Of a stretch of 42,317 bases of DNA, positions 1 through 42,317 are shown one piece after another (position 1 is the stretch's first letter; every line of letters starts with the position of its first letter). A program made the translations under genes and the position numbers. Source of the stretch: Chloroflexi bacterium RBG_16_64_43 (GTDB taxonomy: Bacteria; Chloroflexota; Anaerolineae; Anaerolineales; RBG-16-64-43). The stretch lies in the NCBI GenBank assembly GCA_001796965.1, contig MGOA01000050.1:1-42317 (forward strand). The letters run 5' to 3'. Below the pieces are notes generated by a model. It searched no databases. It had not been told where the DNA came from and was given only the letters and a program-made list of their open reading frames with translations.

Positions 1-29
1 GGAGGCGGGGGCCGCAGGCCCCCGCCTCC
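1..29. terminator. GC-rich stem-loop at window edge (12-bp stem, 5-nt loop)
   Basis: ggaggcgggggc / cgcag / gcccccgcctcc is a perfect inverted repeat (1-12 pairs with 18-29), followed by ttcaaaa on the + strand. It could terminate a + strand gene lying left of the window. Confidence 0.3.
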
Positions 30-405
30 TTCAAAACCTCTCCCCTCCCCAGGCTTGACGAGCTCGCGTTGACACCTCAACTCGCCGGGGGACGTTCCGG
101 GGCCTGCCCTCGGAGCGGGGGAGGGAAGAAGGCGAAGCTCGTTTTTCAACGGGCTGTTTGGGTAGTTGAATTCGCCCGCCCGCAGCGTCTTCCTCGACCG
201 CAAACCAAGGCAGCGTTCCCTTCGGTGTCAGGCAGGCCACGGCCAGCTGCGCCGCTCCCGAGTACCGGCAGGAAGCTGGTGCATGCCTTGGCGAAGCGTT
301 CGCCGGCATTCCTTCATTAGTTGTCGTCCCAAGGGATGGAAACTCGTCGCGTGGGTGGCGGCCCGGCGCCAATGCAACCCGGAGAGTGGGATGGTCACCC
401 CGCGT

Positions 406-1239
406 CTACTCGTCGTAGAGCACAGTGGCCTCGCCGTAGAAGCGCACCGACTGGCTGACCGTCCTCTGGTGCAGCCATTCCTGCAGTCTGAGGTTCTTCT
501 CGTCGAGGCTGAACGCGGCCGACAGTTCCTCAAGCGGATAGTTCACCCGCAGCGCACGCGGCGAAATCAGGTGGCGCGTGATACCCGCCGGCAAGCGGCC
601 CTGCCCGCGTGCCAAATCCATCACTTGGTTCGGGCGGAAGTTGGGAAATACCACCAGTGCGGCCGCGGTGGAAGAGAAGCCTTCCAGACCGCGCAATTCG
701 TCTTGCTGGGTGCGGAAGATCTTTCCATGCGGCAGATAGACGTTGACCACCTCGCACAACGTTGCGGCCCAGGCCTCGACCTGGCCCGTTTCACCGAGCG
801 CCGCCATGACCCCGCCTTCGGGCACGACGAGATAGCACACCAACTGTTGCTCGGCCAGGCTGCGGCGGGCGTCCTCGCGTGACATTTCGCGCAGGCTTAC
901 CCCGGGCAGCCCCTGCAGGCGCGTGAGCAGCGCCTGCGTCGACAGACTCACCACCAGATGGTTCCAGGCACTGAGTTGCACTCCGTCGCCCTCGTAATCC
1001 ACGACCTGCGCCAGCAGGTGGGAGTACTCCATCAGGGTGAAAGCGCTCACCCGGTTGGCGCCGTCGAGCACCACATAGTGGAGGTGGCCGTTGTCGAGCG
1101 GCGCAATGACCGGCGGGTTCTTCAGGATGCCGTCGCGGCGGAGGGTCGTGACCAGCGGATGAGTACGGCCGGGGTCGTGGTTCTCGTGCAAACGCAGCGA
1201 GTCGGTGGCGACGATGCGCAGGGTGGGTAGGGGTGTCAT
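406..1239 (-). CDS. ParB/sulfiredoxin-fold N-terminal domain protein, function unknown
   Basis: ORF 406..1278 (TTG) trimmed to the first ATG at 1239 (MTPLPTLRIV...). The N-terminal ~90 aa carry a ParB/Srx-like signature (LRLHENHD ... HYVVLDGANRVSA, i.e. the DGxxR core). I do not recognise the C-terminal two thirds. Confidence 0.6.
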   Translation of the reverse strand: MTPLPTLRIVATDSLRLHENHDPGRTHPLVTTLRRDGILKNPPVIAPLDNGHLHYVVLDGANRVSAFTLMEYSHLLAQVVDYEGDGVQLSAWNHLVVSLSTQALLTRLQGLPGVSLREMSREDARRSLAEQQLVCYLVVPEGGVMAALGETGQVEAWAATLCEVVNVYLPHGKIFRTQQDELRGLEGFSSTAAALVVFPNFRPNQVMDLARGQGRLPAGITRHLISPRALRVNYPLEELSAAFSLDEKNLRLQEWLHQRTVSQSVRFYGEATVLYDE

Positions 1240-1464
1240 GCGCTTTTGGCTCGCAGGCGCCCATTCCTCCTCGCACAACCCATGCGGCGAGGATTGCGCC
1301 GACGAAAGTCCCTCTCGCTTCGAGTTGTTGTTGACGGCCGGCGCGCTGTGCTCGCACGGCCGCCATGCGCGACGCGCGTTCCAACCGGGGGCCGGATGAA
1401 ATCGAGCCGAAGTGTACCGCGAATGAATTCGAATGCCCAGGGAACCCAGCCCACCGCCCCGGTT

Positions 1465-1493
1465 TTGACCAGCGTCGGTGGGTTTGGTAAAAT
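1465..1493 (+). promoter_or_regulatory. sigma70-type promoter with extended -10, upstream of rplI
   Basis: TTGACC (1465-1470), 17-nt spacer, TAAAAT (1488-1493), with TG at 1485-1486 (TGgTAAAAT). It lies about 95 nt upstream of the rplI ATG. Confidence 0.55.
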
Positions 1494-1588
1494 GCTCTTG
1501 GCGTTGTACCCTTCGCCGAGGCGCGCCAGGCGCGCCAAATCCGAGGGCGTTCGCAAGAACGCCCCGTGCATTGAGAAAGGGCTTGACG

Positions 1589-2107
1589 ATGAAAGTACTG
1601 CTGCTTAAAGACGTTTACAAGTTGGGCCGCGCGGGCGAAGTCAAGAAGGTGGCCGACGGCTACGGCCGCAATTTCCTCCTGCCCCAAAACCTGGCCATGC
1701 TAGCCACCCCCGGCGCGATCAAGCAATCGGAGCGCATCCGCACCGCAGCCCTGGCCGAGCGCGCGCGCGTCAACACCGAAATGGGCGCGGTGGCCGAGCG
1801 CCTGACCGGCGTGACGCTGACCTTCGTCGCCCGCGCCGGCGAGACGGGCAAGCTGTTCGGTTCGGTGACCACCGGCGACATTGCCGCGGCCATCGAGCGC
1901 GAGACCGGCGTGCGCGTCGACCGGCGCAACATCGCCCATCAGCCGCTGCGCGAAGTCGGCACACATAAAGTGCCTTTGCGCCTCACGGTGGATCTGATCC
2001 CGGAGATCACGGTGATCGTCAACCGCGAGGGCGAGCAGGAAGGCGTGCCAGCACCCGCTCCGGCGCCGGCCTCCCCCGAACCTGCACCGCAAGGCGAAGC
2101 AAGCTAG
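1589..2107 (+). CDS. rplI: 50S ribosomal protein L9 (bL9)
   Basis: Internal ATG of ORF 1478..2107. MKVLLLKDVYKLGRAGEVKKVADGYGRNFLLPQ is the canonical bL9 N-terminus. The C-terminal tail is Pro/Ala-rich. Confidence 0.95.
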   Translation: MKVLLLKDVYKLGRAGEVKKVADGYGRNFLLPQNLAMLATPGAIKQSERIRTAALAERARVNTEMGAVAERLTGVTLTFVARAGETGKLFGSVTTGDIAAAIERETGVRVDRRNIAHQPLREVGTHKVPLRLTVDLIPEITVIVNREGEQEGVPAPAPAPASPEPAPQGEAS

Positions 2108-2226
2108 CCCGCCCATCGGATCTGCCGCGCGGCAAACGGTCGCCCGCCTCTGTGCCCTTCGCTGGCGCCAGAGGGCTCGCGACCTGAGACGCGCGGCCGC
2201 TTCGACCGCGCCTTCCCTCATCGCCC

Positions 2227-3189
2227 ATGTCCGAATCGCTCGGGACCCTGCTGCGCCAGAAGCGTGAGGCGTTGGGCCTCACCCTCGAGGAAGTCGAGCG
2301 GCGCACTTATATCCGCCAGAAATTCCTGGCCGGCATCGAGGCCGACGACCACAGCCTGATCCCCTCGGTCGCCCAGGCCCGCGGATTCATCCGCAGCTAC
2401 GCCGCCTTCCTTGGGTTGGATGCCGATGAGACTATGGCCCGCGTCGGCGGAACGCGGCCGCGGCCGCCTCAACCCCCGCCGTCATCGGCGCGCGTGGCGC
2501 CCGATGCCCGGCGCCCGATCGCCTCGAGAACCACTCTCTGGCGGCGCTTCATGCGGCTGGATGTCGTCCTCAGCACCGGGTTGAGCCTCGTCGTGATCGG
2601 CCTGCTAGGTTGGGGGGCGGTGCAGTTGGCGCACTTCCTGGCCAACGAGAGTCCTGGCGCGGCGGCCACCGGGGCGTTCGTCGCCAACCTCGGCCGACCT
2701 ACCCCGAGTGAGACGGCGGCCACCCCCATTGCAGGCGAGGCGGGCGGCAAACTGACCAGCGAGCCGCTGCCCGTGGCTGCCGGTGAATTGGTGACTGCCG
2801 CACCGACCCCCTTGGGGGGCGTTTACACCAGCGTGCGGCTGCGCCTGGAAGCCGTCCACCGCAGCTACGTCAGAGTGATCGTTGACGGCAAGCAGCAGTT
2901 CGCCGGACGCCTGCCACCGGGCCAGCACCTTGAGTTCGAGGGCGCGCAGTCGGTCGCGGTCATTGCCGGAGATGGGGCGGCCATTCGCGTGATCTACAAC
3001 AGTATCGACCAGGGCACGCAAGGCGGGGTGGGCGAGGCCATCATCCGCGTGTGGACCTTGGCCGGAATGAAGACGCCCACACCCAGCGTCACCCCCACCG
3101 CCACGCCGACCGTTCGCCCCAGCGCCACCCCGCGCCTCACCGCCACCTTCACGCCCGCGCCCAGCGCCACCCCGCCCGCGGGAGGCTAG
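2227..3189 (+). CDS. rodZ: RodZ-like cytoskeleton protein (XRE-type HTH, one TM, DUF4115)
   Basis: N-terminal HTH (LGTLLRQKREALGLTLEEVERRTYIRQKFLAGIE), a hydrophobic segment (VVLSTGLSLVVIGLLGWGAV), and a C-terminal DUF4115-like block (VRLRLEAVHRSYVRVIVDGKQQFAGRLPPGQHLEFEG). The tail is PT-rich. Confidence 0.8.
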   Translation: MSESLGTLLRQKREALGLTLEEVERRTYIRQKFLAGIEADDHSLIPSVAQARGFIRSYAAFLGLDADETMARVGGTRPRPPQPPPSSARVAPDARRPIASRTTLWRRFMRLDVVLSTGLSLVVIGLLGWGAVQLAHFLANESPGAAATGAFVANLGRPTPSETAATPIAGEAGGKLTSEPLPVAAGELVTAAPTPLGGVYTSVRLRLEAVHRSYVRVIVDGKQQFAGRLPPGQHLEFEGAQSVAVIAGDGAAIRVIYNSIDQGTQGGVGEAIIRVWTLAGMKTPTPSVTPTATPTVRPSATPRLTATFTPAPSATPPAGG

Positions 3190-4545
3190 ATGGGCGCGCC
3201 CATGCGCTACCACGTTGTGACCCTCGGCTGCGCCAAGAACAGCGTCGATTCCGATTCCATGGCGGAGTTGCTCGAACGGGCCGGCTACCGGCACGCCGAC
3301 CGCCCGTCTCGGGCGGATGTGATCGTGGTCAATACGTGCGGTTTCATCGGGCCGGCGCGCGAGGAGTCGCTGCGCACCTTGCGCGATCTGGCGCGCACCA
3401 AGCGCCGCGGCCAGAAGCTGATCGCCGCCGGCTGCCTCACCCAGCGCTACGCCGAGCAGGTGGCGCGCGACGTGCCGGGGCTGGACGGCATTCTCGGCAC
3501 GCGCCGTTGGATGGATATCCTTGAGGTGGTGCAGGGTCTTCGACCCTCCGTCCACCCGGCGCCGCTGTATCACTTGCCGCCCGAGGCCCATACCGTCGGG
3601 CGTGATGAGCGCGGCGTATTGCGCGCCTCCATTCAGGTCGGCAGCGCTTATCTCAAGATCGCGGATGGATGCCGGCGGCCGTGCGCCTTCTGCGCGATCC
3701 CGCTCATCAAGGGTACAGCGGTCAGCCGGCCGATGGAAACGATCGTGACCGAGGCGCGTAGGCTGCGCGATCGCGGCGTGCGCGAGATCATCCTTATCGC
3801 ACAGGATACGACTGACTACGGGCACGATCTCGGGCTGCACGACGGTTTGGCCCAGCTGCTCGAGGCCATGGTGCACGCCGTGCCAGACGTGCCCTGGCTG
3901 CGCGTGATGTACGCATACCCGGGCGCGATCACCGATCGCCTGATCGAGGTCATGGCCGCCCACTCCAATATCCTGCCCTATCTCGACCTGCCCTTGCAGC
4001 ATGCCCACCCGGCCGTCTTGAGGCGCATGCGCCGCCCGGCCAACATGGAATGGGTGCACGCCACGGTGAACACGATGCGCGCCGCGCTCCCGGATCTGGC
4101 CCTGCGCAGCACGTTCATCGTCGGCTATCCCGGCGAGAGCGAAACCGAATTCGAGGCGCTGCTCGCTTTCCTGAGAGCCATGCGCTTTGACCGCGTCGGC
4201 TGCTTCACCTACTCGTTCGAGGCCGAGACGGAAAGTGGGCGCTTGGCGGACGATGTACCCTTCGAAGTCAAAGAGGAACGGCGCGGGCGCCTGATGGAAT
4301 TGCAGCAGGGCATCTCCTTGCAGCGTAACCAGGCATGGGTGGGTCGGCGGTTGCCGGTGCTGATCGAGGGCTGGGGCGACAACTTGGCGGTCGGGCGGTC
4401 GTACCGCGACGCGCCGGAGGTCGATGGCATGGTGCTGGTCGAGGGTGGCCAGCCGCCTCTGGGCGAGATCGTGCCCGTGGACATCACCGGGGCGCTGGCT
4501 TATGACCTGGTCGGCCAACTGGCGCCGCCAATCGCCGGGGGGTGA
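3190..4545 (+). CDS. rimO: Ribosomal protein S12 methylthiotransferase RimO (radical SAM MTTase)
   Basis: N-terminal MTTase domain (VVTLGCAKNSVDSDSM), radical-SAM CxxxCxxC (CRRPCAFCAIP), HPAVLRRMRRP motif and a C-terminal TRAM-like domain. ATG 3190 directly follows the rodZ stop. An alternative ATG at 3202 is possible. Confidence 0.85.
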   Translation: MGAPMRYHVVTLGCAKNSVDSDSMAELLERAGYRHADRPSRADVIVVNTCGFIGPAREESLRTLRDLARTKRRGQKLIAAGCLTQRYAEQVARDVPGLDGILGTRRWMDILEVVQGLRPSVHPAPLYHLPPEAHTVGRDERGVLRASIQVGSAYLKIADGCRRPCAFCAIPLIKGTAVSRPMETIVTEARRLRDRGVREIILIAQDTTDYGHDLGLHDGLAQLLEAMVHAVPDVPWLRVMYAYPGAITDRLIEVMAAHSNILPYLDLPLQHAHPAVLRRMRRPANMEWVHATVNTMRAALPDLALRSTFIVGYPGESETEFEALLAFLRAMRFDRVGCFTYSFEAETESGRLADDVPFEVKEERRGRLMELQQGISLQRNQAWVGRRLPVLIEGWGDNLAVGRSYRDAPEVDGMVLVEGGQPPLGEIVPVDITGALAYDLVGQLAPPIAGG

Positions 4546-4562
4546 ATTGCCGAAGGCTAACG

Positions 4563-4596
4563 AAACCGGCCTCGCGCATTGGCGCGAGGCCGGTTT
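4563..4596. terminator. Bidirectional intrinsic-terminator-like hairpin between convergent rimO and the DUF1232 gene
   Basis: aaaccggcctcgcgc / attg / gcgcgaggccggttt forms a perfect 15-bp stem with A/T-rich flanks on both sides. Confidence 0.6.
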
Positions 4597-4623
4597 GACT
4601 CTGCAAGCCAAGTTTGCGAATAG

Positions 4624-4995
4624 CTAGGGAGATGTGTCCTCGGCGCCCGCAGTGGGTTCGGCAGGTTTGGCCGCCTCTACTTTGGGCAGGTCCACTTCGC
4701 GCCAGGTGCCGGGAATGACCGCGTTGAGGTCCCGCATGTGCTCAGCCACAACCTCGGAAGGGCACAACTCGATAAACAGCCACAACCCGCCCAGGACAAC
4801 CGCCGTATCGTCGATCGGCCCGGGCAGGATGTCGGGGAAGAAGAGATACACCACTGTGGCAACGGGCACGAGTTTGAGCAGCGGATTCACCCGGCGGTCG
4901 CGCAATAGGCGCCACACAAGTTTGACCTGCAGCGCCGTCTGGCGGAAGAAGCCTCGCGATGGGCCAGGCAAACGCGGAGACTCGCTATCAGACAT
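4624..4995 (-). CDS. DUF1232 (YkvA-like) small membrane protein
   Basis: Motif FFPDILPGPIDDTAVVLGGLW is typical of DUF1232. ATG 4995 is preceded by AAGGGAGAG. The ORF track starts at GTG 5010. Confidence 0.6.
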   Translation of the reverse strand: MSDSESPRLPGPSRGFFRQTALQVKLVWRLLRDRRVNPLLKLVPVATVVYLFFPDILPGPIDDTAVVLGGLWLFIELCPSEVVAEHMRDLNAVIPGTWREVDLPKVEAAKPAEPTAGAEDTSP

Positions 4996-5032
4996 GCTCT
5001 CCCTTTCCACTGCGTGAGTTGGTGCGCGTCGA

Positions 5033-5038
5033 ATTATA
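5033..5038 (-). promoter_or_regulatory. Candidate -10 box (TATAAT) for the DUF1232 gene
   Basis: The + strand attata reads as a perfect TATAAT on the minus strand, about 38 nt upstream of ATG 4995. No convincing -35. Confidence 0.3.
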
Positions 5039-5322
5039 TACTGTGTCTGTTAAACGTCCCCGCCGGCATGATCCATTCCATATACGATGGACAGTCGTAG
5101 CTGTTGCGCGCACGGTCTGCCCTTCTTCCACGCGGCAGATGGCCAGCGCGAATCGTCAACTTCTGCAGGTGTAGCGGGGAGGCGGGCGCGCAGAAGGCCG
5201 AATCCGGTATCTGGGAGTGAGGCCGATTCCGCGCGATTCAGGCCACGGGACATGGCTAGTGACGACGGGAACAAACATTCATACAAACTCACTTGACAAA
5301 CCCACCAATTCGACCGCAATTA

Positions 5323-5331
5323 TGATATATT
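5323..5331 (+). promoter_or_regulatory. Candidate extended -10 promoter (TGaTATATT) for the cupredoxin gene
   Basis: TG at 5323-5324 and TATATT at 5326-5331, inside a locally AT-rich patch. A TTGACA at 5293-5298 is too far upstream to serve as a standard -35. Confidence 0.3.
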
Positions 5332-5468
5332 GTCTCCTGATGCAAGCTCAGCCCCGAGCCTGAAAGAAGCGCAGGTCGCCAGCGGTTGCGGGCGTGCGCT
5401 TCGGGAGCACGGCGAGGGCAGCGTTCGATCCTACCAACCAGTTCGCGAATTCATCCAAGGAGAAGCAT

Positions 5469-5864
5469 ATGCTCACGCGCAAGTCTGTTACCTCAGTCAT
5501 GCTGTTTGTGGTCTTGGCTACCGCTCTCGCTGCCTGCGGCCCCAAGGGCCCCACTTCGGTCGACGTCACGCTGACCGAGTACACGATCGAGATGAGCAAG
5601 ATCAGTGTGCCTGCGGGTCAATTGAAGTTCAACATCACCAACACCGGCTCGATCGTGCATGAGCTCGTGCTGGAGCCGGCTGGCGCTGTGGACTCTCCGC
5701 TGGAAGCGAACGGCACCGTCGCCGAGGTAGAGGACATTGAGCCCGGCGCGACGGTCACCCTCGAATGGACGATCGACACCCCCGGCGAATACCAACTCAC
5801 TTGCCACCTGCCCGGGCACTATGAGAACGGCATGGTCTTGCCCTTCACCGTAACCGCCAAGTAG
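5469..5864 (+). CDS. Auracyanin-like type-1 blue copper protein (cupredoxin), lipoprotein
   Basis: ATG 5469 follows AAGGAGAAG. Signal peptide with lipobox (VVLATALAAC). Type-1 Cu ligands are present: His in SIVHELV plus C-x2-PGH-x4-M (LTCHLPGHYENGM). Confidence 0.8.
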   Translation: MLTRKSVTSVMLFVVLATALAACGPKGPTSVDVTLTEYTIEMSKISVPAGQLKFNITNTGSIVHELVLEPAGAVDSPLEANGTVAEVEDIEPGATVTLEWTIDTPGEYQLTCHLPGHYENGMVLPFTVTAK

Positions 5865-5888
5865 CTGGCGCTCACACACTGCAATGCA

Positions 5889-5916
5889 CAAGGGGCATCC
5901 GTGAGGATGCCCCTTG
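5889..5916. terminator. Bidirectional terminator-like hairpin between the convergent cupredoxin and DinB genes
   Basis: caaggggcatcc / gtga / ggatgccccttg forms a perfect 12-bp stem with a GTGA tetraloop. Confidence 0.6.
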
Positions 5917-5949
5917 GGATTCCAAGGTGCGCACGCACGTTGCGCGGCC

Positions 5950-6426
5950 TCAGCCTACCCTGGCCATCGCCTCGCGCATATGCATCAACTGGTGGCCGTA
6001 GATCGCGATCAGCATCACCTCCAGCGACACCATCCCCAGCGCCGGGTGCCGCCCCACCAGGTCGAGCTGCTCCTCGCTCAGCGCGCGCGCGAACTCGATC
6101 GTTTCCACCCGCGCCTGGGTCAGGCTGGCCAGCACAGCCTGCGGCGCCATGCCCGCCAGGCGCAGCTGTTCCTTCCCGTTGAAGCCGTCGTAGTCAAAAC
6201 CCTCCCCTACCCCCGGCCCGCCTGCAGCCACATCTCGCGCCATCAACAGCAAGTGGACCTCCGCCGAATAGAAGTGCGCGGCCAGGTCGCGCACTTTCCA
6301 CGGCGGCGGTCCGTCGTACACCGGCGCGCGCCAGCCCTCGGCACTCAGCGAGCCGAACTTCTCCTGTGTCTTGAGCATCCCCTTTTCGAGGCGGGCGACT
6401 ATTTCACTGACACGTGGGCCGGGCAT
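5950..6426 (-). CDS. DinB-family (DinB_2-like) protein
   Basis: C-terminal 158 aa of the over-long ORF 5950..7467, starting at ATG 6426 (MPGPRVSEIVARLEKG...). It has a helical-bundle pattern with conserved His residues (AAHFYSAE ... IYGHQLMHMRE). The upstream part of the ORF is R/A/G-rich junk that overlaps a tRNA and an opposite-strand gene. Confidence 0.75.
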   Translation of the reverse strand: MPGPRVSEIVARLEKGMLKTQEKFGSLSAEGWRAPVYDGPPPWKVRDLAAHFYSAEVHLLLMARDVAAGGPGVGEGFDYDGFNGKEQLRLAGMAPQAVLASLTQARVETIEFARALSEEQLDLVGRHPALGMVSLEVMLIAIYGHQLMHMREAMARVG

Positions 6427-6615
6427 GGGCTGCCTCCGCAATGTGGCGTGTGCGGAGTCTAGCCCGGGTGAGGGCGATTGTCGAATCGCACCCCAATTCT
6501 CTTTGGCCGGCCCGTTCGCCCCTTGCCCTATAATGGGGTAAGCTCGGGCCGGCATCCGCCCAGCATGGCCCGCGGCGCCCGCCGACCCGCGCCGGCGGCG
6601 GGGAGGAGGTGCCAC

Positions 6616-7107
6616 GTGCGCCTTGCCATTCTCAGCGACAGTCACGACAACGTGTGGAAGCTCGACAGCGCCATGCCGCAGCTCGCCCAGGCGGATGTCA
6701 TACTCCACTGCGGCGACGTGTGTTCGCCGTTCACCATCCTGCGCCTGGCGCAGGGCGTGCAAGGCAAACCCATTCACCTGGTGTGGGGCAACAACGACGG
6801 CGACAAGCCGCTCTTGCTCGCGCGCGCGGCCCAGGCGGGCAATGTCACCGTCCACGGCGACCTGGCCGAACTCACTTTGGATGGCCTCAAGGTGGCGGTC
6901 AACCACTATCCGAATATCGCGCGGGCGCTTGCCGAAAGCGGGCATTACGACTTGGTGTGCTACGGTCACGACCACACCGCGCACGAGGAGCGTGTGGGGC
7001 GCACGCTGCTGCTCAATCCGGGCGAGGTGATGGGCCTGAATGGCCGCAGCACCCTGGCCCTCTTCGTCACGCGCAGCCAGAAGGTGGCCTGGGTGGATCT
7101 GGCCTGA
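6616..7107 (+). CDS. YfcE/MJ0936-family metallophosphoesterase
   Basis: GTG 6616 follows GGGAGGAGG (6601-6609). Calcineurin-like motifs are present: LAILSDSHDN, HCGDV, WGNNDGD, CYGHDHT. Confidence 0.8.
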   Translation: MRLAILSDSHDNVWKLDSAMPQLAQADVILHCGDVCSPFTILRLAQGVQGKPIHLVWGNNDGDKPLLLARAAQAGNVTVHGDLAELTLDGLKVAVNHYPNIARALAESGHYDLVCYGHDHTAHEERVGRTLLLNPGEVMGLNGRSTLALFVTRSQKVAWVDLA

Positions 7108-7152
7108 CGCCCCAAACAACGAACGGCGCCGCACATGCGACGCCGCTCTGGG

Positions 7153-7227
7153 TGGCGCCCCTGCGGCGAATTGAACACCGGTCTCTGCCTCCGGAGGGCA
7201 ACGCTCTATCCGCTGAGCTACAGGGGC
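7153..7227 (-). tRNA. tRNA-Arg (anticodon CCG)
   Basis: Minus-strand read: GCCCCTG TA GCTC AGCGGATA GAGC G TTGCC CTCCGGA GGCAG AGAC CGGTG TTCAATT CGCCG CAGGGGC G CCA. This folds as a full cloverleaf with a 7-bp acceptor stem, a TTCAATT T-loop, an encoded CCA and the anticodon CCG in the loop. Confidence 0.9.
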
Positions 7228-7237
7228 GACGCGTGCG

Positions 7238-7246
7238 ATTTTACCA
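7238..7246 (-). promoter_or_regulatory. Extended -10 promoter (TGGTAAAAT) for tRNA-Arg
   Basis: The + strand attttacca reads TGGTAAAAT on the minus strand, ending 10 nt before the mature tRNA 5' end. It is the same 9-mer as in the rplI promoter. Confidence 0.45.
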
Positions 7247-7295
7247 TGCGCGCCGCATTCATTCCGCACAGTGGACGTGCGGCCGGACCCCGATG

Positions 7296-7301
7296 TATAA
7301 T
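7296..7301 (+). promoter_or_regulatory. Candidate -10 box (TATAAT) upstream of yebC-ruvCA
   Basis: Perfect TATAAT in the intergenic region about 165 nt upstream of ATG 7466. The -35 is weak (TGGACG with an 18-nt spacer). Confidence 0.3.
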
Positions 7302-7465
7302 CCCATTCGCGCAGCGGTGAGGCCCCAGGGCCGGCCCGCGGCGACGCGAGTTCCCCGAGGTCTTCCTCGTCGCACGATGCGCCTCCGGATCGCTGATGCA
7401 CAGGGCCGGGTGGCCATTGGATTGAACTGGCGGGGCCGCGCCTCGCACCCTCAAGGAGAACGGGC

Positions 7466-8224
7466 ATGTCTGGTCATTCAAAGTGGGCCACCATCAAGCG
7501 CAAGAAAGGTGCCGCAGATGCCAAGCGGGGCCAGCTCTTCACGCGCCTGGCGCGCGAGATCGCGATGGCCGCGCGCGAGGGCGGCGGCGATGTCGACGCC
7601 AATTTCAAACTGCGCCTGGCGATCGACAAGGCGCGCGCCAACAATATGCCCAAAGACAACATCGAGCGTGCGGTGCACCGCGGCACGGGTGAAGACCGTG
7701 AAGGCGGCGTGCTTGAGCAAATGAGCTACGAAGCCTATGCGCCGCATGGCATCGCCTTGCTGATCGATGTGGTGACGGACAACAAGAACCGCGCCGTGGC
7801 AGAAATCCGGCGCATCCTCACCCGCGCCGGGGGCAGCCTGGGCGAAGCCGGCTCGGTAGCCTGGCAATTCACGCGCAAAGCCTACTTCGAGATGGCGGCT
7901 GAAGGCAAAGACTCTGACGCCATCTTTGAGATGGCCGTGGAAGCCGGGGCGGACGACGTCTCCGTCGGCAGCGACATGATCGAAATCACGGCGCCGGTGG
8001 AGGCCTTCAAATCCATCAGCGAGCGCCTGCGCACTGCCAAGCTCGCCCCGGATGAAGCCACCCTGCGTATGGAACCCCAGCAGCAGATCCCCCTGGGAGT
8101 CGATGACACCGTATCCGTGATGAAAGTCATCGAGGCGCTCGAAGAACTCGACGACGTGCATACCGTCTACTCGAATCTGCAGGTCAGCGACGAGGCGGTG
8201 GCCGCCATGGAGGCGGCCGCCTAG
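7466..8224 (+). CDS. yebC: YebC/PmpR-family transcriptional regulator
   Basis: MSGHSKWATIKRKKGAADAKRGQLFTRLAREI is the canonical N-terminus. The RBS AAGGAGA lies at 7453-7459. Confidence 0.95.
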   Translation: MSGHSKWATIKRKKGAADAKRGQLFTRLAREIAMAAREGGGDVDANFKLRLAIDKARANNMPKDNIERAVHRGTGEDREGGVLEQMSYEAYAPHGIALLIDVVTDNKNRAVAEIRRILTRAGGSLGEAGSVAWQFTRKAYFEMAAEGKDSDAIFEMAVEAGADDVSVGSDMIEITAPVEAFKSISERLRTAKLAPDEATLRMEPQQQIPLGVDDTVSVMKVIEALEELDDVHTVYSNLQVSDEAVAAMEAAA

Positions 8225-8257
8225 GCGGCCCTGCGCGCAGCGCGCTCCCTCCACACG

Positions 8258-8770
8258 ATGCCAGTAGCCAGGCCGGCTCGCGCCTTGGGGATCGACCCGG
8301 GAACGGCGACGACCGGCTATGGGGTGGTCGAAACGACCGAAGCCGGCCCGCGCGCCGTTGCCTACGGTGTTGTCCGCACACCCGCCGGGTGGGCCCTGGC
8401 GCAGCGAATGCAAAGCCTGCACGAACAACTGCGCGCCCTCATCGCGCTCCACGACCCGACCACCGCGGCCGTGGAGAAACTGTTCTTCCAGAAGAACGTG
8501 CGGACGGCCATGGCGGTTGGCCAGGCGCGCGGTGTGGTGCTGCTGGCGCTCTCGGAATGCGGGTTGGCGGTCGGAGAATACTCCCCGCTCGAGGTCAAAC
8601 AGGCCGTCACCGGCTACGGCGCGGCCGGCAAGCGGCAGGTGCAACAGATGGTCCGCACCATCCTGGCGCTCGACGACATCCCGCGCCCGGATGATGCCGC
8701 CGACGCTTTGGCCGTGGCCATTTGCCACCTGCAGAGCTCGCGCCTCAACGAACTGATGGAGGCCTCGTGA
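8258..8770 (+). CDS. ruvC: Holliday junction resolvase RuvC
   Basis: ALGIDPGTATTGYGVVE (catalytic Asp), EKLFFQKN, and the C-terminal DAADALAVAICH motif. Confidence 0.9.
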   Translation: MPVARPARALGIDPGTATTGYGVVETTEAGPRAVAYGVVRTPAGWALAQRMQSLHEQLRALIALHDPTTAAVEKLFFQKNVRTAMAVGQARGVVLLALSECGLAVGEYSPLEVKQAVTGYGAAGKRQVQQMVRTILALDDIPRPDDAADALAVAICHLQSSRLNELMEAS

Positions 8771-9345
8771 TCGCATCCCTGCGTGGGCGAGTCGAACAGG
8801 TCGCGGAAAACGCCGTGGTGGTCGAGGTGGGCGGGGTAGGGCTGATGGTAGCCGTGCCGGCGCCGCTGGCCGCCCGCCTGCAACCGGGGCAGCCGGTGGC
8901 CCTGTTCACGCGCCTCATCGTGCGCGAAGATGCGCTGGCACTATTCGGGTTCGAATCCCCCGATCAGCGGAGCTTCTTCGAGCTGCTGCTCACGGTGAGC
9001 GGGGTGGGGCCCAAGGTGGCGCTCTCGCTGCTCTCACACTTCTCCCTCGAAACGCTGCACCAGGCTGTCGGGGCTAACCAGCCCGAACGTCTGGCAGGCA
9101 TTCCCGGCGTAGGGCGCAAGACCGCCGAGAAAATAGTCTTTCACCTTAAGGACAGGGTGGCCGCCCGCGGCGAAGCCGGGCCAAGCGGCTGGGGCGAAAG
9201 CGATACCGATATCCTGACGGCGCTCACCGCGCTCGGCTATACGCTGGTCGAGGCCCAAAGTGCGTTGCAGTCGTTGCCCCGTGATGCGCCGACGGACCTC
9301 GAATCGCGTTTGCGCCTGGCCCTGCAGTATTTCTCCCATCGTTGA
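8767..9345 (+). CDS. ruvA: Holliday junction DNA helicase subunit RuvA
   Basis: GTG 8767 overlaps the ruvC stop (gTGA). VIASLRGRVEQVAENAVVVEVGGVGLMV is a typical RuvA N-terminus. HhH motifs are present (VSGVGPKVALSLL, IPGVGRKTAEKI). Confidence 0.9.
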   Translation: MIASLRGRVEQVAENAVVVEVGGVGLMVAVPAPLAARLQPGQPVALFTRLIVREDALALFGFESPDQRSFFELLLTVSGVGPKVALSLLSHFSLETLHQAVGANQPERLAGIPGVGRKTAEKIVFHLKDRVAARGEAGPSGWGESDTDILTALTALGYTLVEAQSALQSLPRDAPTDLESRLRLALQYFSHR

Positions 9346-9496
9346 ATCGATGCCTTGGCGCGCTCGCCCCGCTCGCACCCGCCCGCCGCTCCCCCCTCAG
9401 CCTGCGCTCGCTCCATCTTGAATGGTGTTGACTGTCTCGATATCCTCGGCGCGCCTTCGAAGCAAGGGTCAATCGCATAGATTAGTTGTGAAGACC

Positions 9497-9525
9497 TGGA
9501 CAAAAGAAATCCTCTCAGTTATCAT
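9497..9525 (+). promoter_or_regulatory. Candidate sigma70 promoter for the atpAGDC cluster
   Basis: TGGACA (9497-9502), 17-nt spacer, TATCAT (9520-9525), about 170 nt upstream of the atpA ATG. A weaker alternative is TTGAAT-17-TATCCT at 9418-9446. Confidence 0.35.
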
Positions 9526-9694
9526 TCGGGCGGTGGCACGCAATCCGATGCACCGACCGCGTAGACGGCTCGGATGGTAAGGTCCTACTGCATCTGCGTG
9601 CCCTGGCCTCGGGCGGGCGCATGTCCCGCCCGGTTCGCGCAGATAGCCGCCGCACGGTTTGTCCCGCGGATGGCCCCGGTGTGGAGGACGTAGC

Positions 9695-11356
9695 ATGTCG
9701 GATCTGGCAAAGCGTATCGCACAGGACTTGCAGGCGCAGATTGCAGCGTTTGAAGGTCCGCTTGTTGCCGAGGCCGTGGGCACCGTCCTCGAAGCTGGCG
9801 ACGGCATTGCCCGAGTGCGCGGGTTAGCCGACATCCACTCGCAAGAACTGGTGCGCTTCGCCAACGGCTCCACCGGAATTGCCTTCAGCCTCGAGAAGGA
9901 CTCGGTGGGGGTCATCGTGGTGGGCGAGTTCAGCGGAATCGCCGAGGGTATGGAGGTGCGCGGCACCGGGCGCATTGCCTCCGTGCCGGTCGGCGACGGC
10001 CTGGTAGGCCGGGTGATCAATGCCCTGGGCGAGCCGATCGACAGCAAGGGCCCGATCCCATTTACCGACTACCGCCCGATCGAGCGCATTGCGCACGGGG
10101 TCGTCGAGCGCCAGGACGTGGACACCCCGGTCCAGACCGGACTTAAAGCCATCGATTCGATGATCCCGATCGGGCGAGGCCAGCGTGAGTTGATCATCGG
10201 CGACCGGCAGACGGGCAAGACGGCCATCGCCATCGACACAATCATTAACCAGCGCGGCAAGGACTTGCTGTGCATCTACGTCGCCATCGGCCAGAAGAAA
10301 GCCTCCGTGGCGCGCACGGTGGCCATCCTCGAACGCCACGGGGCGATGGACCACACAGTGGTGGTGATGGCCGCCGCAGATGAGTCGGCTGCCCTGCAAT
10401 ACATCGCCCCCTATGTCGGCTGCGCCATCGGCGAAGAATTCATGGAGGCCGGGCGCGACGCGCTCATCGTGTACGACGATCTCTCCAAGCACGCCTGGGC
10501 CTATCGCCAGGTGTCGCTGCTCCTGCGGCGTCCTCCAGGACGGGAAGCCTACCCGGGCGACGTGTTCTATCTTCACTCGCGTCTGCTCGAGCGCTCCGCG
10601 CGATTGGCCGACCGCTTCGTGATCGTTCCCTCGGCGTTCAAGGGCGAGGCCGCCGCCACCGATGCCGTGGATGGCACGGTCTACGGCGGGCCGCGCTCGC
10701 GGCACGAGGTGGGCGAGGCGGTGAAGGCCATGCCCAACGGCGCCGCGCATCGAGCGGCCAAAGTGAAGGGCTCGGGTGGATCGCTCACCGCGCTGCCCAT
10801 CATCGAAACCCTCCTTAGCGACGTCTCGGCGTACGTCCCAACCAATGTCATTTCCATCACCGACGGGCAAATCTACCTCGAATCGAATCTGTTCTATACC
10901 GGCATCCGCCCGGCGGTGAACGTCGGCATTTCGGTTTCGCGCGTGGGCGGTTCGGCGCAGACGCGCGCGATGAAACAGGTGGCTGGCATGCTGCGCCTGG
11001 ACATGGCCCAGTTCCGCGACCTGGCCGCGTTCGCACAATTCGGATCGGACCTCGACAAGACCACCCAGCAGCAGCTCAACCGCGGCCAGCACTTGCAGGA
11101 AATCCTCAAGCAGGCGCAGTACGTGCCGATGTCGCTCGGCCATCAAGTGGCCGTGATCTACGCCGGCACGCGTGGCTTTGCCGACCAGGTGCCATTGGAC
11201 CAGATGGCTGCCTGGGAAGACGGGCTGCACCGATTCCTGGATGTCGCCTATGCCGATCTGCCCGAGACGATCGGGCGCGAACGGGAAATCAGCCCGGTCG
11301 CCGAGGCCCGGTTGAAGGAAGCTCTGCAGGCTTACAACCTCTCGTGGAAGCGATAG
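9695..11356 (+). CDS. atpA: F1 ATP synthase alpha subunit, with a lineage-specific insertion
   Basis: ATG 9695 ([10 protein letters not shown]...). Walker [20 protein letters not shown] and [15 protein letters not shown] are present. There is an extra segment between LLERSA and GSLTALP (see findings). Confidence 0.95.
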
Positions 11357-11385
11357 TCCGAACCACGCGCGGCGGATGAGTCGAG

Positions 11386-12282
11386 ATGGCCTCCCTTCGT
11401 GAGATGCGGCTGCGCATTCGCAGCGTCGGAAATATCGCCCAGGTCACGCGCGCCCTGGAAGCGGTCAGCGCCAGCAAGGTGCGCCGCGCCCAGCAAGCCG
11501 CGCTGGCGACGCGCGCCTATGCCACCAAGGCGTGGAGCGTGCTGGAGGACCTGGCGGGTCAGCCGGGCAGCGGCCGCCTGCACCGCCTGCTCGATCGCCG
11601 GCCTGAGGTGCGCCAGGTGCTGGTGGTCATGGTCAGCGGCGACCGCGGGCTGGCCGGTGCGTACAACGTCAACGTCGTGCGCGAAGTTATGGCACGCTTC
11701 CGTTCGAGCGCCGTACCGGTGCGCTACCTGATGGTCGGCCGCAAAGGACGCGACATGATGTTGCGCCGCGGTGCCCATTTGGCAGCCGAGTTCAGCGGCC
11801 TGCCGGGGTTGCCCACCTTCGCCGATGTGTCGGCCATTGGCCGCTTGGCGCTGGAGGATTTCGAAAAGGGCCAGGCCGACGAAGTCTATTTGGCCTATAC
11901 CCGCTTCATCTCTCTCGTCCGCCAAGAGGTCGTCGTGCGACGCCTGCTGCCCTTGGCCGTGGAGGAAATGGGTGCGCACATGCAGACGATGGGCGCGCAC
12001 CCCAGCGGGCCGCGGCCGGCGTATATATTCGAACCGGGGCGGACACAACTGTTGGACGAAATCGTGCCGCGTTTCGCGGCCCTGCAGATTTTCCAGGCCA
12101 TCCTGGAGTCTCTGGCCAGCGAACACGCAGCGCGCATGGTGACGATGCGCAACGCGACTGAGAACGCGCACGAATTGACCGCCACCCTGCAACTCGACTA
12201 TAACAAGGCGCGCCAGCAGAGTATCACCGGCGACTTGCTCGACATCGCCGGAGGCGCCGAGGCCCTGGTCGCCCGCCACTAA
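11386..12282 (+). CDS. atpG: F1 ATP synthase gamma subunit
   Basis: MASLREMRLRIRSVGNIAQVTRALEAVSASKVRRAQ at the N-terminus, and NKARQQSITGDLLDIAGGAEAL at the C-terminus. Confidence 0.95.
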   Translation: MASLREMRLRIRSVGNIAQVTRALEAVSASKVRRAQQAALATRAYATKAWSVLEDLAGQPGSGRLHRLLDRRPEVRQVLVVMVSGDRGLAGAYNVNVVREVMARFRSSAVPVRYLMVGRKGRDMMLRRGAHLAAEFSGLPGLPTFADVSAIGRLALEDFEKGQADEVYLAYTRFISLVRQEVVVRRLLPLAVEEMGAHMQTMGAHPSGPRPAYIFEPGRTQLLDEIVPRFAALQIFQAILESLASEHAARMVTMRNATENAHELTATLQLDYNKARQQSITGDLLDIAGGAEALVARH

Positions 12283-12299
12283 GGGGATGGCTGGGATGA

Positions 12300-13736
<1,437 letters not shown>

Positions 13737-13754
13737 GGGCGGGCAGGACAACCG

Positions 13755-14210
13755 ATGCTGTGCGAAATCGTCACCCAAGACCGTGGTCTGTTCAGCGGCG
13801 AAGTCGATATGGTCCTGGCCCCGGGCAGCGAGGGCGAGCTGGGTATACTGCCGCATCACGCACCGCTGCTGACCACCTTGAGCTTGGGGGTGCTGCGCGT
13901 GCGGCAGGGCGGCCAGGAACTCGCTTTTACCATCGCCGGCGGCGTGATGGAAGTCCGCCCGGACCGGGTAACGGTGCTGGCCGACTCGGGCGAGGCCATC
14001 GACGAGATCGACGTGTCCCGCGCCGAAGCGGCGCGCGAACGGGCGCAGCACATTCTTGCCGAAGGACCGGCGGTGTCGGAACCCCAGATGCGCGAGGTCG
14101 AGGCCGCCCTGCGCCGGTCGACGCTCCGGCTAAACGCCGTCCGCCGCTACCGGCGCGCGCGCCGTCCGGGCGCGGGCGAGGATGACAGCCAGCAGACGGA
14201 TTCCGGCTGA
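13755..14210 (+). CDS. atpC: F1 ATP synthase epsilon subunit (basic C-terminal extension)
   Basis: EIVTQDRGLFSGEVDMVLAPGSEGELGILPHHAPLLTTL is typical epsilon. The tail is an unusually long Arg-rich then acidic stretch. Confidence 0.9.
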   Translation: MLCEIVTQDRGLFSGEVDMVLAPGSEGELGILPHHAPLLTTLSLGVLRVRQGGQELAFTIAGGVMEVRPDRVTVLADSGEAIDEIDVSRAEAARERAQHILAEGPAVSEPQMREVEAALRRSTLRLNAVRRYRRARRPGAGEDDSQQTDSG

Positions 14211-14247
14211 GCCTCGCTCTTCAATCGAGCTTCACTGAGAATCGACA

Positions 14248-15255
14248 ATGGCGCTACTCTACCGCGAATTGGGCATCGATCTGGGCACGGTCAACACGCT
14301 CATCGCCGAAGGCGGCGAGATTGTGTTGAGCGAACCGACCATGGCCGCGATCGATGTCGACGAGCAGAAGATCGTCGCCCTCGGCCAAGAAGCCAAGGAC
14401 ATGTACGGCCGCGTGCCGGAGGGTATCCAGGTGATGTACCCGCTGCGCGACGGGGTCATCGCCGATTACGAGGTGACCGAGCGCATTCTGGCCTATTTCA
14501 TACAGAAGGTGTGCGGGCCGGTGCGCTTGTTCAAGCCGCGCGCCATGGTGACCGTACCCTACGGCGTGACCAGCGTAGAAGGGCGCGCAGCCCACGAGGC
14601 CACCTTCCGCGCCGGCAGCCGCGAGGTCATCTTGGTGCAACGGGCGTTAGCCGCGGCGGTCGGCGCGGGCTTGCCCATCGGCACCCCCTCCGGCAACATG
14701 GTGGTCTACCTGGGGGGCGGCGCCAGCGAGAGCGCGGTGATTTCTGTCAACGGCATCGTGGTCGCCAACACGGTGCGCGTCGGCGGGCAGCGGCTGGATG
14801 AAGCTATTGCCACCTACGTGCGTCACAAGCACGGGCTGGTCATCGGTGAGACCACGGCCGAAGAGCTGAAGCTCAAAGTGGGCTCGGCCGTGCCGCTCGA
14901 CACGGAACTCAGCCTGGAGGTCCAGGGCCGCGACCAAGTGAGCGGGCTGCCGCGCAAGGTGCGAGTCACCACGGCCGATATCGAGGAAGCCCTGGCCGAC
15001 CCACTGGCTCAAATCGTGTCCGGCGTGCGCGCCACGCTCGAGCGTACGCCACCCGAACTCACTTCGGATATCATCGATCGCGGGATGATGTTGTGCGGAG
15101 GCGGGTCACTACTGCGGGGTGTGGATCGATACTTCACCCAGGTGACCGGCGTCCCCGCCTATCTGGCCGAGGAGCCTGTGGCGTGCCTGGCCCTGGGCGC
15201 CGAGCGCGTGCTCAAGCAGGTGGAGCTGTTCCGGCGCTTCTTGCCGCCCTCGTGA
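14248..15255 (+). CDS. mreB: Rod-shape determining protein MreB
   Basis: LGIDLGTVNTLI (phosphate-1), PLRDGVIADYEVTE, MVVYLGGGASE and MLCGGGSLLRGVD. The gene starts only 37 nt downstream of atpC. Confidence 0.9.
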   Translation: MALLYRELGIDLGTVNTLIAEGGEIVLSEPTMAAIDVDEQKIVALGQEAKDMYGRVPEGIQVMYPLRDGVIADYEVTERILAYFIQKVCGPVRLFKPRAMVTVPYGVTSVEGRAAHEATFRAGSREVILVQRALAAAVGAGLPIGTPSGNMVVYLGGGASESAVISVNGIVVANTVRVGGQRLDEAIATYVRHKHGLVIGETTAEELKLKVGSAVPLDTELSLEVQGRDQVSGLPRKVRVTTADIEEALADPLAQIVSGVRATLERTPPELTSDIIDRGMMLCGGGSLLRGVDRYFTQVTGVPAYLAEEPVACLALGAERVLKQVELFRRFLPPS

Positions 15256-15265
15256 GGGCGAGCCG

Positions 15266-15901
15266 CTAGCGCGGCCCCGGGGGTTCGAGGTAATACGTCA
15301 TGCGCTGCAAGTGGACCGCCGGATCGATGTTCTGCACGTAAACCCCTCGCGGCACAATCAACGTGGTCGGCGCATAGTTCAGGATGGCTTGCACCCCGGC
15401 CTCGATCAGGTGCGCTGTGGCAGGCTGGGCCTGCGCTGCCGGGACGGCCAACATGGCCACGCGGATGCCTTCGCGCCGCACTAGTTCGACGACGCGGGCC
15501 GAGTCGCTGATGACAAAACCCGCCAAGGTCTGACCGATCTTGGAGGGGTTACTGTCGAACACCATGCGAATGCGGAACCCGCGGTCGTGGAAGCCCTGGT
15601 AGTTGGCCAGCGCGCGACCCAAGTCACCGGCGCCGACCAACACAACATCCCACAACTGGCCGAGCTTGAGGATGCGCCGTAATTGCTCGATCAGGAATAC
15701 GACGTTGTAGCCCAGCCCCTGCTTTCCGAATTCGCCGAAATGCGAGAGGTCTTTGCGAATCTGGGCCGAGGTCAGCCCCAGGCGGGTAGCCAACTCTTGC
15801 GAGGAGGTAACCGATTTGCCTTCGACGCTCATGGCGCTGAGCGCGCGCAGGTAAACCGGCAACCGGCCCACGACGATGTCGGGAATGGGTTTCGTCGCCA
15901 T
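15266..15901 (-). CDS. rex: Redox-sensing transcriptional repressor Rex
   Basis: RLPVYLRAL..., SSQELA...LGLTSAQIRKDLSHFGEFGKQGLGYNV, and a Rossmann motif (VVLVGAGDLGRALA). The RBS GGAGG precedes ATG 15901. Confidence 0.9.
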   Translation of the reverse strand: MATKPIPDIVVGRLPVYLRALSAMSVEGKSVTSSQELATRLGLTSAQIRKDLSHFGEFGKQGLGYNVVFLIEQLRRILKLGQLWDVVLVGAGDLGRALANYQGFHDRGFRIRMVFDSNPSKIGQTLAGFVISDSARVVELVRREGIRVAMLAVPAAQAQPATAHLIEAGVQAILNYAPTTLIVPRGVYVQNIDPAVHLQRMTYYLEPPGPR

Positions 15902-15983
15902 CGATACCTCCGCCGGCGGGAAGGGTTTACAATGAATTCGACTTTATCACAAAGAGTTGCAGAAGGCAACACAAGGCGCACCA

Positions 15984-17246
15984 ATGTTCCTCGATGAGGT
16001 ACACCTCGCGGTGAAGGCCGGCAAGGGCGGCGATGGGATGATGCACTTCCATCGCGAGAAGTACGTCACCCGCGGTGGGCCCGATGGCGGCGACGGAGGC
16101 CCGGGCGGCGATGTGGTCCTGGTGGTCGATCCTAAGCTCAATACCCTTTCCTACTTTCATCATCAGCGCTCCTTCCACGCACAAGATGGCGCACGCGGCG
16201 GCACCAACAATCGCACGGGGAAATCCGGCGCGGATATGCTGCTCGGGGTACCGCGTGGCACGCTGGTGCGCGAAGCCGGCAGCGGCCAGCTGCTGGGCGA
16301 CCTGACCGAGCCCGGCCAGCAGCTGCGCGTCGCCCGCGGAGGACGGGGCGGGCGGGGCAACCCGCATTTCGCCTCCTCCAGCAATCAGGCCCCATACGTT
16401 GCCGAGAAGGGTGAACCGGGCGAGACCCGTGAACTGGAATTGGAGCTCAAGCTCATCGCCGACATCGGCCTGGTGGGCGTCCCCAATGCGGGCAAAAGCA
16501 CGTTTCTCGCGGCAGCGACGGCCGCCCGGCCCAAGATTGCCGCCTACCCGTTTACCACTACCGAACCGAATCTGGGCGTGGCCACGCTCGACGACACGTC
16601 GCTGGTCTTGGCCGACATCCCGGGCCTGATCGAGGGGGCCCATCGCGGGGTGGGGCTCGGGTTTGCCTTCCTGCGGCACATTCAGCGCACGCGTGTGCTG
16701 ATCCACTTGCTCGACGGCTCCGGTGAAAGCCCGGTGGCCGACTTCTCACAAATCAACTCCGAGCTGGCTCTCTTTGATCCGCGGTTGAACTCCAAGCCGC
16801 AGGTCGTGGCGTTGAACAAGATGGATTTGCCCGAGGTGCAGGCGCGTTGGGAAGGGGTGCGCCGCGATCTGGCGCAGCGCGGCGTGGAGCTGATGCCGCT
16901 TTCGGCGGCGACGCACAAGGGCCTGCGCGAAGTGATGGCGCGGGCGGCGCAGCTGCTGCGCGATCTTCCACCGCCGGCACCCAGCGAGGAGGAGCTGCCC
17001 GTCTACCGCGGGCCGCAGGACGCCGAGGAGTTCACCCTGGAACGGGAAGCCGACGGCGGATGGCGCCTGCACGGCAGGCGCATTGAACGCGCGGCGGCCA
17101 TGACCTATTGGGAATTGGACGAGGCGGTCGAACGCTTTCAACGCATCCTGGATGCCATGGGAATCTACGAGGCGATGAAGCAGGCGGGCGTCAAGCAGGG
17201 CGACCTTGTGCGGATCGGGGAGAATGAGCTGGAATGGCACGACTAG
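15984..17246 (+). CDS. obg: GTPase Obg/CgtA with C-terminal OCT domain
   Basis: MFLDEVHLAVKAGKGGDGMMHFHREKYVTRGGPDGGDGGPGGDV (Gly-rich Obg fold). G1 GVPNAGKST, G3 DIPGLIEGA, G4 NKMD. The ORF-track start at 15957 is TTG; ATG 15984 matches family N-termini. Confidence 0.95.
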   Translation: MFLDEVHLAVKAGKGGDGMMHFHREKYVTRGGPDGGDGGPGGDVVLVVDPKLNTLSYFHHQRSFHAQDGARGGTNNRTGKSGADMLLGVPRGTLVREAGSGQLLGDLTEPGQQLRVARGGRGGRGNPHFASSSNQAPYVAEKGEPGETRELELELKLIADIGLVGVPNAGKSTFLAAATAARPKIAAYPFTTTEPNLGVATLDDTSLVLADIPGLIEGAHRGVGLGFAFLRHIQRTRVLIHLLDGSGESPVADFSQINSELALFDPRLNSKPQVVALNKMDLPEVQARWEGVRRDLAQRGVELMPLSAATHKGLREVMARAAQLLRDLPPPAPSEEELPVYRGPQDAEEFTLEREADGGWRLHGRRIERAAAMTYWELDEAVERFQRILDAMGIYEAMKQAGVKQGDLVRIGENELEWHD

Positions 17247-17857
17247 GCGTGTTTGGCGGCAGCTTCGACCCACCGCACTTGGGGCATCTGGTGTTGGCAG
17301 AGGCGGCGCTGCGCGGGCTTGGCCTGAACCGCGTGCTGTGGGTGCTCACGCCGGCGCCGCCGCACAAGCAGGGTTGGAAGATCTCGCCGCTGGCCGTGCG
17401 CGAGCGCATGGTCTCGATTATGGTGGAGCAGAACCCTCAGTTCGATTTCTCACGCGTTGAAATGGAACGCCCGGGTCCGCACTATATGGTGGATACCGTG
17501 ATGGAACTCGGACGGCGCTGGCCAGGGGATGCGCTCGTCTTGCTTTTGGGTGGGGATTCACTACGCGACCTGCCTTCGTGGGGACGCCCGCAGCTTCTCC
17601 TCGAGCAATGCACCCTGGGTGTGATGCGCCGTCCGGGAGCGGAGCCCAGGCTAGCGGAATTGGAAGAAGTTCTTCCGGGGATTTCCAAACGGACCGAGTT
17701 CTTCGATGCCCCGCGGATGGATATCTCGTCGTCAGAGATACGCCGGCGCGTGCGTTCCGGCGCAGCGTACGATCATCTTGTGTTGCCGCGGGTGGCTGCT
17801 GTCATCGCCGGTGAAGGTCTCTACCTGGAGGACGCCGGCGGCGCCTCGCCCGGATAG
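17234..17857 (+). CDS. nadD: Nicotinate-nucleotide adenylyltransferase
   Basis: GVFGGSFDPPHLGHL (HxGH motif) and the ISSSEIRRR motif. It overlaps the obg stop by 13 nt. Confidence 0.9.
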   Translation: MARLGVFGGSFDPPHLGHLVLAEAALRGLGLNRVLWVLTPAPPHKQGWKISPLAVRERMVSIMVEQNPQFDFSRVEMERPGPHYMVDTVMELGRRWPGDALVLLLGGDSLRDLPSWGRPQLLLEQCTLGVMRRPGAEPRLAELEEVLPGISKRTEFFDAPRMDISSSEIRRRVRSGAAYDHLVLPRVAAVIAGEGLYLEDAGGASPG

Positions 17858-18288
17858 CCCAGCGCTTCGAGTATCTGTACCGCCCCCTCGACGAACAATG
17901 GGCACCTCGTCTCAAACAGGCCGGCCCGTTTGGCTTGGTCCAGCCCGCCCGGCTGCGAAAGGTCCACGCTGAGCAGCTCCTTACAACGCGTTGAAGCGAA
18001 TCGCCGGACGAAAGCGGCGGTGAACGCTTGGCCCGCGGCGTAGGCACGGTCCTTTTGCGACGTATCGCGCGGACGGGTCATGCCGTGCCGCAGACCGACG
18101 ACCATCAACGCCCCGCTCACTGCGCCGCACGTTTCGCCCATACGCGAAACACCGCCGCCCAGCGTTCCGGCGGCGCGCAGGGCCAACTCCTGATCGACAC
18201 CCATCTCGCGTGCGAATGTCGCGAACACGGCCTGGGCACATGAGAAGTCGTCGCGCATAGCCGCTATGGCTGCCTCGGCTCGTATCAT
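17821..18288 (-). CDS. C_GCAxxG_C_C family (putative redox-active) protein
   Basis: Trimmed to ATG 18288 (MIRAEAAIAAMRDDFSCAQAV...). Spaced Cys signature: SCAQAV, GETCGAVSGALMV, TRCKELL, TRCPLFV. It overlaps the nadD 3' end convergently by 37 nt. Confidence 0.75.
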   Translation of the reverse strand: MIRAEAAIAAMRDDFSCAQAVFATFAREMGVDQELALRAAGTLGGGVSRMGETCGAVSGALMVVGLRHGMTRPRDTSQKDRAYAAGQAFTAAFVRRFASTRCKELLSVDLSQPGGLDQAKRAGLFETRCPLFVEGAVQILEALGYPGEAPPASSR

Positions 18289-18350
18289 TGGGTCTCTCTT
18301 CTTCGCATCTGGGGGAGCGCGGCGAGGAGTGCCAGCGCGCCGGGCCGCGT

Positions 18351-19286
18351 TCACAGCGGCGGGAGGGCCAGCTTCTCGATCTTGCGGCCGATCTCGCGCC
18401 ACTGGATGCGGCTCAGGCCGAGTTTCTCACGCAACCGGTCGGGGTCCATGCCCGCTTGCCGGTCACGAACGGCGCAGGTCCAGCGGCACATATCGAATGA
18501 GAGATGCTTGGCTAGCCCGGCTTGCAGGCCGATATCTTCAAGCACGTATTCGAGTTGGCGCGGGGACCATGGGAAGAGACGGTCGGCCAGGTGGTACTGC
18601 TCCACGTAGTCGCGGTACAGGCCGACCCACTTCGGTTCGAGGGCAATCTTGCGTTCCTTGAAGCGCATACGCGGCTGGGTATAGCGCACGAACAAGAAGG
18701 GCGACTCGGGCGTACTCACATCCACGTGGCTGATCTTGAGCCCCTGGCATTCGCCCTTCTTGATGCCGGTCTTGAGCAGCAACTCGAGCAGTACGGCCGG
18801 ACGCGCATCGGCCTTTGCTCCGCTGCGGCCGGCCTGCATGCCCCGCGCCGCAAGGCGCGCCGCCTCCACCTCCCCGGCGCTGAGGACTTCGGGCAGCGGG
18901 CTGATCACCGTCTTCTGGACCAGCGGCGCAGCAGGATCCTCAGGCCACACTCCCTTCTGATGCATGTACCGAAAGAAGGCCTTGAGCGAGGTTATCCGCC
19001 GCGAGTACGTTTTGGGGCTGCATGGGACGCCGCGCGCCGAACGCATCCACTCCAGGAAGGCCTGCAGATCGCTCGTGCCGATCTCCCCCAGGGCGCGGCC
19101 GGCGCCCACATAGCTCGCCAGCAAGTTGAGGTCGGCAGTGAAGGCCTTGACCGTGTTCTCGGCCAAGCCCTCGTCCCCGAGGTGCCTCTTCCACACATGC
19201 AGGCCGGTCATCAGCGAAGAGCGCGGATTCACGGGACCGCTCTCCGCCGTGGATGAACCCGGTGAGGTGCTGGAGGGATGCGTCAT
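18351..19286 (-). CDS. Tyrosine-recombinase-like protein with degenerate active site
   Basis: N-terminal SAM-like core-binding domain (TVKAFTADLNLLASYV ... TYSRRITSLKAFFRYM). The C-terminal catalytic-fold region aligns to Xer/integrase boxes, but with TGIKKGE (Arg to Lys), SFDMCRW (HxxR to DxxR), LGLS (His to Leu) and no Tyr in the last ~70 residues. Confidence 0.7.
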   Translation of the reverse strand: MTHPSSTSPGSSTAESGPVNPRSSLMTGLHVWKRHLGDEGLAENTVKAFTADLNLLASYVGAGRALGEIGTSDLQAFLEWMRSARGVPCSPKTYSRRITSLKAFFRYMHQKGVWPEDPAAPLVQKTVISPLPEVLSAGEVEAARLAARGMQAGRSGAKADARPAVLLELLLKTGIKKGECQGLKISHVDVSTPESPFLFVRYTQPRMRFKERKIALEPKWVGLYRDYVEQYHLADRLFPWSPRQLEYVLEDIGLQAGLAKHLSFDMCRWTCAVRDRQAGMDPDRLREKLGLSRIQWREIGRKIEKLALPPL

Positions 19287-19402
19287 GACCGTGGCGATCC
19301 TGCTCTCACTCTTGCGCGAGCGGCGGGTGGGGCTCCAGGCCGCTGTGCGGCCCGGCCGAGAGTGCGCTACAGCAGCTCAACCAACACGGGCAGGCTGTGC
19401 GT

Positions 19403-20521
19403 TTATGGGTAGAGCGCTTCCTGCAGCAGGTTACGGATCGCATCTGGGATCGGCAGTTGGACGTCGGCGCCGGCGGGCGTGATCCAACCGTAGCACTGAG
19501 TGGGGCTGACGATACGATAGCGGCGCACGTTGTCGGGCCGCACGCTGGTGGCCATGGTCACGAAGGGAGCCAGATCCTGGAAGGAAAGATCCATGTCGAC
19601 GAATTGGCGAAGCTGGTCGAAGAAGCCCGGCATATTGGCGAGCGCGTTGAGGCTGAGCAGCCGGTTGGCAAATCCAAGAATCACTTCTTGCTGACGCCGC
19701 TCCCGGTCGAAATCACTGGTGGAATATCGCGAGCGGACATACCACAGGGCGGTAGCGCCGTCCATATGCACCACGCCGGGATACACCGTGTAGTCACCGT
19801 ACCCCTTGCGCTTGTCGGTCAGCGTTTGCGCCACGGGCACGTCTATGCCGCCGAGCGAATCGACCAGCCCGGTGAAACCGCTGAAGTTCACCCGCACCCA
19901 GTGATCCACCCGCAGGCCGAAGTTGTACATCATCGTGTCTTGGAACAACCCGAAACTCCCGCCCTCGTAGCCCAGCGTGTAGCCGATGGGGAACGCCACG
20001 TTGATGCGCTGCATGGTGTAAGCGGGTATGTACACATACAGATCGCGGGGGAACGAAATGAGCGTGGCCGTTCCGCGCGAGCGGTTGAGCGAAAGGATCA
20101 TGATCGTGTCGGTGCGATACGAGCTACCGAACGGCCGCATGTCGCTGCCCAGCAAGGCAATGTTGAGCACCTCGTCGCTCAACTCGAAGGGCTGGGCCGG
20201 GGTGGGGATGGCCGTGGGTGCAGGATAGATCGGCCCGGCGTAGGGCGACCAGGGCGGCACGCCAACATAGGGCGTGGGCGGCACGAGCGGCTCGCCAGCG
20301 CCGGGTGTTTCCTGCAGAAAGGGCGCCAGTTGAGTGGCCAGGGAAGGCAGGAAGGGCGTGGGCGTGCTTGAGGCGGGCAGGAAAGGCGTAGGTGAAATCG
20401 AGTTGCCGGGGTTCCCTCCAAAGAACATGGAGGCCCCGTTACCCAATAGCATGCAGCTCAGGCTGAGGGCGCTGGCCGCACCAAATGCGGCGGCGATGAG
20501 GGGACGTCGTCCAGCAGACAT
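19403..20521 (-). CDS. LytR-CpsA-Psr (LCP) family cell-envelope phosphotransferase
   Basis: LCP core: NIALLGSDMR...RTDTIMILSLNRSRGTATLISFPRDLYVYIP ... VDHWVRVNFSGFTGLVDSLGGIDV. An N-terminal TM is followed by a Pro/Thr linker with a duplicated TPTPFLP. ATG 20521 is preceded by AAGGAAGG. Upstream alternatives are 20569 and 20743. Confidence 0.85.
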   Translation of the reverse strand: MSAGRRPLIAAAFGAASALSLSCMLLGNGASMFFGGNPGNSISPTPFLPASSTPTPFLPSLATQLAPFLQETPGAGEPLVPPTPYVGVPPWSPYAGPIYPAPTAIPTPAQPFELSDEVLNIALLGSDMRPFGSSYRTDTIMILSLNRSRGTATLISFPRDLYVYIPAYTMQRINVAFPIGYTLGYEGGSFGLFQDTMMYNFGLRVDHWVRVNFSGFTGLVDSLGGIDVPVAQTLTDKRKGYGDYTVYPGVVHMDGATALWYVRSRYSTSDFDRERRQQEVILGFANRLLSLNALANMPGFFDQLRQFVDMDLSFQDLAPFVTMATSVRPDNVRRYRIVSPTQCYGWITPAGADVQLPIPDAIRNLLQEALYP

Positions 20522-20548
20522 TCGCCTTCCTTGAGCAACTGAAGATGT

Positions 20549-20585
20549 GCCCTGCGCGCGCAGGGCCATCTTAAGGACGATTATA
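20549..20585 (-). promoter_or_regulatory. Candidate -10 (TATAAT) plus an 18-nt perfect palindrome in the LCP 5' region
   Basis: The + strand attata (20580-20585) reads TATAAT on the minus strand. The palindrome gccctgcgc|gcgcagggc lies at 20549-20566, between the predicted TSS and ATG 20521. Confidence 0.35.
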
Positions 20586-20658
20586 CGCCCGCCGGAGTTC
20601 CAAGCGGCGATTCGCGGGGCGAGGGGCTGCCGACGAATGCCAGAGTACGCGGGACGGC

Positions 20659-23049
20659 TCAGGTGTACGCCCCGCTTTGAGGCGCAGCCAGAGGCACTTC
20701 GATGGAGAAGGTGCTGCCCTGGCCGGCCTGGCTCTCGACCCAAATACGGCCGCCGACCGATTGGGCCAACTCGTGGGCCACCGCCATGCCGATTCCCTTT
20801 TCGCCCAGGCCGGCCAGCGGAGCGCCTGTGCCGCGCGCGATCGAATCAAACACCATCGGGTAATCGTCTGGGGCGATGCCCGCCCCGCCGTCGTCGACGG
20901 AGACGAGCAGGGCCGAGGGCGGTCCGCCCTCGGGCATGCGCAGATGCGCGCGCACTCCCACCTCGCTGTGGGGCGGGGTGGCCAGCACCGCATTGCGCAC
21001 CAGGTGATAAAGCAATTGGCGCACGCAGGCCCGATCGGCCTCGGCCTCGAAGGTCGTCTCGGGCAATTCGAGGTGAATGCTCAACTCGCGTTCGCGGATC
21101 AATTCGCTGGAGGCCGTCAGGGCCGCGTCGACCTCCTCGGCCACTTCCAGCGGTCCCCAATCGACCGGGGCTTCGGAACGGGCGAACGCGGCCAGGCTTT
21201 CCAGGTCCTGCGCCAAGGCTTCGGCCTGATAGGCCCGATCGCGCAGGTGCTCGAGCGGCTGGCGTTGCATCGAGCCCAGCAACGCCGCGCCCTGACCGGC
21301 CACAAGTTCAGAGTCGCTGCGTACCGAAAGAACGGCCTTGAGCAGTTCGCGGGCGAGGGAGAGGACCACTTGTTCGCCGAGAAGCCCGCCGCGGGCCGGG
21401 GGCACCGCACGCGCCGGTTCATCCCACCCCACGCCCTGGCGCTCCAATTCCTTTTCGGCACGGTCGAGCGCCATGCGCAGCCGCTGGACCTCTTCGCTAT
21501 GTTCGGACATAAACTCGTGCAGCACTTCACCCGAAGGAGCGGGGATGGGCTGACCCGCCAAACTGGCCCGCAGCGAGGCAATCACCTCATCCCGATTGAG
21601 CAGAACCTGAGAGAGGGCTTCTTCCAGGTGGGTGACTTCGGCCTCCATCTCCTTGAGGCTTTCCGGTTGCGTCCGCTGGGTAAGCTGCACCTCCAGCGAG
21701 TCGGCCCGCCGGCGTTCGGCTTGCAGGTCCTCTTGCGCCTGTCGCAGGCGGAAGCCGAAGTCGGAGTTCTCCTCGCGCAAATTGGCCAACTCGGCATCCG
21801 ACATCAGCGCCCGCGATCGGGGCGGTTCGCGCGGCGCCTCGGGCAGCAACTGTGAGGGGGCCAGGTCGGTGACAAGCGGCGCGGCGAAAGCGCCCAATGT
21901 GCGCTGATCCTCGCTGCTCCATTCGCGTCCGCTGTAGGGTGATAGGACAAGCAAAGCCGTGCTGGCATTCGTGCCGGCGGCCAACGGCATCAGCATCGCC
22001 GGGCCGGGTTGGGGCAATCCCACCGCTTCGGCAACACGCTTGTAGTCGGCTGGCAGGTCGGCTGCAGAATAGGTGTGGACGCCGTCTTGTGCGAGTTGGG
22101 CAATGATGCTTCCACTCTGGTCGCCCGGCAGGAATGCGCCGAGCAAGGGTTGCGAGCGCACCAGATCGTATCCGGCGGTGATATGAAGACCGGCCCCGTC
22201 TTCCGCTCGCACGAGGGTCAGGGCCACATCTGCATTGAGTGTGCGGGCGGCCCAAAAGGCAAGATCTTCGGCCATGGAACGGGCTGCCATGGGCGCGCCG
22301 GCCACACCCGGGGTTTCTGGTGGCGCGGGTTCGTCGCTCGTCGCAGGGGTGAGCCGCACCGCGACAGCATGTGCCGGGCGGCTGGCCAACGCTGCGATCC
22401 ACACAATGAACAGTGGATAGACGATCACTTCCGCCGCACGTAGCAGCGTGGCGAAATCCTCATCTGGTCGGCGCAGCACGCCTTGCACTATCGCAGCCGC
22501 CAGGAGCAGGCCGATGGCCGTCAGTCGCAGGCCGCGCAGCGCGGACCGGCGCAGGAACAGGAACGCCGCGCCGATCACCGCGGCCAGCGCGAGGCTTGCA
22601 TCCCACATGGGTGCTAGCACGGTGGTGTTGAATCGCAGTTCCGGGAGCTGGAGGGCCGTGGAGTAAAGCAGCACGCTGGAGGCCAGAGCCAGCACCAGCG
22701 CCAGCCCGGCGGCGGTGAAGGCGATCAGCGCAGCCAGCCGCCCGCTCGGCTGGAGCACCAGCCAAACCAGGAGCACGGCCGAGATGACACTCGTGGCGCG
22801 ATCGGCATTGCCGAGCGCCGTTCGGGCAAACGTACCGCCGTCCCACGCGGCCCACACCGCGAGCGCCGCCAGCACGATGCGCAAAGTGACCATCACGCCC
22901 AGGCCTAGCGCGAGGCGCGTCCACAGCTCGCGGCCCAAGTGTGACCGCCACGTCGCCGCCAAGATCAGGCCCAAGACCAGCGCGAGGAGCAGAACCAGAT
23001 TGGCCGGCGGCAGGCTGAGCGCGTCGAGGATGCCGGGGGATGTGCTCAT
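20659..23049 (-). CDS. Polytopic membrane GAF-domain histidine-kinase-like protein (H-box His apparently missing)
   Basis: Roughly six N-terminal hydrophobic segments. A GAF-like block follows (ARTLNADVALTLVRAEDGAGLHITAGYD...), then an ~80-aa charged coiled coil. The DHp-like helix pair reads LSLARELLKAVLSV...DLESLAAFAR. The HATPase_c is intact: N box LVRNAV, G1 DDGGAGI, F VFD, G2 GEKGIGMAV, then GGRIWVESQAGQGSTFSIEVPL. Confidence 0.8.
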   Translation of the reverse strand: MSTSPGILDALSLPPANLVLLLALVLGLILAATWRSHLGRELWTRLALGLGVMVTLRIVLAALAVWAAWDGGTFARTALGNADRATSVISAVLLVWLVLQPSGRLAALIAFTAAGLALVLALASSVLLYSTALQLPELRFNTTVLAPMWDASLALAAVIGAAFLFLRRSALRGLRLTAIGLLLAAAIVQGVLRRPDEDFATLLRAAEVIVYPLFIVWIAALASRPAHAVAVRLTPATSDEPAPPETPGVAGAPMAARSMAEDLAFWAARTLNADVALTLVRAEDGAGLHITAGYDLVRSQPLLGAFLPGDQSGSIIAQLAQDGVHTYSAADLPADYKRVAEAVGLPQPGPAMLMPLAAGTNASTALLVLSPYSGREWSSEDQRTLGAFAAPLVTDLAPSQLLPEAPREPPRSRALMSDAELANLREENSDFGFRLRQAQEDLQAERRRADSLEVQLTQRTQPESLKEMEAEVTHLEEALSQVLLNRDEVIASLRASLAGQPIPAPSGEVLHEFMSEHSEEVQRLRMALDRAEKELERQGVGWDEPARAVPPARGGLLGEQVVLSLARELLKAVLSVRSDSELVAGQGAALLGSMQRQPLEHLRDRAYQAEALAQDLESLAAFARSEAPVDWGPLEVAEEVDAALTASSELIRERELSIHLELPETTFEAEADRACVRQLLYHLVRNAVLATPPHSEVGVRAHLRMPEGGPPSALLVSVDDGGAGIAPDDYPMVFDSIARGTGAPLAGLGEKGIGMAVAHELAQSVGGRIWVESQAGQGSTFSIEVPLAAPQSGAYT

Positions 23050-23088
23050 CGAGCGGCCCTTTCTGTGAGCACGGGGTAGATGGCCCGA

Positions 23089-25569
23089 CTATCTTATCAT
23101 GGGCAAGCGCGCGAGCGCCCACAACCCCTCGAAGGAGGCATCGCGCACGGCCGCATCCGGATCGGCCAGACTTTGCTTGAGGACCCGCATGCGCTCGGGA
23201 AAGGCGGCCTGCCGCCAAGCCTCGGCCGCGGCCAAACGCTCGCGCGGATTGCCTTCGGCCAGAGCGCGTTCGAGCACCGCCATGGCTCCGGCACCGCTGG
23301 GCACTCCGCTTCCGCGGGCGGCGGCGAAGGCCACCAGCCATGGCAGGTCCGCGGCATCCGCAGGCTTGGCCGGCGGCGGACCTTCGGGAGTGGCTTCCAG
23401 AGCCGTGGCCGCTGCGGTTCGCACGACCCATTCCTTATCGTCACGCGAGACCTTGCGCAGCACATCCACCACCCACGGCTCGTTGACTTGCGCCAGCCCG
23501 CCGATTGACGTTCTGCGGACCAAGGCGTCCGAGTCGGTCGCAGCCTCGCGCAGAATTGGGTATCCCTCCTCGCGGTCAAACGACAAGCCGACGCTCGCCG
23601 CGCGGCGGGCGTCTTCCTCGCCGGTGAGCAGCGTGCGGCCGAGTGCCTCGGCCGCCTCCTTGCGGGCCATGCGCCCGAGGCCCCTGGCCGCCGCCCAGCG
23701 CACCTCACGGTTGGCCGAGTCGAGCAGATCATCCAGCCCGGCGATGGCGCCGCCGTCGCGCAGCGCGCCGAGCCCAAGCGCCCCCAGCACTTGCCCCTCG
23801 GCGTCATCCGCCGCCTCGAGCATCTGACGGAACAAGACCAGAATGCCCGGATCGAGCGAGGCGACCAGTGCGCATGCACAGCGAGCACGCAGCGGGGAGG
23901 GCCAGCGTTCATTGCGAACCACCCCCGCCAGACGACGCAACACGTCTGATCTCCATTCGGCTTCGCCCGCATTGCGCAGCCACGCGGCGCATTCCAGTAA
24001 CGCATTGGCTTCGCGCACCCATGGCACAAGGCGCAACGTTGTGTCGGTTCCGCTGGAGGTCGGTGGGCTCTCGGAGGAGGTCGTCAGGCGGTCGCGAGTG
24101 AGAGGCCCGAGATCGAGCACATCGCCGGCGAGCGAGAGCGCCACCTCGGTGAAGGCCGTGCTGGGCAAGGCGAGCAGCGCATCGGTTGAGCCGACCCGCT
24201 CGCTGCGTGCCAGGTGGTGCGCGGCCAGTCGGCCCGCGATGGAAGGATGGGCAAAAGCCAGGCGGCCCGCCAGTGTGGCGCGCCAAATGCCGCGGGCAAT
24301 CAGTTCCGCCGACACCGCGCTGATGTCCACCGCCGGGCGGGTCTCGATCCCGGTGGCCGACGAAAGGGCGCGCTCGCCATCCGCGCGGCTGAGCACGGCC
24401 ACTCCGGCGGCGACCATCGTCCCCGCCAACTGCTTGAGGCCCGGGACCCAGGCTGGTTCGCACTGCCGGCGCACCAGCGCGTCGAGGTCGCTGGACGAGG
24501 TCTTGCCCAGCGCGTCGCCTGCGCAGGCCGACCACAGACGCAAAGTGATCTCGAGCGGCGAAGTGAGCGCAGCCGGAACGGACAACCAGCCGCGCAAGAT
24601 GTCGAGCGATGGCCATTCGGCGGAGGCCGAGGCACCGGCGATGTGTTTCTTCCAACGGTCTACCCACCGGCCTACGAAGGCTTCGTGTTTGGAGTCGGCC
24701 CAGGGCGCGACGGCGGCGCAGGTGAAGCCCATCATCTCCCACAGCGGGAGGCCGCGAAAGCCGTCGGCGACGATGATCCTCAATCGAGGCGATTGGCGCA
24801 GCAGGACGCCCAGCCACTCGCGCACACGCAGGGCGTGTGCGTCGGAGAGCTCGTCGAAGCCGTCCAGCAGGAGCCAGGGGGCCTCGCCGGTCAGCCCGCG
24901 CTGGACGAAAGCCGGAAGGCCGGGCAGCGTGCGGCGCGAGCAGTGGGGGCGCATGGCTTGCACCAGGACATCAATGGTGGGCGTCTTGCCCGGCGCCGGT
25001 TCCAGGTCTGCCGCATGCGCGAGCAACAATGACGTTGGCAGGTCCTTGCGCTCGATGAACGCGGCCAACTTGCCGGCGCGCAACCCGAGCACGATCGCGG
25101 CCAGCGCCACCGTGCGCCCGCTGCCCGGCCGCCCGCACAAGACCACATGCTGGCGGCCGCGGACGACGACCTCGAGCGGCGCCTGGGGCCAGCCGTACAG
25201 GGCGCCAAGCTGCGGCCAATCCGGCGTGAAAGGTAACACTTGCGGCAGGTCGCTCTCGGCCTCCTGCAAGGGGTCCGAGCGGGCTGGTGCGCGCAGAACC
25301 GTCGGCGGAACGAGGATCTCGTCGAGCAAGAAGAGCGGGCCAGCCAGGTGGCACGTCTGCGCCCAACGCACCAGATCGCGCGAATAGGATTGCGCCGTAC
25401 CGGTCGCCAAGATTTCGCGCCACGCGGCCCATTGTGCGCGCAGTGCGCCGAACGTGCGCAGCATGCCTGCCCGGCGGCTCACGACGAGCGCCGTGAGCAA
25501 GGCGCCCAGTGCCGCGCCGGCTGTGAAAGAGGCGGTGTCGAATTGCCAGCGCGATCCGAACAGACCCAT
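23089..25569 (-). CDS. Membrane-anchored NACHT-type STAND NTPase with C-terminal HEAT-repeat array
   Basis: N-terminal TM (FTAGAALGALLTALVV). Walker A reads GRPGSGRT (25134-25111, Lys replaced by Arg). Walker B is PWLLLDGFDELSD, followed by RIIVADGFRG. The C-terminal third contains repeated HEAT/PBS-lyase-like units (VRWAAARGLGRM, DARRAASVGL, ALVRRTSIGGLAQV, VVRTAAATALEA, AVRDASFEGLW). Confidence 0.8.
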   Translation of the reverse strand: MGLFGSRWQFDTASFTAGAALGALLTALVVSRRAGMLRTFGALRAQWAAWREILATGTAQSYSRDLVRWAQTCHLAGPLFLLDEILVPPTVLRAPARSDPLQEAESDLPQVLPFTPDWPQLGALYGWPQAPLEVVVRGRQHVVLCGRPGSGRTVALAAIVLGLRAGKLAAFIERKDLPTSLLLAHAADLEPAPGKTPTIDVLVQAMRPHCSRRTLPGLPAFVQRGLTGEAPWLLLDGFDELSDAHALRVREWLGVLLRQSPRLRIIVADGFRGLPLWEMMGFTCAAVAPWADSKHEAFVGRWVDRWKKHIAGASASAEWPSLDILRGWLSVPAALTSPLEITLRLWSACAGDALGKTSSSDLDALVRRQCEPAWVPGLKQLAGTMVAAGVAVLSRADGERALSSATGIETRPAVDISAVSAELIARGIWRATLAGRLAFAHPSIAGRLAAHHLARSERVGSTDALLALPSTAFTEVALSLAGDVLDLGPLTRDRLTTSSESPPTSSGTDTTLRLVPWVREANALLECAAWLRNAGEAEWRSDVLRRLAGVVRNERWPSPLRARCACALVASLDPGILVLFRQMLEAADDAEGQVLGALGLGALRDGGAIAGLDDLLDSANREVRWAAARGLGRMARKEAAEALGRTLLTGEEDARRAASVGLSFDREEGYPILREAATDSDALVRRTSIGGLAQVNEPWVVDVLRKVSRDDKEWVVRTAAATALEATPEGPPPAKPADAADLPWLVAFAAARGSGVPSGAGAMAVLERALAEGNPRERLAAAEAWRQAAFPERMRVLKQSLADPDAAVRDASFEGLWALARLPMIR

Positions 25570-25572
25570 GGG

Positions 25573-26274
25573 CTACCCCGTGTAAAGAATGCGGCCGCAA
25601 TTGCCGCACATCACGATCTCCTCGCCGGTGCGTGCGGCATCGACGCGCGCCTGGGAGGGGGCGACGCCGCAGCGGCCGCAGGTCGATCCATCCAGTCGTG
25701 CCACGGCCGTTCCGCGTCGTGTGCGGCGCAAGTTATCGTAGGTCCCTTGATCCTCGGGGGTGATGATCGCCACGGCTGCTTCGCGCTGGGCCAGCAAGCG
25801 CTCGACCGTCGCTGCCAACTCAGCTCGTTCTTGGTGCAGGTCGCCTTCCTGTTGCCCGCGAACCGCCTCGACTGCCTCGAGCGCAGCGCGCGCCGCGGCG
25901 TGGACTCCTTCCGCCTCATCTTGCGCGACCATTCCCTGCAATTGGCGATCTTCAAGTACGCCCAGGAAGCGCTTGAGCGAAGCCGCTTCGTTCTCGAGGT
26001 CTTTGAGCTCCTTTGGGCTGTGAACTTCGCCGCTGTATAACAGCCGTTCAGTCTCGCGGAATTTGCTCTGTTGCGAGACGACCTCACCTTCCGCTTTGAC
26101 TAGCGCGCGGCGGGCATCTTGCAGCGCCGCCTGCGCCGTGCTTTCTTGCTGGCGGGCGGCTTCCACTTCGGGCGCGACGGCCAGCAGGGCTTCGATCTCG
26201 CCCAGGCGAGTGCGCGCCCCATCAAGTTCGTGGTCGAGCAACTGCAGACGGAAAAGATTCGAGACGCGACTCAT
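25573..26274 (-). CDS. COG1579/DUF164 coiled-coil protein with C-terminal C4 zinc ribbon
   Basis: LFRLQLLDHELDGARTRLGEIE..., SGEVHSPKELKDLENEAASLKR, YDNLRRTRRGTAVARL, and a C-terminal CGRCG...CGNCGRILY. I prefer ATG 26274 over GTG 26280 because the -10 box ends at 26283. The stop lies 3 nt from the NACHT ATG. Confidence 0.85.
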   Translation of the reverse strand: MSRVSNLFRLQLLDHELDGARTRLGEIEALLAVAPEVEAARQQESTAQAALQDARRALVKAEGEVVSQQSKFRETERLLYSGEVHSPKELKDLENEAASLKRFLGVLEDRQLQGMVAQDEAEGVHAAARAALEAVEAVRGQQEGDLHQERAELAATVERLLAQREAAVAIITPEDQGTYDNLRRTRRGTAVARLDGSTCGRCGVAPSQARVDAARTGEEIVMCGNCGRILYTG

Positions 26275-26282
26275 GAGCACGG

Positions 26283-26310
26283 ATTATAGGGAATTCCCCC
26301 CCAGCGTCAA
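26283..26310 (-). promoter_or_regulatory. Near-consensus sigma70 promoter of the COG1579-NACHT-kinase operon, with a palindrome in the spacer
   Basis: Minus-strand read: TTGACG (26310-26305), 16-nt spacer ctggggGGGAATTCCC, then TATAAT (26288-26283). The ATG is 8 nt after the -10, so the mRNA is leaderless or nearly so. Confidence 0.55.
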
Positions 26311-26333
26311 CTCAACCAACCCGGCGTGCGCGA

Positions 26334-26389
26334 CAAGAATTGCCCAAGAATTCTGTTGGGGGAATTGGGGCAAGAGGCGATGTTAGAAT
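26334..26389 (+). promoter_or_regulatory. Extended -10 promoter (TGtTAGAAT) for the MFS gene, preceded by GAATT-core repeats
   Basis: TG at 26381-26382 and TAGAAT at 26384-26389. The A of ATG 26396 is the 7th nt after the -10, so a leaderless transcript is predicted. CAAGAATT occurs at 26334-26341 and 26345-26352 (11-bp phase), and GGGGGAATTGGGG at 26358-26370. Confidence 0.45.
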
Positions 26390-26395
26390 CGCGGG

Positions 26396-27685
26396 ATGCA
26401 AATCGATCACGGAGTCGGCGAGCAGGGAATCCGTCGCGACTTCCGTTTGGGCGTGATCAACGGCGCCCTCTTCGGGTTGGCCGAGACGCTGACGGATCCG
26501 GCGCTGGTCCTGGTGGCCTTTGTGGTGGCCCTGGGTGGTTCGCCGCTGTTGGTCGGGCTGGCGGCACCGATTCGCAATGCTGGATGGTACCTACCTCAAC
26601 TCCTGATTTCTGGTCGGACGCAATCGGCACCACGCACGCTGCCGATCTATGCTCGGGTCGCCGTCTTGCGTCTGGCAGGGTGGGGAGTGATCGCGGTGAC
26701 GCCGCTCCTGTTGGGGCGGCTTTCGCCCGGCGCTGTGTTGGCCGTCTTCCTAGTGGCCTTCTTTGTGGCTGAGAGCGCGGCAGGTGTGGCCGGGCTGCCC
26801 TTCCTGGAAGTCGTTTCCAAAGTCATTCCTCCCGGGCGGCGAGGCGAGTTCTTTGGCTGGAGGTTGACCCTGGCTGGAGCAGCCGGCATTGTTGCCGGGT
26901 GGCTGGTGCACGAATTGCTGCGCGACGGCGGTGCGGTCGGCCTGCCGCTCAACTACAGCGCGTTATTCTTCCTGGCTTTTCTGGCATACGTCGTGGCAAT
27001 GACCGTTTTCTTCTCGGTCGGCGAGCCGGCCAAAGCCCACACGGTGCGCGGCATCGCGCTGAGCGAGCAACTGCGTTCGGCGCGCGGGCTGTGGGCGCAC
27101 GATTCGAACCTGCGGCGCTTCCTGTATATGCGACTGGCGCTCATTGTCACCGGTGCCGCAGTCCCTTTCTACACGCTGTACGCCCAACGTGAACTCGGCC
27201 TGCCAGTTGAGGAAATCGGCGTGTATCTCACCGTGTACACCGGCACCTCGCTGGTGGCCAACCTGGCCATCGGCCGGCTGACCCGGCGGCTCGGCGACCG
27301 CCCTATCATGCGCTTGTCGGGCTGGGCCAGCCTGTTCATGTCGCTCGTGGTTATCGCGCTGGGGGTCTTCGCAGCGCGGGCCGGGGTGCGCTGGTTGAAC
27401 GCGGGGATGATCGTTGTTTACGCGCTGCTCGGCGTGCGCGAAGCGGGTATTGGCATTGCCGGGATGAGCATGCTGCTCGAGTTGGCCGGCGAGAAGGGGC
27501 GGTCGCTGTATCTCGGTCTGGCCAATTCGGTGATGGGCTTGGGCCTCCTGGCCTCTGCCGCCAGCGGGGTGCTCGTCGAGCTGGCTGGCTCGCTGGCATT
27601 GTTTGTTGTGGCCGCGTTAGCCAGCGCCGGCGCGCTGTGGTTTATCGAGAGGATTCGCGATCCAGCGATCCAGGAGGCAGCTTGA
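26396..27685 (+). CDS. MFS transporter
   Basis: 429 aa with hydrophobic segments throughout (about 12 by eye) and typical MFS loop motifs (GRLTRRLGDRPIM). Confidence 0.85.
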   Translation: MQIDHGVGEQGIRRDFRLGVINGALFGLAETLTDPALVLVAFVVALGGSPLLVGLAAPIRNAGWYLPQLLISGRTQSAPRTLPIYARVAVLRLAGWGVIAVTPLLLGRLSPGAVLAVFLVAFFVAESAAGVAGLPFLEVVSKVIPPGRRGEFFGWRLTLAGAAGIVAGWLVHELLRDGGAVGLPLNYSALFFLAFLAYVVAMTVFFSVGEPAKAHTVRGIALSEQLRSARGLWAHDSNLRRFLYMRLALIVTGAAVPFYTLYAQRELGLPVEEIGVYLTVYTGTSLVANLAIGRLTRRLGDRPIMRLSGWASLFMSLVVIALGVFAARAGVRWLNAGMIVVYALLGVREAGIGIAGMSMLLELAGEKGRSLYLGLANSVMGLGLLASAASGVLVELAGSLALFVVAALASAGALWFIERIRDPAIQEAA

Positions 27686-27706
27686 TCGATGTTTGCCTCG
27701 GCCTCA

Positions 27707-27736
27707 TTGACCCAGGCTTGAGCAGGGGGGTACAAT
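27707..27736 (+). promoter_or_regulatory. sigma70-type promoter for the DUF3048 triplet
   Basis: TTGACC (27707-27712), 18-nt spacer, TACAAT (27731-27736). GGAATTC follows at 27741-27747, near the predicted TSS. Confidence 0.5.
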
Positions 27737-27850
27737 CCGCGGAATTCTCGCTGAGCGGAGAGGCGGGCACGGGGCCGCATGCGCCCGCTGCTTCATCCTC
27801 TCCCTTTCACCGGCGGGAGATACACGGATGATATGGAAGGAAGGACACGC

Positions 27851-29095
27851 ATGAAGCGCCGCCAACTCTGGACGCGTCTCGCACTTCTGACACCCATTGC
27901 CATCAGCCTGGCGTGCAGCTTGCCCGAGATCATCGCGCCGATCGCCACCCCTGGATCGGCGGCCGAGACACCTGGGCAGGAGGCCACGCTCATTCCTGTC
28001 GACCCAACGTCGGCCGCAGGCACTGAGACCGCGCCCGGCACAACGCCTGAGGCCACGCTGGTCCCGACGGCTGAATTACCCACCGAGTCGCCTCTGGCAC
28101 CGGTCGTATACCCGGTGGGGCCCGACAACTTCTCTGAGGACATCAACCCGCTGACCGGGTTGCGCGTGGCCGAGCAGGCGCTGCTTGAGCGCCGGCCGCT
28201 GGCGATCAAGGTGTCGAATTTCCCGCGCAGCGCCCGTCCGCAGGCAGGGCTCTCGCAGGCCGATCTAATCTGGGAGTACTACACCGAATCTGGCAGTACC
28301 CGATTCCTGGCAATGTACTACGGCCAGGAAGCGAGCAAGGTGGGACCCATCCGTTCGGCCCGCGTGGAGGATACACGCATCGTCCCGCTCTACAACGCCA
28401 TCCTCGTCCATGTTCAGGCTTACCAGGATGTGTGGGATCAGATGTACTCCTCCGGGGTGGATTTCATAAACGAATTCCCTGCCTCGTGCCCGGCCATTTG
28501 CCGCGACGCGAATGAGAAGATCAAAGAGAACTCCGCCTTCGGCAACACGGTGGAACTGACGAAGTATGCCGGCATCGTTCGCCTTCTGCGCGATCGCCCC
28601 AACCTGAACGGGATGGTGTTCGACTCGGCCACGCCCGCCGGGGGAGGTGATGCGGCATCGTTGTGGGTACGCTTTTCGGCGGCGGCCCTGGGGGAGTGGC
28701 GCTACGATGCGGTCTCCGATTCCTACTTACGCTCTTCGGAGAGCGAGTCCGGCGCGATGGTGGCGCTCAACGACCGCGTGACCGGAAGACAACTCTCGGT
28801 AGCCAACGCGGTCATTCTGTTCGTGCCGTTCAACCGCTACGTCGGCAAGACGACCACCGCTGAAATGTGGGATCTCATCATCAGCGGCGAGGGCAAGGCC
28901 GTCTTCTTCCGCGATGGCAAGGTGTTCGAGGGCACCTGGAAACGAGTCTCGGCCAGCCAACCGCTCCAATTGCTCGGTCCATCGGGCTCGCTCTTCGCCC
29001 TCCAGCCAGGAAGCACGTGGATCGGGGTCATCGGCAAGAACTCGGGCGTAACGCGAGATGCCACGCAATGGCAGTTCCGCATGGCATGGCCATGA
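27851..29095 (+). CDS. DUF3048 (YerB-like) lipoprotein, paralog 1
   Basis: ATG 27851 follows GGAAGGAAGGA. Lipobox IAISLAC, then a Pro/Thr/Ala/Glu linker. DUF3048 core: INPLTGLRVAEQALLERRPLAIKVSNFPRSARPQAGLSQADLIWEYYTESGSTRF...VGPIRSAR. Confidence 0.85.
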   Translation: MKRRQLWTRLALLTPIAISLACSLPEIIAPIATPGSAAETPGQEATLIPVDPTSAAGTETAPGTTPEATLVPTAELPTESPLAPVVYPVGPDNFSEDINPLTGLRVAEQALLERRPLAIKVSNFPRSARPQAGLSQADLIWEYYTESGSTRFLAMYYGQEASKVGPIRSARVEDTRIVPLYNAILVHVQAYQDVWDQMYSSGVDFINEFPASCPAICRDANEKIKENSAFGNTVELTKYAGIVRLLRDRPNLNGMVFDSATPAGGGDAASLWVRFSAAALGEWRYDAVSDSYLRSSESESGAMVALNDRVTGRQLSVANAVILFVPFNRYVGKTTTAEMWDLIISGEGKAVFFRDGKVFEGTWKRVSASQPLQLLGPSGSLFALQPGSTWIGVIGKNSGVTRDATQWQFRMAWP

Positions 29096-29167
29096 TCGAC
29101 GGCTTGGGAGGATCGTGAGCCAGATGGAGTCTCGGTGACAACCGTTCAAAAGATACGTCGCCCGCAC

Positions 29168-30373
29168 ATGTCGCGCTGGCCTGTGCGGGCGACGGGCATT
29201 GCGTTGCTGGCGGCCACCCTCGGGTGTCAGGGGCTGACGCTGAGCCTTGCGCCCTCTCCCGCGGCGCCGACATCGACTCTGGCGCCTGGGCGGGCGGCGA
29301 CCACCTTACCGCAGCCCGACCCGCAGGCAACTCTCGGGTCACCTCCCACTGGGTCCAACCCGGGCGCAACTCTCGAACCGACCGCCACCGAAGGCGCGCT
29401 ACCCGTTGCCACGAACGCTGCGCTGGCGATCAACCCGCTCACCGGCCTGCCAGTGGCGGACGCCAGCCTGATCCAGCGCCGCCCGATCGGCATCAAGGTC
29501 TCGAACTATCCCCGCACCGCCAGGCCGCAGGCCGGCCTTTCGTTCGCCGACCTGCTTTATGAGTTCTATCAGGAAGCAGGCGATACACGCTTCCATGCCG
29601 TCTTTCTGAGCAACGATGTCGAGAAAGTCGGGCCAATTCGTTCCGGGCGCAAAGTAGATGCGAACCTGCAGCAGCTCTACCAGTCGCTGCTGATCTTCAA
29701 CGCCGCCGATTACCGGGTGTGGGAATACTTCCACGAAACGCCTTCAAGGGAGTACATCATCCCCGAAGGCCCCGCGCCCTGCCCGGCCCTGTGCCGCGAT
29801 TCGTCGCAAGCGCAGGTCAACAGCCTGTATGCCAACACGGCGGCGTTGCGCAAGGCCGCGGATGCGCTGAAGATCCCGAATATTGCGCCGGATCTGAGCG
29901 GCATGACCTTCGATACCGCGCCGCCAACAGCCGGCGCCCCCGCATCCAGTGTGCTGGTGCGCTTCTATACGGATAACGCGCGCGCCGAGTGGCGCTACGA
30001 CCCGGCCACGCAGAAATACTCCCGCTGGTCGGAGACCTCCAGTGGGGGCATGGCACCGCTCAAGGATCGCTTGACCGGCCAGCAATTGACCGTCTCCAAT
30101 TTGGCGGTGGTCTTTGTTACCTTCTATCGCCCCCAGCGGGTCGAAATCTACGACGTGATGTTGTATGGCACCGGGCGGGCGGTGCTGTTTCGCGACGGCG
30201 TGGCAACCGAGGGCGGCTGGTTGGTGGCCAACCCGGACCAACCGCTGCAGTTCTCCAGTTCATCCGGCCCGTTTGCCTTCCATCCCGGGGTGACCTGGAT
30301 CGCATTGATCGGTGAGAATTCCACCTTCACCCAGTTGGACGGGAATTGGCGATTCGAGTTCGACTTCCCATAG
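29168..30373 (+). CDS. DUF3048 (YerB-like) lipoprotein, paralog 2
   Basis: ATG 29168 (GTG 29135 is possible). Lipobox LAATLGC. Core: INPLTGLPVADASLIQRRPIGIKVSNYPRTARPQAGLSFADLLYEFYQEAGDTRF...VGPIRSGR. Confidence 0.85.
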   Translation: MSRWPVRATGIALLAATLGCQGLTLSLAPSPAAPTSTLAPGRAATTLPQPDPQATLGSPPTGSNPGATLEPTATEGALPVATNAALAINPLTGLPVADASLIQRRPIGIKVSNYPRTARPQAGLSFADLLYEFYQEAGDTRFHAVFLSNDVEKVGPIRSGRKVDANLQQLYQSLLIFNAADYRVWEYFHETPSREYIIPEGPAPCPALCRDSSQAQVNSLYANTAALRKAADALKIPNIAPDLSGMTFDTAPPTAGAPASSVLVRFYTDNARAEWRYDPATQKYSRWSETSSGGMAPLKDRLTGQQLTVSNLAVVFVTFYRPQRVEIYDVMLYGTGRAVLFRDGVATEGGWLVANPDQPLQFSSSSGPFAFHPGVTWIALIGENSTFTQLDGNWRFEFDFP

Positions 30374-30421
30374 CGGGAGATGCCTCACCTTGCTGAAGCA
30401 TTCAGACCAGGAGGCGGTGCG

Positions 30422-31651
30422 ATGGCCACTTCACGGACATTGACTAGCCGAGGGATCGTGTTGCTGGCGCTGAGTGCAGTGTTGATCGGATGCACGCAGC
30501 CACTGGCACTGCTGCCCGGCGAACAGGGTATCGCGCCGGCGGAAGCGACCCCGACTGCGGCCGAAGCGCCTGTTTCTGAACCGCCAACCTTAACGCCTTC
30601 CCTCGCGCCTGAGCTGCCCGAGGCGACACCCACCGCAACGGAAGTCCCGACAGCCACCGCCTCGCCGACTCCTGCACTGCTGGGGCCGGCCTTTGCTCCG
30701 GGGATCGATCCTCTAACCGGACTTGCGGTGGATGACCCCGCCTTGCTCGATCGGCGGCCGATGGGTATCAAGGTCTCGAACTTCCCGCGCAGCTTGCGCC
30801 CGCACACGGGGCTCTCTCTGGCCGACCTGGTGTTCGAGTACTACACCGAGGAAGGCATGACCCGCTTCCTGGCGTTCTACCTTGGGCACGACGCCCCGAA
30901 GGTCGGCCCGATGCGCTCGGTGCGCCTGGTGGATGGCCAGCTGGTGAAAATGTACAACGGCGTTCTGGGCTTCGTCGGCGGCGACCCGTTCGTGCTTGGC
31001 CGCGTGATCGGGATGATCGGTTCGTCGCGGGCGTTCAGCCAGTCGCCCTCCACCTGCCCGGCCATCTGCAGAGAGGGCAACGGTAACGTCAACAGCGTCT
31101 TCGCCGATACGGCGGAGCTGACCGTCCTGGCCAAATCGCAGGGGGCGCAAGACCTGAACGGCATGGTCTTCTCGAGTGAACCGCCGCTCGCGGGCGTGCC
31201 CGGGACTCGTGTGCACGTCCAGTTCTCAAACGGGGCCCGTGCCGAGTGGCGCTGGAGCAGCGAACTTGGCGCTTATCAGCGTTGGTCTGAAGATGTACTG
31301 GAAGGCCGGATCGTGATGGAGCCTCTGACCGACCGCCTCACTGAAGCGCAGATCCAATCCCCCAATGTGGTCGTGGCCTACGCCTGGTATGCGCGCGGAT
31401 CGGGCAACGAGAAGTACAACATCGAGTTCGTGTATCGCAAGCGCGGCCGGGCCCAGGTGTTCCGCGACGGGATGATGGTCGAGGGTTTTTGGCTGGCCGA
31501 GGACGCAATCAGCCCGCTGCAGTTCATCGACGGCGCGGGTGACCCCCTGCCGCTTAAGCCGGGAGCCACGTGGATCGAGGTGGTGGGCGAGAATTCAACT
31601 CCCACCGAGACGGCGCCCGGCGAGTGGAACGTGCGCTTCCGTTTCCCCTAG
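30422..31651 (+). CDS. DUF3048 (YerB-like) lipoprotein, paralog 3
   Basis: ATG 30422 lies 7 nt after AGGAGG (30409-30414); ATG 30380 is possible. Lipobox SAVLIGC. Core: IDPLTGLAVDDPALLDRRPMGIKVSNFPRSLRPHTGLSLADLVFEYYTEEGMTRF...VGPMRSVR. Confidence 0.85.
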   Translation: MATSRTLTSRGIVLLALSAVLIGCTQPLALLPGEQGIAPAEATPTAAEAPVSEPPTLTPSLAPELPEATPTATEVPTATASPTPALLGPAFAPGIDPLTGLAVDDPALLDRRPMGIKVSNFPRSLRPHTGLSLADLVFEYYTEEGMTRFLAFYLGHDAPKVGPMRSVRLVDGQLVKMYNGVLGFVGGDPFVLGRVIGMIGSSRAFSQSPSTCPAICREGNGNVNSVFADTAELTVLAKSQGAQDLNGMVFSSEPPLAGVPGTRVHVQFSNGARAEWRWSSELGAYQRWSEDVLEGRIVMEPLTDRLTEAQIQSPNVVVAYAWYARGSGNEKYNIEFVYRKRGRAQVFRDGMMVEGFWLAEDAISPLQFIDGAGDPLPLKPGATWIEVVGENSTPTETAPGEWNVRFRFP

Positions 31652-31838
31652 GAGCACACCGAGAAACCGCGACTGGCCCTTGCCCTCACCCCTTACCTGT
31701 ATCCGCCGCAACCTTCTCCGTCCGAGTTAGCCACTCAGCGTAGAGCCTGCCCTGCAAGGGGGGGCAGAGGGTGAGGAGGGCAGTGCTTCCGCAACAATTT
31801 TGACAATTCTGAGTCGCAAGGCCGGCGATTTGAATCCA

Positions 31839-31862
31839 CCGGGGCAGCCATGGCTGCCCCGG
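31839..31862. terminator. Perfect 24-nt palindrome, a bidirectional terminator candidate
   Basis: ccggggcagcca|tggctgccccgg lies between the convergent DUF3048-3 (stop 31651) and UPF0316 (stop 31905) genes. Confidence 0.5.
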
Positions 31863-31904
31863 TGTGGTTGACGCCCTGTGTCGCTCTTGGACCACGGCCG
31901 GCCG

Positions 31905-32432
31905 CTACGCCCTCCAGAACCCGTGGCGCACCGGGCGCACGTCCTGTACGGTGACGAAGGCACCCGGGTCGCATCCCGCCACCAGCCCCTGCACGCGATC
32001 GATATCCTTGCGCAGAACGCTGGCGTTGAGCACGGCCACCGTGCCATCCTTGCCGCGGCCGGCCATCTCGGTCACCGCGTAGCCGTGCGCCCGCAGCGCC
32101 TCGGCGATGGCGCTGCCGCGAGTGGACGAAATGATACGCATATGTCCGTGGCCGATAGCCAGGCGCTCCTCCAGCAGCATCCCGACCACCACCCCGGTGG
32201 CAAATCCGCCGGCGTAGCCCACGATGTTCCATACATTCTTCAGATTGGAAAGCACTGTGGTGATGGCCACGACGAAGATGGCCGATTGCAGGAAGCCCAT
32301 CACCCAGGCCAGCCCCTTGCGTCCGCGCACGACGAGCAAGAATCTCACCGTGTCGAGGGCCATATCGATGACCCGCAGGGAGAAGATGAGCAGAGCGCTC
32401 AACCAGGGAGCAAGCGTGCCTAGATCCGGCAT
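31905..32432 (-). CDS. UPF0316 family membrane protein (DUF5698 + DUF2179)
   Basis: C-terminal 175 aa of ORF 31905..32765. ATG 32432 follows AGGAGG. Three N-terminal TMs (FSLRVIDMALDTVRFLLVVRG...) and a soluble C-terminal DUF2179-like domain (MRIISSTRGSAIAEALRAHGYAVTEMAGRGKDG). It starts 8 nt after the glgP stop. Confidence 0.8.
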   Translation of the reverse strand: MPDLGTLAPWLSALLIFSLRVIDMALDTVRFLLVVRGRKGLAWVMGFLQSAIFVVAITTVLSNLKNVWNIVGYAGGFATGVVVGMLLEERLAIGHGHMRIISSTRGSAIAEALRAHGYAVTEMAGRGKDGTVAVLNASVLRKDIDRVQGLVAGCDPGAFVTVQDVRPVRHGFWRA

Positions 32433-32440
32433 ATGGCCTC

Positions 32441-34639
32441 CTACGAGGGGTTCGACGAGGAAACAGGGAGGGGCTCCGCGCCACCTGCCATCTGCATCGC
32501 GGGTAGATACAGCTCGCGCAGGTAATCCTTGAGCATGCGCTGCGTGCTGAAGTGCGGGGCCAGCGTGCGGATGGACTCCTTTATGCGCGCCACCCATTCT
32601 CCCGGGACATTTTCGGCCGAGCGCTTGTAATAGAGCGGGACGATTTCGTTCTCGAGAAGTTCGTACAATCCCGCAGCCTCCGCGGCCGGCGGCGCTTCGG
32701 GCGCGGTCAGGCCGTCTTCGCCGATGGCCCATCCATTGTGTCCGTTGTAGCCCTCGCGCCACCAACCATCCAGCGCCGAGAGGTTTAGCCCGCCGTTAAG
32801 CGCCGCCTTTTGTCCGGAGGTGCCCGAGGCCTCCTGCCGCGGAAGGGGTGTGTTCAGCCAGACGTCGACGCCCTGCACCAGGTAGCGTGCCAGGTTCAAG
32901 TCGTAGTCCTCGAGGAAGACCAGCCGCCCGCCGCACTCCGCTCGCTTGGCCAGCCGATAGACCTCTTGCAGCAAACGCTTGGCCGGTTCATCGGCCGGAT
33001 GCGCCTTGCCGGCGAAAATGATTTGAACCGGCGTGTTGGGGCGGTTCAGCAAGCGCAGCAAACGGTCGAAGTCCGATAAGATCAGGCTGGCGCGCTTGTA
33101 GGTGGCAAAGCGCCGGGCAAAGCCGATGGTGAGTGCATACGGGTCGAGCAGCGCGCCCGCCGCCAAGGCTTGTACCGGATGCACGTGATCGCTGAGCCAC
33201 AAACGCCGCGTCCGCTCGCGGATGTAAGCAACCAGCCTGCGCTTGAGATGCTTGCGCACCGCCCACAGTTCACCGTCCGGGATGCGGCGCACCGCTTCCC
33301 ACACGAGCGGGTCGTCGACGCGTTCGCGCCAGCCCTCCGGCAGGTGACGGTCGAAGAGTGCACCCATCTGCCGCGCCAGCCAGGTGGCGCTGTGGATTCC
33401 GTTGGTAATGTGGGAGATGGGCACCTGGCTCTCGTCGAGGTCGGGCCATAACGCGTGCCACATGCGGCGCGCAACGTGGCCGTGGAGCTCCGAGACGGCA
33501 TTCGCTCGGCTCGAAAGACGCAGCGCGAGGACCGGCATTGAGAAGGTCTCGCCCCAGGCCTGCCGGTTGCGCCCCTGGTCGAGGAAGGTGTCGCGCTCCA
33601 GCCCCAGCTCGCCCCAATAGCCGGAGAAGAACTTTTCCACCACCCACAGCGGGAATTCATCGTTGCCCGCCGGCACCGGCGTATGCGTGGTGAACAAGGT
33701 CGTTTCGCGAACGCGCTGGATGGCCTCGGCGAAGGTGCGCCCGGCAGCCACATACTCGCGCGCCCGCTCGAGCAGCGCGAACGCCGAATGGCCTTCGTTC
33801 AGGTGCCAGGCGGTGGGGTTGTAGCCCAGCGCGCGCAGGGCGCGCACGCCGCCGATGCCGAGCACGATTTCCTGCGAGAGGCGCTGCTCCAATTCGCTGG
33901 TGTACAGGCGCGAGGTCAATTCGCGGTCGACCTCGCTGTTACCCTCGACATTGCTGTCGAGCAGATAGAGCGAGATGCGCCCCAGGCGCACCTGCCACAA
34001 GCGCGCCGCAACATCGCGCCCCGGCAGGTGAACCGAGACCGTCAGGGGTGCAGCATCCCGCCCGGTCACCGGCCACACGGGCAGGTTGTTGAAGTCGATC
34101 AGCTCGTACAACGCTTCTTGCCAGCCATCTTCGCTGATACGCTGGCGGAAGTATCCGCGCGTGTAGAGGAAACCCACCCCGACCATCGGCAGACCCAAGT
34201 CGCTGGCCTGCTTAAGATGATCGCCCGATAGAACCCCGAGGCCGCCCGCGTAAATAGGAAGCGACTCGTGCAGGCCGTACTCGCTGGAGAAGTAGGCGAT
34301 CGGACGGCGCACCAATTCCGCGTGCTCGCCCGCGAACCAGGTCTGCTCCGCCGCCAGGTAGGCGTCGAATGTGGCCAACACCTGGTCGTACTGCTCGAGG
34401 AAGGAGCGCTCGTTGGCTACCGCGTTTAGTAGAGGGCGCTTGATGTTGCGCAAGAAGTTGACCGGGTTGTGTCGGGCCAGCTCCCACGAAGATTCGTCGA
34501 TACGCCTGAACAGCCGCTGGGCGGATGGATTCCACGTCCACCACAAGTTGTAGGCCAGTTCGCCAAGCCGATCAATGCGCCGGGGCAGGGTCCCCAGACC
34601 GGCCGGCACGGCGTGTCCATCGCGCGCATCGGGCTGCAT
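32441..34639 (-). CDS. glgP: Alpha-glucan phosphorylase (GT35, DUF3417-containing GlgP type)
   Basis: N-terminal DUF3417 signature (LAYNLWWTWNP), then YFSSEYGLHESLPIYAGGLGVLSGDHLK, and a PLP-Lys region (EASGTSGQKAALNGGLNLS). Confidence 0.9.
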   Translation of the reverse strand: MQPDARDGHAVPAGLGTLPRRIDRLGELAYNLWWTWNPSAQRLFRRIDESSWELARHNPVNFLRNIKRPLLNAVANERSFLEQYDQVLATFDAYLAAEQTWFAGEHAELVRRPIAYFSSEYGLHESLPIYAGGLGVLSGDHLKQASDLGLPMVGVGFLYTRGYFRQRISEDGWQEALYELIDFNNLPVWPVTGRDAAPLTVSVHLPGRDVAARLWQVRLGRISLYLLDSNVEGNSEVDRELTSRLYTSELEQRLSQEIVLGIGGVRALRALGYNPTAWHLNEGHSAFALLERAREYVAAGRTFAEAIQRVRETTLFTTHTPVPAGNDEFPLWVVEKFFSGYWGELGLERDTFLDQGRNRQAWGETFSMPVLALRLSSRANAVSELHGHVARRMWHALWPDLDESQVPISHITNGIHSATWLARQMGALFDRHLPEGWRERVDDPLVWEAVRRIPDGELWAVRKHLKRRLVAYIRERTRRLWLSDHVHPVQALAAGALLDPYALTIGFARRFATYKRASLILSDFDRLLRLLNRPNTPVQIIFAGKAHPADEPAKRLLQEVYRLAKRAECGGRLVFLEDYDLNLARYLVQGVDVWLNTPLPRQEASGTSGQKAALNGGLNLSALDGWWREGYNGHNGWAIGEDGLTAPEAPPAAEAAGLYELLENEIVPLYYKRSAENVPGEWVARIKESIRTLAPHFSTQRMLKDYLRELYLPAMQMAGGAEPLPVSSSNPS

Positions 34640-34670
34640 CCGTTTCTCCTGATTGCAGGCTAATCGGGCA

Positions 34671-34679
34671 ACTATAACA
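34671..34679 (-). promoter_or_regulatory. Candidate extended -10 promoter (TGtTATAGT) for glgP
   Basis: The + strand actataaca reads TGTTATAGT on the minus strand, about 32 nt upstream of ATG 34639. The RBS AGGAGAAA lies in between. Confidence 0.4.
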
Positions 34680-34807
34680 TACCCATTTGTCGCACGCGTG
34701 TACCGGATGTGGCGTGCGCACGTGAAGGAGGCGCGCGCATCGGACGGCCGCAGGTGAAGGTGGGCGCGTAAGGCGTGAACCGTCAGCAGAAAGAGGAGAG
34801 GGTGGAG

Positions 34808-35545
34808 CTAGAAATCTGCGCGCAGGACTCGCGAGCCGGTGGGCGCAAGGCTGCCCCCGGCGGGTTCGACAGTTACGCCGATGCCGCGATAGGCGGTCAT
34901 TGCTGACTCCGCGTGAAAGATGATCGACGTATACGGCATGGCGCGCGAGACCGCGAACAACCCACCGCTGGTGCGCGTGCCGTCCGGGGCGATCATCCAG
35001 ACTTGGTAGGTCTGCGCGGATTCGAGCGCCGGTAGCCCCCAGGCGATGAGCACGCCCAGGCGTTGATCCGCGTCGATGACGACGGTGCCGCCCGCGTTTT
35101 CGCCGATCACGGGAAGGCTGCGTGCGCCCGGGTACGCCACCAGCGCGAGTGCGGTCTGATTGATTTGCAGCTGCTCGCCCATACTGTTCACTTGTCGCTG
35201 AAGACCCATCACCTGTGTGAGCAGCCCCACGCTCACGCCAAGGGCGAGCACCAAACCGGCCAGAGCGCCGGCCATCGAGAACGAGATGCGGCGAGGCGAG
35301 GCGGCCGGGCGGCGTACCTTGGCCATCTCGGCCAACAGCGTAGCGCGCACCCGTGCGGGAGGCACGCGCTCCGCCACGGCGTGTAGTAGTCCTTCACCGA
35401 TTGCCTGATAGGACAGCGCTTCGCGGTGGCAGGATGGGCAGACGGCCAGATGCGCCTGCAGCGCGGCGCCCTGATCGGTCGTCAACGCGCCCAGCGCATG
35501 GGCTCCCATGGATTCACGTGCAGATTGATGCGAAAGGGCTTTCAC
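34808..35545 (-). CDS. Anti-sigma factor (zf-HC2 N-terminus, one TM, RskA-like C-terminal domain)
   Basis: HLAVCPSCHREAL (H-x3-C-x2-C), TM ALAGLVLALGVSVGLL, and a C-terminal YQVWMIAPDGTRTSGGLF...GVTVEPAGG. GTG start at 35545; ATG at Met13 is also possible. Confidence 0.75.
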   Translation of the reverse strand: MKALSHQSARESMGAHALGALTTDQGAALQAHLAVCPSCHREALSYQAIGEGLLHAVAERVPPARVRATLLAEMAKVRRPAASPRRISFSMAGALAGLVLALGVSVGLLTQVMGLQRQVNSMGEQLQINQTALALVAYPGARSLPVIGENAGGTVVIDADQRLGVLIAWGLPALESAQTYQVWMIAPDGTRTSGGLFAVSRAMPYTSIIFHAESAMTAYRGIGVTVEPAGGSLAPTGSRVLRADF

Positions 35546-35861
35546 GAAATTGGCTCATGAGCGGAGAAACGCCCGCCACCACGTGATACGCCCAGACCCG
35601 GGCATTTGGATTTACCGGCGGGCGAAGCTCTGTTCGGGTCTGGCTGCCACTCCGCTTTCTCATTCCGGCTGCGCCGCCACGGCCATATCCACACGTCGCG
35701 GGCGCTTTGTTCATGTCCGCGGCCACCCCATCCCAAGGGGGAAGGTGCGACATGCGCCCACGCGGTGATACGGGCGCGGCGGCCGCAGCCGCAGGCTGGT
35801 TCTTTTTGTGGGTGCGATTCAACGGCATAGGCAGCAAGGCCGCATCTTCTGCGGCGCAAGG

Positions 35862-36410
35862 CTAATCGGGGGCGAACCATTCCTTTCGCAGCCGCGCCAT
35901 GCCGAGGCGTATGCGAGTCTTGACCGTACCGATCGGCCAACCCAGCGCCTTGGATATCTCGCTGTGGCTTAGGCCGCGATAGAAGGCAAGCTCGATTGGC
36001 TGGCGCTGGGCTTCGGGGAGCGCGCCAACGGCCAGGTGCAACGCGCGCCAGCGGGCTTCGTCACCCTGGCTGGATTGATCCGGCAGCACGGCCCATGTCT
36101 CATCGGGATCGGTCTCATCGCTCAGAGGCGGCCGGCGCTGCTCGACCCGCAGGCGGTCGAGAGCGGTGCGCCGGGCGATGGTCAGAAGCCAGGTGGAGAC
36201 CGCTCCACGGGCGGGCAGGTATCGGTCCGCGTGCGCCCAGAGCTTGAGGAAGACGTCTTGTGTCACTTCCTCAGCTGCCATCGCCTCGCCCAGCATGCGT
36301 GTGGCCAGCCCGAGCACCTTCCCGGCGTAGCGGTCGTAGAGGTGCAGCAGTGCGCGCTGGTCACGGGCGGCGAGGCCCGCGATCAATTGCTGATCGGTTG
36401 CTTCCGACAA
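35862..36410 (-). CDS. ECF (group 4) RNA polymerase sigma factor
   Basis: Region 2 (VTQDVFLKLW, WLLTIARRTALDRLR) and region 4 HTH (FYRGLSHSEISKALGWPIGTVKTRIRLGMARLR). I prefer TTG 36410 (GGGGG 6 nt upstream) to the ORF-track TTG 36512, because a perfect TATAAT sits at 36443-36438 inside that extension. The start remains uncertain. Confidence 0.75.
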   Translation of the reverse strand: MSEATDQQLIAGLAARDQRALLHLYDRYAGKVLGLATRMLGEAMAAEEVTQDVFLKLWAHADRYLPARGAVSTWLLTIARRTALDRLRVEQRRPPLSDETDPDETWAVLPDQSSQGDEARWRALHLAVGALPEAQRQPIELAFYRGLSHSEISKALGWPIGTVKTRIRLGMARLRKEWFAPD

Positions 36411-36437
36411 GGTATGCCCCCGATGGAATTGCCTGCC

Positions 36438-36443
36438 ATTATA
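36438..36443 (-). promoter_or_regulatory. Candidate -10 box (TATAAT) for the ECF sigma gene
   Basis: The + strand attata reads as a perfect TATAAT on the minus strand, about 28 nt upstream of TTG 36410. Confidence 0.4.
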
Positions 36444-36959
36444 TCCAGCGTCTGAAGCGACGGGTGAATCGCGCGGCCCAACCGGAAACTGGTGCGCTGT
36501 GCAATAGATCAATTGGGGGAGGGCGCCTATCGGCCCCTGCTGGCGGTGACCGAGAGCCCGCGGCGGCCGCGGTCGACGTGCACGACGACCCTGGATGAAA
36601 CTCGCCCGGCACCAGGCGGATCACGATAGCTTGGCGCTGGGCATCACCGTGCCCATCTGCTTGGGGATCGGCGGGAAGGGCCCTGGGGTGAGCCCACCAG
36701 AGCCAGCAGAGCCCGCTGGGACTCGAAGGGCAGATACCGCGCGATGTTAAAAGACTCCATGCTGGGCGTCGAGCTGTGCGGATTGGGCTCGCTTGGTAAT
36801 CCGTTCGAGGATCATGAATCATCCTCGGCCTTCAGCAGGCCAGGCCTCGAGAAGCGGGACTCCGGGGTGCCCCCAGCGCAGGCTGGCAATTCTGGGGTAG
36901 CCTGACTCTAGACGGGGCTGAGTGGATTCGCATCAGTGCCTTGCCGGGGCATCGTCGAC

Positions 36960-37754
36960 TTACGCTTCGTCGACGAGAACCATCACCCGGTACGTCTCGG
37001 CAAACTCCAGGCCGCGCTGCTTGCCGTCCTCGGCTGCCCATTCGCGCATGCGTCGGCCGATGTCGGTCTTGCCCACCTGGCTCTTGTGCTCTTTGAGTGC
37101 CGCAATCTTCAGGTCGATCGACTCGGCGATATCGATCCAGGTATCCGGCTTCTCCACCCCGTGTAGGAACAGTCTGCGAACGCTGTGGGGCTCGAATCCC
37201 TCCTCGAGCAATTCGGGGAAGATCAGGCGCGTGCCGGCGGAGGGGAAGACCGCATCGCACGCGGCCTGGGCGGCGGCGCGGTGGTCGGGATGATTGACGT
37301 AGCTGTTGCCGTAGAAGTGGGCGGTCGGATCGCCGCACAGAACGACCTCCGGCTGCACTTCGCGGATGACGCGGGTCAGTGCGCGCCTCAGCCCGAGATC
37401 GGCCACGAGCTCGCCATCTGGATAGTGGAGGAAGATCGTTCGCTTCACGCCTAACACACGGCACGCGGCCAGCTGCTCCGCTTCGCGCAGCCGCGCCAGG
37501 GCCGGCCGCGAGTCCGCGCGCAGGCGCGGATCGTTGCTGCCGGCGTCGCCGCTGGTAAGCACCACAGAAACGATCTCTGTCCCGGCGCGCGCCCATTTGC
37601 CCAGCGTGCCGGCAATGGTGAACTCCTGATCGTCCGGGTGGGCATGGATGGCCATCGCCCGGCGCGGGGCCGGCGGTTCATGCGCCGGATCCACCTTGCG
37701 CACGGCCATCTCGGGGATGGAGGAATCGCTCAGGTTGGGTAGGTCTTCGCTCAT
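36960..37754 (-). CDS. PIG-L/LmbE-family N-acetylglucosaminyl deacetylase
   Basis: AIHAHPDDQEFTIAGTLGKWARAGTEIVSVVLTSGDAGS (the AHPDD zinc motif) and NHPDHRAAAQA. Confidence 0.85.
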   Translation of the reverse strand: MSEDLPNLSDSSIPEMAVRKVDPAHEPPAPRRAMAIHAHPDDQEFTIAGTLGKWARAGTEIVSVVLTSGDAGSNDPRLRADSRPALARLREAEQLAACRVLGVKRTIFLHYPDGELVADLGLRRALTRVIREVQPEVVLCGDPTAHFYGNSYVNHPDHRAAAQAACDAVFPSAGTRLIFPELLEEGFEPHSVRRLFLHGVEKPDTWIDIAESIDLKIAALKEHKSQVGKTDIGRRMREWAAEDGKQRGLEFAETYRVMVLVDEA

Positions 37755-37759
37755 GGAGT

Positions 37760-37818
37760 CCCTCGCGGAGAGGCGATGCGGGCCATTCTACTCCACGCAT
37801 CGCCTTCTGCCGCGAGGG
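37760..37818 (-). promoter_or_regulatory. Nested inverted repeat enclosing a TAGAAT -10 box and abutting the PIG-L Shine-Dalgarno region
   Basis: On the + strand, ccctcgcgg (37760-37768) pairs with ccgcgaggg (37810-37818), and ggcgatgcg (37772-37780) pairs with cgcatcgcc (37796-37804). attcta (37785-37790), which reads TAGAAT on the minus strand, lies in the centre. Confidence 0.35.
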
Positions 37819-37952
37819 TCCGCGGTCAAGGCGGGGCCAAAGACCCGCGGGCGGAGGGGCTACCGAGGCGGGCCCGCACGCAGTTGCCTTCGCGCATCTT
37901 GATGGCTGTGGCAGGGATAGGCAGACCAGTTGCCTCGCAGCGCGCCGCACGT

Positions 37953-38684
37953 CTAGGCGGCGAGGCGATAGCGGAAAAGTGCGCGAATGGCCTTGAGACC
38001 ATCCGACAAGCGGATCTTCTTCCCTTGTCCGGCCGTTCGGGGGGCGTAACGAATGGGGACTTCGAAGATGGGGAGTCCGCGGCGCAGGATCTTGGCCGTG
38101 ATCTCAGGTTCTATTTCAAAGCCGTTGCTTTCCAGCGTCACGCCCTTCAGCGCCTCGCGCCGGAAAGCCTTGTAGGCTGTCTCCATGTCGGTGAGATGCG
38201 AGCCGAACAGCAGGTTGGTGAGCAGGCTCAGAAAACCGTTAGCCAGTAGGGTTGGGGTGGGGATGTGGGAGACACTTCGCATGAATCGCGAGCCATACAC
38301 AACGGTGTACTCCCCCCTGGCGATCGGCCCGACCACCAGGGGAAGATCCGCCGGATCAAGCTCGAGGTCGGCGTCTTGAACTACCAGGATGTCGCCGGTT
38401 GCGCGAGTCAACCCCATTCGAATCGCTGCGCCCTTTCCGGCATTGCTGGGCGCCGTTACCAGGCACACCAACTCGGGGTGACGATGGGCGTAGGCCTCGG
38501 CGATGGCATGCGTATGGTCCGTCGAGCCGTCGTCGGCGACGACGATTTCCTTCTCGAGCATTCCAAGATCGACAGCGAGGACGCGATCGATCACCTCGCC
38601 GATCGTGCCTTCTTCGTTGAACACAGGGATGATGATCGAGGCCTTCACGCAACGGCCCTGGCTAGCGGAAAGGAACACATGCAT
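37953..38684 (-). CDS. GT2 glycosyltransferase, polyprenyl-phosphate sugar synthase type (DPM1/ArnC/GtrB-like)
   Basis: ASIIIPVFNEEGTIGEVIDRV, VVADDGSTDHT, ILVVQDADLELDP (DxD region), TDMETAYKAFRRE. The start is either ATG 38684 or GTG 38648. The longer ORF to 38819 looks like non-coding extension. Confidence 0.8.
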   Translation of the reverse strand: MHVFLSASQGRCVKASIIIPVFNEEGTIGEVIDRVLAVDLGMLEKEIVVADDGSTDHTHAIAEAYAHRHPELVCLVTAPSNAGKGAAIRMGLTRATGDILVVQDADLELDPADLPLVVGPIARGEYTVVYGSRFMRSVSHIPTPTLLANGFLSLLTNLLFGSHLTDMETAYKAFRREALKGVTLESNGFEIEPEITAKILRRGLPIFEVPIRYAPRTAGQGKKIRLSDGLKAIRALFRYRLAA

Positions 38685-38874
38685 TGCCGGCGCTGAGCCG
38701 AGGGCGGCGTCGCGCCGCGCAGAATGGGGTGAGGAAGCATCCGCCCGCGCGCACTTTTTGCGGCGTGGAGCCTCTTGTGGCGGGCACACGGCCGGGTCCG
38801 ACGCACATGCGCCGCCCATGACGACGGCGGTCCTGCGGCCAGGTTAGGACTCAGGGATTGCAGCGCGAGGCCGG

Positions 38875-40950
38875 CTATTCTTCGGTTTCCTCGCCGGTCA
38901 GTTCCTTCTGGCGCGCGGCGATAACCGTCTGCGCCACGTGCGACGGTACGTGCTCGTAGTGTGAGAACTCCATTGAGAAGAAGCCGCGCCCCCCGGTGAT
39001 CGAGCGCAGATCGGTTGCGTAGCGCTGGATCTCGGCCTGTGGCACGGCGGCAGTGATGATGCTTTTTCCGCGCTCGCTCTCCATCCCCTGCACCCGCGCG
39101 CGGCGCGTGTTCAAGTCCCCCATCACGTCACCCATGTTGGCCTCAGGCACTACGATGCGCACGTTCATGATCGGCTCAAGCAGAACCGGTCCGGCGCCTT
39201 GGACCGCCAACTTGAAGGCCTCGCGCCCGGCCACTTCGAAGGCAATCGGTTTGGAATCGACCGGATGCTCCTTGCCGTCGGTGATGGCGACTTTCACCGC
39301 CCCGACCGGGAAGCCCGCAATTACCCCGCGCTGCATCACGCTGCGCACGCCCTTCTCGATAGCCGGCATGTATGAGTTGGAGACGGCGCCGCCGAAGACC
39401 TCGTTTTCGAATTCGAAGTCGCCCTCGGCCAGCGGCTCGACGCGCAAGTGCACCTCGCCGAATTGCCCGGCGCCGCCGGTTTGCTTCTTGTGCCGGTATT
39501 GCGCCGAATTCGACTTCGTGATGGTCTCGCGGTACGGCACGCGCGGCACCTCCACCGACAGGCCCACTTGGAACTTGGCCTCGGCGCGGCGGATGGCCAC
39601 GTCGATGTGCTGATCGCCCATTCCCTGCAGGATGGTCTGGGTGGTCGAAGGCTCGTTGTGCCACGCGAGGGTCATGTCCTCGTCGCACAGGCGGGTCAGC
39701 GTCGGCGAGATCTTGGCCGCATCGGCCTGGGTCTTCGGGCTGACCGCCACCGAATACAACGCTTGCGGGAAGCTCGGCAGACTGAAGTTGAGCGGATGCG
39801 CCTTTTCGCACAGCGTGTCGCCAGTGGCGGTCGCGGAAAGCTTGGCCACCGAGGCAATATCGCCGGCATGCACAGCGGCGATGGCGATCTGTTCCTTGCC
39901 GTGCGGGATGTGCAGCGTCCCGACGCGCTCCTCGACGCTCTTCTTTGAATTCCACACGCGGCTGTCGGAGCGCATCACCCCCGAATGGACCCGGAAATAG
40001 CTCATGCGCCCCACGAAGGGGTCGGCCGTCGTCTTCCACACCAAGGCGCCCAGCGGTCCGCCGTCGGCGGCGGGCAACAGCTCCTCACCCGATTTGCCTT
40101 GCGCCACGCGCGGCGCCCCCTCGGCGGGCGATGGAAAGAGCTGCAGCACGGCGCGCAGAATCGGTTCGAGGCCGTTGCCGGCGGTCGAGGCCACGACGAA
40201 GACCGGCACATGCGTGCCGGCCAGCACCACCTTGCGGAAGCCGCGTTCGACTTCTTCGGGCGACAGCTCCTGCCCCCCCAGATACTTCTCGAGCAGAGCA
40301 TCCTCGCCCTCGGCCGCTGCTTCCACCAGCGCCACCCGCGCCTCCTCCGCCGCCGCCTTCAGGTCGGCGGGAATCTCGACTGTCTCCTTGCCGGCGCCGG
40401 GGCTGGCTTTCATCGCACACAGGTCGATGATGCCCTTGAAGCCCTGCCTCTCGCCCCACGGCAGCTGCACCGGCACGAGCTTGGCCATGGTCAGCGTCTG
40501 GGCCGAGGCCAACGCCTGCTGGAAACTAGCGTTGTCGCGGTCCATCTTGGCGATCAGCACGAAGCGCGGCAACTTGTACTCGTCGCAGTATTGCCAGGTC
40601 AGCTCAGTGCCAACCTCCACACCGGCCACCGAGTCGACCAGCACGATGGCGGCATCCGCCACGTGCAGAGCCGACTTGACCTCGCCCACGAAATCTGGAA
40701 ACCCGGGTGTGTCGAAGAAATTGATCTTGCTCTCTTGAAACTCGATGGGGACGACCGAGGTATAGAGGGAAATGCGCCGGCGAATTTCTTCTTCGTCGAA
40801 GTCGGATACTGTGTTGCCATCCTCGATGCGTCCCATGCGGGTGGTGTGTCCGGCCACATGCAACAACGCCTCCACCAGGGAAGTCTTACCCGAACCGCCA
40901 TGGCCGACCAATGCCACGTTGCGGATCTTGTCGGCAGCGTATTCCTTCAT
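38875..40950 (-). CDS. Elongation factor G paralog (FusA2/EF-G2-like) with variant G3 and G4 motifs
   Basis: Five-domain EF-G layout. G1 is GHGGSGKT. G3 is DTPGFPDF (the Phe codon at 40701-40699 replaces the catalytic His). G4 is AKMD instead of NKMD. Domain IV/V motifs are present (YRETI, HKKQTGGAGQFG). It is not in an rpsL-rpsG-fusA-tuf context. Confidence 0.9.
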   Translation of the reverse strand: MKEYAADKIRNVALVGHGGSGKTSLVEALLHVAGHTTRMGRIEDGNTVSDFDEEEIRRRISLYTSVVPIEFQESKINFFDTPGFPDFVGEVKSALHVADAAIVLVDSVAGVEVGTELTWQYCDEYKLPRFVLIAKMDRDNASFQQALASAQTLTMAKLVPVQLPWGERQGFKGIIDLCAMKASPGAGKETVEIPADLKAAAEEARVALVEAAAEGEDALLEKYLGGQELSPEEVERGFRKVVLAGTHVPVFVVASTAGNGLEPILRAVLQLFPSPAEGAPRVAQGKSGEELLPAADGGPLGALVWKTTADPFVGRMSYFRVHSGVMRSDSRVWNSKKSVEERVGTLHIPHGKEQIAIAAVHAGDIASVAKLSATATGDTLCEKAHPLNFSLPSFPQALYSVAVSPKTQADAAKISPTLTRLCDEDMTLAWHNEPSTTQTILQGMGDQHIDVAIRRAEAKFQVGLSVEVPRVPYRETITKSNSAQYRHKKQTGGAGQFGEVHLRVEPLAEGDFEFENEVFGGAVSNSYMPAIEKGVRSVMQRGVIAGFPVGAVKVAITDGKEHPVDSKPIAFEVAGREAFKLAVQGAGPVLLEPIMNVRIVVPEANMGDVMGDLNTRRARVQGMESERGKSIITAAVPQAEIQRYATDLRSITGGRGFFSMEFSHYEHVPSHVAQTVIAARQKELTGEETEE

Positions 40951-40988
40951 GAGGTGATCTTGCCTCCGGCATTGGGGGGTATCGAGCG

Positions 40989-41010
40989 TCTGCGCGCCTG
41001 GCGGCGCGCA
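40989..41010 (-). other. 9-bp-stem hairpin in the predicted EF-G paralog 5' UTR
   Basis: ctgcgcgcc / tggc / ggcgcgcag lies between the predicted TSS (about 41021) and ATG 40950. Confidence 0.35.
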
Positions 41011-41027
41011 GGAAAGGGCCGAACTGA

Positions 41028-41056
41028 ATTGTAAGAGATGCTCCGCCGGTTGTCAA
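41028..41056 (-). promoter_or_regulatory. Near-consensus sigma70 promoter for the EF-G paralog
   Basis: Minus-strand read: TTGACA (41056-41051), 17-nt spacer, TACAAT (41033-41028). Confidence 0.55.
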
Positions 41057-41106
41057 AACGCAGGCGGCTGGTCAACGCCGACTTCGCCAGGTGATTTGCG
41101 CGGCCG

Positions 41107-42317
41107 TCATGGCCGCGCTTTCGTCGCGCGCAGTCGCCTGGCCGCGGCGGTCGCGGCCAATGCGGCGAGGAGAAAGAGAAGCGGTTCAAACGGGATGCGG
41201 AAGCGCGCGTTCCCGGCCGCGCCCGGGGCGACGACAAGAGCCAGGACCACCGGCATGATCACCCAGATAGCCAACCAGTTCCTTGCGCGGAGGCACATGA
41301 CGAATCCGATCCCGCTGAGGAGGAAGAGCGTTGCGTAGAATGTAGTGAGCACGACCGTCAGAGCCAGCAACGGGCCGTTTGCGGTCTGGCCCCAAGCAGG
41401 CGAAAGATCCTCGTCGGACGCGGTTCGGTTCGGCAGGCTTCCAGGCCACAGGAACAAGGCAACGTAGCTGACGCCGGGTCGAAGCGTATTCAGACTATCG
41501 ACAACAACCGAGGTGATGGCCTGCAGCGGATGAGTACGAAGGATGGCCACGGCCACCTTCTGCTGATCTTGCGCAACCTGAGCCGCGTTGAGCGACGCTC
41601 CGTGCTGGTCGACGTATTCACGGTAGATGGCGATCGCATATTCCTGGCCGGCAGCCAGGGACGTTCCCTCCGCGCGCGCGAGGGTCGAGGCGGCGACATA
41701 ATTGAGCAAATTGTGCGAGCTCACGCTGGTCAGAACAGGCATGCCGAATAGGCTCTGATTCCGCACAAGCCATGGCGCGACAACCAGGCCGGCGACGCCG
41801 AACAGAAGCGCGACCCGCGGGACGGCCCAAGTCAGCTTGGACCGGCACATCTCCACCAATGGCAATCCCCACATCGCGACGAGGCCGATCGGGCGGGTCA
41901 ACACGCCCAGGCCCGCCAGAAATCCCGCCACGATCAAGTTCAAGAGGGCTGGCCGCGACGCAAACAACACCAAGGTGCCCATGAGCAAGGCGGTGTACAG
42001 AGTCTCGGGAGAAAGCACGCCGACGAACATGTAGGGCACAGCGGCAAAGGCGTAGGCCCACCCGGCGGCTAGACCCACCTCTCGCGAGGCGAAGAGCCGC
42101 CAGCCCAGTCTGACGAGCAACCATGCCGTCAGTCCGCGGAGAACGACCTGAATGATCACAACCGCAATCTCGCTGCGTGCGCTGAGAGCGAAGATGATCG
42201 CGACAAACGCAGGATACCCCGGCGTGAGGAGTATGTCGGGCTCAAATGGAGGGACGACGCTCCGCGAGAAGACATGATGTTCGAGCAGATTTACGGCGAG
42301 ACTCAAGTACTTCGCCG
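41107..42317 (-). CDS. GT-C fold glycosyltransferase, GT39/ArnT/PMT_2-like (5' end outside the window)
   Basis: Polytopic membrane protein. The motif LLTPGYPAFVAIIFAL is typical of PMT_2/ArnT-like enzymes. The reading frame stays open to the window edge, so the gene is partial. Confidence 0.65.
   Translation of the reverse strand, partial: AKYLSLAVNLLEHHVFSRSVVPPFEPDILLTPGYPAFVAIIFALSARSEIAVVIIQVVLRGLTAWLLVRLGWRLFASREVGLAAGWAYAFAAVPYMFVGVLSPETLYTALLMGTLVLFASRPALLNLIVAGFLAGLGVLTRPIGLVAMWGLPLVEMCRSKLTWAVPRVALLFGVAGLVVAPWLVRNQSLFGMPVLTSVSSHNLLNYVAASTLARAEGTSLAAGQEYAIAIYREYVDQHGASLNAAQVAQDQQKVAVAILRTHPLQAITSVVVDSLNTLRPGVSYVALFLWPGSLPNRTASDEDLSPAWGQTANGPLLALTVVLTTFYATLFLLSGIGFVMCLRARNWLAIWVIMPVVLALVVAPGAAGNARFRIPFEPLLFLLAALAATAAARRLRATKARP

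Follow-up and report, generated by a model that had tools for sequence, protein, structure and literature searches.

A membrane-anchored NACHT-HEAT protein and a COG1579 zinc-ribbon coiled-coil protein are encoded by a conserved gene pair in Anaerolineae

Introduction

Bacterial NACHT and NLR-like proteins are at present read almost wholly as components of immunity or conflict, with a patchy, mobile distribution. According to Kibby et al. (10.1101/2022.07.19.500537), NACHT modules are separated from other STAND proteins by the Walker B signature D[GAS]hDE, and exchange of the Walker A lysine for arginine abolishes function of the defence protein bNACHT01. A precedent for transcription control by a non-immune bacterial protein of the NLR type is AfsR, as described in a recent report (10.64898/2026.09.02.748808).

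Proteins of the COG1579/DUF164 family have been linked to sigma factors and RNA polymerase. HP0958 stabilises RpoN (PMC3372290), and the sigma-54 holoenzyme is an interaction partner of CT398 (Barta et al. 2015, as cited in bioRxiv 10.64898/2026.07.15.738315). In the same preprint ML1638 and CT398 are predicted by AlphaFold to bind the RNA polymerase beta' subunit. The link to RNA polymerase is experimental in sigma-54 organisms only and elsewhere consists of an AlphaFold prediction in a preprint. Synteny of COG1579 genes with rpoD and NIF3 has been reported (PMC3372290; PMC8469502).

Here we analyze a locus in which genes of both kinds are neighbors. It lies on a contig of Chloroflexi bacterium RBG_16_64_43, a member of the Anaerolineae; the whole stretch of 42,317 nucleotides that was analyzed is referred to as the window. 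A first-pass annotation of this DNA did not recognize the combination of genes from any described system, and the literature searched likewise contained no description of a pairing, or any other link, of COG1579 with NACHT.

Results

Gene layout and promoter of the locus

Three open reading frames follow each other head to tail on the minus strand, at the coordinates and with the spacings given by the first-pass annotation. The elements of the locus are as follows.

26283..26310, minus strand: sigma-70-type promoter, TTGACG at 26310-26305, 16-nt spacer, TATAAT at 26288-26283
25573..26274, minus strand: gene 1 (ORF1), 233 aa, TAG stop at 25575-25573
23089..25569, minus strand: gene 2 (ORF2), 826 aa, ATG at 25569
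23058..23063, minus strand: Shine-Dalgarno-like element GAAAGG within the 39-nt spacer, 8 nt before the gene 3 ATG at 23049
20659..23049, minus strand: gene 3 (ORF3), 796 aa, ATG at 23049
20580..20585, minus strand: second conserved TATAAT, between gene 3 and the LCP gene that follows it
19403-20521: LCP gene, Shine-Dalgarno sequence AAGGAAGG at 20525-20532

Since long open reading frames fill every frame of the window, whose DNA has 65-69% G+C, the real genes were identified by homology and not by length. Only 3 nt (CCC) lie between the TAG of gene 1 at 25575-25573 and the ATG of gene 2 at 25569, while a spacer of 39 nt precedes the ATG of gene 3. A terminator scan detected no terminator-like hairpin at either junction, in agreement with the earlier remark that the 39-nt gap is free of hairpins. 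This spacer also lacks a -10 element, and its GAAAGG sequence is conserved in the related loci L001, L002 and L086. Because the junctions are tight, the GAAAGG element is conserved and neither a -10 element nor a terminator intervenes, co-transcription of genes 1 to 3 is likely. The second TATAAT at 20580..20585 probably belongs to a separate promoter, so that the three-gene unit would end there.

Upstream of gene 1, the TTGACG-16-TATAAT promoter was found as previously annotated, its -10 hexamer ending 8 nt before the ATG at 26274. As no Shine-Dalgarno site precedes this ATG and the -10 element is so close, the gene 1 transcript is predicted to be leaderless. The promoter agrees with the consensus at 11 of 12 positions and is the sole promoter-like site within positions 19000-27000. 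Shuffled sequence yields 0.7 such sites on average, and the match by itself is therefore not significant. What renders it significant is conservation of the core in relatives and recurrence of the TATAAT placement in distant loci. The 32-nt promoter core GAGTTGACGCTGGGGGGGAATTCCCTATAATC is invariant in L001, L002 and L004, whose proteins are 81-87% identical, although the flanking intergenic DNA varies. Moreover, among the distant COG1579/NACHT pairs for which both starts could be placed (46 pairs from the best 80 of 241 matches), 43 have a perfect TATAAT whose end lies 6-7 nt ahead of the start codon of the gene 1 orthologue; in the window as a whole this hexamer occurs just six times, counting both strands.

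The window further encodes MreB, RodZ, Obg, NadD, Rex and ATP synthase, besides LCP and three DUF3048 proteins. An Rfam scan returned a tRNA-Arg as the sole match and neither a riboswitch nor a leader RNA. A mobile-element origin was considered and rejected: the Xer-like recombinase gene occupies a constant, downstream position in all relatives, G+C content is uniform and matches to phages or plasmids are nil.

Domain composition of the NACHT-HEAT protein and its COG1579 neighbor

Pfam, NCBIfam and PDB profiles, together with a fold search of gene 2, corroborated the domain make-up previously proposed for the three products. Gene 2 encodes an 826-aa single-pass, membrane-anchored NLR-like STAND NTPase with the following elements, all on the minus strand.

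aa 12-31 (nt 25477-25536): TM helix
aa 33-72: long helix
aa 73-135 (nt 25165-25353): conserved pre-NACHT stretch
aa ~136-500: NACHT modules NBD-HD1-WHD-HD2
25111..25134: Walker A, GRPGSGRT, Arg152 (nt 25114-25116) substituting for the family Lys
24850..24876: Walker B, WLLLDGFDE, aa 232-240, carrying the D[GAS]hDE signature
aa ~510-826 (nt 23092-24042): HEAT array

The HEAT repeats were readily detected (HEAT_2, E=2.7e-20), and the NACHT profile PF05729 scored 24.4 bits, just under its cut-off of 26.7 bits. Precomputed PF05729 matches exist for the homologues P0001-P0006; in the gene tables the match of P0012 carries no mark of weakness, and that of the close relatives and of P0008 is labeled weak or faint. 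An AlphaFold2 model of the protein reached a pLDDT of 90.3 and a pTM of 0.89, and its best Foldseek matches were NLRP3, NOD2 and NLRC4 (probability 1.0, E 1e-8 to 4e-6). As modeled, the gene 2 product is a genuine NLR-type NACHT protein that also possesses a TM anchor and HEAT repeats. The HEAT array and the pre-NACHT stretch are its most conserved regions. The Walker B pattern hhhhDGxDE is conserved across the family, and in the nine-member family alignment the His of an FxHP motif (FAHP in the window, aa 439-442) is invariant; by its position in the model, not by residue-level structural alignment, this His is predicted to belong to the winged-helix domain.

The first-pass annotation had noted replacement of the Walker A lysine by arginine and had regarded both enzymes of the locus as catalytically substituted. 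Arg152 is indeed present, but it is not a trait of the family: the consensus is GxPGSGKT, 60 of the 66 family representatives carry Lys, and Arg occurs in the clade of the window and in four scattered others. The label of a pseudo-enzyme consequently holds for the kinase-like protein encoded by gene 3 and fails for the NACHT family. By analogy with bNACHT01, the copy of the window might be functionally altered.

Gene 1 encodes a COG1579/DUF164 protein in which a coiled-coil hairpin resembling that of CT398 is followed by a C4 zinc ribbon at the C terminus. The two cysteine pairs of the ribbon are located as follows (minus strand).

aa 199-202 (nt 25669-25680): CGRC
aa 223-226 (nt 25597-25608): CGNC

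In Pfam, the coiled coil was detected far above threshold (CT398_CC, E=1.6e-16, 61 bits versus a cut-off of 27 bits), and Zn_ribbon_9 at 22.6 bits, under its cut-off of 29.1 bits. In phmmer searches the protein aligned full length with HP0958 (3NA7) and CT398 (4ILO), over aa 51-232. The NCBIfam model CdsZ matched with E=2e-8, but as the score of 33.8 bits is far below the cut-off of 275 bits, the protein is not a CdsZ equivalog.

The COG1579 and NACHT-HEAT genes form the conserved unit

A word-index search with gene 2 proved too insensitive, returning only relatives of at least 75% identity and HEAT-only matches. The family was revealed by an exhaustive search of representatives, which yielded 174 clusters (50% identity) at E<1e-30, nearly all of 800-880 aa and aligned from residue ~5. 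Related loci were searched with a nine-sequence sub-alignment, the 66-sequence alignment containing no sufficiently conserved stretch. Among the best 80 of 241 confirmed matches, full-length members were found in Anaerolineae/Chloroflexota genomes only, and no genome carried a second copy.

By comparison of these loci, the conserved unit is the pair of genes 1 and 2, not the triad. In 49 of the 51 evaluable Anaerolineae species loci (best 80 of 241 matches), the NACHT-HEAT gene is immediately preceded on its own strand by a COG1579 gene, and in 34 of 46 pairs from the same set no more than 9 nt separate the COG1579 stop from the start of the NACHT gene. Since gene 2 starts within a few nucleotides of the gene 1 stop, translational coupling is suggested. 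Exceptions are L029 and L054, in which the NACHT-HEAT gene has no adjacent COG1579 gene, and one locus where a CBS-domain gene separates the pair. P0047 (1078 aa) was considered as a natural COG1579-NACHT fusion and rejected; a frameshift or an assembly error is the explanation we adopt, because its second zinc-ribbon CxxC is replaced by out-of-frame-looking sequence before the NACHT start. Judged by this distribution, the pair is apparently widespread in, and restricted to, the class Anaerolineae, and has apparently been inherited vertically throughout the class.

YggS, YggT, PgeF and DUF167 genes adjoin the pair in about half of the other species; in other lineages, amidohydrolase and F420 genes are found downstream instead. 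The recurrent cell-wall and division neighbors would fit an envelope role of the pair just as well.

The third gene encodes a kinase-like protein lacking the phospho-acceptor histidine

Gene 3 (minus strand) encodes a polytopic protein with the following elements.

aa 18-221: about six TM helices
aa ~254-400: GAF-like domain (GAF_3, E=0.0015)
aa ~418-537: coiled coil
nt 21349-21351: Arg567 at the phospho-acceptor position of the DHp domain
aa 673-788: intact HATPase_c domain (E=4e-18, 66 bits)

Pfam HisKA was not detected in this protein. In an alignment with HK853, Arg567 falls on the phospho-acceptor His (the H of SHELRTPL), which bears out the H-box substitution from His to Arg pointed out earlier. 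The position is occupied by Arg in all orthologues (70-91% identical) and by Gln in the distant homologue P0169; a phospho-acceptor His is missing from every homologue recovered. The homologue alignment shows no variation at the residues of the N, G1 and G2 boxes, i.e. N686, DxGxG (aa 720-724) and GxG (aa 752-754). PDB matches included DivL (4Q20). With seven aligned sequences as input, AlphaFold2 produced a model of this protein of unusable quality (pLDDT 52). A neighboring gene of this type should not be named a histidine kinase in annotations.

As had been observed for the window, syntenic relatives encode neither a Response_reg nor an HPt protein within 10 kb on either side of the NACHT gene. 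In P0008, the regulator of the OmpR type that follows forms a pair with a second, classical kinase. A kinase-like gene adjoins the pair only in the lineage of the window (NACHT proteins 75-92% identical) and in the deep sister lineage P0008 (38% identical), where COG1579, NACHT-HEAT and an 834-aa HisKA/HATPase_c gene follow in this order, the last after a 24-nt gap by called coordinates. In contrast, none of 54 Anaerolineae loci with a full-length member (best 80 of 241 matches) has a kinase gene downstream of NACHT on the same strand within 8 kb; these loci contain merely two kinase-domain ORFs, one on the opposite strand (L006) and one upstream (L029). The three-gene module envisaged in the first-pass annotation is thus kept in close relatives and mirrored by the order in P0008, but it does not extend to the other loci. 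Homologues of gene 3 also occur elsewhere: P0169 has no NACHT neighbor, and the distant L089 carries a homologue of the sensor half beside a gene for the LCP cell-wall ligase, which in the window, too, is found downstream of gene 3; this homologue is devoid of both the kinase core and a NACHT neighbor. A metagenome scan with the sensor region returned three loci only. On the basis of gene order and homology, gene 3 is a lineage-specific addition to the operon.

Discussion

We consider that the pair encodes a membrane-tethered, NLR-like switch which sequesters or releases an RNA-polymerase- or sigma-associated COG1579 partner, gene 3 being a lineage-specific accessory, and assign this reading a probability of about 0.5. 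The NACHT-HEAT protein would change conformation or oligomerise in a nucleotide-dependent manner on the cytoplasmic side of the membrane. Its HEAT solenoid and pre-NACHT stretch, both conserved, would bind a conserved endogenous partner, for which the co-expressed COG1579 protein is the most obvious candidate. Since COG1579 proteins elsewhere interact with sigma-54 and, in predictions, also with RNA polymerase beta', we infer that the switch may retain such a factor at the membrane or set it free, akin to a membrane anti-sigma factor. Such an arrangement would make it a regulator of the NLR type with an output domain provided in trans. In the lineage of the window, the Walker A arginine may bias the switch toward a slowly or non-hydrolysing state.

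Gene arrangement can also be taken to mean that all three genes constitute one dedicated signaling system, in which the TM-GAF pseudokinase senses an envelope signal or ligand and conveys it to the NACHT-HEAT switch and its coiled-coil partner. The genes are tightly packed on one strand, with a Shine-Dalgarno element but neither a promoter nor a terminator in front of gene 3; the triad is retained in all relatives at 70-92% identity, its order recurs with the 834-aa kinase in P0008, and both large proteins are membrane-anchored. Yet the 54 other Anaerolineae loci, and P0012 as well, have no same-strand kinase gene after the pair, and gene 3 homologues exist apart from NACHT in P0169 and, beside LCP and stripped of the kinase core, in L089. 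The order shared with P0008 may simply reflect relatedness, as an upstream DUF3048 gene is common to both lineages. We regard a dedicated three-gene system as unlikely. The same judgment, improbable though worth keeping in mind, applies to the proposal that the pair organizes the envelope or division in filamentous bacteria, the tethered oligomerising NTPase with its HEAT repeats and the coiled-coil protein positioning or regulating proteins of wall synthesis or division. Genes of the ylm type (DUF167, YggT, YggS, PgeF) are usually found beside ftsZ. They are convergent neighbors of the pair in 23-28 of 54 loci and also at P0012; large polytopic membrane proteins are encoded upstream in 22 loci, and the family is confined to a filamentous class, all loci counted being from the best 80 of 241 matches. 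The LCP, MreB, RodZ and three DUF3048 genes of the window point in the same direction. However, such neighbors are encoded on the opposite strand and change from one lineage to another, being amidohydrolase and F420 genes elsewhere; moreover, neither product matches any known division or wall protein family, and the COG1579 literature leads to transcription or secretion and not to the wall.

Far less probable still is a function in anti-phage defence or conflict in the manner of bNACHT or Avs proteins, which the first-pass annotation had brought up and which would assign recognition of a phage protein to the HEAT repeats and the role of effector to either the TM segment or the coiled-coil partner. 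Many bacterial NACHT proteins defend against phages, and some have TM or HEAT modules (10.1101/2022.07.19.500537); in addition, the PADLOC model HEAT-ARM_XIII matches the HEAT region with E=2e-8. But this match is limited to generic HEAT repeats and no NACHT model of PADLOC-DB 2.0 was hit, the architecture is fixed and apparently inherited vertically across the class, and the would-be sensor is among the best-conserved parts of the protein instead of diversifying. The flanking genes are housekeeping genes and form no defence island, an enzymatic effector domain is not recognizable, and a tblastn search of phages and plasmids yielded no homologues. Defence is unlikely because the housekeeping context, class-wide vertical inheritance, conserved HEAT repeats and lack of PADLOC NACHT, phage and plasmid matches all argue against it. 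The pair looks like a housekeeping regulator and not like an anti-virus system.

With fixed architecture, a conserved sensor, the same small partner and a predicted leaderless start throughout the class, the gene 2 family behaves like a core gene and therefore offers a tractable case for studying NLR switch function outside immunity. The poorly understood COG1579/DUF164 family gains a new partner through its linkage with NACHT-HEAT, and the natural, recurring alternation of Lys and Arg in Walker A might serve to gauge the extent to which such a switch depends on NTP hydrolysis. The combined statement that the pair represents a vertically inherited, class-wide, non-immune bacterial NLR, acting as a membrane nucleotide switch that controls in trans an RNA-polymerase- or sigma-binding coiled-coil factor, is doubtful in its entirety and put forward tentatively. 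If it is true, transcription or envelope coupling would gain a new mode, and bacteria would offer a rare instance of an NLR-type protein that serves a core function of the cell.

How does this locus compare with known systems? Gene 1 shares the coiled-coil hairpin and the C4 zinc ribbon with HP0958 (FlgZ), CT398 (CdsZ) and MSMEG_4306/ML1638, but the usual neighbors of COG1579 genes are NIF3/COG0327, rpoD and primase, a NACHT partner being mentioned nowhere in the literature searched. The gene 3 protein resembles DivL in combining a DHp domain and an intact HATPase_c domain in the absence of the phospho-acceptor His. DivL carries Tyr at this position, whereas the gene 3 family has Arg or Gln; the sensor of gene 3, consisting of six TMs and GAF, also differs, and a homologue without kinase core exists (L089).

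With bNACHT (Kibby et al., 10.1101/2022.07.19.500537) and Avs proteins, the gene 2 family has in common the D[GAS]hDE Walker B, the putative winged-helix His and the C-terminal repeat array. Like them it is expected to be a nucleotide-dependent switch, and other NACHT proteins of bacteria have likewise been described with TM and HEAT modules. Unlike them, it has neither an enzymatic effector domain nor a PADLOC NACHT match, its architecture is fixed class-wide, its HEAT repeats are conserved and not variable, and it resides in a housekeeping context next to a near-constant COG1579 neighbor (49 of 51 loci, best 80 of 241 matches). The NBD-HD1-WHD-HD2 core finds its closest structural matches by Foldseek in the animal NLRs NLRP3, NOD2 and NLRC4, with the conserved pre-NBD segment in the place of the FISNA region of NLRP3. 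Sequence identity is just 10-14%, however, HEAT repeats stand in for LRRs, and an N-terminal TM anchor replaces PYD or CARD, in a bacterial host and an apparently non-immune context. By analogy only, gene 2 may also be likened to AfsR, MalT and GutR, non-immune STAND switches with repeat sensors that control transcription. These regulators are soluble and carry their DNA-binding domain in cis, whereas the gene 2 protein has a membrane anchor and no DNA-binding domain, its putative output residing in a separate polypeptide, the COG1579 protein.

Locus layout and the promoter of the first gene

Three minus-strand ORFs lie head to tail at the coordinates and spacings first noted for them, and homology supports the product of each. 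Since the DNA is 65-69% G+C and long ORFs fill all frames, ORF length is no proof of a gene; the real frames of genes 1 to 3 were singled out by homology instead.

Features of the locus (forward-strand coordinates)
26310-26305 and 26288-26283, minus: promoter, TTGACG and TATAAT with 16 nt between; 11/12 consensus positions; -10 ends 8 nt before the ATG at 26274
26274-25573, minus: gene 1, ORF of 233 aa, COG1579/DUF164 zinc-ribbon coiled coil
25569-23089, minus: gene 2, ORF of 826 aa, TM-NACHT-HEAT protein
23049-20659, minus: gene 3, ORF of 796 aa, TM-GAF kinase-like protein

The near-consensus promoter that had been placed just before the first ATG is present, and a promoter scan returned it as the sole sigma-70-like site within 19000-27000. 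The gene 1/gene 2 junction reads TAG, CCC, ATG, while genes 2 and 3 are separated by a 39-nt spacer; the first-pass annotation saw no hairpin in the latter, and a terminator scan indeed detected no terminator-like hairpin at either junction. The spacer contains a conserved GAAAGG Shine-Dalgarno (SD) sequence and no -10 element, so gene 3 is probably co-transcribed with the gene 1/gene 2 pair in the window lineage. Only six TATAAT hexamers occur in the whole window. The one at 20585-20580 (minus) is conserved upstream of the LytR_cpsA_psr (LCP) gene (within 19403-20585, minus), which has a strong SD (AAGGAAGG) and a leader of ~50 nt after the hexamer; it probably marks a separate promoter, ending the three-gene unit.

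Genes 1 and 2 share one reading frame at 25569-25575, parted by TAG-CCC alone, and read-through of the TAG would yield a fusion protein. The length of this junction ranges from -28 to +83 nt (46 measured pairs), and because it differs between loci the shared frame is probably incidental.

The 32-nt core of the promoter is identical among near relatives, in contrast to the variable DNA flanking it. A GTG at 26280 is not conserved in these genomes, and therefore ATG 26274 is the start of gene 1. 43/46 distant loci have a perfect TATAAT that stops 6 or 7 nt short of the COG1579 ATG, and 27 of these 43 also have a TTG within the -35 window. As judged from the sequences compared, the recurrence of a perfect hexamer at one set spacing in 43 independent loci is not attributable to chance. 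The leaderless start predicted for the COG1579 gene is conserved across the class.

The conserved unit is a pair of genes

An exhaustive HMMER search of cluster representatives with residues 1-560 of gene 2 returned 645 matches, including 174 at E<1e-30. With few exceptions the relatives are 800-880 aa long and their alignments start near residue 5, indicating that the architecture of the family is fixed. When one genome per GTDB species was scanned, the best 80 of 241 matches included 54 full-length relatives, all belonging to the Anaerolineae/Chloroflexota; among these best 80, no second copy per genome was seen and cyanobacteria contributed weak partial NACHT matches only.

Six-frame ORFs of the 54 loci were searched with the window proteins. 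The COG1579 gene lies directly upstream of the NACHT gene on the same strand in 49/54 loci, and as a contig end cuts three of the five exceptions, adjacency holds for 49/51 evaluable loci. The COG1579 stop and the NACHT start are at most 9 nt apart in 34 of the 46 pairs in which both starts could be placed. A kinase gene downstream on the same strand was absent from all 54 loci, the only two kinase-domain ORFs being located 3.4 kb downstream but on the other strand in L006, and upstream in L029. A kinase gene follows the pair only in the window lineage and in its closest outgroup, P0008 (38% identical; contig from JGI 3300042731), where by called coordinates an 834-aa HisKA/HATPase_c gene begins 24 nt after the NACHT gene; next to it comes a classical pair of OmpR-type regulator and kinase. 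The entire neighbourhood is retained in relatives with a NACHT protein of 75-92% identity. Hence, of the three-gene module proposed initially, the order stands in the window lineage and P0008 but does not extend to the 54 species loci: by this comparison the conserved unit is the COG1579/NACHT-HEAT pair, not the triad. The pair is tightly spaced, predicted to be leaderless and probably translationally coupled.

What lies downstream of the pair depends on the lineage. Convergent DUF167, YggT, YggS and PgeF genes are found in 23-28 loci; roughly half of the Anaerolineae species (L005-L058) have a DUF167-YggT-YggS-PgeF (Cu-oxidase_4)-Glrx-DUF2085 block 0.3-4 kb past the NACHT gene on the opposite strand. 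The DUF167/YggT/YggS/PgeF genes are of the ylm type, which is usually found with ftsZ. In 13-17 loci an amidohydrolase gene and then F420 genes follow; Pfam confirmed just the amidohydrolase and an F420-dependent oxidoreductase, and the F420-biosynthesis labels are our own putative reading of the sequences.

In one lineage (P0012 locus, L090 2437-6028) the COG1579 and NACHT-HEAT genes are separated by an inserted gene for a 136-aa CBS-domain protein. Since adenosine nucleotides are ligands of CBS domains, the inserted protein could provide an extra regulatory input. A 1078-aa protein from the representative search, P0047, was considered as a COG1579/NACHT-HEAT Rosetta-stone fusion and rejected: directly ahead of the NACHT start, unrelated residues stand in place of the second CxxC of its zinc ribbon, and a frameshift or an assembly artefact is the most likely cause.

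Properties of the three products

Gene 1 matches CT398_CC in Pfam (E=1.6e-16), with Zn_ribbon_9 under the cut-off (22.6 bits), and can be aligned along its length to the COG1579-family proteins HP0958 and CT398. HP0958 stabilises RpoN (PMC3372290), and CT398 is reported to interact with the sigma-54 holoenzyme (Barta et al. 2015, cited in bioRxiv 10.64898/2026.07.15.738315). That 2026 preprint predicts a position on RNAP beta' for mycobacterial ML1638 and CT398, the tip of the coiled coil being placed at the sigma site.

Gene 2 scores 24.4 bits against NACHT, just below the 26.7-bit cut-off, and E=2.7e-20 against HEAT_2. An AF2 model calculated from a 66-sequence alignment (pLDDT 90.3, pTM 0.89) begins as follows.

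N-terminal features of gene 2 in the AF2 model
aa 12-31: TM helix
aa 33-72: long helix
aa 73-135: extended conserved pre-NACHT segment

Thereafter come an alpha/beta NBD, then helical and winged-helix modules and, from about aa 510, a HEAT solenoid. The best Foldseek matches in the PDB were NLRP3, NOD2 and NLRC4 (E 1e-8 to 4e-6), then alphaRep HEAT proteins, and a profile search of PDB sequences concurred. The Walker B signature is DGFDE; D[GAS]hDE, which defines NACHT domains (10.1101/2022.07.19.500537), is conserved across the family, and the FxHP His is invariant in a nine-member family alignment. By its predicted fold, gene 2 is a genuine NLR-type protein. The Walker A substitution noticed at the outset is real in the window (GRPGSGRT, Arg152 at the Lys position), but Lys is the norm, occurring in 60/66 family representatives; with Arg confined to the window clade and four scattered representatives, it constitutes a recurrent variant and no family-wide loss. 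A Lys to Arg exchange abolishes the function of bNACHT01, a defence protein (10.1101/2022.07.19.500537), and by analogy the variant may matter functionally here. One relative, P0130 (1124 aa), carries a ~300-aa low-complexity insertion, rich in Lys and Glu, that separates the HEAT array from the NACHT helical modules at the point where the gene 2 model has its sole low-confidence loop (aa 500-508).

Gene 3 has a HATPase_c match (E=4e-18) and a weak one to GAF_3, and comprises six TM helices, GAF, coiled coil, DHp and CA domain. Its ATP-binding boxes are intact and the phospho-acceptor is missing: in agreement with the replacement reported for the H-box, Arg567 aligns to the phospho-acceptor His of HK853. 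Every orthologue (70-91% identical) has Arg at this position, and P0169, a homologue with 30% identity, has Gln; no NACHT gene was found within the 186 nt available upstream of P0169. On a distant low-G+C metagenome contig (L089, 967-4000) a homologue of the sensor half (TM-GAF-coiled coil) ends after the coiled coil, without a kinase core, and an LCP gene follows directly, as in the window. This suggests an association of the TM-GAF sensor with LCP. Judged by this one distant case, the functional ties of gene 3 seem to be with envelope/LCP genes, and its place on the transcript of the pair seems to be that of a lineage-specific passenger.

Genomic surroundings

The gene content of the window is housekeeping (RodZ, a MiaB-like enzyme, tRNA-Arg, RuvA, ATP synthase, MreB, Rex, Obg, NadD) and its G+C is uniform. 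One flank of the locus encodes a Xer-like recombinase and the LCP ligase, the other an MFS transporter, three DUF3048 paralogues, glucan phosphorylase, an ECF sigma/RskA pair and EF-G. The DUF3048 genes (438, 412 and 423 aa; 27779-31651, plus) stand in tandem behind the MFS transporter, divergent from the locus; the trio is kept in all close relatives, and one copy lies beside the pair in the P0008 lineage. The ECF sigma factor (Sigma70_r2/r4) and its RskA-type zf-HC2 anti-sigma factor (34808-36512, minus) are encoded about 9 kb from the locus and would be a nearby candidate target for a COG1579 protein acting on sigma factors. A 505-aa ORF with a C-terminal DinB_2 (5950-7467, minus) overlaps tRNA-Arg(CCG) (7153-7227, same strand); because of this overlap its true start must lie past the tRNA, and the ORF as listed is over-extended.

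A model for the pair and its alternatives

The conserved two-gene module with its predicted leaderless start, the membrane-anchored NLR-type switch architecture and the conserved repeat surface form the observed base of our model. The NACHT-HEAT switch would bind the co-expressed COG1579 protein and govern whether the latter can reach RNA polymerase or a sigma factor. Alternatively, the pair could serve as an envelope or division scaffold, for which the ylm-type, MreB and LCP neighbours speak, or form with gene 3 a true three-part signalling system in the window sub-lineage, where the triad order is found; in the 54 species loci no kinase gene comes after the pair on its strand. Phage defence, a role known for bNACHT01, is disfavoured: no PADLOC NACHT model, phage or plasmid gave a match, the genomic context is housekeeping, and conservation is highest in the HEAT array and the pre-NACHT stretch, which, on the aligned family, is the opposite of what is expected for a diversifying pathogen sensor. 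A housekeeping role of the pair is probable.

Taken together, the pair is a STAND/NLR variant widespread in one bacterial class, and no report combining COG1579 with NACHT was found in the literature searched. The function proposed for it is our inference. COG1579 genes elsewhere usually neighbour NIF3, rpoD or primase (PMC3372290; PMC8469502), whereas in the Anaerolineae the partner is a NACHT-HEAT gene. The proposed control of COG1579 by the NACHT-HEAT protein would resemble that exerted by a membrane anti-sigma factor, and the AfsR-type NLR regulators (10.64898/2026.09.02.748808) would be a second analogue of such a switch.

Follow-up and report, generated by a model that had tools for sequence, protein, structure and literature searches.

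Arginine in place of the Walker A lysine raises a direct question about any P-loop NTPase that carries it by nature: is the protein disabled, specialized, or simply tolerant of the change? The Walker A lysine is a textbook invariant of P-loop NTPases and its change to arginine is a standard inactivating substitution, one that often retains nucleotide binding while abolishing hydrolysis (e.g., RecA K72R). The locus studied here lies in a window of 42,317 nucleotides (contig MGOA01000050.1) from a metagenome-assembled genome that is 72% complete, and it encodes an 826-residue protein in which a NACHT NTPase is joined to HEAT repeats. A first-pass annotation, made from the sequence letters, had read the substitution as the mark of a locked or regulatory STAND protein. 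Our best overall explanation, to which we give a probability of about 0.55, is instead that this is an effector-less membrane NACHT-HEAT protein that belongs with a COG1579-type partner, that the family requires a positive charge for its nucleotide, and that arginine is a tolerated form of tuning.

Architecture of the NACHT-HEAT protein

The features on which the argument rests are as follows.

23089..25569, minus strand: NACHT-HEAT protein gene (P0001), 826 aa (open reading frame and translation)
25477..25536, minus strand: hydrophobic N-terminal helix, residues 12-31, probable single-pass anchor (AlphaFold model and Kyte-Doolittle hydropathy)
25180..25473, minus strand: residues 33-130, long helix, His74 motif and Pro-rich segment (secondary structure, pLDDT)
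24040..25179, minus strand: NACHT module (NBD, helical and winged-helix domains), residues 131-510 (Pfam, Foldseek, NLRC4 profile alignment)
25111..25134, minus strand: Walker A, G-R-P-G-S-G-R-T, residues 146-153 (DNA read directly)
24847..24876, minus strand: Walker B, W-L-L-L-D-G-F-D-E-L, residues 232-241 (family alignment, NACHT signature D[GAS]hDE)
24217..24255, minus strand: winged-helix motif, F-A-H-P...L-A-A, residues 439-451 (profile-to-NLRC4 alignment, second domain)
23092..24039, minus strand: HEAT (PBS-lyase/alphaRep-type) repeat solenoid, residues 511-826 (HEAT_2, HEAT, PDB chains, model)
25573..26274, minus strand: upstream partner gene, COG1579-type coiled-coil hairpin with C4 zinc ribbon, 233 aa, ATG at 26274
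20659..23049, minus strand: histidine-kinase-like gene (HATPase_c, weak GAF; Pfam), 39 nt past the NACHT-HEAT stop

The AlphaFold2 model of the whole protein (pLDDT 91.3, pTM 0.90) begins with the hydrophobic helix, continues with a STAND NTPase of NACHT fold and ends in the HEAT repeats. Fold, motifs and structural matches agree on the NACHT identity claimed at the outset: the best Foldseek matches of the model are NLRP3, NOD2 and NLRC4 (E values of 3.5e-8 to 1e-6, probability 1.00). The Pfam NACHT match stands at the edge of its cut-off of 26.7 bits, scoring 24.4 bits over residues 142-267 with hmmscan and 27.1 bits in a six-frame search of the genome, and a precomputed PF05729 match is present in all six close orthologs. 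The proposed register of the P-loop also held on profile comparison, since the Pfam NACHT and AAA_22 matches begin at residues 137-142, the NACHT-module profile aligns the motif with Walker A (GKS/GKT) in NLRC4 and in midasin AAA domains, and G149, G151 and [ST]153 do not vary in the alignment of the family.

Walker B was rightly described as intact, in that LLLDGFDEL is present, none of 156 relatives departs from D236 or D239, and 147 of them have E240; residues 236-240, D-G-F-D-E, fit the signature D[GAS]hDE defined for NACHT proteins (bioRxiv 10.1101/2022.07.19.500537). In the winged-helix domain, His441 (F-x-H-P...L-A-A) aligns to the histidine of the F-F-H...Y-T-A-G motif of NLRC4. The NLRC4 winged-helix histidine touches the bound nucleotide. 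The protein is a NACHT-clade STAND NTPase by descent in which the functional lysine hallmark has been replaced.

Ahead of the NACHT module, the modeled helix at residues 12-31 and a 19-residue Kyte-Doolittle mean of 1.76, barely above the classic limit of 1.6, agree with the transmembrane segment proposed earlier, and we regard this helix as a probable membrane anchor. Across the family, the hydropathy of the helix has a median of 1.68 and exceeds 1.6 at the same place in 89 of 156 relatives. The Arg-rich stretch that follows it suggests an N-out, C-in topology. Residues 33-72 are modeled as one long helix that leads into an extended Pro-rich segment (pLDDT about 80-97), so that prediction of residues 30-140 revealed no separate effector domain; His74 (codon 25350-25348) is invariant in all 156 relatives, and Q71, L82 and P89 are almost so. 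In line with the earlier impression that the N terminus resembles no known effector, searches of Pfam, NCBIfam and PADLOC found no effector domain (nuclease, protease, TIR, etc.) at either the N or the C terminus.

The C-terminal arm is all-helical in the model and was correctly called as HEAT repeats, with matches to HEAT_2 (72.9 bits against a cut-off of 27.7; 2.7e-20) and HEAT (40.1 bits against 23.5; 2.4e-10) and to alphaRep and HEAT chains in the PDB, those to alphaRep with E values down to 4e-15.

Lysine and arginine in the Walker A motif

A direct reading of the DNA confirmed the substitution: the P-loop on the minus strand is ggg cgg ccg ggc agc ggg cgc acg (G-R-P-G-S-G-R-T), and the cgc codon of Arg152, at 25116-25114, occupies the position of the Walker A lysine. 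Each of the six species in the genus has the same residue (codon CGC in five, CGG in one), as do two metagenomic proteins that are 75-77% identical to the query, whereas the sister genera of the same taxonomic family have lysine, encoded by AAG. The first-pass annotation had held that a predominance of lysine among orthologs would point to a strain mutation or an error. Lysine does predominate in the wider family; however, every close ortholog has arginine, which makes this a fixed lineage trait, neither an error nor a strain mutation. The change is therefore real, old and fixed throughout the genus. Within the genus, dN/dS was 0.12-0.17 over the full gene; the NTPase domain gave 0.13-0.23 and the HEAT arm 0.08-0.18. 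The arginine-bearing gene, its NTPase domain included, is under purifying selection.

Only two residues occupy the Walker A column across the family, lysine in 138 and arginine in 18 of the 156 cluster representatives, and lysine was found in all 79 GTDB loci in which the motif was read (of 80 loci). A tree of the 156 members, built with the K/R column left out, shows at least 12 independent switches from lysine to arginine; all 12 K/R changes are forced by well-supported branches, and each of 500 shuffles of the labels required more. In six other arginine lineages, the residue was seen again in non-identical members. Such repeated origins, the restriction to lysine or arginine and the purifying selection together argue that arginine is tolerated family-wide.

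The ratio K/(K+R) was lower in the arginine protein than in its lysine sister in 10 of 11 pairs, and across such sister pairs 63 positions have arginine in the arginine lineage and lysine in the sister, against 40 with the reverse. From these 11 pairs, it appears that switches tend to occur preferentially in lineages with a general drift from lysine to arginine. The end branches of arginine lineages were longer than those of their lysine sisters in 9 of 11 pairs and about equal in the other two, a difference that could reflect partial relaxation of constraint. A scan of 12 arginine/lysine sister pairs for compensating residues found no convincing covarying site; its weak signals, position 301 changing to arginine in seven pairs and position 347 from alanine to serine in five, cannot be told apart from effects of chance or composition. 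D239 and E240 of Walker B are conserved in the arginine lineages as well, which is not what one would predict for proteins indifferent to catalysis and so counts against our best explanation. A literature search on natural Walker A arginines returned nothing usable.

These observations bear most directly on the idea that arginine cripples hydrolysis and leaves a nucleotide-locked or purely regulatory STAND protein, functionally unlike its cycling lysine relatives. The loss of hydrolysis with retained binding that is so often seen after this change speaks for it, as do the longer branches of arginine lineages and the position of this genus, which is merely 34-39% identical to its sister genera, on a long stem branch (0.85). 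The branch of the lysine sister P0009 is similarly long (0.79), however, and the architecture, the partner gene and the purifying selection are all unaltered in the arginine genus. Twelve independent origins without a third residue point to near equivalence of the two residues rather than to a new function each time, and no convincing compensatory change accompanies them. We consider this idea unlikely, and the claim that a locked or regulatory state is particular to this protein is unsupported, given at least 12 origins, the exclusive use of lysine or arginine, and purifying selection.

A conserved gene pair and its distribution

The COG1579-type gene ends in a TAG stop (25575-25573) 3 nt ahead of the NACHT-HEAT ATG, and the two genes are probably translationally coupled. 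Its product matches CT398_CC with 61.1 bits (cut-off, 27) and Zn_ribbon_9 with 22.5 bits, below the cut-off of 29.1; the four zinc-ribbon cysteines (CxxC...CxxC) are invariant in 14 COG1579 orthologs. A COG1579 gene lies immediately upstream of the NACHT-HEAT gene on the same strand in 78 of 80 loci, the contig ending first in the other two, and likewise in 11 of 12 loci of a smaller set, while the genes that flank the pair on both outer sides vary between families. Because the NACHT-HEAT gene follows COG1579 in every locus that could be assessed, we infer that the pair is a functional unit. A complex prediction for the COG1579 protein (233 aa) with NACHT-HEAT residues 62-826 scored 0.00, a value that weighs neither way on binding. 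The histidine-kinase-like gene is found downstream only in the protein's own taxonomic family (f1; genera g1, g174 and g175) and is absent at the other loci.

COG1579 is a widespread single-copy gene. A link to sigma-54 as the general explanation for its presence was rejected, since two complete genomes with both genes gave no Sigma54_DBD match. One metatranscriptome run yielded contigs that cover the greater part of each gene at 90-95% similarity, none of them across the junction; such contigs are unable to show transcription, and the small share of words matched in other runs says nothing about habitat.

The NACHT-HEAT gene occurs once in its own genome, as it does in the genomes for which copies were counted; it was found in 19 of 19 genomes of one taxonomic family and 17 of 18 of its own. 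About 270 genomes sampled elsewhere in the phylum, beyond the class Anaerolineae, yielded no relative, and within the samples the family is limited to that class, almost entirely to the order Anaerolineales. A relative occurs in 370 species genomes, the best 80 of which are Anaerolineae or Chloroflexota MAGs with one exception, a 3.4-kb contig filed under Sideroxydans. Identity tracks taxonomy, falling from 81-92% inside the genus to 34-39% across the family and about 30% across the order, and the NACHT-HEAT family has apparently been inherited vertically. The literature searched contained no description of this family or of its pairing with COG1579.

This distribution also bears on a second alternative, which we judge very unlikely, namely, an antiphage or abortive-infection NLR whose HEAT arm recognizes a phage protein, whose NACHT module oligomerizes and whose clustered N-terminal transmembrane helices damage the membrane. 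Sensor repeats, a NACHT module and an N-terminal membrane element fit that scheme, and bacterial NACHT proteins, some of them with transmembrane or HEAT parts, do defend against phage (bioRxiv 10.1101/2022.07.19.500537). Yet the gene occurs once per genome and almost throughout the order, its identity follows taxonomy, and its place behind a widespread single-copy gene is fixed; diversifying selection is not visible in the HEAT arm, the PADLOC defense NACHT models gave no match to the protein, and a Walker A arginine inactivated the defense NACHT in which it was tested. The gene does not resemble a mobile antiphage NLR, and its conserved distribution argues for a housekeeping or envelope-linked signaling role. 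The same order-wide conservation suggests that not every bacterial NLR-like protein is an immune sensor.

Proposed role and relation to known systems

A third alternative, that the protein belongs to a family of degenerating pseudo-NTPases in which nucleotide binding is irrelevant and the domain is a mere scaffold for the HEAT arm, seems highly improbable. Several other residues are better conserved than the Walker A lysine. In addition, many NACHT proteins have a sensor-1 arginine after strand beta-4, whereas the family columns at that position (residues 268-273) hold no conserved arginine, although the alignment to NLRC4 is weak in this stretch. Against this stand the restriction of the Walker A position to lysine or arginine and the retention, at about 30% identity, of the glycines, the Ser/Thr, the Walker B aspartates and the winged-helix histidine, as one would expect of a nucleotide pocket that works. 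Faulty sequencing or assembly, or a mutation confined to one strain, might draw some color from an incomplete MAG but is refuted by the presence of the same arginine in six species genomes and several metagenomic proteins. The codons (CGC/CGG) are, moreover, at least two steps from AAR, and contigs at least 99% alike span the arginine codon in two further sequencing runs of one study, runs that may stem from the source sample, one without differences and the other with a single difference whose position is not listed.

Our preferred reading, a membrane NACHT-HEAT protein in which arginine is tolerated, can be put in mechanistic terms. One N-terminal helix would tether the STAND NTPase to the cytoplasmic face of the membrane, and the C-terminal HEAT solenoid would serve as the binding arm. 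We postulate that the family acts as a nucleotide-bound conformational or oligomerization switch, or as a scaffold, and that selection has favored a positive charge that holds the phosphates rather than rapid hydrolysis. On this view arginine, while probably lowering the rate of turnover, would be an acceptable variant and not a special dead or locked form, in a protein whose role may be lineage-specific housekeeping or envelope-linked signaling rather than mobile phage defense.

More tentatively, it can be imagined that a core, nonimmune NLR and COG1579 form a housekeeping signaling or scaffolding module of filamentous Anaerolineales, with the nucleotide as a structural cofactor or slow timer and lysine and arginine interchangeable in the P-loop. 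If so, the family would offer a set of naturally occurring K/R variants with which to probe what hydrolysis contributes to STAND switches, and COG1579, an enigmatic family, would gain its first functional partner. The repeated fixation of arginine under purifying selection is in any case a natural experiment that sets hydrolysis against nucleotide binding alone in STAND/NLR proteins, and the strict pairing gives COG1579, a family widespread but mechanistically obscure, a partner that can be put to the test.

The order of domains (NBD, helical, winged helix and then a repeat sensor) is common to NLRC4, NLRP3, NOD2 and bNACHT. As in other NACHT-clade STAND proteins, the P-loop is in register, Walker B follows D[GAS]hDE and the winged-helix histidine is present. 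Unlike them, this protein has arginine for the Walker A lysine, a transmembrane helix without an N-terminal effector or adaptor, HEAT rather than LRR repeats and a borderline Pfam score (24.4 or 27.1 bits against 26.7), and it is encoded by a core single-copy gene with a fixed COG1579 neighbor.

The antiphage NACHT proteins described by Kibby et al. (bioRxiv 10.1101/2022.07.19.500537), bNACHT01 among them, likewise contain a bacterial NACHT module, in some clades with HEAT or transmembrane parts; in contrast to theirs, the distribution of the NACHT-HEAT family is conserved within its lineage rather than patchy, and its synteny is fixed. In bNACHT01, the sole bacterial NACHT protein tested, K115R abolishes phage defense (bioRxiv 10.1101/2022.07.19.500537), so that arginine is not generally tolerated in NACHT proteins, a point against our best explanation; a residue that is inactivating there is fixed and recurrent here. 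Cyanobacterial proteins that combine NACHT with HEAT_PBS also place a PBS-lyase-type HEAT array after the NACHT module, a lead that comes from language-model clusters only, the nearest of which include one with NACHT in 87% and HEAT_2 in 56%.

The upstream partner has the same hairpin and C4 ribbon as the COG1579/DUF164 proteins HP0958/FlgZ of H. pylori, CT398/CdsZ of C. trachomatis and MSMEG_4306 of M. smegmatis. The known partners of COG1579 proteins are sigma-54 and flagellar or type III secretion system components, and their usual gene neighbor is NIF3/DUF34 (PMC3372290, PMC8469502), whereas the fixed neighbor here is the NACHT-HEAT gene.

Fold and N-terminus of the NACHT-HEAT protein

ORF search and translation confirmed the open reading frame at 23089 to 25569 on the minus strand, which encodes an 826-aa product (the NACHT-HEAT protein). 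The HEAT-repeat arm proposed by the first-pass annotation was supported by a strong Pfam match (HEAT_2, 72.9 bits); the NACHT match at residues 142 to 267 was borderline (24.4 bits, against a cutoff of 26.7), and the same region scored 27.1 bits in a six-frame genome search. An AlphaFold2 model made with 119 relatives as input (pLDDT 91.3, pTM 0.90) had the animal NLRs NLRP3, NOD2, and NLRC4 as its top solved-structure matches (E values of 3.5e-8 to 1e-6; probability of 1.00). In a profile alignment of the NACHT module, the P-loop fell on G-K-S of NLRC4, Walker B on L-L-D-G-Y-N-E, and an F-x-H-P...L-A-A motif on the winged-helix F-F-H motif. Furthermore, Walker B (D-G-F-D-E) matches the D[GAS]hDE signature that sets NACHT proteins apart from other STAND clades (bioRxiv 10.1101/2022.07.19.500537). 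Because of the model matches, the alignment to NLRC4, and this signature, the fold, the P-loop register, and the NACHT assignment made earlier all hold.

Residues 12 to 31 form a helix in the model, and this stretch is hydrophobic (Kyte-Doolittle 19-residue mean of 1.76); this helix is a probable membrane anchor, and Arg-rich sequence lies just after it. The model then places a 40-residue helix (residues 33 to 72) and, after residue 72, a confidently placed, extended Pro-rich segment that reaches the first NTPase strand, with no separate effector domain in residues 30 to 140. Pfam, NCBIfam, and PADLOC models gave zero matches to the N-terminal part; in keeping with the annotation, which recognized no effector domain in this part, there is no separate effector domain at the N-terminus. 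A pre-NTPase motif at residues 66 to 100 has the consensus A-Q-x-x-H-L-A-x-x-L-F-S-L-D-E-I and includes His74 (codon 25348-25350), which is invariant in 156/156 relatives and better conserved than the Walker A lysine.

Reality and spread of the Walker A arginine

Direct reading of the DNA at 25134-25111 (ggg cgg ccg ggc agc ggg cgc acg, G-R-P-G-S-G-R-T) confirmed the reported arginine at the Walker A lysine position (Arg152; cgc at 25116-25114), and contigs from two sequencing runs of one study confirmed the locus at 99% or higher. Among orthologs, arginine proved to be general near the query and exceptional further out: it is present in all six close orthologs (75 to 92% identity) and in the other five same-genus species with reference genomes (CGC in four, CGG in one), whereas its sister genera within the taxonomic family encode lysine (AAG), and lysine also predominates in the wider protein family. 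The Arg codons lie at least two steps from AAR; therefore, the change is old. Within-genus pairwise dN/dS was low (0.12 to 0.17 for the whole gene and 0.13 to 0.23 for the NTPase domain), and therefore the Arg-bearing protein has been kept by selection.

An exhaustive HMMER search placed the protein in a large family whose members match it in length and architecture; 516 cluster representatives had an E value of <1e-30. In our alignment of 156 members, made up of 149 full-family representatives among the best 150 hits plus the query with its six close orthologs, the Walker A column contained 138 lysines, 18 arginines, and no third residue; G149, G151, D236, and D239 were invariant, in keeping with the earlier view that Walker B is intact. 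A tree built after this column had been left out required 12 state changes, each forced by well-supported branches, and every Arg lineage was nested among Lys sequences. In six of the other Arg lineages, the arginine was repeated in nonidentical members from independent assemblies. Lysine was read in 79 of the best 80 reference-genome loci, the motif being unrecovered in one. Arginine is a minority state, found in roughly 5 to 10% of lineages.

The K/(K+R) ratio was lower in the Arg protein than in its Lys sister in 10 of 11 pairs, and across 12 pairs, 63 positions had arginine in the Arg lineage and lysine in the sister, versus 40 in the reverse direction. The window has a G+C content of ~66%, and the NACHT-HEAT protein contains 80 arginines versus 13 lysines. 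These data fit a mutational drift from lysine to arginine that the family tolerates even in the P-loop. No convincing compensating site emerged from a scan of the 12 Arg/Lys sister pairs. As read from the printed tree lengths, the Arg end branch was longer than that of its Lys sister in 9 of 11 pairs and about equal in the other two, which may reflect the same compositional shift, faster evolution, or mild relaxation of constraint.

Distribution and gene neighborhood

The gene is single copy in the window's genome and is present in 19/19 sampled genomes of one family, in 17/18 of the window's own family, and in the majority of the order's remaining families; no copy was found in ~270 genomes sampled from the rest of the phylum, beyond the window's class. 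Relatives occur in 370 species-level genomes, and the best 80 of these records were Anaerolineales, Anaerolineae, or Chloroflexota MAGs, with one exception: a 3.4-kb contig in a MAG labeled Sideroxydans (L076), which carries an Anaerolineales-type COG1579 and NACHT-HEAT pair and is probably misbinned rather than transferred. Identity tracks taxonomy (81 to 92% within the genus, 34 to 39% within the family, and about 30% within the order), and the NACHT-HEAT family is conserved and probably vertically inherited.

Features of the neighborhood
25573-26274, minus strand: COG1579-type gene, directly upstream of NACHT-HEAT on the same strand; CT398-like coiled-coil hairpin plus C4 zinc ribbon
20659-23049, minus strand: histidine-kinase-like gene, 796 aa; HATPase_c, weak GAF, no HisKA match
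19403-20743: LCP (LytR-CpsA-Psr) gene
27779-31651 (also L121-L126, loci of relatives): tandem DUF3048-like genes adjoining the module
L013:9630-11120, L014:9872-11362 (loci of relatives), and equivalents, same strand: Beta-lactamase2 plus PG_binding_4 gene, ~496 aa, just upstream of COG1579

The COG1579 TAG stands 3 nt ahead of the NACHT-HEAT ATG, and in five other loci in which both ends are clear, the two genes are -4 to +7 nt apart. The pairing was seen in 11/12 loci of a first sample and 78/80 of a second, the contig ending before the partner position in the other two, and it is kept though the outer neighbors differ between families. Within the window's family, the pair is flanked by an MFS gene upstream and by the histidine-kinase-like gene downstream; in one other Anaerolineales family, the beta-lactamase-like/PG-binding gene and a proline dehydrogenase gene lie upstream, the former hinting at an envelope context. 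The proline dehydrogenase gene is divergent and lies beyond its Beta-lactamase2/PG_binding_4 neighbor. The histidine-kinase-like gene follows NACHT-HEAT only in the window's taxonomic family, with just 27 to 29% identity between genera, and two or three DUF3048-like copies occur in other genera of that family.

COG1579 is single copy and also stands alone in related genomes that lack NACHT-HEAT. Its known relatives work with sigma-54 and with flagellar or T3SS proteins by a mechanism termed mysterious (PMC3372290, PMC8469502). No sigma-54 was found in either of two complete genomes in which the pair occurs; therefore, this link is not the general logic of the pair, and it was rejected as a general explanation. 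The window's own, incomplete genome gave no Sigma54_DBD match, and the only match in a same-genus genome (G304, contig C4, 460247-460676) is split over two frames and may represent a frameshift or a broken gene. Contigs from a sediment metatranscriptome run, 90 to 95% alike, cover 23711-25322 (most of NACHT-HEAT) and 25525-26400 (COG1579), which hints weakly that RNA libraries contain the genes of a congener; carryover of DNA is possible, and transcription or cotranscription cannot be demonstrated from contigs.

Proposed working and relation to known NACHT proteins

We have shown a NACHT fold whose nucleotide pocket is intact except for the K-to-R change, together with a HEAT arm, a hydrophobic N-terminal helix, a fixed COG1579 neighbor, and purifying selection. 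We postulate that the protein would reside at the inner membrane face and bind nucleotide, and that input or output would pass through its HEAT arm and its COG1579 partner. Selection may act on positive charge at the phosphate-binding position, not on rapid hydrolysis; arginine would therefore be a tolerated variant, probably with slower turnover. Two observations weigh against this reading: the K115R change inactivates bNACHT01, a bacterial antiphage NACHT protein (bioRxiv 10.1101/2022.07.19.500537), and the second Walker B acidic residues are still conserved in Arg lineages. The first-pass suggestion of a locked state found no support as a peculiarity of this protein: K-to-R tolerance probably belongs to the whole family (12 changes, only K or R), and our reading differs from the suggestion mainly in scope, as a family property and not a special state of one protein. 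The alternative of a defense NLR loses weight on three counts: the distribution is conserved, dN/dS in the sensor arm is low (0.08 to 0.18), and no defense model matched.

In conclusion, the NACHT-HEAT protein belongs to a known kind, the NACHT STAND NTPases, but is unusual in three respects: its Walker A arginine is recurrent and selected, it lacks an effector other than a membrane helix, and its gene, which is conserved lineage-wide, has an invariant COG1579 partner. No published description of the family or of these features was found in the literature searched. The protein resembles NLRC4 in that the P-loop, Walker B, and winged-helix motifs align, although the P-loop has G-K-S in NLRC4 and G-R-T here. 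Unlike bNACHT01, which loses function with a Walker A arginine, the NACHT-HEAT family carries this residue recurrently, and in the window's genus it is fixed in a gene under purifying selection.
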